Positions 1-64,000 of a stretch of DNA of 64,000 nt are shown here, in pieces. The DNA comes from Candidatus Termititenax sp. (GTDB lineage: Bacteria > Margulisbacteria > Riflemargulisbacteria > GWF2-35-9 > DYQY01): the NCBI GenBank assembly GCA_020719045.1, contig DYQY01000001.1:58516-122515 (forward strand), written 5' to 3'. The position numbers were made by a program, and so were the translations under genes. Within the stretch, counting starts at the first letter, position 1, and each line of letters starts with the position of its first letter. The notes beneath the pieces are model-generated. The model made no database searches. It was not told the DNA's origin and worked only from the letters and a program-made list of their open reading frames with translations.

Positions 1-33
1 ATATTGCGATATTGCTTTATGAAAGGAGTTTAA

Positions 34-318
34 ATGTTGGATATAAATCATGAAAAGATGGGCCATATTTTGAAGGCACTTGCTCATCCTGTGAGGTTAC
101 AAATGGTACAATTATTGCTTGATAATGAATGTTGTGTGAATAATTTATGTAATATTTTGGATATACCACAGTCAACATCTTCACAACATTTAGGAGTTTT
201 AAGAAACAGTGGTATTGTTTACCCAACTAAGAAAGGTAATAGAACTTGTTATGTTGTTAAGAATAAGGAGGCTATCCAAGTATTAGCTATTTTAAAGAAT
301 ATGCAAAGTAAGTCATAA
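34..318 (+). CDS. ArsR/SmtB family metalloregulatory repressor
   Basis: LKALAHPVRLQMV, then ECCVNNLC (alpha3-type Cys metal site) and an HTH, QSTSSQHLGVLRNSGIV; SD aaggag upstream. Confidence 0.9.
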   Translation: MLDINHEKMGHILKALAHPVRLQMVQLLLDNECCVNNLCNILDIPQSTSSQHLGVLRNSGIVYPTKKGNRTCYVVKNKEAIQVLAILKNMQSKS

Positions 319-341
319 AATATTTAAAAAAGGAGAAATAA

Positions 342-1328
342 ATGAAAAATGAGCAAAAAAATAACAGGGAAGATGTTTATGAATTGAATAGATTAAAGAA
401 TTTTCCTATTTCTTTTTTTTCAATATCCTTAGGGCTTATTGGTTTTACACTTGCCTGGCAAAAAGCTGAGCAAATTTTAGAAATTAATTTAAAGTTTAGT
501 AGTTACTTGTTGTATTTATCTCTTTTGATTATTGTGATTACTGCTTTAATCTATATATCAAAATTAGTAAAATATCCAAGCTTAATAGGAGAAGAGTTAC
601 GTCATCCTATTAAAATAAACTTTTTTCCAATAATTGCCAAAATTTTTCTTATTACCAGTATAATTTACCTTCCATTAGATATTGTTATTTCTAAGTATCT
701 TTGGTGGATTGGTGTTGTTGCACAGTTTATTTTTTCAATTACAACTATGTCATCTTGGATTAGGCATACTAGTTTTGAAATACCACACCTTAATCCTTCA
801 TGGTTTATTCCTGTTGTTGGCTCTATTATTGTGCCAATTGCAGGCGTTACACATTTTTCGCCTGAGCTATCATGGTTCTTTTTTAGTATAGGTTTTTTTT
901 GGTGGCTAATTTTGACAGTAATAGTTGTAAATAGGATTATTTTTTTCCATCCTATTCCAGATAAATTATTGCCAACAATGTTTATTTTATTCGCCCCTCC
1001 TATCATAGGATTTATATCTTTAACAAAGCTAGTTGGAGTAACATATTTTGGCAATATGCTTTACTATTTTGGATTGTTTATGTTTATTCTTGTTATCGCT
1101 CAACTGAAAACATTTTTAAAGATAAAGTTTTATTTGTCTTGGTGGGCTTATTCTTTTCCGTTAGACGCCTTGGTTATAGGCACATTACTTATGTACCATG
1201 AGACTGGTTCAGTTTTTTTCAGAGTAATATCATGGGGATTGTTGCTGTTATTAAATTTTGTTATCTTATTATTGGGGTTTAAAACAATAATTGCCATTAA
1301 AAACAAGCAAATTTGTATTGAAGAGTAA
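342..1328 (+). CDS. TDT/SLAC1 (TehA-like) anion transporter
   Basis: About 10 hydrophobic segments; motifs PISFFSISLGLIG, HPIKINFFP, NPSWFIPVVG, LSWWAYSFP. Confidence 0.85.
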   Translation: MKNEQKNNREDVYELNRLKNFPISFFSISLGLIGFTLAWQKAEQILEINLKFSSYLLYLSLLIIVITALIYISKLVKYPSLIGEELRHPIKINFFPIIAKIFLITSIIYLPLDIVISKYLWWIGVVAQFIFSITTMSSWIRHTSFEIPHLNPSWFIPVVGSIIVPIAGVTHFSPELSWFFFSIGFFWWLILTVIVVNRIIFFHPIPDKLLPTMFILFAPPIIGFISLTKLVGVTYFGNMLYYFGLFMFILVIAQLKTFLKIKFYLSWWAYSFPLDALVIGTLLMYHETGSVFFRVISWGLLLLLNFVILLLGFKTIIAIKNKQICIEE

Positions 1329-1335
1329 GAAAATA

Positions 1336-2244
1336 ATGAGAGATATTAATGTTGATGTTTTAATAATTGGAGCTGGTCCAGCCGGTTTATCTGCAGCGAT
1401 TTATACAGCAAGGGCGGGAAAGAAGACGGTTGTATTAAAAGGAAAAACAAAGTCCCATTTGGAACTTGCACATAAGGTTGAGAACTATCCAGGGATTGAT
1501 TCAATTTCAGGGCATGAGTTATTAAAGAGATTCGAAGACCAGGCAACTAAGTTTGGAGCTGAAATAATAGTAGCAGATGTATTAGAAATGTCACTTGAGT
1601 TTGAACCTAAAATGGCAACTACTCGCTCAGAGTTTATTCAGGCTAAGGTTGTTATTATTGCCATGGGTAAAGGTGAACATAAAAAGGATATTATTGGTGA
1701 GTCTGATTTTCTTGGTGCAGGAGTGTCTTATTGTGCTACTTGTGATGGAGATTTTTATAAAGGTAAGAAGGTTGTTGTTTATGGTAACGACTTTGAGGCA
1801 GTTCATGATGCACAGATGTTGATTCAATTAGGTTGTGACGTGACGCTTGTCTCATATTGCAAAGATCAAACGTGTCCAGAAAGTTTATTGAAGCTTGCAC
1901 AGGAAAAAGGAGTTCATCTGATAAATAATACTGAGATTATTGAGGTAATGGGTTCTGGAACAGTTGAAAAGATACGCATTAAGAATAGTGATGGAGAAAT
2001 AGAGCTAGAGACTTCAGGTTTATTTATTATTCAGGCTATTCCATCTTCAGCGTTGTTGTCTAAGATGGGCGTGACTCTTTCAACTAAAGACTGTATCGCA
2101 GTTGATCGTGAGATGAAAACAAATTTCCCAGGGGTGTATGCAGCTGGCGATATTACTTGTGGTGGTTGGCAGATTGCTATAGCTAATGGAGAAGGTTCTG
2201 TTGCTGCACTGAGTGCTCTTAAGTATTTAAGAGACCATAAATGA
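1336..2244 (+). CDS. Thioredoxin reductase-like FAD oxidoreductase (degenerate NADPH site)
   Basis: GAGPAG FAD motif, GVSYCATCDG, GVYAAGD; start placed at ATG 1336 rather than the upstream TTG. Confidence 0.85.
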   Translation: MRDINVDVLIIGAGPAGLSAAIYTARAGKKTVVLKGKTKSHLELAHKVENYPGIDSISGHELLKRFEDQATKFGAEIIVADVLEMSLEFEPKMATTRSEFIQAKVVIIAMGKGEHKKDIIGESDFLGAGVSYCATCDGDFYKGKKVVVYGNDFEAVHDAQMLIQLGCDVTLVSYCKDQTCPESLLKLAQEKGVHLINNTEIIEVMGSGTVEKIRIKNSDGEIELETSGLFIIQAIPSSALLSKMGVTLSTKDCIAVDREMKTNFPGVYAAGDITCGGWQIAIANGEGSVAALSALKYLRDHK

Positions 2245-2257
2245 ATAGGAGTAAGTT

Positions 2258-2809
2258 GTGGATTGTTTAGCTTGTTCAAGTAAAAACTGTAAATCAAATG
2301 CACAAGATTGTAATGGTCAACGAGAGTCTGTTTTAAGTAATTATTCTATTGAATCACTAAAACAAAGCTACCTAAATTCCGATAAGTTGGTGGCAAATGG
2401 TCGAGCAGGACAGCTGTCTAGGATACAGGAAATAGTTGAGTATGCAAAATTGCAGAATTATAAAAATATAGCGATTGCGTATTGCTTTTGCATGGAAAAT
2501 TTAGCAAAAGAAGTGATGGAAATTTTCTCTAATGAAGGATTTAAAACAAGCTCAGTGCGTTGCACCATTAATGGTATTCGTGAAAAGCAAATCGATAGTT
2601 CGTTGGGAGAGAGTGTTAATTGTAACCCAATTGGACAAGCATTAGAAATAAATAATAGTGAGGCAGAGTTTGCTATAGATATGGGGCTTTGTATGGGTCA
2701 TGATGTGCTTTATCGTCAGCATTTAACAAAACCAGGAACAACGTTAATCGTTAAAGATCGTGTATACAATCATAATCCAGCGAAAGCATTAAAAAGTTAT
2801 AAGGAGTAG
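2258..2809 (+). CDS. DUF1847-like Cys-rich putative metal-binding protein
   Basis: SRIQEIVEYAK, CNPIGQA, GLCMGHD and KDRVYNHNP motifs; N-terminal CxxC...C. Confidence 0.75.
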   Translation: MDCLACSSKNCKSNAQDCNGQRESVLSNYSIESLKQSYLNSDKLVANGRAGQLSRIQEIVEYAKLQNYKNIAIAYCFCMENLAKEVMEIFSNEGFKTSSVRCTINGIREKQIDSSLGESVNCNPIGQALEINNSEAEFAIDMGLCMGHDVLYRQHLTKPGTTLIVKDRVYNHNPAKALKSYKE

Positions 2810-2811
2810 CT

Positions 2812-3513
2812 ATGACTACGAAAACAGGTTGTTTAGTATGTGCAAAGGAATTGAAATATGGCGAGATAAGAGAATTGTCTTGTCATTATTGCGGAGAAAA
2901 AACAGACACGCAGGTAGCTTGTGTTGATGGTCATTATGTTTGTGATAACTGTCATCAAGCAGATAGTTTAGAATTTCTGGAAACTTATATAAAAAATAGC
3001 AAGAAAACAGACCCGATTGCCATGCTTGAAGAAATCATGAAGCATCCTTCTTATAATATGCATGGACCAGAGCATCATTATATTATTCCTGCTATATTTT
3101 TAACTGCTATGAAAAATTCAGGCATAAAAATAATAGATAATTATTGGCAATTAGTTTTAGCTCGTTGTTCTGATTTGCCTGGGGGCACTTGTGGTTATTG
3201 GGGAGCTTGTGCAGCAGCTCTTGGAAGCGGGATTACTTTAAGCATTTTAAAGGAGTGCACACCTTTAAAGAAAAGTTTCTATGGTGAGATACATGGAGCT
3301 ACTGCAAATGTATTAAATTCTATTGCCAAAGTAGGTGGTCCTCGTTGTTGTAAGCGAAATGTTACATTAACCGCAGAATCACTGCTATTAACATTAAAGA
3401 ATGAATTTGGGATTGACCTTAAGGCAACCAATTATGTTTGTTCTTTTATGAGGTATAATAAAGAATGTTTGTATCAAGATTGTCCATATTTTCCTAAGAA
3501 GGCTGTGGGGTAA
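2812..3513 (+). CDS. DUF5714-like Cys-rich protein with N-terminal zinc-ribbon
   Basis: HGPEHH, GGTCGYWGAC and GGPRCCKR motifs; several N-terminal CxxC pairs. Confidence 0.7.
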   Translation: MTTKTGCLVCAKELKYGEIRELSCHYCGEKTDTQVACVDGHYVCDNCHQADSLEFLETYIKNSKKTDPIAMLEEIMKHPSYNMHGPEHHYIIPAIFLTAMKNSGIKIIDNYWQLVLARCSDLPGGTCGYWGACAAALGSGITLSILKECTPLKKSFYGEIHGATANVLNSIAKVGGPRCCKRNVTLTAESLLLTLKNEFGIDLKATNYVCSFMRYNKECLYQDCPYFPKKAVG

Positions 3514-4124
3514 TGACTAATACTTTAGTTGAAGAACGTTATGCAAAAATTGTAGACGAGTCTAACTTGGGATGTGCCAATGTCTCTGGTTTTATTGTTT
3601 TACTGGGTGGCGAAAAAGTGTTGGACTTGGGCTGTGGGAATGGCTCGCAGGTTCATCGATTTGCTAGGCTTGTAGGTAAAGAGGGTATGGCATGCGGGTT
3701 AGACACAACAGAAAAAATGATTGAGCGTGCAAAGGCTAATTATTTCCTACCAAACACCGACTACCTGGTCGGAGATATTCATAGCCTTCCATATGAGCCA
3801 GGCTTTTTTGATGTTATTACAAGTAATTGCGTTATCAACCATTCACTAAACAAGAGAAGGGTGTTTGAGGAAATTTACCGTGTAATAAAGCAAGGGGGGT
3901 TTTTTGTTATAGGAGACGTTATGGCTGTAAATAAGCTACCAGATTCAGTTGTAAATAATCCTCAAAATATCGCAGATTGTTGGGGTGGAGCAATTCCAAA
4001 AAAAGATTATTTGGACATTGTTAGTGAAGTTGGGTTTACAAGTATTGAGGTTTTAAGTTCTCGCAAGTATATTAAGAATGGGTATGGGTTGGAGAGTATA
4101 ATATTAAAGGGGGTGAAGAAATGA
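3513..4124 (+). CDS. SAM-dependent methyltransferase, ArsM (arsenite methyltransferase)-like
   Basis: VLDLGCG SAM motif plus ArsM-type Cys motifs LGCANV, SNCVINH and DCWGGA. Confidence 0.7.
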   Translation: MTNTLVEERYAKIVDESNLGCANVSGFIVLLGGEKVLDLGCGNGSQVHRFARLVGKEGMACGLDTTEKMIERAKANYFLPNTDYLVGDIHSLPYEPGFFDVITSNCVINHSLNKRRVFEEIYRVIKQGGFFVIGDVMAVNKLPDSVVNNPQNIADCWGGAIPKKDYLDIVSEVGFTSIEVLSSRKYIKNGYGLESIILKGVKK

Positions 4125-4240
4125 AGAAAGTAACAGAAGTGAATGTACATAAAGCAGAATCTTGTTGTGGTAATGCAGATAGTTCAGTTGCACAGTGTTG
4201 TGCAAAGTCAACAAAACTTGTGATGGGGTGTCATGATTAA
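4121..4240 (+). CDS. 39-aa Cys-rich peptide MKKVTEVNVHKAESCCGNADSSVAQCCAKSTKLVMGCHD, putative radical SAM RiPP precursor (missing from ORF track)
   Basis: Translated by hand. ATGA overlap with the upstream stop, TAATG overlap with the rSAM start, SD-like aagggggtg 5 nt upstream; exactly fills the intergenic gap. Confidence 0.8.
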   Translation: MKKVTEVNVHKAESCCGNADSSVAQCCAKSTKLVMGCHD

Positions 4241-5592
4241 TGGATAAATTATTTAAATCTAGGTATAACCAAATAACCAAGATGAATGAGGACCATTATG
4301 CAGTTTTTAATCCACTCTCTGGAGCTTTTGATGTAGCAGATGCTGATAGCGTTAAATCTTTTGAGAGTGGTATTCCGCGCAATGAAGAAGAGAAGAAATA
4401 CTGGCTTCTGCGTGGTTATTATTTTGCTGATAAAGCAAGCGAGAAAATATACATTGCTAAGAGGTATCAGGACTTCTTAGAGGTTTCTGAGGAAAACGAG
4501 ATTCAGTTCTTATTAGTTCCAACTTATGGTTGTAATTTTAATTGTCCTTACTGTTATCAGAAAGGGATTGATATAAATAAAAATATAATGTCACAAGAGA
4601 TGCTAGATGCTTTTGTCGATTATGTAGTTAATTATCGTAATAAAAACAATAAAAAGGTTACTGTAACTCTTTTTGGTGGTGAGCCACTATTGTTAAATGA
4701 ACATCAAAAGACACTTGTGTCTTCTTTGGTTGATAAGTTGGTAGAACATAGTATAACTTTAGCTGTTGTTACCAATGGTTATAATTTGGAAGAGTATATT
4801 CCTATATTACAAAAAGCCATGATTAAAGAAATACATGTCTCTTTAGATGGTGCAGAGACAGAACACAATAGGCGACGTAGCACAAAAGATGGCAAAGATA
4901 GCTATCAAAAGATAATGCGAGGTCTGGAAGTAGCTAAAGAGATTGGTCTTCCCTTAAATGCTAGGTTAATAACAGATAAACAAACACTTAAGACCTTCCT
5001 TGAGTTAGCTAAGGACTTGGAGAAACGAGGGTTTTTGGATTTACCAAAAGGTATGTTTAAAACGTCATTGGGTCGTAATTATGAGCTGATAGACGAGTCT
5101 ATGACACAAGCTGATTTGCTATCTTTAGATGAAATGCATAGAGAGTATACAGAGTTGATGTTGCTTAATCCAGTTTTAAGAAAACTACATATTCCTAACT
5201 ATTTTGGTGTTAAGAAAATGGTGGATTCTGGAGAGATGTATGTTCCCTCTTTTGACACTTGTCCGGCAGGCAAATCGGAATTTGTCTTTGATGCTTCTGG
5301 GAATATTTTTGGTTGTACTGCAAGCTGTGGTCGTGAGGGGTACGAGCTTGGTAGTTATTTCCCAGTACTAAAGTTTAATGAGCAAGTCTTAAAAGATTGG
5401 CAAACACGTAATATCTTAAATATTGCTGAGTGCGTAGATTGTTCTGTTGGGGTGGTGTGTGGCGGAGGCTGTGGTGTTATAGCCAAGGACCGTAATGGTG
5501 AAATCCATTCGCCAAATTGTAAGCCTATCAAAGAGGTTATGGATATAGGAATAAATTACTATAGGAAAGAGATTTTAGATAAAGCAAAGTAA
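4240..5592 (+). CDS. Radical SAM/SPASM-domain protein, probable peptide maturase
   Basis: CNFNCPYC motif, FGGEPLL, 8 Cys in the C-terminal SPASM region (CPAG..GCTASC..CVDC..CGGGC..C); N-terminal extension with YAVFNPLSG. Confidence 0.9.
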   Translation: MDKLFKSRYNQITKMNEDHYAVFNPLSGAFDVADADSVKSFESGIPRNEEEKKYWLLRGYYFADKASEKIYIAKRYQDFLEVSEENEIQFLLVPTYGCNFNCPYCYQKGIDINKNIMSQEMLDAFVDYVVNYRNKNNKKVTVTLFGGEPLLLNEHQKTLVSSLVDKLVEHSITLAVVTNGYNLEEYIPILQKAMIKEIHVSLDGAETEHNRRRSTKDGKDSYQKIMRGLEVAKEIGLPLNARLITDKQTLKTFLELAKDLEKRGFLDLPKGMFKTSLGRNYELIDESMTQADLLSLDEMHREYTELMLLNPVLRKLHIPNYFGVKKMVDSGEMYVPSFDTCPAGKSEFVFDASGNIFGCTASCGREGYELGSYFPVLKFNEQVLKDWQTRNILNIAECVDCSVGVVCGGGCGVIAKDRNGEIHSPNCKPIKEVMDIGINYYRKEILDKAK

Positions 5593-5618
5593 AAATATAA
5601 TAAATATGGAGGCAAATA

Positions 5619-6908
5619 ATGGTTAAAGATATTTCAGCAGTAGAATACGAAGAGTTAGTATTAAAGAGCAAGGGTCCAGTAATTGTAGATTTTTACTCTA
5701 CAGAATGTCCTCCTTGTGAAGCTTTAGCCTCAAAGTATAATTATTTTGCTGGTCTGTATGACAAAGAGATTTCATTTTATAAAATATTTAGGCAAGGTAA
5801 TAAAGAGCTATCTTCAGGACTAAACGTCAAAGGTTCTCCAACAGTATTATTCTATAAAGATGGCAAAGAAATAGGCAAAAGATTGTCAGGCGCTGTTTTG
5901 AAAAGCGAGTTAAAGAATTCTATTTTGGGAAATTTTGATGTTGAAGAGAAAGATAAAGTAGATAAGCGTGAAGTTATTGATTGCGATGTAGCAATTATTG
6001 GTGGAGGTCCAGCTGGGCTAGCAGCTGCAATTTACACGGCTCGTGCAAAACTGAAAACAGTTGTGGTGGATAAAGGACAACCTGGAGGATTAGTTAACCT
6101 AACCCATCTTGTATCAAATTATCCTGGTACTGGCGAAGATATTAAGGGATTTATGTTAATGCATCATACAACAGAGCAAGCAAAGGCTTCTGGTGCAGAG
6201 ATAATTATGGCAGCAGATGTGACTAGTATAAATCTATCCGAGAAGACTATGGACATTGATGATGATAAGACAATTAATGCTAAAACTATTATTCTTGCTA
6301 CTGGTTCAAAGCCAAGGGAATTGGGTATTCCAGGTGAGAAGGAGTTGTTTGGTAAAGGAGTTTCTTATTGTGCTACTTGTGATGGTGCTTTTTATGAAGG
6401 AAAGGAAGTTTATGTTATTGGTGGTGGAAACTCTGCTGTTGAAGAATCTTTGTTTTTAACAAAGTTTGTTAATAAACTTACGATAATTCATCAGTTTGAT
6501 TCATTTCAAGCAAATGCAGTTGCAATTGATGAGGCTTTAAGTAATCCAAAGATTGAAGTTTTGTGGTCACATGAGCCAAGAGCCTTTTTGGGTAATGAGG
6601 GGTTTAAAGCAATAGAGGTAGAGGACTTGAAAACAGGAGAGAGAAAGATTCTAGATAAAGCAGATGGGCTATTTGTTTTTGTTGGGTATCAGCCACAAAA
6701 TGCTTTATTTAAAAACGATTTAACTTTAGACAAATGGGGAACAGTTGTTGCAACAGAAGATATGGAAACAAATATTCCAGGTGTTTTCGTGGCTGGAGAT
6801 GTTCGTAGCAAAAAATACAGACAAATAACAACTGCTGTAAGCGATGGGACAATAGCTGCATTACAAGCAGAAAAATATATTAAGGAAAAAGCTCAGCAAA
6901 ATAAATAA
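5619..6908 (+). CDS. Thioredoxin-thioredoxin reductase fusion (N-terminal Trx)
   Basis: N-terminal VDFYSTECPPC Trx domain, then GGGPAG, CATC, GGGNSA and GVFVAGD. Confidence 0.9.
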   Translation: MVKDISAVEYEELVLKSKGPVIVDFYSTECPPCEALASKYNYFAGLYDKEISFYKIFRQGNKELSSGLNVKGSPTVLFYKDGKEIGKRLSGAVLKSELKNSILGNFDVEEKDKVDKREVIDCDVAIIGGGPAGLAAAIYTARAKLKTVVVDKGQPGGLVNLTHLVSNYPGTGEDIKGFMLMHHTTEQAKASGAEIIMAADVTSINLSEKTMDIDDDKTINAKTIILATGSKPRELGIPGEKELFGKGVSYCATCDGAFYEGKEVYVIGGGNSAVEESLFLTKFVNKLTIIHQFDSFQANAVAIDEALSNPKIEVLWSHEPRAFLGNEGFKAIEVEDLKTGERKILDKADGLFVFVGYQPQNALFKNDLTLDKWGTVVATEDMETNIPGVFVAGDVRSKKYRQITTAVSDGTIAALQAEKYIKEKAQQNK

Positions 6909-6943
6909 TTGTTATTAATCTTTTTCTATAAGAAAATAGTAGT

Positions 6944-7744
6944 ATGAGCTTACAACTAACTTTGCTTGGAACAGGGACATCGGACGGCGTTCCACTTATT
7001 GGTTGTAGTTGTCCTGTCTGTGTAAGCACAAATCCAAGAAATAAACGGTTAAGAACATCCGCGTGGATTCATAATGAAGACCAATCAATAAGCATTCTTA
7101 TAGATTGTGGACCAGATTTTAGAGAGCAAGCATTAGTTTATGGTATTAAGCGAGTTGATGCTGTTCTTATTACTCATACCCATTGGGACCATATAGCTGG
7201 TATAGATGACCTTAGGCCATTGGCGTTAAAAAATGGGAAAGAAATCCGCCGAGGTAATAAAATTGATATTTACGTTTTCAGCGAACTTGCTGAGAGTCTA
7301 AAACGACCATTCCCATACATCTTTGGTGAGCCAGAACAGATAGGTGGAGGTGTTCCTGCTGTTGAGATAAAGGAACTTATAGAAGGACAGGTTTTTTATA
7401 TAAAGGGTATCCGTTTTGAGCCACTAGTTGGGTTTCACGGTAAGATGAAAGTTTTTGGCTTCTCTTTTAAAGATACTGTATTTATTACAGATGTAAACGA
7501 GCTTCCACATAATACTGTAGACTTAATTAAGAATAAGAAAACAGTTATTTTGAACGCATTAAGGTATAGTGAACACTCAACTCATTTTAATGTTAATCAA
7601 AGCATAGAAATGTTAGTTAAAGTAGCTCCAGCTCAGGCATATTTAGTACATACTACTCACGATTTAGAATATGATAAATTAAACAGTGAATTGCCTGATG
7701 GTATTGAAATGGGATACGATGGATTAAGTATTAATCTTAAATAG
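6944..7744 (+). CDS. Metallo-beta-lactamase fold hydrolase, PhnP-like
   Basis: LGTGTSDGVPLIGCSCPVC, LIDCGPDFREQ and HTHWDH. Confidence 0.85.
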   Translation: MSLQLTLLGTGTSDGVPLIGCSCPVCVSTNPRNKRLRTSAWIHNEDQSISILIDCGPDFREQALVYGIKRVDAVLITHTHWDHIAGIDDLRPLALKNGKEIRRGNKIDIYVFSELAESLKRPFPYIFGEPEQIGGGVPAVEIKELIEGQVFYIKGIRFEPLVGFHGKMKVFGFSFKDTVFITDVNELPHNTVDLIKNKKTVILNALRYSEHSTHFNVNQSIEMLVKVAPAQAYLVHTTHDLEYDKLNSELPDGIEMGYDGLSINLK

Positions 7745-7754
7745 AAGGCATTTT

Positions 7755-7943
7755 ATGAAATATGTTTGTAGCATATGTGGCTTAGAGAAGTATTCAGATA
7801 ATAAAACGGAAATCCCTATGTGTTGCAGTGAGAAGATGTTGCCTTGTACAAAAGTTCAGGATGCTGAGATGGCTAAATTTACTGATGAAGATGGTCCTTG
7901 TGATGATAGTAGGGGGACACAAAGAATAATCGTTAAAGAGTAA
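7755..7943 (+). CDS. Small Cys-rich protein, desulforedoxin-like CxxC-x14-CC
   Basis: YVCSICG...PMCCSEKM; SD-like gaagg upstream; last ORF of the + strand run. Confidence 0.55.
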   Translation: MKYVCSICGLEKYSDNKTEIPMCCSEKMLPCTKVQDAEMAKFTDEDGPCDDSRGTQRIIVKE

Positions 7944-9375
7944 ATATTCTAATCTTAGTTGTTTTTTCACTGTTAAGGTAAGGAAGACCTGCTACAAAAA
8001 GAACCTTATCCCCTTTGTTAAGGAAAGTTTCAGTTGTTATTTTGTTTGAAATATCCTGTAGCGACTTGTCGTCAAATTCTACCGAATATATGTCATGATA
8101 AACTGGGAGTATTCCCCAAAACAGATTTAGCTCCTTACAGAGCTTAGCCTGATTGCTTAGTGCAATTATTGGAAACTTAATCCTAGCTTTGGAAAGAACT
8201 GTAGCCGTGTATCCGCTAGTTGTGATAGCAACAACAGCCTTAATATCTAAATCATTACAAAGGTTGGAGATTGCTATGTCGTGATTCATGTCTATGCTTC
8301 TGTCCGTGTGATGCTCCATAAGAAATTTTAAAGAATCTTTGTAGTATTCGCTTTTTTCTATTTCTTCTGCAATGCGTTCCATTATATTAACTGCTTGTAT
8401 TGGAAATTTACCTACAGATGTTTCTGCTGACAGCATGATGGCATCAGTTCCATCTAAGATAGAGTTTGCAACATCATTTGCTTCAGCTCTTGTAGGGATT
8501 GGATCATTAATCATTGATTCCAACATTTGGGTGGCAATAATAACTGGTTTTCCCGCTATGTTAGATTTTTCTACTATCATTTTTTGAACAAGAGGAACTT
8601 TTTCTGGAGAGAGCTCAATTCCTAAGTCGCCTCTGGCAACCATTATTCCGTCAGCCTCTCGTATTATTTCATCGATTCTTTCAACTGCTTGAGGCTTTTC
8701 TATCTTCGCAATTACTGGAATATTTTTCCCGTAAGATTGTATTATTTGTTTTGCTTGAATAATATCTTTTTCAGAACGAACAAATGATAATGCGATATAG
8801 GATATGTCGTTTTGTGCGGCAAAATGGATGAACTCTTTGTCTCTTTCTGTAATTGCTGGGGTGCTTACTTCTGTTCCTGGTAGATTAATTCCTTTTCTGG
8901 ATGATAGTATTCCTCCATTAATTACTGTACAGCCTATTCTTTTGTTATTTACCCAATCTGCTTTAAGTCTTATTTTGCCGTCATTTATAAAGATATCATC
9001 TCTAGGTTTAACATCTTTAACAATATTCTTATAGTCAACAGGAATGTCTTGGTTTTCTATTTTATCTGCAGTAGTCAGAACAATCTCTTGTCCATCTTCA
9101 AGTAGGATATCTTCCTTTAACTGTCCCATTCTTATTTTGGGGCCTTGTAGGTCTATTAGAATAGCAATGTTGCATTTCTTTTCATTCGAGATAGCTTTTA
9201 TGAGCTTAATGGTTTCTTGATGCTTCTCTGGGCTACCGTGTGAACTGTTAATGCGGAAAACATCAACGCCAGCATCTATTAGAGAGCTTATCATTTGATG
9301 GTTGTCGCTGGCAGGACCAACAGTTATAACTATTTTAGTGTTATTTGGTTTTTTAATAGTTTGCATGTCGAACAT
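7933..9375 (-). CDS. pyk: Pyruvate kinase
   Basis: TKIVITVGPA, DLQGPKIR, GIMVARGDLG, ATQMLESM and DAIMLSAET. Confidence 0.97.
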   Translation of the reverse strand: MFDMQTIKKPNNTKIVITVGPASDNHQMISSLIDAGVDVFRINSSHGSPEKHQETIKLIKAISNEKKCNIAILIDLQGPKIRMGQLKEDILLEDGQEIVLTTADKIENQDIPVDYKNIVKDVKPRDDIFINDGKIRLKADWVNNKRIGCTVINGGILSSRKGINLPGTEVSTPAITERDKEFIHFAAQNDISYIALSFVRSEKDIIQAKQIIQSYGKNIPVIAKIEKPQAVERIDEIIREADGIMVARGDLGIELSPEKVPLVQKMIVEKSNIAGKPVIIATQMLESMINDPIPTRAEANDVANSILDGTDAIMLSAETSVGKFPIQAVNIMERIAEEIEKSEYYKDSLKFLMEHHTDRSIDMNHDIAISNLCNDLDIKAVVAITTSGYTATVLSKARIKFPIIALSNQAKLCKELNLFWGILPVYHDIYSVEFDDKSLQDISNKITTETFLNKGDKVLFVAGLPYLNSEKTTKIRIFTL

Positions 9376-9490
9376 ATATAATAGCAGACAATATCTTACA
9401 AGATAAGTTATATTTTTGTGAATATTTAATGGGTTTTGAATAATGACGAGCTAATTTTAGTAACGGCATATTTATCTTTGTTTCTTCCAT
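9353..9490 (-). CDS. 45-aa ORF MEETKINMPLLKLARHYSKPIKYSQKYNLSCKILSAIIYVRHANY (small protein or truncated gene start)
   Basis: Perfect AGGAGG SD 7 nt before the ATG and a sigma70-like promoter upstream; no recognised homology. Confidence 0.35.
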   Translation of the reverse strand: MEETKINMPLLKLARHYSKPIKYSQKYNLSCKILSAIIYVRHANY

Positions 9491-9511
9491 TTTTTATCCT
9501 CCTTTTTGTTA

Positions 9512-9539
9512 AGTATACACCTCTAGTTTTCAAATTCAA
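9512..9539 (-). promoter_or_regulatory. Sigma70-like promoter TTGAAT-16-TATACT
   Basis: Read on the minus strand upstream of the 9490 ATG. Confidence 0.45.
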
Positions 9540-9550
9540 TTAAGATATAA

Positions 9551-9575
9551 AAAAAGCCCCCTTTCGGGGGCTTTT
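9551..9575 (-). terminator. Intrinsic terminator downstream of pstS
   Basis: Minus strand aaaagccccc-GAAA-gggggc followed by a U-tract. Confidence 0.85.
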
Positions 9576-9603
9576 AAATTTACATTATTGTCTCATCAAA
9601 AAA

Positions 9604-10455
9604 CTATTTCAATAAACCTTCGTTCTTATTCATAATGTCTTTACCTATAAGGAAAAAACCATGTTTCTTAAATAGGCTTTGACCAGCTGATGAAAGCTCA
9701 TACTTAATGAACGCTTTACCTTCTGGAGTAGCCTTATTCGAAATATACTGATACAAGAACCTTGAAAGTGGGTATTTACCTGCATTAACAGCAGCAACAT
9801 CAGTAGCAGAATATGCTGTTCCGCCAGTCTTTTCAGAAACTGACAACTTTGTTATACCTGGAATTACCTTACCGTCTACGATAACAGCAGATGCACCAAC
9901 GTATCCAATCGCTCCTGGGTCCTTCTTAACTGCTTCAACAATAGCAGAATTGTCTACCATACTAATCATTGTATCTGCATAGTTTCCTTTAATGATATCT
10001 TCTTTCACAAATGCGTAAGTTCCTGAATTGCTGAATCTTCCATAAAGCACTATTGGTTGATTAGCTCCACCAACATCACTCCAATTCTTATATTCTCCAG
10101 TATAAATCTTAGTTATCTGCTCTACAGATAAGCTCTTAACTTTATTGCTTGGATTAACAATCATAGAAAGAGCATCAATAGCAAGAATTATTTCCTTAAT
10201 CTCTAGACCACTTTCTTTACCTTTGGCTATTTCTTTATCCTTAATCTGTCTTGAAGCATTAGCTATCTCTGTTGAACCTTTAAGTAAAGCTGTAATCCCA
10301 GCACCTGATCCTCCACCAGAAACATTAATTCCCTCTGCCTTATACCCTTTAGCAATCTCTTCTACAGAATCAAGTAAAGTATCTGAACCTTTAACGGTAA
10401 CAGGCGCCGCAAAAGCCATTGATAACAAAACTAACATTACTAATAATTTTTTCAT
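9604..10455 (-). CDS. pstS: Phosphate-binding periplasmic protein (PstS family), no pstCAB adjacent
   Basis: Signal peptide, VKGSDT, SGGGSGAGI, IANASR, SGTY and YPLSRFLY. Confidence 0.85.
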   Translation of the reverse strand: MKKLLVMLVLLSMAFAAPVTVKGSDTLLDSVEEIAKGYKAEGINVSGGGSGAGITALLKGSTEIANASRQIKDKEIAKGKESGLEIKEIILAIDALSMIVNPSNKVKSLSVEQITKIYTGEYKNWSDVGGANQPIVLYGRFSNSGTYAFVKEDIIKGNYADTMISMVDNSAIVEAVKKDPGAIGYVGASAVIVDGKVIPGITKLSVSEKTGGTAYSATDVAAVNAGKYPLSRFLYQYISNKATPEGKAFIKYELSSAGQSLFKKHGFFLIGKDIMNKNEGLLK

Positions 10456-10494
10456 TTCTCTCTCCTTAATTAATTTAATCTAAACACGGTTTTC

Positions 10495-11940
10495 TTACTT
10501 ATCACCTCCGTTAACAATTACTGATAAATTATCAACGATATCCTTAACATTGACTGCTTGCGCTTTAAACTGGACGCTAGTTGCTGATAGCTCTGTTGAA
10601 ACAGCATTAATATCATTAGCTGAATCAAACAAGGCATGCATGTTCTGCCCTATCTGAACAATAGCTTGATTTTGGCTGTTATTTAAGGTTGAAGCACTAT
10701 CCATAATTTCAGAAATACTCTGGACTCCTTCCATAATATTTGTCAAAACGCTTGATGTGTTATCAACAATAGAAACTCCTTCCTCAGTCATCAGTATTGA
10801 ATTTGCTATTAACTCGCTAGTTTCCTTTGCTGCTTCTGAACTTTTTTCTGCAAGACTTCTTACTTCTTTTGCTACAACAGCAAATCCCTTACCTGCATCT
10901 CCTGCCCTACTAGCTTCTACTGCGGCATTTAACGAAAGAAGATTTGTCTGAGTAGCTATATCGTTTATTGTTTTAATAATAGTCTCCATTTTTTCAGTTG
11001 ATTCTTTTATATTTGTCATACTTTTCTGCATCAACGTCATACACCTATATCCGTCTTGAACCTTACCACTTATATGTCTCGAAGAATCTGTTGCTTCTTG
11101 CATCTTTACTAAGTTGGTTTGCGAAATAGCCTTTATATCCTCTACTTCTTTTGTGGTTGAAGAAATGCTACTAACTTGCCTATTAGAAGTAGCACTGGTA
11201 TGGTCACTAACTTTATTAATTTCCCCTGATGCTTGGTAAAGATTACTGGCTGATGTTGATAATAATACCATAATACTATTTATTGGATTAGAAATCCCTT
11301 TAGCTACAAGAACTGCTAGAGTAACTGCTATTATAATAATTATGCTTACTCCAAAAACAAACAAAAAAATTGTTCGTTTATGGCTTTTTAAAGAATCTGT
11401 ATACTTTTTCTGACTTAAATCATTTTCTAAAACCAACAATTCTTTGATTGTCGTATTTAAACTATCAAATTGCTTTGTTGCAGACATCAGGTAAAGAGTT
11501 GCAGTTGACGTGTCGTCTATAATAACATCCATTATTTGAGAATGAACACTTAGATACTGACTTAACACAGTATCAAATTTCGTAAGATAACCCTCTTCTT
11601 CAGTGCCAGTCTTTACGTTATCCCTGAACTCTTTTTGAGTTTCAGTCAATTTTGACTTATACTCATTAATACCCTTAACCACTGCATCTAGCTGATCCTC
11701 ATCAAAACCTTGGTCAACTAAATTAATTAAAGAACTTGTTGATAAATGAATTGAGGTAAGATAATTCATTAGGTCAGAGCTAAATTTATAATTCTGAAAC
11801 CTAACTGTGTGAATCTCTTTAACAATCTTTATCTGCTTATTGATTGCTACTGTTGCGACAACAGCAATTAATATACAAAACAGTATTACCGTTACTTGAG
11901 AACCTATAATTTTTTTAAATAAACTGAGTTTTTCTAACAA
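10495..11940 (-). CDS. Methyl-accepting chemotaxis protein
   Basis: Two TM helices flanking a helical sensor domain; signalling signature [37 protein letters not shown]. Confidence 0.93.
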
Positions 11941-12094
11941 AATATTTCCCCCTCAAAAACCAATTATAGTTATAACAAATTTACAGATATTTAACAATAA
12001 ATAGTGATAAATATTATATTAACGATTCCCTTTCTACTAATTTTAAACAAAAATGTCCATTAGCCTTAGTCTTTCATCTTTCATCTTTAATCTA

Positions 12095-12100
12095 TATAAT
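12095..12100 (+). promoter_or_regulatory. -10 element of rnpB
   Basis: TATAAT ending 7 nt before the P1 helix. Confidence 0.55.
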
Positions 12101-12106
12101 ACAATC

Positions 12107-12390
12107 GGCCAGTCGAGTCATCGTCTGTATTTATTTACGGGAGGAAAGTCCGGACTCCATAGAGCACTGTAGCGGGTAACGCCCGTCCGGCGCAAGCCGA
12201 GGACTAGTGGAACAGAAACGATCCTATTAAGTTAGGCTGAAACGGCTAAACTCTACAGGGAGCAAGACCAAATAGGCAAAGAGGAGTTGCTCGCTCCATT
12301 TGGATTTGCGGGTAGGTTGCTAGAGATAAACAGCAATGTTTGTCCAAGATAAATGATGACATAGAACAGGATCCGGCTTATGGACTGGCC
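12107..12390 (+). ncRNA. rnpB: RNase P RNA (compact type A-like, about 284 nt)
   Basis: P1 GGCCAGTC/GACTGGCC, P2 GTCATC/GATGAC, and conserved GAGGAAAGTCCGG and AGAACAGGATCCGGCTTA blocks. Confidence 0.95.
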
Positions 12391-12398
12391 ACTTATTT

Positions 12399-14576
12399 TT
12401 ATTCGTCCTCAAGAGCTACAAGCTCCGCAGAAACACTGCGTAGGCGACTTGAAAGACGCTTTGCGAAATTCCTCGTGAGTGTGAGGAAAATTGCCTGATG
12501 GTCCTTCAATAATTTCTTATAAGACTCTACTGTCAAAACGAAAAGACTACCTTCCTCTGTTGCTGTAACAGATGATGAACGCGGCTCTTCAGAAAACAAT
12601 GCAATTTCTCCAAAATGTTCGCCTGCGCCATAAGTAATTAGCCTTCTTTGATCGTCAATATTATTCGAAGGACAGTACAGAACACTGAACTCCCCTCTCC
12701 TAATAAAATACACCTCACATGCCACATCGCCTGCCGAGTAAACCAAATCACCTACCATGAAATCACGACTTACAAGATACCCTGATAAGATTTCTAGCTG
12801 AGTATCTGAAAGTCCCTGACATGACGTTAGTTCAGACAAGGGAAGCAACGTATCTTTTTTGGATACGGTTGCTTTATGTCCATGACGAATAAGTAAACTA
12901 TCTTCACAGGCTTCCGTTGCCAAATCTATATCTATAAAAAGATGCTCTTCGCCCACGCTTCTAAGAATCTCTAACTCATCCAGCATATTCTTAAATTTGC
13001 TTTTCTTCATTAACCCTGACAGACAAATAGTCTTACCTGTCTTAAGTATATGGTCTACCAATTCCTTTAACATCTGACCGCCAGTTAGGTCGATGGATTG
13101 AACATGACGCATATCTAAAATAATCTCTTGTACTACCTTGATTTCTTTTTCAATAATTTCTGAAAACCGATCTACTGTACCAAAAAAAACACTTCCCTCT
13201 AGTTCTACTACTATAATCTCTCTTCCATGACGATTTAAGATTTTATTGGCGACATCGCTTCTAAGCTTACGTGAGCGCATTACATTCCCATAACGAATAC
13301 TTCTAACAACACGAGATGCTATCTGACTCTTTATAAAAACTATAAAAGCCAAAAGCAAACCTATTCCTACTGCTATAATTAAATCCACTAAAACCGTAAT
13401 TATTGTTACTGCCAACATAATAAGCACATCTTCTTTTACCGATTTCTTTGAAATCAACTTAAAGCTCCAAATATCAATCATTTTTACTGCTGTTACCAAC
13501 AAAATTCCAGCAAGGACTGACATTGGAATCCACTGTGCAAAAACACCTAAAAAGATTAGCACAAACAACAGAATTATACTGTGCACCATTCCAGCTATCT
13601 TTGTTTTCCCTCCTGCGTCAATATTGCATACAGTGCGAACTGTTGCTCCTGCCCCTGGTAGACCACCAAATAAGCCTGAAAGCACGTTACCGATACCCTG
13701 ACCAATTAATTCACGATTACTGTTATGCTTTTCTTTAGTTTTAAGATCAGCAATAACAGAAGTAAGCAAAGTATCTATTGCGCCCAGCAACCCTATGATA
13801 ATTGCTTGCTGAATCATAAGTTTCCAAATATCTAAATCAAACAAAGCAAAAAATGATAAATGCAAGAAAAAAACAGGCTTAGGAAGAACATTAGGAATTG
13901 GCCCGATTATTAGTGAATTATTTTGTAGGCTAAGAAAGGATGGTTCAATAAAATACCCAACTGCTAAATAAGCGACCACTCCACTTATTAATGCAAACAA
14001 TGAAGATGGGATTCTTTTCGTTATTATTGGTAACAATACCATGCTCAAGACTGTTACTACTCCAACTCCAATTATTAGAATATTCTTAGTGTGAAATATT
14101 GTTAAGATTTCAGACCATCTTGTCTGGCTAGTAACCCCCAAAAAAGGCTTAATCTGGCTAATAAAAATTATCACAGCAATACCATTCATAAATCCAGCCA
14201 AAACGGAATAAGGAATAAACTTAATAAGCTTCCCCGTACGGGTAATGCCCAAAATAATTTCCACCAGTCCTCCCATAATAATGGTAATGGAAAAGATAAG
14301 TATAACTGCTGCAATCTGATCCTGCTGAGGTATCTTATGCAAAAAACCAGTTGCAATTACCGTTGCTATCGTGGATTTTGTAACCACAGACATCGGACCA
14401 GTTGGGCCTGTTACCTGTGAGGGGCAACCACCAAAAAGCGATGCAAAAAAACCAGTAAAAATAGCGCCTGTTAAACCAGCCACTGCTCCTATTGGAATAA
14501 AGGCAGGACCTAGTGGGGAAAAAGCGGCTACGCCAAATGCAATTGCCAATGGCAATGCAATGACCGAAACAACCAT
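12399..14576 (-). CDS. SulP/SLC26 anion transporter with STAS and cyclic-nucleotide-binding domains (start may lie upstream, about 14624)
   Basis: ALPLAIAFG, GPTGP, NRELIGQGIGN, GATVRT; STAS LEGSVFFG..DLTG; cNMP domain GEHFGEIAL..PRSSSV. Confidence 0.92.
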   Translation of the reverse strand: MVVSVIALPLAIAFGVAAFSPLGPAFIPIGAVAGLTGAIFTGFFASLFGGCPSQVTGPTGPMSVVTKSTIATVIATGFLHKIPQQDQIAAVILIFSITIIMGGLVEIILGITRTGKLIKFIPYSVLAGFMNGIAVIIFISQIKPFLGVTSQTRWSEILTIFHTKNILIIGVGVVTVLSMVLLPIITKRIPSSLFALISGVVAYLAVGYFIEPSFLSLQNNSLIIGPIPNVLPKPVFFLHLSFFALFDLDIWKLMIQQAIIIGLLGAIDTLLTSVIADLKTKEKHNSNRELIGQGIGNVLSGLFGGLPGAGATVRTVCNIDAGGKTKIAGMVHSIILLFVLIFLGVFAQWIPMSVLAGILLVTAVKMIDIWSFKLISKKSVKEDVLIMLAVTIITVLVDLIIAVGIGLLLAFIVFIKSQIASRVVRSIRYGNVMRSRKLRSDVANKILNRHGREIIVVELEGSVFFGTVDRFSEIIEKEIKVVQEIILDMRHVQSIDLTGGQMLKELVDHILKTGKTICLSGLMKKSKFKNMLDELEILRSVGEEHLFIDIDLATEACEDSLLIRHGHKATVSKKDTLLPLSELTSCQGLSDTQLEILSGYLVSRDFMVGDLVYSAGDVACEVYFIRRGEFSVLYCPSNNIDDQRRLITYGAGEHFGEIALFSEEPRSSSVTATEEGSLFVLTVESYKKLLKDHQAIFLTLTRNFAKRLSSRLRSVSAELVALEDE

Positions 14577-14763
14577 TCCACTCAGAACATCTTTCTTCCA
14601 GTTAGAAAAGTCTATACTTATAATCTTGTGCCACCTTTTATTTGTATTTTACTCTAATCCATTTTACTTCGGTTAATAGAAACAATCCAACTTAAATTAT
14701 CTATTTTGCTTATGTCCGCAAGCAAAATAGGTAATAATACTATTTGCCAACTTTATTATTCCT

Positions 14764-16111
<1,348 letters not shown>

Positions 16112-16128
16112 AAAGGCTTTTTGATTTA

Positions 16129-16419
16129 GTGTTAGATACGTTTATAAGAAGTCGGTTCTTTACGTTTCTTTTAGTTCTGATGGTTGGTAGTATGTTATAC
16201 CAGAATCTTAGAATTCTGTATTACAATATTAGCTACAGTCAAAAGATTAAGTCAACGAACCGACTTATTATTTTGGAAGAAGAAAAGAACAAGATGCTAA
16301 ATGAGCAGCTTGTATATGCTGGGTCGATAGGTAATGTAGAGCAAAAAGCTCGAACTATCTTAGGTCTAGTAAAACAAAATGAGGTAGCGTACAAGATAGT
16401 ACGCAAAAAAGGTGATTAA
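16129..16419 (+). CDS. Septum formation initiator FtsB/DivIC family
   Basis: One TM helix, coiled coil, EQKARTILGLVKQNE; lies downstream of eno. Confidence 0.75.
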   Translation: MLDTFIRSRFFTFLLVLMVGSMLYQNLRILYYNISYSQKIKSTNRLIILEEEKNKMLNEQLVYAGSIGNVEQKARTILGLVKQNEVAYKIVRKKGD

Positions 16420-16885
16420 CATAGAAAACGAAGAAAATATACTAGAAAAAGACTCCATTGTAGACGGCGTAGTAACGGGCGTTACTAGTTTCGGAGCCTT
16501 TGTCAAACTCCCAGGAAATAACGAAGGTCTTGTTCATATTTCAGAAGTTGCAAACGAATATGTTACAGACATTAACAAACACGTTGCCTTAAACGATAAC
16601 GTAAAAGTTAAGGTGCTAGGCAAAAACCCAAAAGGTAAATATGACCTTTCTATGAAAAAAGCAGCTCCTCCAAAAGAAGTTGAAGAATCTGATAATTCCG
16701 AAGAAAACAGAATCGCGACAATGGACAGAAGGAAAGCTAAAAAACTTGCAGAAACTGGAGAACTTAATCCATTTGAATCTAAAATGCTTAACTTCCTAAA
16801 GAAAAGCGAAGAAAAACAAATAGATTTAAAGCGTAATATTCAGTTAAAACAGGGTTTCAAGAAAAAGAAAAAGCTTAAAAAATAG
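16412..16885 (+). CDS. S1 RNA-binding domain protein (YabR/YugI-like)
   Basis: GVVTGVTSFGAFV..EGLVHISEVA; C-terminal FESKMLNFLKKSEEK. Confidence 0.85.
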   Translation: MINIENEENILEKDSIVDGVVTGVTSFGAFVKLPGNNEGLVHISEVANEYVTDINKHVALNDNVKVKVLGKNPKGKYDLSMKKAAPPKEVEESDNSEENRIATMDRRKAKKLAETGELNPFESKMLNFLKKSEEKQIDLKRNIQLKQGFKKKKKLKK

Positions 16886-16891
16886 CGCTTG

Positions 16892-17635
16892 TTAGCTACG
16901 AATTTCTACTAACATTTCTTTCATTATAACTTCAAGTTTCATGGCACTTTCAATAGAATAATCTCTACTATCATTGTCCCAGTCATATACTTGTGGCTTA
17001 CCAACGATAGTTTTAATTTCAAGTAACGTAATATTTTTCTCAGCTTTATTAAAAATCTTAAATAAAGGATCATTCACCACGGGAATGATCGGTGTCTGCG
17101 TCTGAAAGGCTACCTGCAGGCTTCCCCTCTTTATCTTTTGAATCTCACCATCAACTGACCTAGTTCCTTCTGGAAACACCAAAACAGAGTGTCCACTAAG
17201 TAATTCGTCTTTGATTTTATCCAATGTTTCTGCCGAACGCCTTACGTTCTTTCTATCTATTGTTAAATAGTCTGCCATTTTAATCAGTGAACCAATAATC
17301 GGTGCTTTTAATAACTCTTCCTTAGCTACAAACAAAAAGCCAGGCGGAAGTATTGCTAAAGAAAGGATTATATCTAAATCGCTTTGATGGTTCATACAGT
17401 AAACAAAAGTTCCTTTTGTTGGGAACTCACCCTTAACCTTAGGACTAACCCCCTGAAGCAAAAGAATAAAATTAGAGTTAAGCTTATACAATCTTCTTAA
17501 ATAATAGATAGCCTTCTTACCAAAAATTAATTTAATAATAATTGATTGAAGATAAGTGCCCAGAACAACAACAAACCCTACTAACACAAAATAAATAGAA
17601 TATAGTTTTTTAAAAATACTTTTCATAAAAATCAT
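16892..17635 (-). CDS. plsC: 1-acyl-sn-glycerol-3-phosphate acyltransferase
   Basis: NHQSDLD, FVAKEEL and FPEGTRS. Confidence 0.9.
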   Translation of the reverse strand: MIFMKSIFKKLYSIYFVLVGFVVVLGTYLQSIIIKLIFGKKAIYYLRRLYKLNSNFILLLQGVSPKVKGEFPTKGTFVYCMNHQSDLDIILSLAILPPGFLFVAKEELLKAPIIGSLIKMADYLTIDRKNVRRSAETLDKIKDELLSGHSVLVFPEGTRSVDGEIQKIKRGSLQVAFQTQTPIIPVVNDPLFKIFNKAEKNITLLEIKTIVGKPQVYDWDNDSRDYSIESAMKLEVIMKEMLVEIRS

Positions 17636-17640
17636 TATAG

Positions 17641-17890
17641 TACTTATGCTCTTTCCTTAAAAGAAAGTAAAACTAACACGACAACATTACATAATTGTAA
17701 AAACAGGTCTAATAGTTGCCAGAGATCCCATTAAAAAACAAATGCTTTATTGGAATCAAATTAAACAAGAAACACGTGCCGAATACCAAACAATAAAGGA
17801 TATTCTAGAAGCTCAAGGATTTGAGATATTAGGCGTAGTTATTGCTGAAATATTCTCTAAATAGACCCCCGTTTTGTCCATTAGACCTAA
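17641..17890 (+). mobile_element. Degenerate IS remnant (IS256/Mutator-like transposase fragment, 17706-17864)
   Basis: Start-less frame GLIVARDPIKKQMLYWNQIKQETRAEYQTIKDILEAQGFEILGVVI resembles the segment preceding the DG of IS256-like transposases, as recalled from memory. Confidence 0.55.
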
Positions 17891-17962
17891 ATTTCATTTT
17901 TGTTTTAGGGGGTAGTGTAGCTTCACTACCCCCAGTCAACAAATGAGAGAGAGAGAGAAATG

Positions 17963-18307
17963 TTAACCGATAGCTTTACTACCTTTTTCGCCTGTCCTGA
18001 TACGAATTGTTGCTTCAAGATCAAGAACGAAAATCTTACCGTCACCAACTTCACCAGTCTGAGCTCCAGAAACAATAGCTTTTACAGTTGCTTCAACAAA
18101 AGCATCGTTAACAGCAATTTCTAATTTAATTTTTCTTAGAAGATTACCACTTTCCTTATTGCCTCTATAATACTCTGCAATTCCCATCTGACGTCCGTGC
18201 CCTAATACTTCACTAACTGTCATTAAGTTTACTTCTGCATCGTATAGCGCCTGTTTAACTTCTTCTAATCGATGTGGCTGAATAATAGCAATTATGTATT
18301 TCATCAT
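17963..18307 (-). CDS. glnK: P-II nitrogen regulatory protein
   Basis: [22 protein letters not shown] and IRIRTGE; follows amtB. Confidence 0.95.
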
Positions 18308-18317
18308 TAACCCCTTT

Positions 18318-19604
18318 CTATTCTAAGAGTGTGTAAGCACGCTCATTATGCTGACTAACATCAAGACCAATAGCTTCTTCTTTTTCACTTACACGCATTC
18401 CAATTACTAAATCAACTACTTTATAAATAACTGCAGTTAGAATAAATGAATATACAATTGTAAATCCTACAGCAATCAACTGAACCTTAAGCTGGTCAGG
18501 ATTACCGAAAAAGAAACCTTTGTATGCACTCTGGATAACTGGTGTAGCAAATAAACCGGTAGCAATGGCTCCCCAAATACCACCAATACCATGAACTCCA
18601 AAAGCGTCTAACGCATCATCATATTTGAAAAAACCTTTAACAAATACTACGAACACATAACAAACTAAACTTACTACGGCGCCTATTATAAGTGCACCAG
18701 TAACGTCTACAAACCCAGCTGCAGGAGTAATAGCAACTAACCCAGCAACTGCACCTGTAGCAACACCAAACATAGTAGGCTTACGATGGAATAACCAATC
18801 TAATGCTCCCCAAGCCAAAGCAGCCATTGCTGCTGCAATGTGTGTAACAACAAAAGCACTTGCAGCAAGTCCATCAGCAGCAAGTCCACTGCCTGCATTA
18901 AATCCAAACCAACCAAACCATAGTAAAGCTGCACCAACCATTGTAAAAACTAGATTGTGTGGTGGAGCAATCTTTGAATCCTTGCGACGTCCTATCATAA
19001 TTGCTACAACTAATGCAGCAATACCAGCATTAACGTGAACAACTGTTCCTCCTGCGAAGTCTAATGCACCTAACTTGAATAACCATCCATCTGCTGACCA
19101 TACCATATGTGCAATTGGTGCATATACAAGTAGTGACCAAGCAATAGTAAATAGCACAAATGCTGAGAATTTCATTCTTTCAGCAAAAGCACCAATAATA
19201 AGAGCTGGTGTTATAACAGCAAACATACACTGAAAAATCATAAATACCAAATGTGGAATTCGTGCATTTGCTTGTGAAATATAGTATGGACTAACATCCA
19301 TTCCAACATTCTTTAAAAATGCCCAATCCAATCCACCAATAAATCCAGCCAAGGCACCATGTCCAGGACCAAAAGCTAAACTATATCCTACGGTCACCCA
19401 AATTACGCTAACAAGAGCTAGAGTAACCATTGATTGCATTAAAATACTTAAAATATTTTTACGCTTTACTAAGCCTCCATAAAAAAGTCCAAGACCTGGG
19501 GCAGTCATTAACAAAACCAGAGCAGCACACATTAACATCCAAGCTGTATTTCCAAAGTCTACATAAGGAGTAACAGCAGCAACAACCGTTTCCATAAAAA
19601 TCAC
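18318..19604 (-). CDS. amtB: Ammonium transporter
   Basis: [29 protein letters not shown] and [11 protein letters not shown]. Confidence 0.97.
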
Positions 19605-19717
19605 CTTCCTATTTTAAAACTTATAAACCTAACCTTTTAACTTACATTTTCTTATTTCCTAAAAACAACCAAAGACTCTCTCGTTAAATTGCTGACCTCC
19701 TTCCATCATTAATAGCT

Positions 19718-19746
19718 ATTCTAGCAAAACTATTTTATTACTTCAA
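19718..19746 (-). promoter_or_regulatory. Sigma70-like promoter of amtB-glnK
   Basis: TTGAAG-17-TAGAAT with extended -10 TG. Confidence 0.55.
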
Positions 19747-19887
19747 AACATAATGTCAAGCACATTTGTTACAATTATCGTATTATTTTTATATTTGTCC
19801 AAACAATCTATTAAAAAATGTACTTTTGTTTTGCAAAAAAATAAAATTATACGTAAAAGTAATTATTTTTATTTGATAACTTGTGTT

Positions 19888-19916
19888 TTTACAAAACTCT
19901 GGGTCTGTCTTATAAT
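19888..19916 (+). promoter_or_regulatory. Sigma70-like promoter of the pgk operon
   Basis: TTTACA-17-TATAAT. Confidence 0.65.
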
Positions 19917-19950
19917 GATTCAAGCTTTATATTTACTCAGGAGGACTATT

Positions 19951-21132
19951 ATGCAGAAACAAACAATTAAAGACATTAAATCGCTAAACGGAAAGAGAGT
20001 CCTGGTTAGATGTGACTTCAATGTTCCAGTAGATGGCGACAAAATTACAGACGATATTAGAATTGTTGAAGCATTACCTACCATTAAATTCCTTAAGGAT
20101 GCTGGCGCAAAAGTTATTCTATGCAGCCACTTCGGTAGACCAAAAGATGGTCCTGACCCTGTATTTTCTTTAGCGCCTGTTGCAAAGAATCTTACTAAGC
20201 ACCTTGGCCAAGAAGTTTCGTTAGCTCCTGATTGTATTGGTGAAGCTGTCGCTTCGTTAGTATCTAAAATGAACAATGGTGACGTTCTTTTACTTGAAAA
20301 TGTTCGTTTCTATAAAGAAGAAACCAAAAATGATCCTGAGTTCTCTAAAAAACTTGCTTCTGTTGCTGATATCTACGTAAACGATGCGTTTGGTTCTGCA
20401 CACAGAGCACATTCGTCCACAGAAGGTGTTACAAGGTACTTACCAGCATACGCAGGTTTCCTAATCGAAAAAGAATTAGAATATTTTGGCAAGGCTTTAA
20501 CAAATCCTAAAAGACCTTTTGTTGCAATTATCGGTGGAGCAAAGGTTTCTTCTAAGATTACAGTTCTAAAGCACCTACTAGATAAGGTAGACATGCTACT
20601 TATTGGTGGCGGGATGAGCTATACTTTCTTTAAAGCTCAAGGACACAGTGTTGGAAAATCAATCTGTGAACCAGACTTCATAGATACTGCTAAAGAAATT
20701 GTTGAATACGCTAAACAAAAGAAAGTAGCAATTCATTTTGCTGATGACATTGTGGTTGGTGATGACTATAGCGCCGATGCTAACTCACAAATCGTTCCCT
20801 TTGATGCAATACCTGATGGTTGGGAAGGTCTAGACATCGGACCAAAAACCATTAAAAAGTTTGAAGAAATAATCAAAACTGCAGGAACCGTTATTTGGAA
20901 CGGTCCTGTCGGCGTTTTTGAAATGGACAAATTCGCTGGTGGTACTAATGCAATTGCTAAAGCACTCGCGGCATCTCCTGCAATAACAATTATTGGCGGT
21001 GGCGACAGTGCTGCGGCTATCAAAAAGGTTGGCCTTGAAGACAAAATGGACCACATATCAACTGGTGGAGGGGCTTCTTTAGAACTACTTGAAGGCAAGG
21101 TTCTTCCTGGAATTGCAGCTCTTCTAGACTAA
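19951..21132 (+). CDS. pgk: Phosphoglycerate kinase
   Basis: [28 protein letters not shown] and STGGGASLE; start reassigned to ATG 19951 after SD aggagg. Confidence 0.97.
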
Positions 21133-21134
21133 TA

Positions 21135-21545
21135 ATGCCTTATTTATTCATTATACTATTAATGGCCGATCAGCTAACTAAGCTATCGGTCATTTTATTT
21201 GGTGCTAAAATCAACCTAACAATAATTCATAATACTGGCGTTGCATTTGGAATGCTCAGCCACAAATCTGCTCTTGTTATAATTCTGACAGCAACTATGC
21301 TAATAACCCTATATATTATGAAAAAAACTTTCTTTCTAAATAACGTTTGGCACGAAAAAGCAATATACTTCATCTTGGCTGGTGGAGCCGGTAACCTAAT
21401 TGATAGGCTTGTTTATGGACATGTAGTTGATTTTATTAAGGTTCCACTAATCCCGTATTTTAACCTTGCAGATCTTTTTATAAATATCGGTATGTTTTTA
21501 TATATTTTAGGTTTATTCAAGAAAAAATATGAACCTCGTTTATAA
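21135..21545 (+). CDS. lspA: Lipoprotein signal peptidase II
   Basis: NTGVAFG, GGAGNLIDR, VVDFI and FNLAD. Confidence 0.9.
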   Translation: MPYLFIILLMADQLTKLSVILFGAKINLTIIHNTGVAFGMLSHKSALVIILTATMLITLYIMKKTFFLNNVWHEKAIYFILAGGAGNLIDRLVYGHVVDFIKVPLIPYFNLADLFINIGMFLYILGLFKKKYEPRL

Positions 21546-22392
21546 CAATACAGAGCCTGCTCGTCTTGATGTTTGGTTAAGCGAACAAACTGGCAGAAGT
21601 CGCTCTTTTATAAAAACTTGTCACCAAAACGACCCAATAACTATTAATAACAAACCAATTAAACTTAGCCATTTGCTAAAAAATGGTGATTCTATTACGC
21701 TCTCTTTAGATGAAAAGCCTTTGGAGTACCAGCCGACAGAAATAAAGCTAGATATTATTTTCGAAGATGAACATTTGATAGTTATAAATAAACCTGTTGG
21801 CCTGACTGTTCACCCAGGCGCTGGCAACAAGGATAACACGCTTGTTAATGCCCTTCTGCACTATGGAAAAGAACTTTCAACTATTGGTGGTCTTGAAAGA
21901 CCAGGCATTGTACACAGACTAGATAAAGACACTTCTGGACTTATGGTTGTAGCTAAAACTAACCTAGCTCACGAAAAAATGGCTAAACTCTTTGAAACAA
22001 GAAACATAGAGAAAAAGTATCTTGCTCTCGTTCATGGCTATTTGCCACATGACAACGGCTCTATTGATGCACCCATCGGAAGAATGCCAAATAACTATAA
22101 AAAAATGCAAGTTAATTATGAAAATGGCAAACAATCATTAACAGATTATGTAGTAATTAAAGCCTCCAACGAAAAGTCTCTAGTAGAGCTAACTCTTCAC
22201 ACTGGCAGAACACATCAAATCAGGGTACATTTGGCGCATCTAGGCCATCCTGTTGTTGGAGATTCTGTTTATGGAAAAGCTGGAAAAGGCAAAACTCAGC
22301 TACTTCACTCCTATTCACTTAAGTTCAACCATCCTATTACTTCTGAGCCTCTTTTTTTCAAAACCGAGCTGCCAACCTGGGGCAAGTTCTAA
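21529..22392 (+). CDS. rluD: RluA/RluD family pseudouridine synthase
   Basis: RLDVWLS S4-like domain, HRLDKDTSG and TGRTHQIRVH. Confidence 0.9.
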   Translation: MNLVYNNTEPARLDVWLSEQTGRSRSFIKTCHQNDPITINNKPIKLSHLLKNGDSITLSLDEKPLEYQPTEIKLDIIFEDEHLIVINKPVGLTVHPGAGNKDNTLVNALLHYGKELSTIGGLERPGIVHRLDKDTSGLMVVAKTNLAHEKMAKLFETRNIEKKYLALVHGYLPHDNGSIDAPIGRMPNNYKKMQVNYENGKQSLTDYVVIKASNEKSLVELTLHTGRTHQIRVHLAHLGHPVVGDSVYGKAGKGKTQLLHSYSLKFNHPITSEPLFFKTELPTWGKF

Positions 22393-22410
22393 AAAACATC
22401 GAAAGAACTA

Positions 22411-22438
22411 TTGAAACTGTTGTATTTTTCCGTATAAT
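22411..22438 (+). promoter_or_regulatory. Sigma70-like promoter of the yggS-sepF-proC cluster
   Basis: TTGAAA-16-TATAAT. Confidence 0.55.
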
Positions 22439-22460
22439 ATAAGCATTGCAGGGGGAATGC

Positions 22461-23144
22461 ATGAAATTTTCAGAAAAAATCCGTGAAACTCGACGTGTTG
22501 TCGAGGACACGAAAACTGTTGACTCAATTCGCTTAATTGGCGTAACTAAATACCTTGACCTTAAAGGAACAGAAGAAGCTATACTTTCTGGCCTTACAGA
22601 TATTGGTGAAAACAGACTTCAATCTGCTGAAGAAAAGATAATAACCCTAAAACCAAAATACCCAAACATTTCTTGGCATTTCCTAGGAAGACTACAAACA
22701 AACAAAGCCAAAAAAATTATTCAACTATTCAACTACATCCACTCTATTGATTCCTTTGAAAAACTTGAACTTATTGATAACCTTTGTTTACAAGAAAACA
22801 AAGACATTAACCTGCTAATCCAATTGGATATCTCCGGTGAAGAAACCAAACAAGGAATGACAGAAGAAGAACTATTTGCAAACCTTGAGGCTATTAAGAA
22901 TTTGAAGAAAGCAAAATTTGTTGGATTAATGACAATGGCACCACTTATTCAAGACGAAAATATCTTAAGGGGGATATTTAAAAAAACAAAAGAAATAAAA
23001 AAGGAGTTGATAAAAAAAGGAATCAAGTGTCAAGAACTATCAATGGGAATGAGCAATGACTACATCATAGCGCTTCAGGAAGAAGCTACTATGCTACGGT
23101 TAGGAACCGTATTATTTTTACAGGAGGGAACCAATGAACGTTAA
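22461..23144 (+). CDS. yggS: PLP homeostasis protein YggS
   Basis: LIGVTK, GENRLQ, WHFLGRLQTNK, LSMGMSND and LRLGT. Confidence 0.93.
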   Translation: MKFSEKIRETRRVVEDTKTVDSIRLIGVTKYLDLKGTEEAILSGLTDIGENRLQSAEEKIITLKPKYPNISWHFLGRLQTNKAKKIIQLFNYIHSIDSFEKLELIDNLCLQENKDINLLIQLDISGEETKQGMTEEELFANLEAIKNLKKAKFVGLMTMAPLIQDENILRGIFKKTKEIKKELIKKGIKCQELSMGMSNDYIIALQEEATMLRLGTVLFLQEGTNER

Positions 23145-23583
23145 GCAAAATACAAAATTCTTTGAACAATGTAAACTTTTTTTAGGACTTGAGGATATGA
23201 CTGAAGTAAAGAAAAAGCAAACAGGAGGAAGTACAAAATCAACCAACGCACTAAGCTTAGCTTACTTTAAAAAATCATCATCAGAAATAAAAATTGTTTC
23301 ACCAAAATCATTTGCTGATGGAGCTCCTATTGTTGAATTTATAAAACAAGATATTCCAGTTATTATCAATCTTCAAAGCCTTAATACAATGCAAGTTGGT
23401 AGATTTATGGATTTTATTTCTGGCACAATTTGTTCACTAAATGGAACCTGCGTTAAGTTATCAGAAACTTTACTAATGATTTGCTCTGAAAGAACATCTA
23501 TTACTGAGGAAGATCTTAGAAAACCAATAGTTACAAACAATGCTAATGAAGAAATTATAATGAATATGATGACTGTAAACTAA
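23134..23583 (+). CDS. sepF: Cell division protein SepF
   Basis: PKSFADG..PVIINL..RFMDFISGTICSLNG; yggS-sepF-proC-yggT synteny. Confidence 0.85.
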   Translation: MNVKQNTKFFEQCKLFLGLEDMTEVKKKQTGGSTKSTNALSLAYFKKSSSEIKIVSPKSFADGAPIVEFIKQDIPVIINLQSLNTMQVGRFMDFISGTICSLNGTCVKLSETLLMICSERTSITEEDLRKPIVTNNANEEIIMNMMTVN

Positions 23584-23605
23584 TAAAGGATTTATAATAA
23601 GAATC

Positions 23606-24406
23606 ATGAAAAAATCTATTTGTTTTTTAGGTGCAGGCAACATGGGAGAAGCCTTAATTAAAGGTTGCTTATCATCTATGAATAAAAACGAGATTGGTTT
23701 TATAGAAACTAATGAACAAAAAACAAAATATATTTGTGATACTTATAAAATAAATAAACTAACGTCTTTTCAGGAAATAAATGACTACAAAACACTAATA
23801 ATAGCCATAAAACCACAAAGCGTACCTTCTGTAATTACGGAGCTAAGCTCTACAGTATCAACTGACATTATTATTGTATCTATTGCTGCTGGTATCACTA
23901 TTGGATACTATCAGAAACATTTTCCTTCCAATAAAATAATAAGAGTAATGCCAAACACGCCATGCTTAATAAATAAAGGAATCAGCGTAATCAGCCTAGA
24001 CGAAAATTGTTCCAAGTACGACGAATCATTAGTTGAAAAAATATTTCTTTCAACAGGAAAAGTTCTCTTCATGCCAGAAAGCAAAATTAATGCTGTTACT
24101 GCTATAAGTGGAAGCGGTCCAGCCTATTTCTACCATCTAGCAGATACCTATGCAAAAGAAGCCAGCAGTATCGGACTAGACTACGACGATGCACTGCAAC
24201 TAATAACAAATACAATGCTTGGTTCTGCTGAAATGATCTTACAATCAAATAAAAAAACTGACGAATTAATTGCACAAGTTCGCTCTCCAGGCGGCACTAC
24301 AGAAGAAGCGCTAAAGAAGCTTCAAATTAACGAACTATCTCAAATAATCAAAGAAAGCATAACTGCTGCCAATAATCGTGCTTCAGAATTAAGCTTAAAG
24401 GAGTAA
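23606..24406 (+). CDS. proC: Pyrroline-5-carboxylate reductase
   Basis: GAGNMG, RVMPNTP, AISGSGPAY and SPGGTT. Confidence 0.95.
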   Translation: MKKSICFLGAGNMGEALIKGCLSSMNKNEIGFIETNEQKTKYICDTYKINKLTSFQEINDYKTLIIAIKPQSVPSVITELSSTVSTDIIIVSIAAGITIGYYQKHFPSNKIIRVMPNTPCLINKGISVISLDENCSKYDESLVEKIFLSTGKVLFMPESKINAVTAISGSGPAYFYHLADTYAKEASSIGLDYDDALQLITNTMLGSAEMILQSNKKTDELIAQVRSPGGTTEEALKKLQINELSQIIKESITAANNRASELSLKE

Positions 24407-24408
24407 AA

Positions 24409-24666
24409 ATGCCAACCATAATCGAACTTATATCTTTCCTATTTGAAGCATACAAAATTCTACTAATTGTAAGGATTATGCTCTCTTGGGTGCCACATGA
24501 CAGCTCTCATTTTCTAGTAAATAAAATACACGAATTAACAGACCCATACTTAAACCTTTTCCGTTCCCTAAATCTAAATTTTGGTGGAATTGATCTCTCT
24601 CCAATTGTTGCTTTTTTTGTATTAAGTTTTGTTCAGAAAATACTAATTCACATTCTCTACTTTTAA
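24409..24666 (+). CDS. yggT: YggT family membrane protein
   Basis: RIMLSWVP..LTDPYL..GGIDLSPIV. Confidence 0.88.
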   Translation: MPTIIELISFLFEAYKILLIVRIMLSWVPHDSSHFLVNKIHELTDPYLNLFRSLNLNFGGIDLSPIVAFFVLSFVQKILIHILYF

Positions 24667-24667
24667 A

Positions 24668-24952
24668 ATGATTAACCTCTATCTTATTTTTAAAATTATC
24701 TATGTGTTACTGATTATTAGAGCTATTACTAACTATCTCAGACATAAACAACCAAGAAGAAATAGCCATATAAATATACTTACTATTGTTGAAGTAATTA
24801 CTAATCCACTATGTAAGCCATTTCAGCATATATTTTATTTTCAATATGACACATCTCCCATTATTGCCATTGCCTTTGTCCGTTACTTGGGTGAACCTTT
24901 TACGCACATGATTTATAATTTATGCATGAAACTAATACTACTCATACTATAG
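24668..24952 (+). CDS. Second, divergent YggT-like membrane protein
   Basis: ITNPLCKPFQ..DTSPIIA pattern. Confidence 0.6.
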   Translation: MINLYLIFKIIYVLLIIRAITNYLRHKQPRRNSHINILTIVEVITNPLCKPFQHIFYFQYDTSPIIAIAFVRYLGEPFTHMIYNLCMKLILLIL

Positions 24953-25191
24953 CCATAACTGTTATAACTAATGCTCAAAAGGAGTCTATCTCCGAATTTG
25001 GTGATAGATATAAAGTTAAAATTAATGCCATTCCAGAAAAAGGAAAAGCCAATGAAAGTATTATTAAATTATTAGCCAAAAGATTGAAAATTTCACAAAA
25101 AAATATCAAAATTATTAAAGGGGAGCTATCTAATAAAAAAACTATTGTAATCAGTAAATTTGCTGGTTCTATTTCTGAAATTTTGGACTAA
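24922..25191 (+). CDS. DUF167 (YggU) family protein
   Basis: AIPEKGKANESIIKLLA..IIKGELSNKK. Confidence 0.8.
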   Translation: MHETNTTHTIAITVITNAQKESISEFGDRYKVKINAIPEKGKANESIIKLLAKRLKISQKNIKIIKGELSNKKTIVISKFAGSISEILD

Positions 25192-25224
25192 TATTAATAG
25201 AGATGACTTAGTCATGAGGGGATA

Positions 25225-28200
25225 ATGTTTCAAAGGTATATTGCCTATCTATTATTAATCTTTTCTTGTTTGCTTTTTGGAGTATCAGATTCGTTTGTTG
25301 TCAGCCAAAATGATGACTTGAGTTCTGATGAACTACAAAATATTATATCGCTTATCCCAACCGAAAATCTGCAAGAAATATCCTTTCTCATTCCTTCAGA
25401 AAACCCTAATACAGACACTACAAACTTAAATATCTCAACCGAAAGTATCCCAACGCAAAACATTGAACCTCTTCTGCCACCACTACCACCGCCCAAAGTA
25501 ATCTTTACCAATGAACTATTCAAACCAAAAGAAATACAAAAAACTAATAGATTACTAGTCATTACTGATAATCGCTCATACCTTGAATCCAAAAAGAAAA
25601 AAGAGCCTAGTCCGGATGTAGACGATGAATGGAAAGACTTTAAATGGGAACAATGGGAAGAAGCTAAAGACCCGCTTGCTGCCTTCAAGTCTCCACCATA
25701 TGTTGACGGTTTCGGAGAAATAAAAGTTTACTCCTTACAAGTAAATGCAGACAACAAGAATAGAGCCTACGCGCTTAATGACGAAGTCTATAAGTTCTTA
25801 ACTTCAAAAGTTAAGGAGGTAGCATTCCAAATAGATTACAGATTTAATTTACTTATTCAAGCAAAAATAAGCGAAGAAGCAGAAGTCTACTATAATGTCT
25901 CGCAAGAACCAGACCTGCCTCAAAAAACAGATGTTTCCCTTAAAGTAAGACAAACCTGGGTAAGATTTGGATACACAGAAAAAAGATTTGTTGTCGGCTC
26001 TTTTACCGATGTAAGCAAAAAGATTGACGGTGTATCTGTTGAAGGTACAGAAGGTCCATTTACCTATAACTTTGCGTTTGGTTCTGAAAAAAGCAAGTCA
26101 GATGTTTTTACCAGACAAGGTAATGGTGGGGATGAGTACGAACTAAGAAATAAACCTGTATTAGAAAAATCTGTTCAGGTTTGGGTGAACGATAGACTTC
26201 AAACAATTAACAAAGACTATACTGTAAACTATTTTGAAGGAAAAGTAATTTTTGCTACCATTAAAACCTCTGCTGAAACCTTAAAATTCTCTTACCAATA
26301 CACCAACCCAATAGAAGAATTCATTCCCATTGCAAGTAACGTAAATTTAATAGGTATTAATGCAAAATATGATAACAAAAACAAACAAACTATAATAAAA
26401 AAACTAGGCTCATATACTGAAACTTTCGCTTCTTTACCAGCTGAAAACGAGATAAGGGTTTTTAGCTACCCTATAGAGCTTAACTCAGAAAAAATATATG
26501 CCAACAATACTGAGCTCCAAAAGAATGTTGATTATTATATCCAATATTCGTCCGGAGAAATTTTCTTCCATAACAAAAATATATCGAATATTAAAATCAG
26601 TTATATGTCCCCTGAAACAAAACTCCATCAAGAAAAACTACAAGGTAACGGAGAAAAAATAGCCTTCAACATAAAAAACACCCCTATCTTAAACAACAGT
26701 GAAGTTGTATCTCTTCAAGGAAATATCTTAGAAAAAAACAAAGATTACAAAATAGAAAACGAAAAAGGAATGCTTATTTTAAAGTACCCAATTGCCTCAA
26801 ACGAAACAGTTTCAATATCGTATCGCCAACTGCAATTCGAAACAAAAACCTTTAGCAGCGCAACTGACGCTGACTTTAACATAAACTTTGCCTACATAAG
26901 ACAATTTGCAAAGTCTCAAGACGATATTAACTCCAAGCTCACATCTGAAAGGATTACATCATCAACCAACTTTTCTTCAACTGTAACAATTAATCTCAAA
27001 AACTGGCCTATTGTAAATTCTTCAGTGTCTTTATTACTAAACAATTCTACAATTACAGCTGATTCGATTAGCCTTGACTACTACACTGGATTTATGACGA
27101 TAAATGCTTCTGCCCTAAACACTGCAACTGGCACCCTACAAATAAATTATTCATACTATAAAGAGTTTGGCCCACAACAATGGAACTTCTCTGGTTCTAG
27201 CAGGGAACTAGAAAACTATATTTTCTATAATAATAAAATTGGATATAGAATCAAATCAAACCTGCCTCACCCTATGAAATATGACCCAAACAGCCAATAT
27301 ATTAAAGTTGAACATAAAAACAACGCAAACATTTATAAAACGCTTAAAAGAGGCTATGACTATGATATTCTTTTTAATGTAGATTCCGTAAAAGAAGGCC
27401 AAGTCTACTTAATACTCTATCATAGCCACGGAGTTACGGTAGACTCTAGTTCAGAGCTTGTAAGTTATGGGCTACCTTCATCACTAGGCAATGATGACCT
27501 ATTTAAAATAACTTACTACTATACTAATTCTAATATTCCTGACTCAGGTGAAATAATCAACGAACAGTTTGCTGTTGTTTACAATCAACAATTTGATCAA
27601 AACTTTGGATATTCTGTTGAAGTTGCTCGTTCCCATAAAGAATACTCGAAATCCACCAAAACAACCACAGATGTTCTCGCTGGAACAGGTGAATTCAACA
27701 AAGCATACACTCTCTCAGCAACCAATATTGTTGAAAACTCAGAAGTAGTCTACTTAAATGAAAATGTGGCTATTAGAGATATTAACTACTATATAAACTA
27801 TAACACTGGTCAAATAACCTTTATCAATCTTAATCCAAGTGCAACAGACTATATTAGAATTGAATTTAGCTATTTTACCAAGAGTTCTGGCGGACAAGTC
27901 ACCAAATATGATGAAGCTGGTTCTGCTATTGGAATTAAGGCAAATTTGAAAAATACATTCCACGACACAAGTACCCAATTATTTTTTGTTGATGACAACT
28001 TCTCTCCAGTAGGAACATCACAGTACAGAAAAGGCTCTAATGTATTTATATTAGGCTCAAAAATGAGACCTTCAAAAGAATTAAACATTAATACAGAGCT
28101 CTTTACCAACAATCAAAAATCAACTTTTCAATCAATCTCCGCTGGAAGATATTTAGGCTATAGTGAAAATAAATATAAACTCGGTGCATCCTACGCACCA

Positions 28201-30303
28201 CTTGATATTTTTAACGTTCAAGGCGAAGCTGATATTCAAAACTATGCAACAGAAAAAAATCCAGATAACGGACTAAAACCCATTGATAAATCGCTTAACG
28301 CCTATAAATTCTCAGTAGCCTCAGGTCCATCAGTTTTCAAAACCTCCTTTTTCCTGAATAAATACAATAACATTGATAAATCAAACAGAACCACAAACCT
28401 TGAAACCATTGGGCAATCTCTTGAGCTAAATAATGACCTTATTCTTTTTGAAAACAACTTAAGGCTGATTTCTGCATTTAAAGAAACAACTGAATTCCAA
28501 ACATCAAGCAACCAAAACACAAACAACTTAAATAACAGAAAATATGGCTTCGATCTTGGAGTAAGACCAATATCTTTCTTAAGACTAAACGGTAATTACT
28601 CGCAAGAAAACTTGGAAAAAAATAATTATGTAAGCACAACACTTAGTGCGACTAAAGAAGAAGCTCGAAATTATGGAACCAATCTTTCACTTACCCCACC
28701 CATAGAATTTCCCCTCTTTCAAAAACCAAACTATGGATTTGCATTACTAAATTCTGAAAAAAGGTCATTACTGTCAACCTATAAACCAGAAGCAAATAAA
28801 TCTATTGGAAACAACTTATCTTTTGGAATCTTTGACCTAAGCAACATTGCACTAAGAAACTCACTTGCTAACTCACTTCAAAGTGACGAAAAAATACTCA
28901 AAGACTCTTATCTGGAAGAATACTCCATAAGTGGGTTTACGGTATTAGGAAACATTTTACCAATCACCCTTAAACCTTTTTCAAGAAGATTTACTCGTTC
29001 TTCAGCATCAGATGGCATAGGCAACTCCTCTACCATAAGTAGCTCTGGAAGAAATTGGGGTGACTCAACCAAATATGGAATTAGCTGGTCTCCATTAAAA
29101 GAGTACAATGGCGGATTTGATTATACTCTCAACGAAAACTATTACTTATCTACTGAAAATAAAGCTATTGAAGTAATCCACTCATATCAAACCAAACCTA
29201 ACAGTTCCTTAGTATTATTTAATAATATTAACGCAGCCGACCTTCTTAAAACAAATCACACCTATCAGAACAATGAAGATAAAGAACAAAAATTTACCTA
29301 CTATAAAGCAACCTCTGATTTATCTATCACGAACATCACCACCTACAACAAAACAAGTCACCTATATTCTAATATCTTTAAAAACGTTTTACTTGAGAAG
29401 ATTCATCCTGTCTACTTTAACAACAGCTACGTTGATGATGACTTCATAGATACTGCAAAGGGTATAAAACTTAGAAAACAGGAAGATTACGAACTATATT
29501 CTGATTTTAAAGTTTTAAGCTCTCTCACACTTAAACCAAAAATTAATTATAGCCAAATAGATCAACATACTAGCATCTCAGATAACTATTCACTTGAGTC
29601 CATTAAATCATTGTATGATCAAAGAATTTATAATAACAAACTTATTTCTTCCTTAGGAGCAGCATATCCTGTTATTGAAAAAACCAATGTTCTTGCTAAT
29701 ATTGGCTACGACAATATTAAAGAAAATGTATATACAAAAAACTCGGGTGGCATATCTGAAAACCTAAAAGAGTTTGATGTTTACAGCCTCGGGGTAGGTG
29801 TAGATACAACCATTATTGATGGATTATTTTTAAAAGGAACTTATACTCTAAAAAACAGTTTAGACAAAAATGCTACTCAAAAAGCATTTAATGGTAGCCA
29901 AACAATCAGGATTGAAGGAACCTATAAACCTTCTACTCATTTTAATGTTTCTAACGTAGAAACTATTGGTGATATGTTAGTTGTTGTCTTAAACAAATCA
30001 ACAGTCGGGTTCTTTTTAGAACACAATAAAGGAACTGGTATCAATTCCTATACTGTTGAAGAAACCGAAAACTTAGTAGGAAAAACTGTTGAAACAAAAA
30101 TTGAAGAAATCGACAACCTAAGAATTAAAGGCTCCTTTGTTTCACAAGTTGAAGTTCCGCTAAAAGAGCAAAGTAGCGGGATGATAGAAAAGTTTGTCTT
30201 TTCATCTGACGCACATATTGTTATAAAAAATGACTACGCATCCACCTCTGGAATAAACTACTCAGTGCTTGGACTTATCTTTAGCGGAAAACTTATCTTC
30301 TAA
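25225..30303 (+). CDS. 1692-aa exported, predicted outer-membrane beta-barrel protein with SprA-like repeated beta-domains
   Basis: Signal peptide, five copies of P(I/V)xxxSxxV..DYxIxYxxGxIxF, aromatic/Asn-rich beta-strand pattern, C-terminal Phe (GKLIF). Confidence 0.6.
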   Translation: MFQRYIAYLLLIFSCLLFGVSDSFVVSQNDDLSSDELQNIISLIPTENLQEISFLIPSENPNTDTTNLNISTESIPTQNIEPLLPPLPPPKVIFTNELFKPKEIQKTNRLLVITDNRSYLESKKKKEPSPDVDDEWKDFKWEQWEEAKDPLAAFKSPPYVDGFGEIKVYSLQVNADNKNRAYALNDEVYKFLTSKVKEVAFQIDYRFNLLIQAKISEEAEVYYNVSQEPDLPQKTDVSLKVRQTWVRFGYTEKRFVVGSFTDVSKKIDGVSVEGTEGPFTYNFAFGSEKSKSDVFTRQGNGGDEYELRNKPVLEKSVQVWVNDRLQTINKDYTVNYFEGKVIFATIKTSAETLKFSYQYTNPIEEFIPIASNVNLIGINAKYDNKNKQTIIKKLGSYTETFASLPAENEIRVFSYPIELNSEKIYANNTELQKNVDYYIQYSSGEIFFHNKNISNIKISYMSPETKLHQEKLQGNGEKIAFNIKNTPILNNSEVVSLQGNILEKNKDYKIENEKGMLILKYPIASNETVSISYRQLQFETKTFSSATDADFNINFAYIRQFAKSQDDINSKLTSERITSSTNFSSTVTINLKNWPIVNSSVSLLLNNSTITADSISLDYYTGFMTINASALNTATGTLQINYSYYKEFGPQQWNFSGSSRELENYIFYNNKIGYRIKSNLPHPMKYDPNSQYIKVEHKNNANIYKTLKRGYDYDILFNVDSVKEGQVYLILYHSHGVTVDSSSELVSYGLPSSLGNDDLFKITYYYTNSNIPDSGEIINEQFAVVYNQQFDQNFGYSVEVARSHKEYSKSTKTTTDVLAGTGEFNKAYTLSATNIVENSEVVYLNENVAIRDINYYINYNTGQITFINLNPSATDYIRIEFSYFTKSSGGQVTKYDEAGSAIGIKANLKNTFHDTSTQLFFVDDNFSPVGTSQYRKGSNVFILGSKMRPSKELNINTELFTNNQKSTFQSISAGRYLGYSENKYKLGASYAPLDIFNVQGEADIQNYATEKNPDNGLKPIDKSLNAYKFSVASGPSVFKTSFFLNKYNNIDKSNRTTNLETIGQSLELNNDLILFENNLRLISAFKETTEFQTSSNQNTNNLNNRKYGFDLGVRPISFLRLNGNYSQENLEKNNYVSTTLSATKEEARNYGTNLSLTPPIEFPLFQKPNYGFALLNSEKRSLLSTYKPEANKSIGNNLSFGIFDLSNIALRNSLANSLQSDEKILKDSYLEEYSISGFTVLGNILPITLKPFSRRFTRSSASDGIGNSSTISSSGRNWGDSTKYGISWSPLKEYNGGFDYTLNENYYLSTENKAIEVIHSYQTKPNSSLVLFNNINAADLLKTNHTYQNNEDKEQKFTYYKATSDLSITNITTYNKTSHLYSNIFKNVLLEKIHPVYFNNSYVDDDFIDTAKGIKLRKQEDYELYSDFKVLSSLTLKPKINYSQIDQHTSISDNYSLESIKSLYDQRIYNNKLISSLGAAYPVIEKTNVLANIGYDNIKENVYTKNSGGISENLKEFDVYSLGVGVDTTIIDGLFLKGTYTLKNSLDKNATQKAFNGSQTIRIEGTYKPSTHFNVSNVETIGDMLVVVLNKSTVGFFLEHNKGTGINSYTVEETENLVGKTVETKIEEIDNLRIKGSFVSQVEVPLKEQSSGMIEKFVFSSDAHIVIKNDYASTSGINYSVLGLIFSGKLIF
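26149..27830 (+). repeat. Five protein-level repeats of about 35 aa within the 1692-aa protein
   Basis: NKPVLEKSVQVW..DYTVNYFEGKVIF; SYPIELNSEKIY..DYYIQYSSGEIFF; NTPILNNSEVV..DYKIENEKGMLIL; NWPIVNSSVS..LDYYTGFMTI; ATNIVENSEVV..NYYINYNTGQITF. Confidence 0.75.
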
Positions 30304-31421
30304 ATAGTTTCGCTAATCTGACTAAGCGGAATAATCATTACATAACCCAAAACAATTATTACTAGTGCTATTACAGCTATCGAAAAACTACTTATCAGAT
30401 TAGCCAATAATCCTTGTGTCTCTCTTTGTTTCTCCTCAGCTTCAATAATAAAGTTTTTATACAGACTCATCTTTCTCTCATTATCAGTTGCTAATACTGA
30501 TAGCACTCTTTGCTTATTTGGTATTACCTTAATCTCAAGTGCCTTTTCTAAAGATAGTCCCATTGTTAGTCTAGAAAAAATTGTTGATAAATAATAGACA
30601 TTTATCCCCTTCTTCTCCTGTTTTATGTATTCACTTATAAGCTCCTCCAGAGGCACACCAGTTTCTATAGCCATTAACGCAATCTGCCAAAAGTATGTCT
30701 GGAATTTTGCTTTATATAAATAATTTATTAACCTCGTTTCTGCCTTTACCTTCACCGGAACTAACTTGTAGGCAAAATAAACCATCAAGACCAATATTGC
30801 TAAAAAGGAAACTACTATCCACAAGTACTCTCTACTGATTATCCTTAACAAGAACGGTACTGCTTGTCCACTATCTTGAAAAAACAGCATAAAATTAGGA
30901 AGAATATTATATGAAACAAAAACTATCATTCCAAAACATGCCATCAATAAAACTGTCGGATAAGTTAGTCTGTTAACCAAATCTTTTGTATTTTTTACTC
31001 TTGCTCTTAGTATAACCACCATCTTTTCAAATAACTTCTGATTAATTGCTAATCTGTTCACTGTTAAAGAAGAAACTATCTCCTCACAAAACAAGTTTGA
31101 TTCTCTTAAAATCGTAGTAAAATCTTGTCCTCTTCTAAGTTCTGCCAAAACAAATTTACAAACATCCTTTATCTCTCTACTAGCAAACTTTTGATACTGC
31201 AAAAGTAGACTATAAATATTTTGTCCGTCTGAATAATAGAGTGCCAAAAACTCAAAAATCTCTAGCTGCTTAATAAGAGACAACTTACTTTTTAACTTTA
31301 TAAAGAAAACTTTCTTTATTATAAAACGCTCAATCTGATTCTGCGTAACCAGACTAAATCGCAATCCATTACGAGATAAATACAAAGCTCTAAATAGCAC
31401 CAAAATAAAACCTTTCTGCAT
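30300..31421 (-). CDS. Type II secretion F / PilC / ComGB family inner-membrane platform protein (start uncertain)
   Basis: Two cytoplasmic repeats (ELRRGQDFT; LTMGLSLEKAL), LTYP before TM1, three TM helices, MIIPL at the C-terminus. Confidence 0.7.
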   Translation of the reverse strand: MQKGFILVLFRALYLSRNGLRFSLVTQNQIERFIIKKVFFIKLKSKLSLIKQLEIFEFLALYYSDGQNIYSLLLQYQKFASREIKDVCKFVLAELRRGQDFTTILRESNLFCEEIVSSLTVNRLAINQKLFEKMVVILRARVKNTKDLVNRLTYPTVLLMACFGMIVFVSYNILPNFMLFFQDSGQAVPFLLRIISREYLWIVVSFLAILVLMVYFAYKLVPVKVKAETRLINYLYKAKFQTYFWQIALMAIETGVPLEELISEYIKQEKKGINVYYLSTIFSRLTMGLSLEKALEIKVIPNKQRVLSVLATDNERKMSLYKNFIIEAEEKQRETQGLLANLISSFSIAVIALVIIVLGYVMIIPLSQISETI

Positions 31422-32154
31422 TGTTAGTTGTTATGGTAACAACTTCAGTATAACTCATACCAAGCAGCTCTGACAAAAATTCAACCGTTGTCTTAAGATA
31501 TTCTGGCAAATTAGTTTTCCCTCTATATGGAACCGGAGCCAAGTATGGCCCATCAGACTCAACAAAAATCCTCTCCAGTGGGACCTTTTTTGCGATATCT
31601 CTTACGTTTTGTGCTCCCTTAAAGCTCATCATGCCATTAAATGAGAAAAAAGCCCCTAGTCTCAAATAATCATCAACCAAACCTACATCGCCAGTATAGG
31701 AGTGACAATGATACTTCCCTGGAAACTCTTTGATGATTTCTAAAACTTCTTTCTCTGCTGCTCTGGTATGTAAAACAACTGGTTTCTTACCATTTGCAAG
31801 CTCAAGCATCTTCGAAAATACTTTTCTCTGCTCATCTGGCTTACTAAACTCATAATAAAAATCCAGACCAACTTCTCCTACAGCAACACACTTAGGGTGC
31901 TGAAGTAACTTTGCCAGCTCTGCAGTATCATTAGTTTTGGCCTTATCTGCTTCATGAGGATGAATTCCAGCGCAAAAAAACACATCTTCATATTTCTCTG
32001 CAAGCTCTAAAGCAGCAAGACTATCCTTAAGGTCTACACCTAAAGTAATAAGCTTTTTAACACCTTCTTCTTTAGCTTTAAATAATAGGGATTCCAAACT
32101 TAATTCACGATACTTGCTGTCAGTAAGGTGAATGTGTGTGTCTACTAGATACAT
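31390..32154 (-). CDS. tatD: TatD family DNase
   Basis: DTHIHL, GIHPH, GEVGLD, LHTR, HSY and ESDGPYLAP. Confidence 0.93.
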   Translation of the reverse strand: MYLVDTHIHLTDSKYRELSLESLLFKAKEEGVKKLITLGVDLKDSLAALELAEKYEDVFFCAGIHPHEADKAKTNDTAELAKLLQHPKCVAVGEVGLDFYYEFSKPDEQRKVFSKMLELANGKKPVVLHTRAAEKEVLEIIKEFPGKYHCHSYTGDVGLVDDYLRLGAFFSFNGMMSFKGAQNVRDIAKKVPLERIFVESDGPYLAPVPYRGKTNLPEYLKTTVEFLSELLGMSYTEVVTITTNNAERFYFGAI

Positions 32155-33689
32155 TGCTTTCTTGGAAAAATCGGCTCTGGTTGATTTAGCATTCTGTCTT
32201 TAGTAAAGAATCCCCAAGTAAATGGATTTTGAAGCCTCTCTTCTTCTGATATATTTAATTGTTTGTAAAATAACGCTGTAACTGTAGGCATAAAAGGACT
32301 CAACCATGCTGTCACAATTCTTAGCGTTTCAATTAAATGAACCATCACTGTTGCTAGTTTCTCCATATTACCCTCTTTTTGCAATGTCCAAGGAGCCATC
32401 TCCTCAACAAACTTGTTAGCCCTTCTTATGACTGTAAAAATCTCCTCAAGCGCTATAGATAACTTAAAGGCATCGATCTTTGCAGGAATGCTGGATTCTA
32501 AGGCAATTACCATTTTCTTTAAACCCAACTCTTCCTCTGAAAATAAAGCATCGTTCGCTGATGGAACCTTAAGATCAAAGTACTTCTTTGTCATATTTAA
32601 AGTTCTATTTAGTAAGTTTCCATAATCATTAGCAAGGTCGCTATTGAATCTTTGCTTCATTGTTTCGTCTGTATAAGAACCATCTAACCCAAAAACCATT
32701 TCTCTTGATATATAGTATCTAAAAGGGTCTACACCGTATTCGTCAATAATAGCAAAAGGGTCTAATACATTACCCTTGGACTTTGACATCTTTTCTCCGC
32801 CTTGATAAATAAAGCCATGACCAAATACATGTTCTGGTACCTCTACTCCCATAGCCATTAACATTGCAGGCCATATTACCGCATGAAACTTGAGAATATC
32901 CTTACCTATTAAATGTACACTTGCTGGCCAATATCTTTCAAAAAAAGCATTATCTTTTTTATACTTAATGCCTGTTAAATAATTTAATAACGCATCAAAC
33001 CAAACATAAACGTAGTGTTTTTTTTCAGTATTCTCTAACTGTGGGAACTCTATTCCCCAGCTTATTGTTGTCCGACTAATACAAAGGTCTGTTAAGCCAC
33101 TTTCAACAAAACTAATAACTTCATTTTTTCTGCTTTCTGGTAATACAAAGTCTGGAACTTTCTTAATGTGGTCCAAAATCTTTTGTTGAAACTCAGATAA
33201 TCTAAAGAAATATGCTTCTTCTTGAAGCATTATTACTTCTCTTCCACAATCAGGGCATTTGCCATCCACTAATTGAGTTTCTGTAAAATATGCTTCACAA
33301 GGTCTACAATAAAGACCTTCATAGGAACCTAAATATATATAACCATTATCATATACTTGCTTTATTGTATCCTTAACAATTTCTTGATGCTCAATGTCTG
33401 TTGTTCTTATGAAACGATCATTAGAGATGTTTAGCTTTACCCAGAGTTCTTTAAACCTTAAGACAACACTATCAACTAATTCTTTTGGTGTTATTCCTTT
33501 TGCTTCAGCTGCTTTTTCTATTTTCTGACCATGCTCGTCTGTACCTGTTAGGAAAAAAACATCTTTACCTCTAAGCCTGTAGAACCTTGCTAAAATATCT
33601 GCAATTATTGTTGTGTAACAGTGGCCAATGTGGGGAATATCGTTAACATAATAAATAGGGGTCGTGATATAAACTGAATCCTTTACCAC
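32145..33689 (-). CDS. metG: Methionyl-tRNA synthetase (short form)
   Basis: YITTPIYYVN, HIGH, GTDEHG and KMSKS. Confidence 0.97.
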   Translation of the reverse strand: MVKDSVYITTPIYYVNDIPHIGHCYTTIIADILARFYRLRGKDVFFLTGTDEHGQKIEKAAEAKGITPKELVDSVVLRFKELWVKLNISNDRFIRTTDIEHQEIVKDTIKQVYDNGYIYLGSYEGLYCRPCEAYFTETQLVDGKCPDCGREVIMLQEEAYFFRLSEFQQKILDHIKKVPDFVLPESRKNEVISFVESGLTDLCISRTTISWGIEFPQLENTEKKHYVYVWFDALLNYLTGIKYKKDNAFFERYWPASVHLIGKDILKFHAVIWPAMLMAMGVEVPEHVFGHGFIYQGGEKMSKSKGNVLDPFAIIDEYGVDPFRYYISREMVFGLDGSYTDETMKQRFNSDLANDYGNLLNRTLNMTKKYFDLKVPSANDALFSEEELGLKKMVIALESSIPAKIDAFKLSIALEEIFTVIRRANKFVEEMAPWTLQKEGNMEKLATVMVHLIETLRIVTAWLSPFMPTVTALFYKQLNISEEERLQNPFTWGFFTKDRMLNQPEPIFPRKQCI

Positions 33690-36600
33690 TAATGGACAAC
33701 TCCTATCATTCTTACAATTTTAGTTGGCTTACCACTTGAGGCAAATGGTGCCGCCTCTATAACTGCAAAGTATCCACCTTTTGAAACAAATTGTCCAGAC
33801 TCATTCCTTCCGTCCCAATCAACTGAACAAAAGAATCCAGAGCCACTTGTTGCACCCTCTTTAGTAATTGCAGTGCTATCAAATCTTCTTACAAAATGCC
33901 CTAATGAATCATATATTGTTATACTTGCATCAATGTTTTGATTTAAAGAGAAAACTATTTTTGTAGTTTGAAATGCTGAATAAAAAGGATTTGGATAATT
34001 AGATACATTAAAAATAACTTCACTAGTATTAGTAGTCATAATCCTGTCACCTGAATCAAGATACTCGCTTGATGCTTTCGCTCCATTAACCGCCTTTACT
34101 CTATAGGCATACGGTGTATCATACAACACGCTCACATTGCTCCACTCACGATCATTTGCGTTTTTCGTTGCCACCTTCTGCCACACTAGTGACTGCCCTG
34201 CAAGCATCTCTACAATATAATAATCAATGACAGACTCTGCCTCAATAAACGGAGACCAAATCAAATCATGTCTATTTTCATCCCATTTAGCAATAACATG
34301 TAAACGATTATCATTTCCTACCCATGGAGGAGTAACGTCAGTATGAAATGCAAAGTCTCCTGTTATTGACCAATACTCTGTACCAGTTAATGTAGACTTA
34401 ACCTTTGCAGAAATATTGTAAGTTGTGTTATCAGCTAAAAACTTTAATGAATCAGTTATTGTAATACTTACTGTTGCTAACTGAATATCTTTACTGTTGG
34501 TTACATTATTTACTGAAACATACCCACTATAAATATCAGAACCACCAGATGTTGAACCTATTTTAACCAAGATAGTATCAACACCATTATTCTGAACATT
34601 AACTGATGTAGAATATCTAAAACTTATATTCCTGTGACTATTGATGTATGCATCCCCTGAAATAATAGGTCTAGTTGGTTGATAGTAACTCACAACCTGA
34701 ATCTTATTTGTTGTTACCTCTATCTCATTTAAAATTGTAGCATAAGCTTTCTCACCAGGAATTTGAAAACTAATGTTTCCTGATGCTGTTTCAGTGTTCA
34801 CAAACTTAATTTTATATGAAGCTTCTTTTCCAACATTACTTCCAATATATGGCCGAATAACTAATGCAAAATAATTTTCTGTTGCTAATATTCTTGGATT
34901 AGTTTGTGGATTTGAGCTATCTGCAAGCGTTATTCTTATTCTTTCTCCTGAAGGGGCTCTATCAATCTGAGTAACAGATACTTCCTCTGTATATGCGTAA
35001 TCATCATTCGCTTGAGAACCAGAATATCTATAAAGCTTAACCTCTACGTCACTATTAGCATTTGAATTTAATCTTAAGGTTCCTTGGTCTCTATATAAAT
35101 CTAAATAGTATAGTTTTGGATATTCTGCTGACCCTTTATAATCTAAGGATAATTTAAATTTAAGTAAATTTATGCTCTGATCTTGATAAACGTAACTCTC
35201 CGGATTTTTAAAGGTCTCAATCGAAACTTTTGAAACATAATAATCAGAATCAAAAGTAATTGTTCTAACTGGAAATTCTCCAGTATTTACCATCTTATCT
35301 CCACTCCTAAACTGAAAAGAGTCAGCGCTGACAATCTCAAATGAAAATTTCTTACCAGCACCTAATGTCTTATCTGTTTCAACCACAACATAAAACTCAG
35401 GATCTGTTGACCCAACATTAACTGGATAAGGAAATACAACATTAATTGTTGTTTGACTAATATTTAAAAACTTATCTGTTCCTGAACTCACAAGTAAATC
35501 ATCCACATCATACAGTTGATTTCCATTATCTTTATAAATAGCCACTCTTGTAATCTTAGTTGGATTAATATCTATTGAATAATTAAACTTCAATGTCAAA
35601 CCTGTCCAAAGAGCACCTTCAGCAGCTACTCCACCTGAACCAGCAGTTTCAGCAAGCCATGAACGCAACGCAAATTTCTTAGCAACAAAACTAACACCAG
35701 AATGAATTTCTCTGGTAACAATTAAAGACTCATCCTGTTCCTTTGGAATATAGGAAATATTTAACCTGGTTTTAGAAATATTAAAACTTGCAACAATCCC
35801 ATCCAGTGGTTGATTAGCCGGAGGAATAACAGACTCATAGTATAAAACATTAAACGCATCAACTGTCGCAAATCCAAAACCAATATACTCATTTTTTATA
35901 TCAGCACCAGAATACACATCTACAACCAAAAAGACCGTTGTGGTTGTCTGTGTGTCTACTATTTTCTCAGTAAACGATATATTCATAGTGTCTCCTACTC
36001 CTTGATAAGGCTTAGAAGCCATTAATAAATCTGTACTTTCACTAAATAATCCATCCTTGTCTTGATCATAGTATATATGAAACTTTTCAATTTTAGTTAC
36101 ATGCATATTATCAAGCTGTAAATTAACACCAGAAACATGAACATCTCTGCTGGATGCTTTTAGTTCAGCGTATATAACTGGTATTTTCTGCTTACCTACT
36201 TCTAAATTGTTAAAACTATATGCAGACACATGCTCACTTCTGCCTCTCGCAAAATAATCACCATAACTAAGAACCCTTAGTGGTCTTGCAAAAGGAGACC
36301 TTCCTATTAGCTGATTTCCTGCTAAATCCATAACATTAATACTAATATTCTTACCAATAGCCTGCTCTCTTGTATCAATAATACTTCTATCAACAGTTAC
36401 TCTATATAAATAATCATTACCCATTGTTCCAAGATAAGTCATATCTAGACTTCCCACGATGCTCCCATTCTCTGAAACTAACCAACAATTATGAGTTGTT
36501 GACAAATCTATTTGTTCGTTAAAAAACATTGTAACAACTATTGGATTTACTAAGTCTATATTGGTAGGTTGAATTACTGTCTCATAGGTAGGAGACTGGG

Positions 36601-39600
36601 AGTCATAAGTGATAAACCATCTAGCTGGCTCATCACATCTTGTTTGTGCATCAGCAACCCAAGCAATTATTTCTTTACGTCCTTGAGATGTGTCAGTAAG
36701 TATATGTTGTGCACTAAAACTTGCTACATATTCACCAGCAACGTCTGGCCATATATTATACTGATCCCATCTAGGGTTACCATAGTAATTATCAAATATA
36801 TAATATTTTCGATAGTCGTCACTGATAATGTTTCTACTTAATACATAGTTTATTGTTAAACTATTAGTATAATTACCATTTCCCCTATTAGAATAAACCT
36901 CAAACCTTGGAGTTGCTGGTATTGTTGAGTCAATAACAAAAGAACCACCAAGCGCTACAGATGTCGTTATATTCTTTGCTTCGTCTGTAACAATTACTTC
37001 AAAAATAGCATTATAGGTGGATTTTTCCTCTCCCAATAAATTAAACAAATTGTAAGTTGCCATCCAGTACGCTTTATATGCTGAACTATTCTCATTTGTG
37101 GCATCCCACCTATCTGAACTAATTAAAAATGGCACTAATATACTAACTGTTATAGGAGTAATAAAATCGTTTGCTGGATAAATCACAAGTCTCCAACTTG
37201 GTGTTACTGCTGCTCTTTCATAATAATTAATATCTTCTCCACTAAACGTCGTATTATGAGTAATTTCCATCTGTGCTCGATACAATATCTTTGATAGCTT
37301 CAGCCCTTCATATTGAACCTTTGTATCATCTGGTCTAATCATAACTTTTGGCTCAGACTGATCTAAAACAATACTACAAGTAACAGCCTCCATTGTATTG
37401 ATGCCTTTATCATTTATTACCCACAAATGTAACGTTCTTAAACCGTTAATAGAATATACATCTCCTTTTGGGAAAATATAGAGAATTAAATATTTTCTAG
37501 CACCATTAACAACTACATAGCTTTCAGTTGCAAGTGATTGCCAAGTTCTTCCAGCAGCTATTGCATAATTTACAGAAGAAGCATCTTCTCCCTCAAGAAT
37601 TAAATACTGATTTATACTAGTTCCAACAATAAAAGAAATACTTACAACATCAGCATTTGTTAAATCATTTCTTCCAGTTTCAATATCTTGCACATTAAAA
37701 GACTGAGGAAAAGGTACTTGCTCTGCTCCTAATTTAAAGAAATTACTATAACCATTGAACGTTGTTGCAATATTACCTGCGTCATCAACGAGTAGCACGC
37801 TGAAATGATGAACCCCATCATTCAAAACACCATTCATTGTTACAGAATACTCCCACGACCTTCCAAGCCCTCCAGTACAATTAATTGTAACAAGCTCACT
37901 TGCCCCGCCACTTATTGTATATCTCACAAACGGCGTAACAACTATTTCCTCTGAAACATCTAATGTAATATATAGAATATCCTGACTATTTATAAAAGGC
38001 ATAACATCATTACCAGACTGAGATCTCATTATTATATCTACAACTGGCCTAACTATATCAACTTTAATACCTCTTGTTGCCACGGTGCTGTTCCCAGCAT
38101 TATCCCAAACCTTAACATAACAATCAATTGTTGAATGGTTATTAGCCGAAACCAGTACCTGTGTAGCCACTAATACCATATCCAAGGTTGCGCTATACTC
38201 CGTTTGACCTGTCGATGCTTTTACTCGAACACTCTTAGATGGAAAACCACCAGCATCCACTGCAGTCCAAGTTAAAACAACATTTTCTGTGTTTAGCCAT
38301 CCACTTAACGGAAATGTTTTACTATATTCTTGGTTAAAAACTGAATAAATTGTCCCCTCAAGTTCAATCTGAGGTGATACAAATAATGAAGCCACAGGAG
38401 TTTCAACATCCACTTTTAATGGTACTGACTTAGTCGCTAAGTTACCTGCTCTATCTCTCACCTGAATATAAACATTCTGTGTTGCAAAATTATTTGGACT
38501 TACATATATTCCAGAATAACTTAATTCATATTGGAAGCTACTCCACACATCAACACCATCTGAACGAACCCTGTAAGGATTGTTGTGTAAGCTTCCTGCT
38601 CCATCATTTGTCTGATCCCAATTAAGATTAATTGTTGGGGTTGCATGCCAACCAGATTGTGGCCATATACCATCCTCCCCTGAATCAGAATCTGCTAGTA
38701 TTCTTGCTTCAAAATTAATTGCTGGAGCATCTGTATCAACATAAACATTTGTATTACTTAAAATAATATTACCAGCTCTATCAGAAATTGCTCCCACGAT
38801 ACTTCGTTGAAGTGCACCCGCATTTGCTATAAATAAAGTGGCATTTTGTGAGTTAATTGTACCGTTGGTAAAATACGTATCTGCTTCTCCCTTTAAAAAA
38901 TATCCATCAGTTCTAACATCAAATGTGTCAGCAACGGTTAATCCTGGTGCTACATAAAAAGAAAATGAAACAATATTCCTATTATACCAACCTGCATCAG
39001 GCGTCACCTGAAGACCAGCAACATAATTACATGTTATCAGCCTCAAAGTGAAAGAACCTAAAGGAGGCACCGAGTCAACGGTTACAAGCATACTCTTTGT
39101 TAATATGTTTCCTGCTCTATCTATATATCTAGTCTGGATAACATTTACTGTGTTAGAGCTAACTGGTAAATTTGTTATATATAGGTTAGATGTTGGTTCA
39201 CCCCAAGGATTATCATTTACCTTGAACTGAAACGGCCTGTTCCTTGCTGTTGGATCAGCCTGACTAAACATAATCATAAAAGTAATTTCAGGATTATCAT
39301 AATATCCCAATTCAGGATCTAATCCATCATTATTTGAGTCTGAGTCATACGACAAGTCAACCTGAAAATCATTTGGTGCAACTATATCAGAATATACGCT
39401 GTCATTAATTTCAGTAAAATTACCGGCTTTATCTACTAATAGCGCCTTAAAATTAATTGGTGTAGCATCGTTAGCGATTAAACTGACATTATTGAAACTA
39501 ATATTTTGTTCCAAAACGGATTGTATCGTTGGAACCACCGATTGGCCAATATACAACATTACCCTATGAAGTAAACCATTCTCTACCACAGAATCCCAAG

Positions 39601-41542
39601 TAATACTTAGATCTAGGGTTGCCTGATTGTACCATTTTGCTTCTGGAGTAACCCCCTCTGGTTTAGTTTCACACGCATCAAACGATATTTTAAAGTTTGT
39701 TGGCACAGGATCTTGCAAATCAACAAAAACTTGAGCAGTAACCGATGACATATTCCCTGCTTTATCTACAGCCATTAATAAAAATACATTATTAGTAATA
39801 TCAGCATCAGGAGTAACAACTACATCACTTACAATCTTTACCCAATCTGAAGTTGTAGCATTACTTGTGCCGACAAGATATCTATATTGAAAAGCCTTAT
39901 CTCTAAGTTGACCAGCATCTTCAGCATCACAACCCCATTTAACGTTTACATCGTTATACCAACCAATTTGCGGTAAAATATTTACTAGTACATTTTCTTT
40001 TCCGGTATAGTCTGGTACTAGTTGTAAACTTATGGTTGGCGCTATTGTATCAACTTTGATAGTTCCATATGATGTCTTAATATTCCCTGCTCGGTCTATT
40101 GCTCTAACCCATATACTACTTGCATTATTTCCCTTTGCATCAACTGTTACCCATGCCTGACTTGCAGACTGAGAAACCCCTAACATCACGTCGTCAGCCA
40201 CTAACGCTGACCAAGTACTCCAACCTTCACTCTTAAACTGATAAGCTAATATACCAGAACTATCAACTGGTTCAGCCCAGCTAAAACTCACTGTTTGATC
40301 GTTATACCATCCTTCCTCTGGTGCTATTTGGTCAGCTTCATTAATTAAGTCTGGCTGAACAGTAACAACAAATTCATTTGGTTCTGTAACATCAATTGTC
40401 ACTTTCACGCTCCTTGTCACAAAGTTATAGACATTATCAAAAACATGAACCACCAAATCTATATTTCCTTGAAGAGGAACATCATTATAGCTAAAAGTTA
40501 CTAAAAATGGTGCTGTTCTTGAAGTGAAAAATCCTGTTGAAGAATTAAATGGGTCAACCACCCAAATATTACTACTGATACCACTTTGCACTGTACCACT
40601 TGAGTCATTAGGGACTCCTTGTAAATTAAAACTAACTGTTATTCTGTTAAAGTAGCCTGCTAATGGCTTAATTATTGTTCCTTCACTATCAAACTCTGTT
40701 GCAGCAACATACTCAAGTGCCGCAAAAGCTACATTTGGATTAGTGTTATCTACCTCAATTAAAAAATATGACTTAGATGCTTCATCATCAAGAAGAGGTG
40801 CTCCATCAATATCTACAGATATCCACACTAAACTAGCTGCACTAGTAGGTATCGAAAAGTTAGTATAAATAAACTTGCCCCTATCACCTATACTTGCTAC
40901 TCCCTTTAAGTCACCAGAAACAAATAATTCTAAACTAAGTGGGATATGAGATGAAGGGAACACTTCTGGATCACCATAATAGTGAATTGTACCTGTTATG
41001 CTTAGCCCAGCATCAGGATAGCTACTATTATTAAGCCCTCCTTTAAATAAATGCCTATTACTTATTTTTGTACTATATTTTGAATTTGCATTAATTGTTA
41101 TTGTTTCTACTACATACTGGTCGTTAAAAACCACAGGTATTACCCATGGTAAGGGGTCTGCATCACCTACATCAACGGATATTGTATATTGAATGCCTCG
41201 CTGGAAGCTTCTATCGCTCCTTGGAACAAACCTAACGCGCCATAAATCTGTCGCATACTCCACGTTTGTTGTCAAAAACTGATTGCTTCCTTTAACGAAG
41301 CCCCACTTACCAGAAGCATTTGCTGTAATAACAACAACCTCAACACCATTATTATCTCTTATATCTACTGTAATATTATCGTCATAAGCATCTGTAACGT
41401 TTACCGAAATATACATATCTTGATATGCATGTATGTATTGGCTATCTGCTTTATCATGCGCCCAAAGCTTTAAATCATTTGACTGCAATGCGAAAGACAT
41501 TGCACTAAAAATAAAAAGAACAAACAAAATTAATTTTTTCAT
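33689..41542 (-). CDS. 2617-aa secreted Ig-like repeat surface protein with FN3-like module and C-terminal FlgD-Ig/T9SS-CTD-like domain
   Basis: Signal peptide (MSFA), many D(R/K)AGN Ig-type motifs, C-terminal NYPNPF..ITIYDSLGHFVR..WDGRNESG..GGYF. Confidence 0.85.
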   Translation of the reverse strand: MKKLILFVLFIFSAMSFALQSNDLKLWAHDKADSQYIHAYQDMYISVNVTDAYDDNITVDIRDNNGVEVVVITANASGKWGFVKGSNQFLTTNVEYATDLWRVRFVPRSDRSFQRGIQYTISVDVGDADPLPWVIPVVFNDQYVVETITINANSKYSTKISNRHLFKGGLNNSSYPDAGLSITGTIHYYGDPEVFPSSHIPLSLELFVSGDLKGVASIGDRGKFIYTNFSIPTSAASLVWISVDIDGAPLLDDEASKSYFLIEVDNTNPNVAFAALEYVAATEFDSEGTIIKPLAGYFNRITVSFNLQGVPNDSSGTVQSGISSNIWVVDPFNSSTGFFTSRTAPFLVTFSYNDVPLQGNIDLVVHVFDNVYNFVTRSVKVTIDVTEPNEFVVTVQPDLINEADQIAPEEGWYNDQTVSFSWAEPVDSSGILAYQFKSEGWSTWSALVADDVMLGVSQSASQAWVTVDAKGNNASSIWVRAIDRAGNIKTSYGTIKVDTIAPTISLQLVPDYTGKENVLVNILPQIGWYNDVNVKWGCDAEDAGQLRDKAFQYRYLVGTSNATTSDWVKIVSDVVVTPDADITNNVFLLMAVDKAGNMSSVTAQVFVDLQDPVPTNFKISFDACETKPEGVTPEAKWYNQATLDLSITWDSVVENGLLHRVMLYIGQSVVPTIQSVLEQNISFNNVSLIANDATPINFKALLVDKAGNFTEINDSVYSDIVAPNDFQVDLSYDSDSNNDGLDPELGYYDNPEITFMIMFSQADPTARNRPFQFKVNDNPWGEPTSNLYITNLPVSSNTVNVIQTRYIDRAGNILTKSMLVTVDSVPPLGSFTLRLITCNYVAGLQVTPDAGWYNRNIVSFSFYVAPGLTVADTFDVRTDGYFLKGEADTYFTNGTINSQNATLFIANAGALQRSIVGAISDRAGNIILSNTNVYVDTDAPAINFEARILADSDSGEDGIWPQSGWHATPTINLNWDQTNDGAGSLHNNPYRVRSDGVDVWSSFQYELSYSGIYVSPNNFATQNVYIQVRDRAGNLATKSVPLKVDVETPVASLFVSPQIELEGTIYSVFNQEYSKTFPLSGWLNTENVVLTWTAVDAGGFPSKSVRVKASTGQTEYSATLDMVLVATQVLVSANNHSTIDCYVKVWDNAGNSTVATRGIKVDIVRPVVDIIMRSQSGNDVMPFINSQDILYITLDVSEEIVVTPFVRYTISGGASELVTINCTGGLGRSWEYSVTMNGVLNDGVHHFSVLLVDDAGNIATTFNGYSNFFKLGAEQVPFPQSFNVQDIETGRNDLTNADVVSISFIVGTSINQYLILEGEDASSVNYAIAAGRTWQSLATESYVVVNGARKYLILYIFPKGDVYSINGLRTLHLWVINDKGINTMEAVTCSIVLDQSEPKVMIRPDDTKVQYEGLKLSKILYRAQMEITHNTTFSGEDINYYERAAVTPSWRLVIYPANDFITPITVSILVPFLISSDRWDATNENSSAYKAYWMATYNLFNLLGEEKSTYNAIFEVIVTDEAKNITTSVALGGSFVIDSTIPATPRFEVYSNRGNGNYTNSLTINYVLSRNIISDDYRKYYIFDNYYGNPRWDQYNIWPDVAGEYVASFSAQHILTDTSQGRKEIIAWVADAQTRCDEPARWFITYDSQSPTYETVIQPTNIDLVNPIVVTMFFNEQIDLSTTHNCWLVSENGSIVGSLDMTYLGTMGNDYLYRVTVDRSIIDTREQAIGKNISINVMDLAGNQLIGRSPFARPLRVLSYGDYFARGRSEHVSAYSFNNLEVGKQKIPVIYAELKASSRDVHVSGVNLQLDNMHVTKIEKFHIYYDQDKDGLFSESTDLLMASKPYQGVGDTMNISFTEKIVDTQTTTTVFLVVDVYSGADIKNEYIGFGFATVDAFNVLYYESVIPPANQPLDGIVASFNISKTRLNISYIPKEQDESLIVTREIHSGVSFVAKKFALRSWLAETAGSGGVAAEGALWTGLTLKFNYSIDINPTKITRVAIYKDNGNQLYDVDDLLVSSGTDKFLNISQTTINVVFPYPVNVGSTDPEFYVVVETDKTLGAGKKFSFEIVSADSFQFRSGDKMVNTGEFPVRTITFDSDYYVSKVSIETFKNPESYVYQDQSINLLKFKLSLDYKGSAEYPKLYYLDLYRDQGTLRLNSNANSDVEVKLYRYSGSQANDDYAYTEEVSVTQIDRAPSGERIRITLADSSNPQTNPRILATENYFALVIRPYIGSNVGKEASYKIKFVNTETASGNISFQIPGEKAYATILNEIEVTTNKIQVVSYYQPTRPIISGDAYINSHRNISFRYSTSVNVQNNGVDTILVKIGSTSGGSDIYSGYVSVNNVTNSKDIQLATVSITITDSLKFLADNTTYNISAKVKSTLTGTEYWSITGDFAFHTDVTPPWVGNDNRLHVIAKWDENRHDLIWSPFIEAESVIDYYIVEMLAGQSLVWQKVATKNANDREWSNVSVLYDTPYAYRVKAVNGAKASSEYLDSGDRIMTTNTSEVIFNVSNYPNPFYSAFQTTKIVFSLNQNIDASITIYDSLGHFVRRFDSTAITKEGATSGSGFFCSVDWDGRNESGQFVSKGGYFAVIEAAPFASSGKPTKIVRMIGVVH
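38060..40393 (-). repeat. Seven tandem Ig-like repeats of about 110 aa
   Basis: Recurring DxxxP..P(E/Q)xGW(Y/H)N..W..D(R/K)AGN units, starting DVTEP, DTIAP, DLQDP, DIVAP, DSVPP, DTDAP, DVETP. Confidence 0.75.
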
Positions 41543-41555
41543 TCTTCCCCCATAC

Positions 41556-42254
41556 TTAACTTATTACATTATTCACAAAAACTTCTTGCAACATTATATT
41601 TATTTCAATTCTACGATTCTTAGCTCTATTCTCTTCCGTATCATTAGGCATCATAGGACGATACTCTCCATATCCTACTGCCTGTATTCTCATGGGCGAT
41701 ATATCAACCTTCTCCACAAAAAACTTTATAACAGAATATGCTCTATCAAAAGAGAGGTCCCAATTAGAGTCGTACTTCTCTGTTTTAATAGGTATATTAT
41801 CAGTATGCCCTTCTATCACAATTTTATTATCGGTTTTTTTTAATATTTCTCCAATGTCTTTTAAAATCTCAAGTGCCTCTTCTTTTAACTCTGCTTTCCC
41901 TGTTTCATAAAGAATCGGGGAGGCTAATACAACTCTAATTTTACTCTCTTCCACCATTACATTTAAAAAATCACTCAATTTTTGTTCTTGAATGTATTGC
42001 TTAACTTTATCAACAACATTAATTCGCTCTTCATCTGGATTCTTCTCAGCTATCTTTGGCTGTAAATACTGTCCCTGCAACGAAACCCTAATTGACTCAA
42101 ACACCTGCTGTTGCTCACTCTCAGAAACATTGTTCATGATAAATGTGTACAACAACAAAAACAAAATCATTAAAAAGGAATTTAAGTCTGCCCATATAGT
42201 AAAGAAACTACCACCTTCACCGCCTCCTGATTTTTTTCTCTTTATTTTGAGCAT
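41556..42254 (-). CDS. motB: MotB-like stator subunit (TM with conserved Asp plus OmpA-like peptidoglycan-binding domain)
   Basis: FFTIWADLNSFLMILF; IEGHTD, NWDLSFDRA and NRRIEI. Confidence 0.9.
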   Translation of the reverse strand: MLKIKRKKSGGGEGGSFFTIWADLNSFLMILFLLLYTFIMNNVSESEQQQVFESIRVSLQGQYLQPKIAEKNPDEERINVVDKVKQYIQEQKLSDFLNVMVEESKIRVVLASPILYETGKAELKEEALEILKDIGEILKKTDNKIVIEGHTDNIPIKTEKYDSNWDLSFDRAYSVIKFFVEKVDISPMRIQAVGYGEYRPMMPNDTEENRAKNRRIEINIMLQEVFVNNVIS

Positions 42255-42259
42255 TCTGT

Positions 42260-43045
42260 TTACTCTTTTCCACTCTCTTGTTTTTTCTCTTTCTTTGCGT
42301 TATTTGATAAAAATCCTTTCAAGTAGGTCTCAACCTTAATTGGTATTTCACCTTTTGCAATCATTATTATTCCTTCAATCATTATTGTTTTACCCATTAA
42401 CTCCACATCGTTTCTCTTTTCTAACTTCTTTGCCATTGGAGACATCATAAATCCAGAAATAAAGACACCATAAAGAGTAGTTAATAGTGCTAATGCCATG
42501 GATGGACCCACCGTCTTAGGATCTGTCATGTTCTGTAGCACCTGGAGTATCCCAACAATGGTTCCAAACATACCAGTCAAAGGAGCAATTGTTCCCATAA
42601 AATTCATGCCTTCAGTATTTTTTGTATGTCTTGCATCTGTTTCCTGAAGTTCATTTTCTAAAACAACCCTTATAAAATCGGGGTGTAATTTGTTTACTAT
42701 CATTAGAAGACCATTATTTAAAAATCCATCACCAAAACCTTTGCCGGCATCTTCTAGTGCTAATCTACCTTCTTTCTGAGATAAAATTGATAGCTCAACA
42801 AGCTTATCAACTATTTCCGAGTTCGAAGGAAATTTATGTTTACCTAATAGTGCTCTAAAAGATGATAGAACACCTTTTAACTCAGATGCTGATGATGACA
42901 CAATAAATAATGTTATTGTTCCACCTATTACCATTATTGCTGACTCTAACTGCATATAAGTTGCAGGATGTACAAATATATCTGGCACAGAAAGCACCAA
43001 AACCAAAAACGTTCCTATCATACCAATAAAAAAGAAAATATCCAT
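42260..43045 (-). CDS. motA: MotA-like stator subunit
   Basis: IGGTI, KEGRLALE, APLTGMFGTIVG..NMTDP..VGPSMALALLTTLYG and GEIPIKV. Confidence 0.9.
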   Translation of the reverse strand: MDIFFFIGMIGTFLVLVLSVPDIFVHPATYMQLESAIMVIGGTITLFIVSSSASELKGVLSSFRALLGKHKFPSNSEIVDKLVELSILSQKEGRLALEDAGKGFGDGFLNNGLLMIVNKLHPDFIRVVLENELQETDARHTKNTEGMNFMGTIAPLTGMFGTIVGILQVLQNMTDPKTVGPSMALALLTTLYGVFISGFMMSPMAKKLEKRNDVELMGKTIMIEGIIMIAKGEIPIKVETYLKGFLSNNAKKEKKQESGKE

Positions 43046-43067
43046 GTTGTCCCCCCTAGACTACAAA

Positions 43068-43832
43068 TTACTTTTTAGCTTTTGCTACATCATCTCCTAG
43101 TATTGGCTCTATGAAACCATCTACTTCTAGGTTCTTTGAGTACTCAATAATGTACTGCTGTGATTTCTTGATTTCAGTCTTTGAATATTTATTTTTCCCG
43201 AATTCAATACCTTGTTGAACCATATTCTTTATACCTTTTGGCATAACCCCATACAATTTTTCTATCTTATCTTCTGGCATTTGGCAAAAAGCTATCGATA
43301 AAACATCTGAAGGTATATCTGAAAAAATCCTTGCAAAGTCTTTATCTGATACATTAAATAAATCTTCAAAAAACAACATAATTTTTCTAAATGAAGAAGC
43401 TGTTTCTGGATATCGAGAGGCTACTGTATCATTTAACAATGTCTTTTGATCAATATCTAAAAACTCAACTATTTTAGCAAGAACGTATCTTCCACCAAAC
43501 TGCTCTGTTAATAGTTTTCTCAATATTTTATCAAATTGCTCTATTTCTTTCTTTGTAAACTGAATAAGCGAAAGCATCTCGGCTATTATCTGAGCTCTCA
43601 TTTCATCATCAAACTCTTCCATAATTCTCTGTGCAACATCTGGCTCAACAGAAGATATAACTAAATATAAATATTTCATATTCTCTTCTTTTGATTTAAT
43701 AATCTTTTTTAAAACGTGTGCTGTATGATAGGCATTCTCTTTGTTTATATATGCAAAGTGTTCTTTCTTGACTTGGTCAATATTAACAGTTTCATTTCCA
43801 ACTAAATTTATTATATCTTGTTTATCTACCAT
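43068..43832 (-). CDS. FliG-like protein (middle and C-terminal domains only)
   Basis: FGGRYVLAKI..YPETASSFRKIMLFFEDL (MFxF-like)..QQYII; start placed at ATG 43832, 1 nt after the upstream stop. Confidence 0.75.
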   Translation of the reverse strand: MVDKQDIINLVGNETVNIDQVKKEHFAYINKENAYHTAHVLKKIIKSKEENMKYLYLVISSVEPDVAQRIMEEFDDEMRAQIIAEMLSLIQFTKKEIEQFDKILRKLLTEQFGGRYVLAKIVEFLDIDQKTLLNDTVASRYPETASSFRKIMLFFEDLFNVSDKDFARIFSDIPSDVLSIAFCQMPEDKIEKLYGVMPKGIKNMVQQGIEFGKNKYSKTEIKKSQQYIIEYSKNLEVDGFIEPILGDDVAKAKK

Positions 43833-43833
43833 T

Positions 43834-45441
43834 TTATAATTCAATAAACCCTTCTCGCTCTAAGTGCTGAGCGTAACTCAATACCTTCTGCCTTGCTTCC
43901 TCAACATCAAACTTAGATGCTGTGTTAGACTTTAGCGCTAACCATTGATCAACCATTGCTTGAATGCCTCTTGCCAATGTGTTGATAACTTTTCTTTGTC
44001 TCTCTGGATCAACATGTACTAATGACGTTGCAATTACCTCGGTATCCATATCGCTAAATACCCTCGCAATAACATTTGTATCAAGTTTTAATAAATCATC
44101 AAATAAGAAAATTAGAGCATTAACTTCATCTGCAATACCTGGATATTTAGATGAAATAATGTCCAATATCTTTTTCTTATCTTCTCCCGGTATTCTTTCA
44201 ATAATTAACTTGAGCCTATTTCTTCCCCCGAATAAATATTCTATATTTTCTTTTATCTCGTTTTCCAACACTTGCATCTCACTATCAGGATAATGCTGTA
44301 ATGACATAATATTATTTACAATTTCTGCCTGTATTTTAGCTGGATACTCAACCAAAATAGAAGACGCTATCTTAAATGGCAAGCAAGACATTACAACAGC
44401 TATTGTCCTTGGAGAGGCTTGCTGAAGCGCTATCTTAACTTGTAATAAAAATTTTAACTTAAATACATTTTCCTCATCAATAAAATTAAAATATCTTTCA
44501 CCATTACCTAAAATACCTTTCTGCATTTCAAGTAACTTTTCTTCTTCTTCTTGTTTTTTAGCTTCTTCTTCTTTTTTCTTTTTCTGCTCTGCATCTCTTT
44601 TCTGTTTTTCAGCTGCGCTCATTGGCACTCCTGCCTCACCAGCATCTGAACCTTTGCCCTCACCTGCTCCAGCACCCTCACCAGCGCCAGCTCCAGAACC
44701 TGAACCACTTCCTGCTCCAGCAGCACCTTTTCCGGATCCTGCTGATTCTTTTTCTGCACCTGCTCCATCTTCACCTGCTCCAGACTTATCTTTCTTGCCT
44801 CTATTTGGTAGTATTTTTAGTAACACAATGCCAATAATTAATAACAACAATACAATAACTGATATAACGATTATTGGAGTCCAGTCGTTTTTCTTTTTAG
44901 AAGTTACGCTTGATGCTGATTTATCAGACTTCTGCATTGTGGAAAAATTTTCTCTTAATATTGTGAATTTATCGCCTGCATTTTCATCTAACTCTAAAAA
45001 CTTTGTAACAAAAGTTTTTGCCGCTCTCAAGTCACCCATTTTAATTTTATTATCTAAAATTAGTACAACATCTTTATTATTAACAATAGGTGGTCTCTGA
45101 ACTATTTCATAGTTAAGTGGAACGCCTTCTCCGCCACCACCCTGGGTAAGAAACTTGAGTGATGGAATACCTGGAACAACTGTCTGTTGTGAGCCACCAG
45201 ATCCCCTTGAGTCCATTCCATCAATTTGAGGTAAAGATGTATACCTTATCTCGAACTTTTCTGATTCGCCTAATAGTGAAATATAAACAATAGAGTTATC
45301 TGGACCAAGGATCCTATCTAACGCTGATTGAACTGTATCTTCTAAGTGCTTTTGGTTATCCAATAATGATTGTGCACTAACTGGCACATAAAAAAATAAG
45401 ACGAATAACCCCAAAAGCAATATTTGTTTTGCTTTTACCAC
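43834..45441 (-). CDS. Fusion protein: signal peptide, FliF/RBM3-like periplasmic domain, TM, Gly/Ala linker, FliG(M+C)
   Basis: LEDTVQSALDRILG..VVPG..VVLILD..GDKFTI resembles FliF C-terminal ring domain; SPRTIAVVMSCL..GG..IFLFDDL..DVEEARQK resembles FliG. Confidence 0.7.
   Translation of the reverse strand: MVKAKQILLLGLFVLFFYVPVSAQSLLDNQKHLEDTVQSALDRILGPDNSIVYISLLGESEKFEIRYTSLPQIDGMDSRGSGGSQQTVVPGIPSLKFLTQGGGGEGVPLNYEIVQRPPIVNNKDVVLILDNKIKMGDLRAAKTFVTKFLELDENAGDKFTILRENFSTMQKSDKSASSVTSKKKNDWTPIIVISVIVLLLLIIGIVLLKILPNRGKKDKSGAGEDGAGAEKESAGSGKGAAGAGSGSGSGAGAGEGAGAGEGKGSDAGEAGVPMSAAEKQKRDAEQKKKKEEEAKKQEEEEKLLEMQKGILGNGERYFNFIDEENVFKLKFLLQVKIALQQASPRTIAVVMSCLPFKIASSILVEYPAKIQAEIVNNIMSLQHYPDSEMQVLENEIKENIEYLFGGRNRLKLIIERIPGEDKKKILDIISSKYPGIADEVNALIFLFDDLLKLDTNVIARVFSDMDTEVIATSLVHVDPERQRKVINTLARGIQAMVDQWLALKSNTASKFDVEEARQKVLSYAQHLEREGFIEL
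44620..44780 (-). repeat. Gly/Ala/Glu low-complexity linker (GAGEG-type repeats)
   Basis: GAGEDGAG..GAGSGSGSGAGAGEGAGAGEGKGSDAGEAG. Confidence 0.8.
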
Positions 45442-45524
45442 TTTAACCCTCTGTCTCTATGCTCTTAATTATTACTGAGTATAACATGCAAATCTGTCAT
45501 AAAACAATAAAATGAGCATTAAAA

Positions 45525-45567
45525 TATGTAAGCAAAAAAGCAGATAATCTGCCCTCTTGCTTACATA
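45525..45567 (-). terminator. Hairpin downstream of ssb (probable terminator)
   Basis: tatgtaagcaa/ttgcttacata outer stem, gcagat/atctgc inner stem, tttt following on the minus strand. Confidence 0.6.
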
Positions 45568-45579
45568 TTAGCATATATA

Positions 45580-45921
45580 TTAATCGCCAACAGTAGCTAG
45601 CGATTGTTTTACTGAAAGAAACTTCAAGTTTTCAGCAATGACCTCTGTAATCCAGCGTCTTTGCTTATCTACCTCGTAAGAACGCACTTGAATTCTTCCA
45701 TCTACCAGAACCTTCTTACCCTTTTTTAAATATTCACCACCTATTTCAGCTAACTTTCCCCACGTTACAACATTAAAGAAATCAACCTCAGCCTCCTTTT
45801 CCTTTCCTGCAAACCGCTCTACTGCAAGAGTAAAGTCTGTTTTACTTCTTTTTCCTACCTTTTTTGTCTCAGGATCTTTTACTAAATTTCCAACCAATGT
45901 TACATGATTATAAGCACTCAT
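45580..45921 (-). CDS. ssb: Single-stranded DNA-binding protein (short)
   Basis: NHVTLVGNLVKDPE, DFFNVVTWGKLAE and DGRIQVRSY; start reassigned to ATG 45921 after SD aggag. Confidence 0.93.
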   Translation of the reverse strand: MSAYNHVTLVGNLVKDPETKKVGKRSKTDFTLAVERFAGKEKEAEVDFFNVVTWGKLAEIGGEYLKKGKKVLVDGRIQVRSYEVDKQRRWITEVIAENLKFLSVKQSLATVGD

Positions 45922-45963
45922 CTGATTCTCCTTTCGTATTTTTATATCTTGCCGGCTATACAT

Positions 45964-45992
45964 ATAGTACTTCATGCGTTTATTTTCGTCAA
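45964..45992 (-). promoter_or_regulatory. Sigma70-like promoter of ssb
   Basis: TTGACG-17-TACTAT. Confidence 0.65.
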
Positions 45993-46036
45993 CTTTATTT
46001 TAAATATATTTGAGTACGTAATTTATAGGGCAATAA

Positions 46037-46061
46037 AATACCCCTCTTGTGGAGGGGTATT
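46037..46061 (-). terminator. Intrinsic terminator of hup
   Basis: aatacccctc/gaggggtatt stem followed by T-rich tail on the minus strand. Confidence 0.8.
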
Positions 46062-46076
46062 CATTAGGTTCAATTA

Positions 46077-46349
46077 TTAGTTAACTGATTCCTTTAACTG
46101 TTTACCTGCACTGAAAGAAACTGTGTTCTTCGCAGGGATTTTTATTGTTTGGCCTGTTTGTGGATTTCTTCCTGATCTGGCTGCTCTTTGTTTTTTCTTC
46201 CAAGTACCAAATCCTACTAAAGATACATCACTTCCGCTCTTTAATGCACCTTGTACATTATCAAGTATGGAGTCCAGTGCCTTTGAAATATCTGATTTTT
46301 TCAAACCAGTATCTGAAGATACTGCATCAATTAATTGCCCTTTGTTCAT
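46077..46349 (-). CDS. hup: Histone-like DNA-binding protein HU
   Basis: MNKGQLI, LVGFGTW and GRNPQTG; SD aggaggtg. Confidence 0.96.
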   Translation of the reverse strand: MNKGQLIDAVSSDTGLKKSDISKALDSILDNVQGALKSGSDVSLVGFGTWKKKQRAARSGRNPQTGQTIKIPAKNTVSFSAGKQLKESVN

Positions 46350-46384
46350 AATGTTCACCTCCTTATTTTTCAAACTATAATTGG

Positions 46385-46413
46385 ACTATACTCAATATAA
46401 ATTCAAAAGTCAA
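46385..46413 (-). promoter_or_regulatory. Sigma70-like promoter of hup
   Basis: TTGACT-17-TATAGT. Confidence 0.7.
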
Positions 46414-46471
46414 GAAAACGACCCCGACTTTTCTTTAAAATGTCAAAAATCAAGCTATCTTTGGATTTTCC

Positions 46472-46500
46472 TTGCATTTTAGAGGGTGTTTTTGTAATAT
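46472..46500 (+). promoter_or_regulatory. Sigma70-like promoter of clpC
   Basis: TTGCAT-17-TAATAT. Confidence 0.55.
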
Positions 46501-46535
46501 TAAAAAAATTGATTTAAAGGTGGGATATCTTAACT

Positions 46536-48815
46536 ATGTTCTCAAAATTTACCCAAGAAGCCATACAAGTAATAATGTATGCTCAAGAAAAAGCAAAAAA
46601 ACTACAAATACCATTTATTAATAATGAGTTAATATTTTATGGAATCTTAAAAGTAGAAGACTCTGTTGTTATCAAGGCACTAAATAATCTCAATATTGAT
46701 ATTAATATTATTAGAAGTGTTATTCAAAAAAACATTCAAGAATATAAGGGAAACTACAAAAATGATACTATTCCCTTTTCTCCTCAAGTAAAAAGTCTTC
46801 TTTCACAAACTTGGGACGAAGCTCGTCAGCTTGGCCACAATAATGTTGCAATTGAACATTTATTTTTAGCAATCATTAAAGATTCTTCTACTGGGATTTC
46901 AACTATACTAGCAGAATCCAATATTGATTCTACTAAAATTAAAGAGGAGATTCTCTCTTTGCTTAGCGAAAACTATACTGAAGAAACTACAACAACAGAG
47001 AAAACACAAAAAAACCCAACGCCAACTCTCGATATCTATGGTCTAGATTTAACAAAACTTGCAAAAGAAAACAAGCTTGACCCTGTTATTGGTAGAACAA
47101 ATGAAATAAAAAGAATTATGCAAATTCTAAGCAGAAGAACCAAAAATAATCCAGTACTAACAGGTGAGGCTGGAGTAGGTAAAACTGCTATCGTTGAAGG
47201 GCTTGCACAGCTAATAGTGAACGGCGAAGTTCCTCCAAATCTTCTCAATAAAAGAGTAATAACTCTAGACCTTGGTCTATTGGTTGCGGGAACAAGATTT
47301 AGAGGTGAATTTGAAGAAAGAATCAAAAAAATTATTGAAGAGGTAAAAAACGATAACACTACTATTCTATTTATTGATGAAATCCATACTATTATCGGAA
47401 CTGGAAACTCAGAAGGTTCGCTGGATGCAGCCAATATGATGAAGCCATCCTTAGCAAGAGGTGAAATACAGTGTATTGGAGCAACAACTATTAACGAATA
47501 CAGAAAGTCTATTGAGAACGACGCTGCGCTTGAAAGAAGATTTCAATCTATCTTTATAGACCCACCTTCTGAGGAAGACACTCTAAGTATTTTAAAAGGA
47601 ATAAGAACAAAATACGAAGAATATCACAAAGTTAAAATAACAGACGAAGCACTTGAAAGTGCTGTGCATTATTCCATAAGATACATAACCAACAGACAAC
47701 TACCAGATAAGGCTGTTGACTTAATTGATGAAGCAGCTTCAACAGAGATGCTAGAGGCATCTAAAACAACTCCTCCTGAAGGTAAGGATAGAATTATATC
47801 AGTAACTACCTCCTCCATTATTAATGTGGTTTCTACTTGGACCGGAATACCGCTTCAAGACTTATCTACCTCAGAAGCAATTAGGCTAAAAAAAATGGCT
47901 GAAGAGCTAGCTGTTAAGGTAGTAGGTCAAACAGAAGCTATTCACTCGCTTGCCAAAGCAATTAAAAGATCAAAGGCTGGTCTCAAGGACCCTAAAAGAC
48001 CTACTGGCTCATTTCTATTCCTTGGACCTAGTGGTGTAGGAAAAACTGAACTAGCTAAACAGTTAGCTATCTATTTATTTGGTAAAGAAGATTCGATTAT
48101 TAGAATTGACATGAGCGAATACACAGAGAAGCACACTACTTCTAGGCTAATCGGTTCTCCTCCTGGCTATGTTGGCTATAATGAGGGCGGTTTATTAACT
48201 GAACCTGTTAGACAAAAACCTTTCTCTATTGTCTTATTTGATGAAATAGAAAAAGCCCATCCAGAGGTTCTTAATCTTCTACTGCAGGTAATGGAAGACG
48301 GTAGATTAACAGATTCTACAGGTAAGCTAATAGATTTTAAAAATACTATTATCCTAATGACTTCCAATGTTGGAGCAAAAACTATTGAAAATAACACTAG
48401 TTTTGGTTTTAAAACCAACACCTCTGAAAAAGCTGATTATGAAAGAATGAAAGAAAAAATTATGGCTGACATTAAAGAAACATTCAGACCTGAATTTATA
48501 AATCGTGTTGATGATGTAATAGTTTTTACCTCTCTTACCAAAGAAAATCTTGAAGAAATTGGTCAACTATTTATTGATGATATAAATAAAAGAGTTAAAT
48601 CGAAAGAAATAACAATTAAAGTATCACCAAAAGCAAGAGCATGGATAATCGACAAATCTTTTGAAGCAAACAAAGGCGCCAGACCTATCAGAAAAGCCAT
48701 TCAAGAATACATAGAAGACCCTATTTCTGATCTTTTAATTGATAGAGACCTAACACCTGGCTCAGCTATTAGTGTGGGCTTAAAAGACGATAAACTAACT
48801 TATTCGAAAAAATAA
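46536..48815 (+). CDS. clpC: Clp protease ATP-binding subunit (ClpC-like, no M-domain)
   Basis: Clp-N repeats, GEAGVGKT and GPSGVGKT Walker A motifs, [15 protein letters not shown] loop. Confidence 0.9.
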
Positions 48816-48819
48816 AAAG

Positions 48820-48896
48820 TGGTGCGCCTGGAGGAATTCGAATCCCCGGCCTTCTGTTCCGTAGACAGACGCTCTATCCAGCTGAGCTACAGGCGC
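48820..48896 (-). tRNA. tRNA-Arg (ACG)
   Basis: GCGCCTG acceptor stem, TAGCTCAGCTGGATAGAG D-arm, TCTGT-CTACGGA-ACAGA anticodon arm, GATTCGAATTC T-arm, encoded CCA. Confidence 0.97.
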
Positions 48897-48899
48897 ATT

Positions 48900-49115
48900 T
48901 TAAATAAACCCTTGATCCTTCATGGCTTGAATTAAGTCCATTGATCTTTTAAACTTCAACATTACTTCCCTTTGCTCTTTTGACAAAGGTTCTTTGTTCT
49001 TAATCATTTCTTTTAACTTAAGAATCTTTGGCTTTGCTAGCGCTATATTTTCTTTTAGCTCAGCAAGTGCTTCTTGAAGTTCTCTTTTCTCTTCTTCAGT
49101 TAAAGATTGCCCCAT
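48900..49115 (-). CDS. Small helical, charged hypothetical protein
   Basis: 71-aa ORF overlapping the lepB end, with SD-like aggtagag. Confidence 0.6.
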   Translation of the reverse strand: MGQSLTEEEKRELQEALAELKENIALAKPKILKLKEMIKNKEPLSKEQREVMLKFKRSMDLIQAMKDQGFI

Positions 49116-49827
49116 AACTCTCTACCTTCTTTGCCCTATTAATTGGCCAAAAAACAAACAATGCTTTTCCTAACAAATTTTCTTCTGGTACTGGCCCCCA
49201 ATAGCGACTATCACTACTTCTTGGTCTATTATCTCCTATCATAAAATAGCATTTATCAGGAACTATTACAGGCCCAAACTCAAAATAATCTCTATTAACC
49301 GGAAATGGTTCTTGTAGTTTCTTTCCATTAATATAAATAAACCCATCCTTTATCTCTAACACTTCACCCGGTAACCCAAGTATTCTTTTAACGTACTTCT
49401 CGCCCAATAGCTGCGGTGGCTCAAAATAACTTGTTCTTCGCTTATCACCTGCAAAAGAATATTCTCTACCCCAAACAGGCTCCTCTGGTGGAAAAAACAC
49501 TACTATATCATATCTGTTTAATTTATAGTCCCGTTTATAATAGTACTGATTGTCTGAAAAAGGCATGTTTGCCCTATATAAAGGGTTTGGCATTAAAAGC
49601 ATTATACTCTTCTTCTTTTTCGCATTATAAAGTGGGTTTTGTACTCCAAAAGAAAGTCTATTTACTACCAATCTATCTCCCACCTCAAAATAAGGTATCA
49701 TTGATCCTGTTGGTATTAATTGAAACTCTAAAAAAAATTCCTTTATAAAAAAAGCAATAAGGACAGCTATAATAACTGTCCCTATAAAATGTAATGCTTT
49801 AAGAATGGCTTCTTTTAAGTAGCCCAT
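49096..49827 (-). CDS. lepB: Signal peptidase I
   Basis: IPTGSM, YVKRILG and GDNRPRSSDSRYWG. Confidence 0.93.
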   Translation of the reverse strand: MGYLKEAILKALHFIGTVIIAVLIAFFIKEFFLEFQLIPTGSMIPYFEVGDRLVVNRLSFGVQNPLYNAKKKKSIMLLMPNPLYRANMPFSDNQYYYKRDYKLNRYDIVVFFPPEEPVWGREYSFAGDKRRTSYFEPPQLLGEKYVKRILGLPGEVLEIKDGFIYINGKKLQEPFPVNRDYFEFGPVIVPDKCYFMIGDNRPRSSDSRYWGPVPEENLLGKALFVFWPINRAKKVESYGAIFN

Positions 49828-49829
49828 TA

Positions 49830-50189
49830 TTAATTAAATCTTGGATCTCTGGCCTTTATCTTGTTAGCCTTGCTTCCTACTCTGTCTCTTAAATAGAACA
49901 ACTTAGCTTTTCTGGCCTTACCTTCTCTTAATACTGTAATTTCAGTAATCTTTGGTGAATGAATTAGATATGTTTTCTCAACACCTACGCCACCTACAAC
50001 TTTTCTAACTGTAAATGCCTTTGTAATCCCTCCGCCTTGTATTCTTGTTACTACGCCCTCAAAAGGCTGTATTCTTTCTTTTTTACCTTCAATAATTTTG
50101 TAAAATACCTTTATAGTATCTCCAATATTGAAGTCTACAACGTTTTCTTTCATCTGTTCTTTTTCTATTTCCTGTATTACATTACTCAC
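49830..50189 (-). CDS. rplS: 50S ribosomal protein L19
   Basis: GDTIKV, ERIQPFEG, GVGVE and AKLFYLRDR. Confidence 0.97.
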   Translation of the reverse strand: MSNVIQEIEKEQMKENVVDFNIGDTIKVFYKIIEGKKERIQPFEGVVTRIQGGGITKAFTVRKVVGGVGVEKTYLIHSPKITEITVLREGKARKAKLFYLRDRVGSKANKIKARDPRFN

Positions 50190-50923
50190 GCTATTCCATC
50201 CTCCTTTAAAAAATCCTTTAGGATTTTTGTTTCTTCATTATTAAATTTATATTGCGCTAAAACACTAGGTCTATGCACAAGGCTGTTCATTATAGCACTT
50301 TTTTTCTTCCAATGCTCTATTTTTTTATGATCGCCGGACAATAATACCTCAGGAACCTGTCTTTCGTCAAACTCTCTAGGCCTAGTATACACATCCCAAT
50401 CCAGTAAACCACTTGAAAAAGAATCCTCAGTAGCAGAAAGATCATTTCCTAAAACACCTGGAATAAGCCTAACTAAAGCATCGGCAATTACCATCGCAGG
50501 AAGCTCTCCACCCGTTAAAATAAAGTCTCCTATTGATATTTCATCATCTATATAACCCTCTATTCTACTATCTATTCCCTCATAATGACCTGAAATAATT
50601 ATCACTTTATCTTTAGCTAATAACTGCTGCAATTTAGCATAATTTAAAGTTCTTCCCTTTGGAGAGGTCATAACAACATAGGTGTTTTCTGTTTTTAACT
50701 CATCTAAAAATAGTTTCACTGGCTCAACTCTTATTACCATGCCAGTAGCACCACCAAAAGGAATATCATCTACTTTATTGTGTTTATTATTTGCTTTTTC
50801 TCTAATATTATAAACATTTAAAGACACCTTTTTCTCGCTCTGGGCTCTTCCAAGTATACTTTCTGAAAAATATGTTTTTACAACTTCTGGAAATAAAGTT
50901 AAAACTGATATTTCTTTTATCAT
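50186..50923 (-). CDS. trmD: tRNA (guanine37-N1)-methyltransferase
   Basis: VDDIPFGG, GHYEGID, SIGDFILTGGE and VPEVLLSGDH. Confidence 0.97.
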   Translation of the reverse strand: MIKEISVLTLFPEVVKTYFSESILGRAQSEKKVSLNVYNIREKANNKHNKVDDIPFGGATGMVIRVEPVKLFLDELKTENTYVVMTSPKGRTLNYAKLQQLLAKDKVIIISGHYEGIDSRIEGYIDDEISIGDFILTGGELPAMVIADALVRLIPGVLGNDLSATEDSFSSGLLDWDVYTRPREFDERQVPEVLLSGDHKKIEHWKKKSAIMNSLVHRPSVLAQYKFNNEETKILKDFLKEDGIA

Positions 50924-51411
50924 TTATCGTATTCTGGCGTATTTATCTTAACAACTTTACTTTCTTCATCAACATCAAGAATAAAATCCTCAACCACTGG
51001 AACTAATATCTCACTTGCTCCTTGAACAACTAACACATCATTGGCGCCTGTAAATAATATATCCTCTATAACTCCTACAGGTTTATCGTTCTCATCAATT
51101 ACTTGATAACCAATCCACTGTTCTGTAAAATATATTCCTTCTTCTTTGAAATAATCTAAAGCTATTTTTGAATCAACAGCTAGCTCCTCATCTCTTAATT
51201 CCTCAGCAACATCCATATCATTAATACCAACTAATTTTAGAATAAAACCTTGCTTATAGTCTTTAATATAGGAAACTTTGAGCTTATTTTCTTGAAGATA
51301 AAAAAAATTTTGAGTAACTAACAATGGAGCAAAAACTTCTTTAATCGGAAGTAGTTTAATTTCTCCTTTTACGCCATGTGGTTTTATTATTCTAGCAACA
51401 GGAAAAAACAA
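50920..51411 (-). CDS. rimM: 16S rRNA processing protein RimM
   Basis: KPHGVKGE, TGANDVL and PRC-barrel. Confidence 0.93.
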   Translation of the reverse strand: MFFPVARIIKPHGVKGEIKLLPIKEVFAPLLVTQNFFYLQENKLKVSYIKDYKQGFILKLVGINDMDVAEELRDEELAVDSKIALDYFKEEGIYFTEQWIGYQVIDENDKPVGVIEDILFTGANDVLVVQGASEILVPVVEDFILDVDEESKVVKINTPEYDK

Positions 51412-51431
51412 GGTTTAAAAGAGCAGGATAA

Positions 51432-51857
51432 TTAGTCCTGCTCTCCTTTAATGTCTTGAACAACACCGTCTTTTACAATTATTTCTAATGCTCCAAGTTT
51501 CTGATATAAGTTGTCGCCTGTTTTAACAGTCGTAAAACCATCAATTGTTCCTTGGATAAACTCAGTGTCTAATTGAAGGTTTTTAGCATCTCCAATTCTT
51601 TTTTGAAGGTCAGCAATTGTGTTTTCTTGCTGTTGTTTTTCGATTTGAAGTTGCTGGTTAATCATTTTAACTTGATCAGCTGCTCCGCTTTTTTCTAACG
51701 ATGTAATAAGATCTTTAGCTTGCTTTTCAATATCTGTTAGCTTTCTTTGTAAGTCTTTAATTGATGTCTCTAACTCATATGTTAGATACTTCTTAAAATC
51801 TTCTGTAACAATTGCTTTTATAGTTACGGTTCTCTTTAAAGTAACAGATTTTGCCAT
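51432..51857 (-). CDS. YlqD family coiled-coil protein
   Basis: LKRTVTIKAIVTE..QGTIDGF..VKTGDNL..IIVKDGVV; found between khpA and rimM. Confidence 0.75.
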   Translation of the reverse strand: MAKSVTLKRTVTIKAIVTEDFKKYLTYELETSIKDLQRKLTDIEKQAKDLITSLEKSGAADQVKMINQQLQIEKQQQENTIADLQKRIGDAKNLQLDTEFIQGTIDGFTTVKTGDNLYQKLGALEIIVKDGVVQDIKGEQD

Positions 51858-51867
51858 TTTAAGCTCC

Positions 51868-52101
51868 TTACTTAGTTATAATCTCAACTGTTACTTTTTT
51901 GCCTTGCTTTGCAGCAGCAGCTTTTACAACAGTTCTTATAGCATTTGCTATTCTTCCTTCTTTACCAATAACTTTGCCAACATCATCTTGACTTACTTTT
52001 ATCTCAAGAATGATTATGCTTTCTCCAACAGTTTCTTTAATATCTACTTCTTCTGGATTATCGACAAGTGCCTTTGTTAGTAATTCTAATAAATCTTTCA
52101 T
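51868..52101 (-). CDS. khpA: KH-domain RNA-binding protein KhpA
   Basis: LVDNPEEV..DVGKVIGKEGRIANAIRTVV. Confidence 0.92.
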   Translation of the reverse strand: MKDLLELLTKALVDNPEEVDIKETVGESIIILEIKVSQDDVGKVIGKEGRIANAIRTVVKAAAAKQGKKVTVEIITK

Positions 52102-52127
52102 CGTTCTTCCTCCTACGTTGTAATTAC

Positions 52128-52460
52128 TTAAGCTTCTTCTGCTGCTTTTTTAGTTGTTTTTTTTGCTGGCTCTTTTACTGCTTCTTTGCTTGCTGGAGCA
52201 ACTTTTTGTTTTTTTGCTTGAATATAGCCCTTATTAATTAGTAGTCTTTCAACTGTTTCTGTTGGCTGAGCACCATTACCTAACCACTGCTTCACCTTTT
52301 CATCATCTAACTCAAGAACCATAGGTTCAGACAAAGGATTGTATTGACCAATAATATCAATAGTCTTTCCATCTCTTGCTGTTCTAGAATCTTGGATAAC
52401 AACCCTGTAAACAGGTTTCTTCGCTCTTCCTCTTCTTTGTAACTTAATCTTTACTGTCAT
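52128..52460 (-). CDS. rpsP: 30S ribosomal protein S16
   Basis: VKIKLQRRG..YRVV..RDG..GAQPTETV; ATG 52460 after SD ggaggtg. Confidence 0.96.
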   Translation of the reverse strand: MTVKIKLQRRGRAKKPVYRVVIQDSRTARDGKTIDIIGQYNPLSEPMVLELDDEKVKQWLGNGAQPTETVERLLINKGYIQAKKQKVAPASKEAVKEPAKKTTKKAAEEA

Positions 52461-52645
52461 CTGCTTCTTCACCTCCGTTTAAACTGTTACTGTGTTGTGT
52501 TTTGACACAAGGACATTAATTATAACTTAACATTCTACACTTAATTAATAAAAGGAGCAACAATATTTGACGCACCATAATTTTGTTGGGAATCCATAAT
52601 TTTAGTTACGATAATACTATATATTTAAATATCAGGAGTCGTGTA

Positions 52646-53563
52646 ATGAACTTAAAAATAATCGCCATTAATCCAGCTAAAAAAGCTATATTATTCATAA
52701 AACCTACTGTTACTGTTAATGAAAAAGCTATTACTAAAGCGTGGGCGCTATTAGACAAATATGGGATAAAAAAAATTACAGAACCTAAAACTTTCATAGG
52801 AGCTGAAATTGATGCACAACAATTAATACAAAGACATTATGGTGCTCATTACCAAAATACTATTAAAAAACCTTCAGAATTCGCTTTAAATGATGCTGAT
52901 AGGCTAAGGTTTCTTAAAACTTTTGGTTTATCTTTTGAGGAAGCTATTAAGCAAAATAAAATCAAAAGTGGCTATGGTTTTATGGAAGAATTCAGCTTAT
53001 CGGCTATTGCTCTAAACGACCTTTGGACACAATCAAAGAATGTTACAAAGATTGCTGGCGTCAGATTTGGAACTATTAAGCACAATAACATAGATTATAT
53101 TGTTACAAATGCCTTTATACCAAAACTACTAGAAGTATTTACAATGCCAAACGCATCTATCCTCCTGACTGAAGTTTCCTTCTCTGGAACATGGCAATCC
53201 TTTAGAGCTAAGCTCATGGAAATACGTAACGAATTAAAAGCTTTGTCAAACGAATACGGGATAATTATTGATGGTATGAATAATGGTCTACACGCTAGTG
53301 CTTCACCCTTTGAAGCAATGCTTGAGCGCTGGATTTGGAACGACCCTACAAAAAACACACACTTTCTTAAAACAGATGTTTTTGGAAAACAACTAATTGA
53401 AAAAGGTATCTCCCTTGAAACAATCCTTGCGTGGAGCAAATGCCCGTTTATCCAATATCAAGGTAATCTAACCCCTTTGTTTGACACTATTGAAGATAAG
53501 GATCCTGATGAAGCTATTCGAATTCTATTAGAAATACAAGCCGAAAATAAAACTGTACGCTAG
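52646..53563 (+). CDS. Nucleoside-diphosphate-kinase-like protein resembling the protist family
   Basis: LFIKP at the N-terminus, IQRHY, NGLHASASPFEA..ERWIW and LFDTIEDKD; ATG 52646 after SD aggag. Confidence 0.55.
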   Translation: MNLKIIAINPAKKAILFIKPTVTVNEKAITKAWALLDKYGIKKITEPKTFIGAEIDAQQLIQRHYGAHYQNTIKKPSEFALNDADRLRFLKTFGLSFEEAIKQNKIKSGYGFMEEFSLSAIALNDLWTQSKNVTKIAGVRFGTIKHNNIDYIVTNAFIPKLLEVFTMPNASILLTEVSFSGTWQSFRAKLMEIRNELKALSNEYGIIIDGMNNGLHASASPFEAMLERWIWNDPTKNTHFLKTDVFGKQLIEKGISLETILAWSKCPFIQYQGNLTPLFDTIEDKDPDEAIRILLEIQAENKTVR

Positions 53564-54663
53564 ACGTTAAACTTAAAAACAACAACGTCACCATCGTGCA
53601 TAATATATTCTTTGCCTTCGAGCCTAACCGTACCATTCTCTTTGGCTTTTGCCATGCTTCCTGCTGATTTTAGGTCCTCATAGGCTACTATTTCTGCCTT
53701 AATAAACCCTCTTTCAAAATCAGTGTGAATTACTCCGGCTGCTCCAGGAGCTTTTGTTCCTTTTCTAATTGTCCAGGCTCTAGTTTCCTTCTCGCCAGTT
53801 GTTAAATAGGTTATTAATCCTAACAGCTTATAGCTTGAACCTACTAATTGAGACAATCCTGATTCTTTCATGCCCATCTCTTTTAGAAACTCTTTAGCTT
53901 CTGCTTCTTCTAACTGGGATATCTCTGATTCTATTTGAGCTGAAATTACAACAACTTCATTATTCTCGCTTTTCACAAATTCTTTTACTCGTTTAACAAA
54001 GTTATTATCCTCACCACTTATAATATCTTCTTCGCTAACATTGGCTGCATAAATTACTGGCTTAAAAGTAAGCAAGCTAATTTGCCTAATCATTTTCTCT
54101 TCATCTTCGTTTAGGTCCACTGCTCTTGCCGGTTTTCCTGCTGATAATGCCTCAAAAACCCTTGAAAAACAATTAAACTGTGCTATCGCCTCTTTGTCTT
54201 GGCCACCCTTAGCTTTCTTTTGAACTGCTTGAACTCTTTTTTCTACAGTTTGTAAGTCTGCCAAAATAAGCTCTGTATTTATTACGTCTATATCCCTAAT
54301 TGGATCGACTGAGCCATCTACGTGTATTACCTGAGAATTTTCAAAACACCTTACAACATGAACGATAGCACTAACTTCTCTAATGTTAGCTAAAAACTGG
54401 TTGCCTAAACCCTCGCCTTTAGATGCACCTTTAACAAGTCCAGCAATATCAACAAACTCTATAGCTGTAGGTAGTAATTGCTTTGAACCTGAAATCATAG
54501 AAAGTACTTCTAATCTTTCGTCTGGTACAGTTACAACTCCAACATTAGGATCAATTGTACAAAAAGGATAGTTACTAGCCTCTGCTCCTGCCTTGGTTAT
54601 TGCATTAAAAAGCGTTGACTTACCAACATTCGGAAGCCCTACTATCCCTAAAGAAAAACCCAC
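53560..54663 (-). CDS. ychF: Redox-regulated ATPase YchF
   Basis: GLPNVGKST, NYPFCTIDPN, DIAGLV and TGS domain RAWTI..HTDFERGF. Confidence 0.97.
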   Translation of the reverse strand: MGFSLGIVGLPNVGKSTLFNAITKAGAEASNYPFCTIDPNVGVVTVPDERLEVLSMISGSKQLLPTAIEFVDIAGLVKGASKGEGLGNQFLANIREVSAIVHVVRCFENSQVIHVDGSVDPIRDIDVINTELILADLQTVEKRVQAVQKKAKGGQDKEAIAQFNCFSRVFEALSAGKPARAVDLNEDEEKMIRQISLLTFKPVIYAANVSEEDIISGEDNNFVKRVKEFVKSENNEVVVISAQIESEISQLEEAEAKEFLKEMGMKESGLSQLVGSSYKLLGLITYLTTGEKETRAWTIRKGTKAPGAAGVIHTDFERGFIKAEIVAYEDLKSAGSMAKAKENGTVRLEGKEYIMHDGDVVVFKFNV

Positions 54664-57129
54664 TTATTCTTGGCTCTCTTCCACGTCTTCTTCAAGAAGT
54701 TTTGCAAAAGCTACTACGCTGTCACCACCGTCTAACTTTTGAACCTTAACTCCTCTTGCAGCTCTACCTTGAGAAGAGATTGACTTAACGGCTTGTCTGG
54801 AAACAGTACCTTTAGAAGAAACAATAATTACTTCGTCATCCGGTTGAACAACAAGACCACCAGCTAGCTTATCGTCTGCTTTTAGTTTAATACCAATAAC
54901 ACCGATACCAGCTCTATTCTGGACTCTAAAGTTATTAACCTGTGTTCTCTTACCAATACCTGTTGTAGCTATCATAAGCAAGCTTTCTTTTTCTTCATCA
55001 GGATTAATAATGCTGTTACCAACTATGATATCCTTTGCTCTAAGCTTCATTCCTCGCACGCCTCTTGCTGTACGACCTACAGAACGAACTTGTTCTTCGT
55101 CAAAACGAATTACCATACCGTTACTGCTAACCATTAATACATCCATTTTTCCATTAGTAATCTCAATCCATCTTAGCTCATCACCCTCGTCTAGTGTTAT
55201 TGCGATAATACCAGTTGTTCTAATATTCTTAAAATCTGATACTTTTGATCTCTTAACAACACCATGAACTGTTGTCATTAATAAATATTGATCATCAACA
55301 TCAAAATTCTCTATTACAACACCAGTTGTGACTTTCTCTTCTTCTTTGATGTTTAGAACATTTTTAATGGAAGACCCCTTACTATAACGAGACTCTTCTG
55401 GTATGTTATAAACTTTTGTTTTATAAGCTTTACCTTCGGAAGTAAAACAAACCAGATAGCTATGTGTAGAAGTGATAACAACTTTTTCGATAATATCACC
55501 TTCTCTTGTAACCATACCGCCAATACCTCTTCCACCTCTTAGCTGTGTTCTAAAAGTATCAACTGCTAATCTCTTTACAAATCCAAACTTAGTAAAGAAA
55601 ACAGCTACCTTTTCTTCTTGAATAAGGTCTTCCATGTTAATATCCTCAAGACCATCTGCAAGCTCAGTTTTTCTTTCATCACCAAACTTTTCCTTAAGGT
55701 AAAAACAATCTGCTTTAATAATATCTAATAGTCTACTTTTCTTAGAAAGAATGTCTAACATATCAGCTATCTTCTCTAGTAATTCATTGTATTCTATTTC
55801 AATTTTTTCTCTTTCAAGGCCTGTTAATCTTTGGAGCTTCATATCCAAAATAGCTTGAGCTTGTATTTCAGACAATGCAAACCTTGCAACAAGCGCGTCT
55901 CTTGCATCTGTAGCTGTTGCGCTAGCTCTAATAAGCTCAATAACCTCATCAAGATTCTGAAGTGCAATCCTTAGACCTTCTAAAATATGTGCTCTTGCTT
56001 GTGCTTTGTTTAAATCAAACTCAACTGCTCTTTTTACAACAATAAATCTATGCTCTAAAAACTTTACAAGCATTTCCTTTAAGTTAAGCTGTTTTGGCTG
56101 ACCATTATCTAATGCAACTATGTTAATACCATAGCTCATGAACAAGCTTGTATGCTTCATTAGTAGGTTTAATACTATATCTTCATTAGCTTCCTTTTTA
56201 AGCTCAATATATATTCTCATACCTTTTCTGTCTGATTCATCTCTAAGGTCTGCGATACCGTTAAATACTTTTTCTTTAACTAAATCTGCTATTTTAATAA
56301 TCAACTGTGCTTTATTAACTGTGTATGGAAGCTCAGTTACGATTATTGCTTTTCTTTTCTTACTTTTTACTTCTTCAATATGGTATTTTGCTTGAAGTTT
56401 AATAATACCCTTGCCTGTAGTATATGCCTCAACAATACCGTTATATCCTCTAACGATACCACCTGTTGGAAAGTCTGGACCTTTGATAAAGCCCATTAAT
56501 TGCATTGGTGTTATATCTGGATTATCTATTAAAGCAACTAATCCATCTAATACCTCAGAAAGATTATGTGGAGGAATGTTTGTTGCCATACCAACTGCAA
56601 TACCTGAACTACCATTTATTAGTAAGCTTGGTAGTTTAGAAGGTAATACTTCTGGCTCACCTAGTGATTCATCAAAATTAGGTGTAAAAGCAACTGTATT
56701 CTTTTCAATATCAGCTAACATTTCAGCTGCTATTCTAGACATTCTTGCTTCTGTATACCTCATCGCAGCCGCATTATCTCCATCAACTGAACCAAAGTTA
56801 CCTTGACCATCAATCATTGGGTAACGTAATGAAAAGTCTTGCGCCATTCTAACCATAGAATCATAAACTGCAGTATCGCCGTGTGGATGATATTTACCTA
56901 AAACTTCCCCTACTACTCTGGCTGACTTTTTATAAGGTTTATCATGAGTGATTCCTTGTTCGTGCATAGCATAAAGGATTCTTCTATGAACTGGCTTTAA
57001 TCCATCTCTTACATCTGGTAACGCACGACCAACGATAACACTCATCGCATATTCGATATAAGAAGACTTCATCTCGTCTTCTATGTTCACTGGTTTAATA
57101 CTTATTGTTGAAAATAGATCTTCTTGCAT
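54664..57129 (-). CDS. gyrA: DNA gyrase subunit A
   Basis: [21 protein letters not shown] and GyrA-box QLRGGRG. Confidence 0.97.
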
Positions 57130-57153
57130 TTATTGTTTCTTCCTTTCTATGCC

Positions 57154-59508
<2,355 letters not shown>

Positions 59509-59519
59509 TCATTCTCTCC

Positions 59520-60326
59520 TTAGCTTTGGTATAATTTGAACCATTTTTTTGGAATATTGTTCTCTAGTATTTGTTCTGTTAACTCTGAAGGCTCTATGCT
59601 TATTTTCAAAATTACTAATTCCTCTATTTTAGACTTAAAAAACTCTTTATTCGGTTTTTTGTTTTTTTGAATATCTAAATATTCATTTTCAATAATATCA
59701 CAAATTCTATTGATTTTAAACTTCTTTTCTTGCATAAATCTTTCATAATTTATGTTTTTCCTTTGATTTTGCTCAATTTCTTCATATTTAATCCATGGTG
59801 TTTCTTTTAGTATCTCTTGTGCGTTTTTCGAACAGGTTGCTTTATTTTGAGATAAACACAGTGAACAAAAGTTGTTTTTTTCAGAAATGATTGGGCTCCC
59901 GCAAGAAACACATACATGCTCATATTGTTTGGCTGACTCTAATATTATATTTTTAATTTTTTCTCTGTACTTTGGCTCACATGATTCTATATCTTGCTTT
60001 AAGCCGGTGATGTCTCTTTTCTTTTTTATTTTTGTTTTAATTTCCTCTTCACTTGTTACTGAAAACGCTACCTGAATTTTTACATCCTTTGTGGTATTAA
60101 CTATTTCTTTAGCTCTCTTAAGTATTGTATGCTTATACTGCATAAGTTGTGTTGCCCAGACATTATCTTTAACATATATAAATAATGTGTTGTTCTTATA
60201 TAACAAATCTGTTGTAACTGCTAATATTTTTTCATTAACTATTTCTTTATACGCCCTCTTTAATAAAAGACTTTCTTTAATATTTTTCAGTCCGCTTTGT
60301 AATAATACATCTTTTAATATGTTCAT
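59520..60326 (-). CDS. DUF721/DciA-like protein with zinc-ribbon and C-terminal extension
   Basis: LFIYVKDNVWATQL..; CVSCG..CSLC; located between recF and gyrB. Confidence 0.7.
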   Translation of the reverse strand: MNILKDVLLQSGLKNIKESLLLKRAYKEIVNEKILAVTTDLLYKNNTLFIYVKDNVWATQLMQYKHTILKRAKEIVNTTKDVKIQVAFSVTSEEEIKTKIKKKRDITGLKQDIESCEPKYREKIKNIILESAKQYEHVCVSCGSPIISEKNNFCSLCLSQNKATCSKNAQEILKETPWIKYEEIEQNQRKNINYERFMQEKKFKINRICDIIENEYLDIQKNKKPNKEFFKSKIEELVILKISIEPSELTEQILENNIPKKWFKLYQS

Positions 60327-60328
60327 AT

Positions 60329-61351
60329 TTACAACCTTATAATATTTAAATTGCTTAGCTTGTCTTGATGTCTCTCATCTGTTGCTGTAAGAATTTTTTG
60401 ATGGTCATTATCTATTAGTTCATAAAAAATAGTCTGTCTTTCATCATCTAAACCTAGAAACGCATCATCTAAAAGCAACACTGGCTTAATATTTAGTTTG
60501 CTATTAAATAGTTGTTTTTCACTTACTTTCATTATTAAGCTTATTAGTCTTTTTTCTCCTGTTGAACTATACTTCTTAGCTTCTTTTGTGTTTAATAAAA
60601 TTTCAAAGTCATCTCTGTGAGATCCATATAAACACTCTTTATAATTTATCTCTTTCTTAACATCTGAGTTAATGAAAGTGTCTATATATCTCAAACTAAT
60701 TGCTCCTACTTCTGGATAATGTATTTTTAAATAATTATTAGATGTTTCTTCTATTTCCTCAAGCAAAAGACTTCTATTCTTCACTATCTTAATGTTTACC
60801 TTCTGAAGTTGTTCCTGATAAACACTTAGTAGCTGCTCGTTTATACGAGGCTCCTTTAATGTTTTTCGCTTAATGTCTATTAGTCTTTTTTGTTCTTTTA
60901 TATTATCAATATAGCCTGTTTCTGTTTTGGTTAATATTGTATCTAAGTATCTCCTTCTAATGCTTGGTGAGCCATCAATAATCGTAACGTCATTTGGTGA
61001 TATTAGGATGGCTGTAAACTCTTTTAATAAATCTGATGACTTACTAAGAAGGTTATTATTAAGTGATATTTTCTTAAATCCATCTTCTTTAAAAATAATA
61101 TTGATTTTGCTTACCTTTTTTTCATTTACCACTTCAGCTATAAGTGATGATTCGTTTTTGGTAAAACTTATTATTTCTTTATTTGTGTTTGTTTTAAATG
61201 ATTTGGTTGATGAAAAAAAATTTATTGCTTCAATAAGGTTACTTTTACCTTTACCATTTAAACCAATAATTAAATTATTAGTATCAGTAAAGGTAAATTT
61301 CTTATCAGTAAAAGTTCTAAAGTTATATAAATAAATACTCTTTATGAGCAT
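60329..61351 (-). CDS. recF: DNA replication/repair protein RecF
   Basis: GLNGKGKSNLIEAI, PSIRRRYLD, SHRDD, STGEKR and LLLDD. Confidence 0.92.
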   Translation of the reverse strand: MLIKSIYLYNFRTFTDKKFTFTDTNNLIIGLNGKGKSNLIEAINFFSSTKSFKTNTNKEIISFTKNESSLIAEVVNEKKVSKINIIFKEDGFKKISLNNNLLSKSSDLLKEFTAILISPNDVTIIDGSPSIRRRYLDTILTKTETGYIDNIKEQKRLIDIKRKTLKEPRINEQLLSVYQEQLQKVNIKIVKNRSLLLEEIEETSNNYLKIHYPEVGAISLRYIDTFINSDVKKEINYKECLYGSHRDDFEILLNTKEAKKYSSTGEKRLISLIMKVSEKQLFNSKLNIKPVLLLDDAFLGLDDERQTIFYELIDNDHQKILTATDERHQDKLSNLNIIRL

Positions 61352-62463
61352 TACCTTTTAACTTTTATCGGCATCATTATATAAATATATTCTTGATTAT
61401 TATCTTCTTTAATAACCAATGGTTTCTCGTCATTAATAATCTCTATTTTAACATAATCACTTTCAAGACTCTTTAAAACATCCATCATTAGTCTTACATT
61501 AAAAACAACATTAATATTATTATCACCTTCATAAACAATGCTTAGTTTTTCACTTCCATCACCAAAATCAGGTGTTATTGATGATATCACTAGTGCTTTA
61601 TTAACTAACTCTACTTTAACCATATAAGAGTTACGTTGAGCTATAATATTTATACGCTCACACGCATCCAAAAATTCTTTTCTGTTTATCTTAATGTCTA
61701 AGTTTTTCTCTTTAGGAATTAATAAATTATAATCTGGAAATTGTCCGTTTATTAATCTTGAATACATTTGAATATCTTCAATAATAAAAAGAATTTTATC
61801 GTCACTTAGTCTTATTTTTATACTATCTGTTTCTTTAATAGAAAAAATTGAAATAATTTCTTTAATTGTCTTAATTGGTATTATTGCTTTTAAAGAATCT
61901 TTTCCTTCAAACTTAATATCATCTTTTGCTAATCTATAACCATCAGCAGCAACAAATACTATTTTTTTCTTTTCACTACTAATATCTAGTAATACACCAT
62001 TTAATATTACTTTTTCTTCCTCTTCTGAAGCTGCAAAAGAAACTCTTCTTACCATATCTTTAAAAACATCTTTACTTAAAACTATCTCTTTATATTCATC
62101 AATAACCATATTTTCTGGGAATTCTTCAGGGTTAGCAGTAAAAATATTAAATGTTGATTCTCCACTACTTATAAGTAATGTATTATTTTCACTTAAATAC
62201 ATTGATACTTCTTCTGAAGGTAATTTACTAACTATATTATAAAAAGTTTTTGCATGTACAAGTGTTACTCCTTCAGAATCAACTTGTGCATCTAATGTAC
62301 AAATAATATTTGTCTTTAAATTATTTGTTGTGATGATTAGTAAATTACTTTTTGTTTCTAATTTAAAACATTTTAGTGCTTCAACTGTTGTTCTTTCACT
62401 AACTGAGTTCATGCTTATTGATAAAATTTTTAATAGTTTGTTTTTTTCACAGGTTATATTCAT
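61351..62463 (-). CDS. dnaN: DNA polymerase III beta sliding clamp
   Basis: AADGYRLA, GQFPDY, FNVRLMMDVL and YIMMPIK. Confidence 0.95.
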   Translation of the reverse strand: MNITCEKNKLLKILSISMNSVSERTTVEALKCFKLETKSNLLIITTNNLKTNIICTLDAQVDSEGVTLVHAKTFYNIVSKLPSEEVSMYLSENNTLLISSGESTFNIFTANPEEFPENMVIDEYKEIVLSKDVFKDMVRRVSFAASEEEEKVILNGVLLDISSEKKKIVFVAADGYRLAKDDIKFEGKDSLKAIIPIKTIKEIISIFSIKETDSIKIRLSDDKILFIIEDIQMYSRLINGQFPDYNLLIPKEKNLDIKINRKEFLDACERINIIAQRNSYMVKVELVNKALVISSITPDFGDGSEKLSIVYEGDNNINVVFNVRLMMDVLKSLESDYVKIEIINDEKPLVIKEDNNQEYIYIMMPIKVKR

Positions 62464-62683
62464 ATTACTACTCCTTATTATTTTTATATATTCAACCCTT
62501 ATTCATCATAGGTGTTTATATCTAGAACAACTTTAATTTTATCGATTGTTATCATGAAATAATCTCCACAACTTATAAGATTATATTCCTAGTGTTATCA
62601 ACAAAATTATAATTATTTAACTTATCCCCTTTTTATCTAAACTTATTAATAAGTTATTAACAACATTATCAACAAAATAAAAT
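62464..62683. other. Probable oriC (dnaA-dnaN intergenic), AT-rich, with variant DnaA boxes
   Basis: TTATCAACA at 62595 and 62666, TTATTAACA at 62654, TTATCCCCT at 62622; position is typical of Firmicutes-type origins. Confidence 0.6.
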
Positions 62684-64000
62684 TTAGTCTATTAGTGTTG
62701 TTTTAATCTGATTTAAGGCACTTTTTAAATCAGTATTTTTTTTAATATCAGTTCTAACTTTATCACAAGCATGCATTACAGTCGTGTGATCTCTACCACC
62801 AAAATTTTCACCTATCTTAGGTAAAGAAAAATTAGTGAGTTCTCTACATAAAAACATAGCAACTTGTCTAGCGTGAGCTATTTCTTTAGTTCTAATTTTA
62901 GCTGAAAGTCCTTCATATTCAATATTATAGTACTCAGCAACTGATTTTTTTATTTTTGAGATAGAGATAGGTTTTTTAGAATTGTTTTTTACAATGTCTT
63001 TTATTACATCTTTAGCGAGATTTATATTAATTTCTTGGTTAATAAGTGACGAATAAGCAATAATTTTAATTAAAGCACCCTCTAGTTCTCTGATGTTGCC
63101 AGGAATTTGAGAAGCAATGTAATAGATAACATCTTGAGGGATGTTTTGAAATTCAGGTTCTAATTTTTTATATAAGATAGCCATTCTTGTTTCTAAGTCA
63201 GGAGCTTGGATATCAGCTGATAAACCCCATTCAAATCGAGACTTAAGTCTATCCTGAATAGATGGTATATCTTTAGGAAGCCTATCAGAAGTAATAACTA
63301 TTTGTTTATTAAGTTGATACAAGTAATTAAATGTATGGAAAAATTCTTCTTCTGTTTTTTCTTTACCAGCGATAAACGGAATATCGTCGATAAGCAAAAC
63401 ATCAACTTTTCTATATTTTTCTCTAAATTCGTTAATTTTATTATTTTGAAGAGAACTAATAAGATGGTTAGTAAATTCTTCTGCGGTAATATATAAAATC
63501 TTTAAATATGGATGAAGGTCTTGAACTTTATGGCCAATAGCATGCATTAGGTGAGTTTTCCCAAGTCCAACACCACCGTAAATAAAGAAAGGATTATAAG
63601 CTTTCCCTGGTGCTTTAGCGACAGCAAGTGAAGCAGCATGACTAAAACGATTACTTTGACCAACAACATAAGAGTCGTAGGTATACTTAGGGTTAAGCAT
63701 ATAAGCAGATTCCTGCGGTTCTATACTAAAAGCTTTTCTTTCAACAGGCTTTTCTAGCTCTGAATTTTTAGAAAGACGCTCATTTTCAGTTGCGTAATGC
63801 TCATCCTCAACTATTTGTTTCATTTGCTCATTAACATTAAGCTCAAGGATGATATCTATATTAAAATTCTGTTTTACAGACTTTTTAATATGATAATCGC
63901 ATTTTTCGTAAACCCATTTTTTCATAAAAGCATTGGGCACCCCTAAAATAAGGGAGTTATTAAGAAACGAAATTGGTTTGACAGCTTTTTGAAAAGTAGA
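62684..64000 (-). CDS. dnaA: Chromosomal replication initiator DnaA (5' end outside the window)
   Basis: GGVGLGKTHL, LLIDD, SRFEWGL and GGRDHTTVMHA; frame is open to the window edge. Confidence 0.98.
   Translation of the reverse strand, partial: STFQKAVKPISFLNNSLILGVPNAFMKKWVYEKCDYHIKKSVKQNFNIDIILELNVNEQMKQIVEDEHYATENERLSKNSELEKPVERKAFSIEPQESAYMLNPKYTYDSYVVGQSNRFSHAASLAVAKAPGKAYNPFFIYGGVGLGKTHLMHAIGHKVQDLHPYLKILYITAEEFTNHLISSLQNNKINEFREKYRKVDVLLIDDIPFIAGKEKTEEEFFHTFNYLYQLNKQIVITSDRLPKDIPSIQDRLKSRFEWGLSADIQAPDLETRMAILYKKLEPEFQNIPQDVIYYIASQIPGNIRELEGALIKIIAYSSLINQEININLAKDVIKDIVKNNSKKPISISKIKKSVAEYYNIEYEGLSAKIRTKEIAHARQVAMFLCRELTNFSLPKIGENFGGRDHTTVMHACDKVRTDIKKNTDLKSALNQIKTTLID

What the first reader, a model, noticed from the sequence alone, without database searches (positions are those of the whole stretch)
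43834..45441. Natural FliF(RBM3-like)-TM-FliG fusion with a cleavable signal peptide
Canonical FliF has two TMs and RBM1-3 and binds FliG-N. Here a Sec-type signal (VSA/QS) is followed by only an RBM3/SpoIIIAG-like domain, one TM, a ~60-aa Gly/Ala linker, a Lys/Glu coiled coil and FliG M+C. RBM1/2 house the T3SS export gate in flagella, so their absence argues against flagellar export. The layout recalls laboratory FliF-FliG deletion fusions of Salmonella.
Basis: partly seen in the sequence, partly recalled or inferred. Interest (0 to 1): 0.8.

Follow-up and report, generated by a model that had tools for sequence, protein, structure and literature searches.

The report
Stripped-down flagellar rotor fusion protein
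A single gene in a Margulisbacteria genome joins the ring-forming outer part of the flagellar base protein FliF to the torque-receiving part of FliG. It sits beside its own MotAB stator genes and a giant surface-protein gene, so it looks like an undescribed rotary motor built from flagellar parts without the flagellar export machinery.

Summary
The ORF at 43834..45441 (-) is real and encodes 535 aa.

- **Layout:** Sec-type signal peptide, FliF RBM3/beta-collar-like periplasmic domain, one TM helix, Gly/Ala/Ser linker, Lys/Glu helix, then FliG middle and C-terminal domains.
- **RBM3 evidence:** Foldseek's top 18 hits are all FliF S-rings. hhalign against canonical FliF gives 98.2% probability (E 4e-14).
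- **What is missing:** RBM1/2, FliG_N and the FliM-binding EHPQ motif.
- **Operon:** a colinear free FliG_MC paralogue, PomA-like MotA, MotB, and a 2617-aa secreted protein with a T9SS-like C-terminal domain.
- **Family size:** at least 109 protein clusters (50% identity) share the architecture, in Margulisbacteria and at least Elusimicrobiota.
- **Recurring neighbours:** MotAB, TPR proteins and giant proteins of up to 16,931 aa.
- **Flagella:** published gene tables show Riflemargulisbacteria also carry canonical FliF, FliG and FliM. This gene is therefore an extra rotor, not the MS ring.

Best reading: an export-gate-less, MotAB-driven rotor. Its output is unknown but probably linked to giant surface proteins. 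Ring formation, rotation and signal-peptide cleavage are inferred, not shown. I found no prior description. I rate it a new variant of a known kind, of high interest.

The parts
45373..45441 (-). Signal peptide, aa 1-23 (MVKAKQILLLGLFVLFFYVPVSA|QS)
   Evidence: Hydropathy. Small or aliphatic residues at -3 and -1 in 21/21 homologues. Cleavage itself was not tested.
44917..45372 (-). Periplasmic FliF RBM3/beta-collar-like domain, aa 24-175
   Evidence: AF2 fold is alpha-beta-beta-[insert]-beta-beta-alpha-beta. The top 18 Foldseek hits are FliF RBM3 rings. hhalign against FliF gives 98.2%. The family profile hits canonical FliF.
45121..45234 (-). Shortened collar-like insert, aa 70-107, with the invariant PG.P motif (P90 G91 P93)
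   Evidence: pLDDT is below 50 in the monomer model. It aligns to the FliF collar segment GG..GT.SN / TNYEV. Invariant columns are listed.
44809..44880 (-). Single transmembrane helix, aa 188-211 (equivalent to FliF TM2)
   Evidence: Mean KD hydropathy 3.68. AF2 helix H188-210.
44593..44787 (-). Gly/Ala/Ser-rich disordered cytoplasmic linker, aa 219-283
   Evidence: Composition. pLDDT 31-37. Length varies between relatives.
44521..44616 (-). Lys/Glu-rich long helix, aa 276-307
   Evidence: AF2 helix H276-307. Composition. Coiled-coil state was not tested.
44230..44505 (-). FliG middle domain (ARM_M) with preceding conserved GNG.RYFNF helix, aa 313-404
   Evidence: Pfam FliG_M E 2e-11. Aligned to T. 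maritima FliG_MC, with EHPQ replaced by ASPR.
43837..44157 (-). FliG C-terminal (torque) domain, aa 429-535
   Evidence: Pfam FliG_C E 1.3e-15. Foldseek TM 0.89 to 1qc7 and rmsd 1.6 A to FliG_C bound to MotAB in 8ucs_H. The IFLF hinge and DVEEARQKV helix are conserved.
43068..43844 (-). Free FliG_MC-only paralogue ('FliG2', 258 aa); its start overlaps the fusion's end by 11 nt
   Evidence: Pfam FliG_M and FliG_C. Gapless 218-aa alignment to fusion aa 317-534, E 5e-30. Conserved next to the fusion in all clade-1 loci and in L021.
42260..43045 (-). MotA/PomA-type stator A subunit (261 aa)
   Evidence: Pfam MotA_ExbB. Full-length match to Vibrio PomA 8bri, E 2.9e-40, with the K89, E96 and E97 equivalents kept. 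Below NCBIfam equivalog cut-offs.
41556..42254 (-). MotB-type stator B subunit (232 aa): plug, TM with Asp (WADL), OmpA-like peptidoglycan-binding domain
   Evidence: Pfam MotB_plug and OmpA. NCBIfam MotS/MotB-like matches. Sequence shown.
33689..41542 (-). Giant secreted protein (2617 aa): signal peptide, Ig-like repeats, fn3, C-terminal NYPNPF / FlgD_ig (T9SS-CTD-like) domain
   Evidence: Pfam FlgD_ig 30.2 bits. One N-terminal hydrophobic segment. Full-length homologues lie next to the fusion and FliG2 in all clade-1 loci, and its C-terminal part matches the 16,931-aa giant of L019.

Best explanation
The gene encodes the rotor subunit of a flagellar-motor-derived rotary machine that has no type III export gate.

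**Proposed assembly.** After Sec export and probable signal-peptide cleavage, the RBM3/collar-like domain oligomerises on the periplasmic face of the inner membrane into an S-ring-like ring. One TM helix per subunit crosses the membrane. A flexible linker and a helix then hold a FliG middle + C-terminal domain under the membrane. The covalent link replaces the FliF C-terminal tail / FliG_N contact of flagella. The co-translated free FliG_MC paralogue probably co-assembles with the fused FliG domains.

**Proposed drive.** The PomAB-like MotAB units encoded in the same operon bind peptidoglycan, conduct ions and push on the FliG_C torque helix, turning the ring.

**Proposed output.** It is not a flagellum. 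The lineage appears to have a separate canonical FliF/FliG/FliM set. The output is most likely coupled to the giant CTD-bearing envelope protein encoded next to it, through adhesin movement, deployment or secretion.

**What is shown and what is inferred.** Shown: domain homologies, topology signals, operon structure, family size and recurrent neighbours. Inferred: ring formation, rotation, MotA-FliG contact and the link to the giant protein.
For: **Domain identity**
- RBM3. Intermediate family members (P0100, P0110) pass the Pfam YscJ_FliF_C threshold.
- FliG_MC.

**Ring capacity**
- Isolated FliF RBM3 forms rings in vitro (PMC8786727).
- Engineered Vibrio FliF-FliG fusions form S-rings (PMC11481574).

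**Stator**
- The MotA is PomA-like over its full length and keeps the K89, E96 and E97 equivalents.
- MotB has a plug, an Asp-bearing TM and an OmpA domain.
- The torque helix keeps a basic residue (R/K491) and an acidic residue (D498) seven residues apart, and the DVEEARQK motif.

**Not the flagellar MS ring**
- No RBM1/2, no FliG_N and no EHPQ motif.
- Riflemargulisbacteria genomes list canonical FliF, FliG, FliM, FliN and FlhA.

**Conserved module**
- At least 109 of 158 representative clusters have the N-domain, TM and FliG in that order.
- MotAB is adjacent in the window and in L012, L004, L015, L017, L019, L020 and L022.
- Giant or CTD proteins are adjacent in all clade-1 loci (2513-2617 aa), L021 (3722 aa), L019 (16,931 aa), L022 (14,454 aa) and L020 (730-aa CHU_C/FlgD_ig protein).
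Against: - No oligomer prediction or experiment was possible.
- The collar insert is much shorter than in FliF and is modelled with low confidence.
- In the HMMER alignment the canonical torque-helix charges (E. coli R281, D288, D289, R297) align to G, Q, W and A. The R/K...D pair fits only after a one-residue register shift.
- MotA R88 is Q.
- In 48%-identity relatives motAB is not in the cluster.
- Flanking housekeeping genes (SSB, MetRS) are syntenic as well, so within clade 1 the adjacency of the giant gene could simply be inherited gene order.
- The lineage is flagellated, and one clade-2 locus has flagellar genes within 10 kb. FlbD sits next to motA in L022. A flagellar role therefore cannot be excluded.
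Confidence: 0.6

Rival explanations
1. It is a component of the ordinary flagellar motor of these bacteria. It could be an accessory ring around the MS/C ring, or in some lineages the working FliG, and the adjacent MotAB would be the flagellar stators.
For: - Margulisbacteria are described as motile by polar flagella (PMC6349859 supplementary note).
- The clade-2 locus L004 has FlhB-like, FliK, FlgF/G/A/H/I genes within 10 kb.
- FlbD precedes motA in L022.
- The MotA is of the flagellar PomA type.
- In Marinamargulisbacteria single-cell genomes FliG is only 'check_length' or absent and FliM is absent. These genomes are incomplete.
Against: - There is no RBM1/2 to house an export gate, no FliG_N and no EHPQ FliM-binding motif.
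- Riflemargulisbacteria have separate 'reliable' FliF, FliG and FliM.
- Across phyla the conserved neighbours are giant secreted proteins and TPR/beta-barrel proteins, not flagellar genes.
- No flagellar gene lies in the 64-kb window.
Confidence: 0.2
2. It is a static envelope scaffold or anchor that does not rotate. The RBM3 ring and the ARM-repeat FliG fold would serve only as assembly platforms, for example for the giant protein or a secretion apparatus. MotAB would act as a peptidoglycan-tethered ion channel or energiser, as SiiAB does for the giant adhesin SiiE.
For: - Torque-helix charges are only partly conserved.
- The FliG fold also occurs in the non-rotary MgtE N domain (weak MgtE_N hits).
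- SiiAB are MotAB-like, proton-conducting and serve a giant-adhesin T1SS without a known rotor (10.1101/641415).
- RBM rings are static in injectisomes and in SpoIIIAG (one search lists them as weaker structural matches).
Against: - The MotA is of the flagellar (PomA) type over its full length, including the cytoplasmic rotor-facing residues.
- FliG_C superposes on the FliG_C fragment bound to MotAB (8ucs_H, rmsd 1.6 A).
- The MFxF-type hinge and the torque-helix motif DVEEA(R/Q)QK are strongly conserved in the family. That is hard to explain without a stator interface.
Confidence: 0.14
3. It is an artefact: a frameshift, misassembly or gene-calling error has joined two separate genes.
For: None was found. 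The GTG start and the low-complexity linker could in principle hide an error.
Against: The same continuous architecture is found in 26 close homologues from independent assemblies, in 9 GTDB species genomes and in at least 109 clusters at 50% identity. The start position and the SD sequence are conserved.
Confidence: 0.01

Closest known systems
Flagellar rotor-stator core: FliF MS-ring (RBM3 S-ring/beta-collar) + FliG + MotAB/PomAB
   Same: The RBM3/collar domain, the TM2-like helix, FliG_M, FliG_C and a PomA-like stator are all homologous. The expected working principle is the same: ion-driven MotA pentamers pushing on FliG_C.
   Different: - No RBM1/RBM2, so no housing for the FliPQR/FlhAB export gate.
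- No uncleaved TM1, no FliF C-terminal tail and no FliG_N; these are replaced by a covalent link.
- No EHPQ motif for FliM.
- The collar is shortened.
- A free FliG_MC paralogue and a giant secreted protein are co-encoded in place of rod, hook or switch genes.
Chlamydiaceae natural FliF-FliG fusion (Bergeron 2016, PMC4768692)
   Same: It is a natural single polypeptide joining a truncated FliF periplasmic region to a FliG-like cytoplasmic domain, and it is suspected not to build a flagellum.
   Different: The chlamydial protein (~330 aa) keeps two TM helices, an RBM2-like domain plus a second RBM-like segment, lacks the SpoIIIAG-like RBM3, and carries only FliG_M. The protein here is the complement: RBM3 only, one TM, and FliG M+C with a dedicated MotAB.
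Laboratory FliF-FliG fusions of Salmonella and Vibrio (PMC11481574, PMC10941966)
   Same: FliF is joined covalently to FliG. These fusions assemble into rings, and in Salmonella they support rotation.
   Different: They contain full-length or nearly full-length FliF (RBM1-3, two TMs) and FliG including most of FliG_N. They are engineered, not natural.
SpoIIIAG sporulation ring
   Same: An RBM3-type fold with an insertion that forms a beta-barrel ring. It is a structural match at Foldseek E 4.6e-3.
   Different: It is a clearly weaker match than FliF. It has no FliG and no MotAB, it belongs to the sporulation channel of Firmicutes, and it is static.
SiiAB-SiiE of Salmonella SPI4 (10.1101/641415)
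   Same: A MotAB-like proton-conducting, peptidoglycan-binding pair is encoded with, and needed for the function of, a giant adhesin.
   Different: The SiiAB system has no FliG- or FliF-like rotor and works with a T1SS. The similarity here is functional analogy only.
GldLM/PorLM motor with SprB adhesin (Bacteroidota gliding / T9SS; from general knowledge)
   Same: An ion-driven 5:2 motor in the inner membrane acts on giant cell-surface adhesins that carry a C-terminal sorting domain. The giant protein here ends in an NYPNPF / FlgD_ig-type CTD-like domain.
   Different: GldM is a periplasmic shaft and is not a FliF/FliG ring. No T9SS core genes were seen in the window, and their presence elsewhere in the genome was not tested.

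Membership tests
FliF (flagellar M-ring protein; Pfam YscJ_FliF + YscJ_FliF_C) | RBM1-RBM2 region (PF01514), which houses the export gate | tested here: not met
   There is no PF01514 hit at E<=1. The mature protein starts directly with the RBM3-like helix.
FliF (flagellar M-ring protein; Pfam YscJ_FliF + YscJ_FliF_C) | RBM3 / beta-collar domain (PF08345) | tested here: met
   Pfam itself misses this protein. Foldseek's top 18 hits are FliF RBM3. hhalign gives 98.2% and E 4e-14 against FliF columns 241-414. Family members P0100 and P0110 pass the PF08345 cut-off.
FliF (flagellar M-ring protein; Pfam YscJ_FliF + YscJ_FliF_C) | Two membrane-spanning helices flanking the periplasmic region | tested here: inconclusive
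   The TM2 equivalent is present at aa 188-211. The N-terminal hydrophobic segment looks like a cleavable signal peptide (A/G/S at -1 in 21/21 homologues), but no SignalP run or experiment was done.
FliF (flagellar M-ring protein; Pfam YscJ_FliF + YscJ_FliF_C) | C-terminal cytoplasmic peptide that binds FliG_N | tested here: not met
   It is replaced by a linker, a helix and a covalently attached FliG_MC.
FliF (flagellar M-ring protein; Pfam YscJ_FliF + YscJ_FliF_C) | Assembly into a ring of about 33-35 subunits | not testable with these tools
   Only monomer AF2 was available. The literature shows that isolated RBM3 forms rings (PMC8786727).
FliG (TIGR00207 equivalog) | Whole-protein score above the curated cut-off | tested here: not met
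   64.9 bits against a cut-off of 226.7.
FliG (TIGR00207 equivalog) | FliG_N (ARM_N) domain binding FliF | tested here: not met
   There is no FliG_N hit. The alignment to T. maritima FliG starts at the helix before ARM_M.
FliG (TIGR00207 equivalog) | FliG_M and FliG_C domains with the MFxF hinge | tested here: met
   Pfam FliG_M 2e-11 and FliG_C 1.3e-15. 3ajc E 1.2e-20, with MFVF aligned to IFLF. Foldseek 1lkv 1.7e-9.
FliG (TIGR00207 equivalog) | EHPQ motif (FliM binding) | tested here: not met
   T. maritima EHPQ aligns with ASPR. The family consensus is ATPR/ASPR.
FliG (TIGR00207 equivalog) | Charged torque-helix residues (E. coli K264, R281, D288, D289, R297) | tested here: inconclusive
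   In the HMMER register they align to V, G, Q, W and A. A conserved R/K491...D498 pair with the same i/i+7 spacing sits one residue earlier, and DVEEARQK is conserved. Mapping to E. coli numbers rests on my own knowledge plus PMC7564593.
Flagellar stator MotA/PomA + MotB | Four-TM A subunit with a cytoplasmic torque interface and charged rotor-facing residues | tested here: met
   PomA 8bri E 2.9e-40 over residues 1-249. K89, E96 and E97 align to K, E and D; R88 aligns to Q. It is below the NCBIfam equivalog cut-offs (172 against 340 bits).
Flagellar stator MotA/PomA + MotB | B subunit with plug, TM Asp and OmpA-like peptidoglycan-binding domain | tested here: met
   Pfam MotB_plug 1.9e-7 and OmpA 4.2e-20. 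WADL Asp in the TM segment.
Chlamydiaceae-type FliF-FliG fusion | RBM2-like periplasmic domain, two TMs, FliG_M only | tested here: not met
   Here there is RBM3 only, one TM plus a signal peptide, and FliG_M + FliG_C, compared with the description in PMC4768692.
T9SS cargo / gliding adhesin system | C-terminal sorting-type domain on the giant protein | tested here: inconclusive
   Pfam FlgD_ig 30.2 bits, above the cut-off of 27, and an NYPNPF motif. No NCBIfam T9SS sorting-domain hit at E<=1e-3.
T9SS cargo / gliding adhesin system | T9SS core genes (SprA, PorV, GldK/L/M/N) in the genome | not tested
   None were seen among the ORFs annotated in the 64-kb window.

The most novel reading that the evidence does not exclude
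This is the rotor of a previously unrecognised class of bacterial rotary nanomachine. It would be a MotAB-driven FliF(RBM3)-FliG ring with no type III export gate, rod, hook or switch, spread over several phyla. Its torque would be used to move, deploy or secrete giant CTD-bearing surface proteins. It would be either a stripped-down offshoot of the flagellar motor or a relic of a rotor-stator module older than the flagellum.
Probability: 0.35. Interest if true: 0.92.

Novelty: new variant of a known kind. Interest (0 to 1): 0.8.

Why it matters
The flagellar motor is the textbook rotary machine, and its rotor (FliF/FliG) is known only as part of a type III export apparatus.

A widespread natural protein that keeps just the S-ring/collar and the torque domain, has its own stators, and has giant surface proteins as recurrent neighbours would show that the rotor-stator core can exist as a separate module with another output.

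That bears directly on two questions:
- How the flagellum was assembled in evolution, that is, whether the rotor or the export gate came first.
- Whether undiscovered surface-motility or adhesin-deployment machines exist in uncultured phyla.

It also offers a minimal, single-polypeptide rotor for structural and biophysical work on MotA-FliG torque generation.

Tried and rejected
- **Pfam and NCBIfam on the N-terminal 330 aa:** nothing useful.
- **Sequence profile against PDB:** only a weak FliF hit, E 0.29. Structure and profile-profile methods were needed instead.
- **First listing of cluster members:** no organism names.
- **Word-indexed homology search with the giant protein's C-terminal 348 aa:** one fragment only.
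- **Flagellar gene content of the window's own genome:** could not be examined. I relied on published tables for related Riflemargulisbacteria genomes.
- **Literature searches:** no description of this family. The paper on Termititenax is not in the library.

Readings I rejected:
- The gene as the sole MS ring. Canonical FliF is reported in the lineage.
- Shared homology of the giant proteins as strong evidence in itself. Much of it is an fn3 plus CTD-like tail that is common in secreted proteins.
- Assembly artefact. The architecture is conserved in many independent assemblies.
Full report
**1. Observation**

The ORF at 43834..45441 (minus strand, GTG start, 535 aa) exists as described. A GAGGG Shine-Dalgarno sequence lies 5-6 nt upstream.

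- **N-terminus.** The hydrophobic N-terminus ends in VSA|QS. In the alignment of 22 homologues, every sequence with an intact N-terminus has A, G or S at -1 and a small or aliphatic residue at -3.
- **TM helix.** A single, very hydrophobic helix spans aa 188-211 (AF2 helix H188-210).
- **Linker.** aa 219-283 are 68% Gly/Ala/Ser and are modelled as disordered. This linker is about 30-40 residues shorter in more distant relatives.
- **K/E helix.** AF2 predicts a Lys/Glu-rich helix at aa 276-307.
- **FliG domains.** Pfam finds FliG_M (338-401, E 2e-11) and FliG_C (429-535, E 1.3e-15). It finds no FliG_N and no YscJ_FliF.

**2. The periplasmic domain**

Pfam and NCBIfam are silent on aa 24-175. 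Four other lines of evidence identify it.

- **Fold.** An AF2 model built from an 18-sequence alignment has a confident alpha-beta-beta-[insert]-beta-beta-alpha-beta core (pLDDT above 90) and a low-confidence insert.
- **Structure search.** Foldseek against the PDB returns FliF RBM3/beta-collar S-ring chains as the 18 best hits (E 8e-7 to 1e-5, probability 1.0). SpoIIIAG follows at 4.6e-3 and PrgK at 2.5e-2.
- **Profile search.** A profile of the domain, searched against 1.84 billion representative proteins, reaches canonical FliF proteins at E 4e-6 and 1.6e-5 (P0145 and P0155). Both contain Pfam YscJ_FliF plus YscJ_FliF_C. Two family members (P0100, P0110) pass the Pfam threshold for YscJ_FliF_C in this domain.
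- **Profile-profile comparison.** hhalign against eight canonical FliFs gives 98.2% probability and E 4e-14, with 146 columns aligned to FliF columns 241-414. Matching motifs are PGIPS with GG..GT.SN, LNYEV with TNYEV, DVVLILD with RLSVAVVVD, and LDE.GDK.TIL.E.F with G.D.RGD.L.V..PF.

The domain is therefore a FliF RBM3 homologue with a shortened collar segment.

**3. The cytoplasmic part**

aa 313-535 align end to end with the T. maritima FliG_MC crystal constructs (3ajc, E 1.2e-20). In the full-length AF2 model this part matches FliG_MC structures (1lkv, E 1.7e-9). Its FliG_C superposes on 1qc7 (TM 0.89) and on the FliG_C fragment bound to a MotAB stator (8ucs_H, rmsd 1.6 A).

- **Junction.** It falls at the helix preceding ARM_M, so the FliF-binding FliG_N is absent. 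The covalent link appears to replace the FliF-tail / FliG_N contact.
- **EHPQ motif.** This FliM-binding motif is ASPR here.
- **Hinge and torque helix.** The MFxF hinge is IFLF. The torque-helix motif DVEEAQQKI is DVEEARQKV.
- **Canonical charged residues.** They are only partly kept. In the HMMER register, E. coli R281, D288, D289 and R297 (mapped from my own knowledge of the sequences and PMC7564593) fall on G, Q, W and A. A conserved R/K491...D498 pair with the same seven-residue spacing lies one position earlier. I count this as inconclusive.

**4. Operon**

Four further genes follow on the same strand.

- **FliG2.** A 258-aa FliG_MC-only protein whose start overlaps the fusion's end by 11 nt. 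It aligns to fusion aa 317-534 without a gap (25% identity, E 5e-30). The basic torque-helix residue is kept, and the acidic one is Gln.
- **MotA.** A 261-aa MotA that matches Vibrio PomA over its full length (E 2.9e-40). PomA K89, E96 and E97 are conserved as K, E and D; R88 is Q.
- **MotB.** It has a plug, a TM Asp (WADL) and an OmpA-like domain.
- **Giant protein.** A 2617-aa protein with an N-terminal signal peptide, Ig-like repeats, an fn3 domain and a C-terminal NYPNPF / FlgD_ig domain of the T9SS-CTD type.

MetRS and TatD follow downstream. SSB and HU lie upstream. None of the proteins reaches the NCBIfam equivalog cut-offs for FliG, MotA or MotB.

**5. Relatives and organism**

- **Close homologues.** The word-indexed search found 26 full-length homologues. 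Those with names are Candidatus Margulisbacteria or Riflemargulisbacteria. A scan of GTDB species genomes found nine loci, all in Margulisbacteria MAGs.
- **Gene order in close relatives.** In close relatives and in GWF2_35_9 (66% identity) the order fusion, FliG2, MotA, MotB, giant is kept.
- **Gene order in 48%-identity relatives.** The order is SSB, fusion, FliG2, giant (2513-2585 aa), MetRS, with motAB elsewhere. The giant proteins are homologous over their full length.
- **Family size.** The exhaustive profile search found 215 representatives at E<=1e-3. Of the 158 I examined, 109 have the periplasmic domain, a TM segment and a FliG region in that order. Thirteen are canonical FliFs, and most of the rest are fragments.

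Named members of the other clades are as follows.

- **Second Margulisbacteria clade** (Marinamargulisbacteria SCGC AG-439-L15, Margulisbacteria EXS67). Context: HemL, TPR protein, fusion, MotA, MotB, then Rho on the opposite strand.
- **Margulisbacteria GWD2_39_127.** Context: response regulator, fusion, FliG_C-only protein, 197-aa protein, 3722-aa Kelch-repeat giant.
- **Longer forms with C-terminal TPRs.** One is from Elusimicrobiota. Their contexts:
  - L019: 16,931-aa giant, UPF0164/TPR protein, fusion, MotA, MotB, 824-aa protein.
  - L022: 14,454-aa giant, TPR protein, fusion, 800-aa protein, FlbD, MotA, OmpA, MotB.
  - L020: 730-aa fn3/CHU_C/FlgD_ig protein, TPR protein, fusion, MotA, MotB.

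The TPR/beta-barrel proteins upstream of the fusion are homologous between these loci. The window's giant shares 24% identity over 649 aa with the C-terminal part of the L019 giant.

**6. Is the host flagellated?**

The 64-kb window carries no flagellar gene beyond this operon. It does carry an MCP and a PilC-like gene.

Carnevali et al. [quoted passage not shown] Their Supplementary Data 2 lists FliF, FliG, FliM, FliN, FlhA/B, FliPQR, the rod, hook and L/P-ring genes for the five Riflemargulisbacteria genomes. One clade-2 locus has flagellar rod, ring and hook-length genes within 10 kb.

The fusion is thus an additional FliF/FliG-derived gene in a lineage that most likely has ordinary flagella. 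It is not a replacement for the MS ring. For the incomplete Marinamargulisbacteria single-cell genomes, FliG is only 'check_length' or missing and FliM is missing. A flagellar role there cannot be excluded.

**7. Mechanism**

*Shown:* homology of each domain, topology signals, the operon, the family and its recurrent neighbours.

*From the literature:* isolated FliF RBM3 forms rings (PMC8786727). Engineered FliF-FliG fusions form S-rings (PMC11481574). MotA R90/E98 contact FliG D289/R281 (PMC7564593).

*Inferred:*
- The RBM3 domains form an S-ring-like ring on the periplasmic face.
- One TM helix per subunit and a flexible tether place a ring of FliG_MC under the membrane.
- FliG2 co-assembles through ARM_M/ARM_C-type stacking.
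- MotAB units turn the ring.
- With no RBM1/2, FliG_N or EHPQ motif, there is no place for an export gate or a FliM/FliN switch.

The output is unknown. The recurrent linkage to giant, signal-peptide- and CTD-bearing proteins in at least four divergent lineages suggests that the ring acts on such proteins, through movement, deployment or secretion. The analogies are GldLM/SprB gliding and the MotAB-like SiiAB that serves the giant adhesin SiiE (10.1101/641415). I put about 0.6 on a flagellum-independent rotor and about 0.35 on the specific coupling to giant surface proteins.

**8. Rivals**

- **A part of the ordinary flagellar motor (0.2).** For: the flagellated lineage, the flagellar-type stator, FlbD, and the L004 context. 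Against: the missing domains, the presence of canonical FliF/FliG/FliM, and the non-flagellar conserved neighbours.
- **A static scaffold with MotAB as an energiser (0.14).** For: the partial loss of torque-helix charges and the SiiAB precedent. Against: the strong conservation of the hinge, the torque-helix motif and PomA's rotor-facing residues.
- **An artefact (0.01).** Excluded by conservation in many independent assemblies.

**9. Novelty**

Six of the ten full-text searches were aimed at prior descriptions of such a family. None found a natural RBM3-TM-FliG_MC family or its MotAB/giant-protein operon. Sources label the members 'FliG C-terminal domain-containing protein' or 'hypothetical'.

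The only natural FliF-FliG fusion I found described is the chlamydial one. It keeps the opposite half of FliF and only FliG_M (PMC4768692).

I classify the finding as a new variant of a known kind (the flagellar rotor-stator module), with a realistic chance that it defines a new machine. The library does not cover all journals, so an existing description cannot be ruled out.

Noticed in passing
window 54664-63940 (-) and 60001-64000: gyrA, gyrB, dciA, recF, dnaN and dnaA lie in a row on the minus strand. GC falls to 0.26-0.29 in the last 4 kb. The chromosomal replication origin is probably at or just beyond the 3' end of the window.
   Followed up: partly
window 25225-30303 (+): A 1692-aa ORF has only a weak, sub-threshold match to a phage distal tail protein family (DUF2460 / TIGR02217, aa 825-884). 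It is otherwise unannotated and is the second very large protein in the window.
   Followed up: no
window 10495-11940 (-) and 30300-31421 (-): A methyl-accepting chemotaxis protein and a PilC/GspF-like platform protein (T2SSF) are present. They fit a motile, piliated organism.
   Followed up: no
L004 1-21470; L015; L017: A second, paralogous clade of the fusion occurs in (Marina)margulisbacteria. It has no FliG2 or giant gene but has a conserved TPR protein overlapping its start. It lies between heme-biosynthesis genes and rho. In L004, flagellar rod, ring and hook-length genes are within 10 kb.
   Followed up: partly
PMC6349859 Supplementary Data 2: In the roughly 26 Saganbacteria genome columns, FliF, FlhA/B, FliPQR, and the rod, hook and L/P-ring genes are listed as present. 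FliG and FliM are 'N/A' throughout. Either these genomes have very divergent switch proteins or something unusual replaces them.
   Followed up: no
L019 1-8090; L022 1-7823; L021 4131-12721: Genes for proteins of 16,931 aa, 14,454 aa and 3,722 aa sit directly beside fusion genes in other lineages. UPF0164/FadL-like beta-barrel-TPR proteins and 800-850-aa coiled-coil-like proteins recur in these clusters.
   Followed up: partly
window 5619-6908 (+): A single polypeptide carries a thioredoxin domain fused to a thioredoxin-reductase-like pyridine nucleotide-disulphide oxidoreductase.
   Followed up: no
window 12399-14576 (-): A SulP-family permease carries a STAS domain and a C-terminal cyclic-nucleotide-binding domain.
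   Followed up: no
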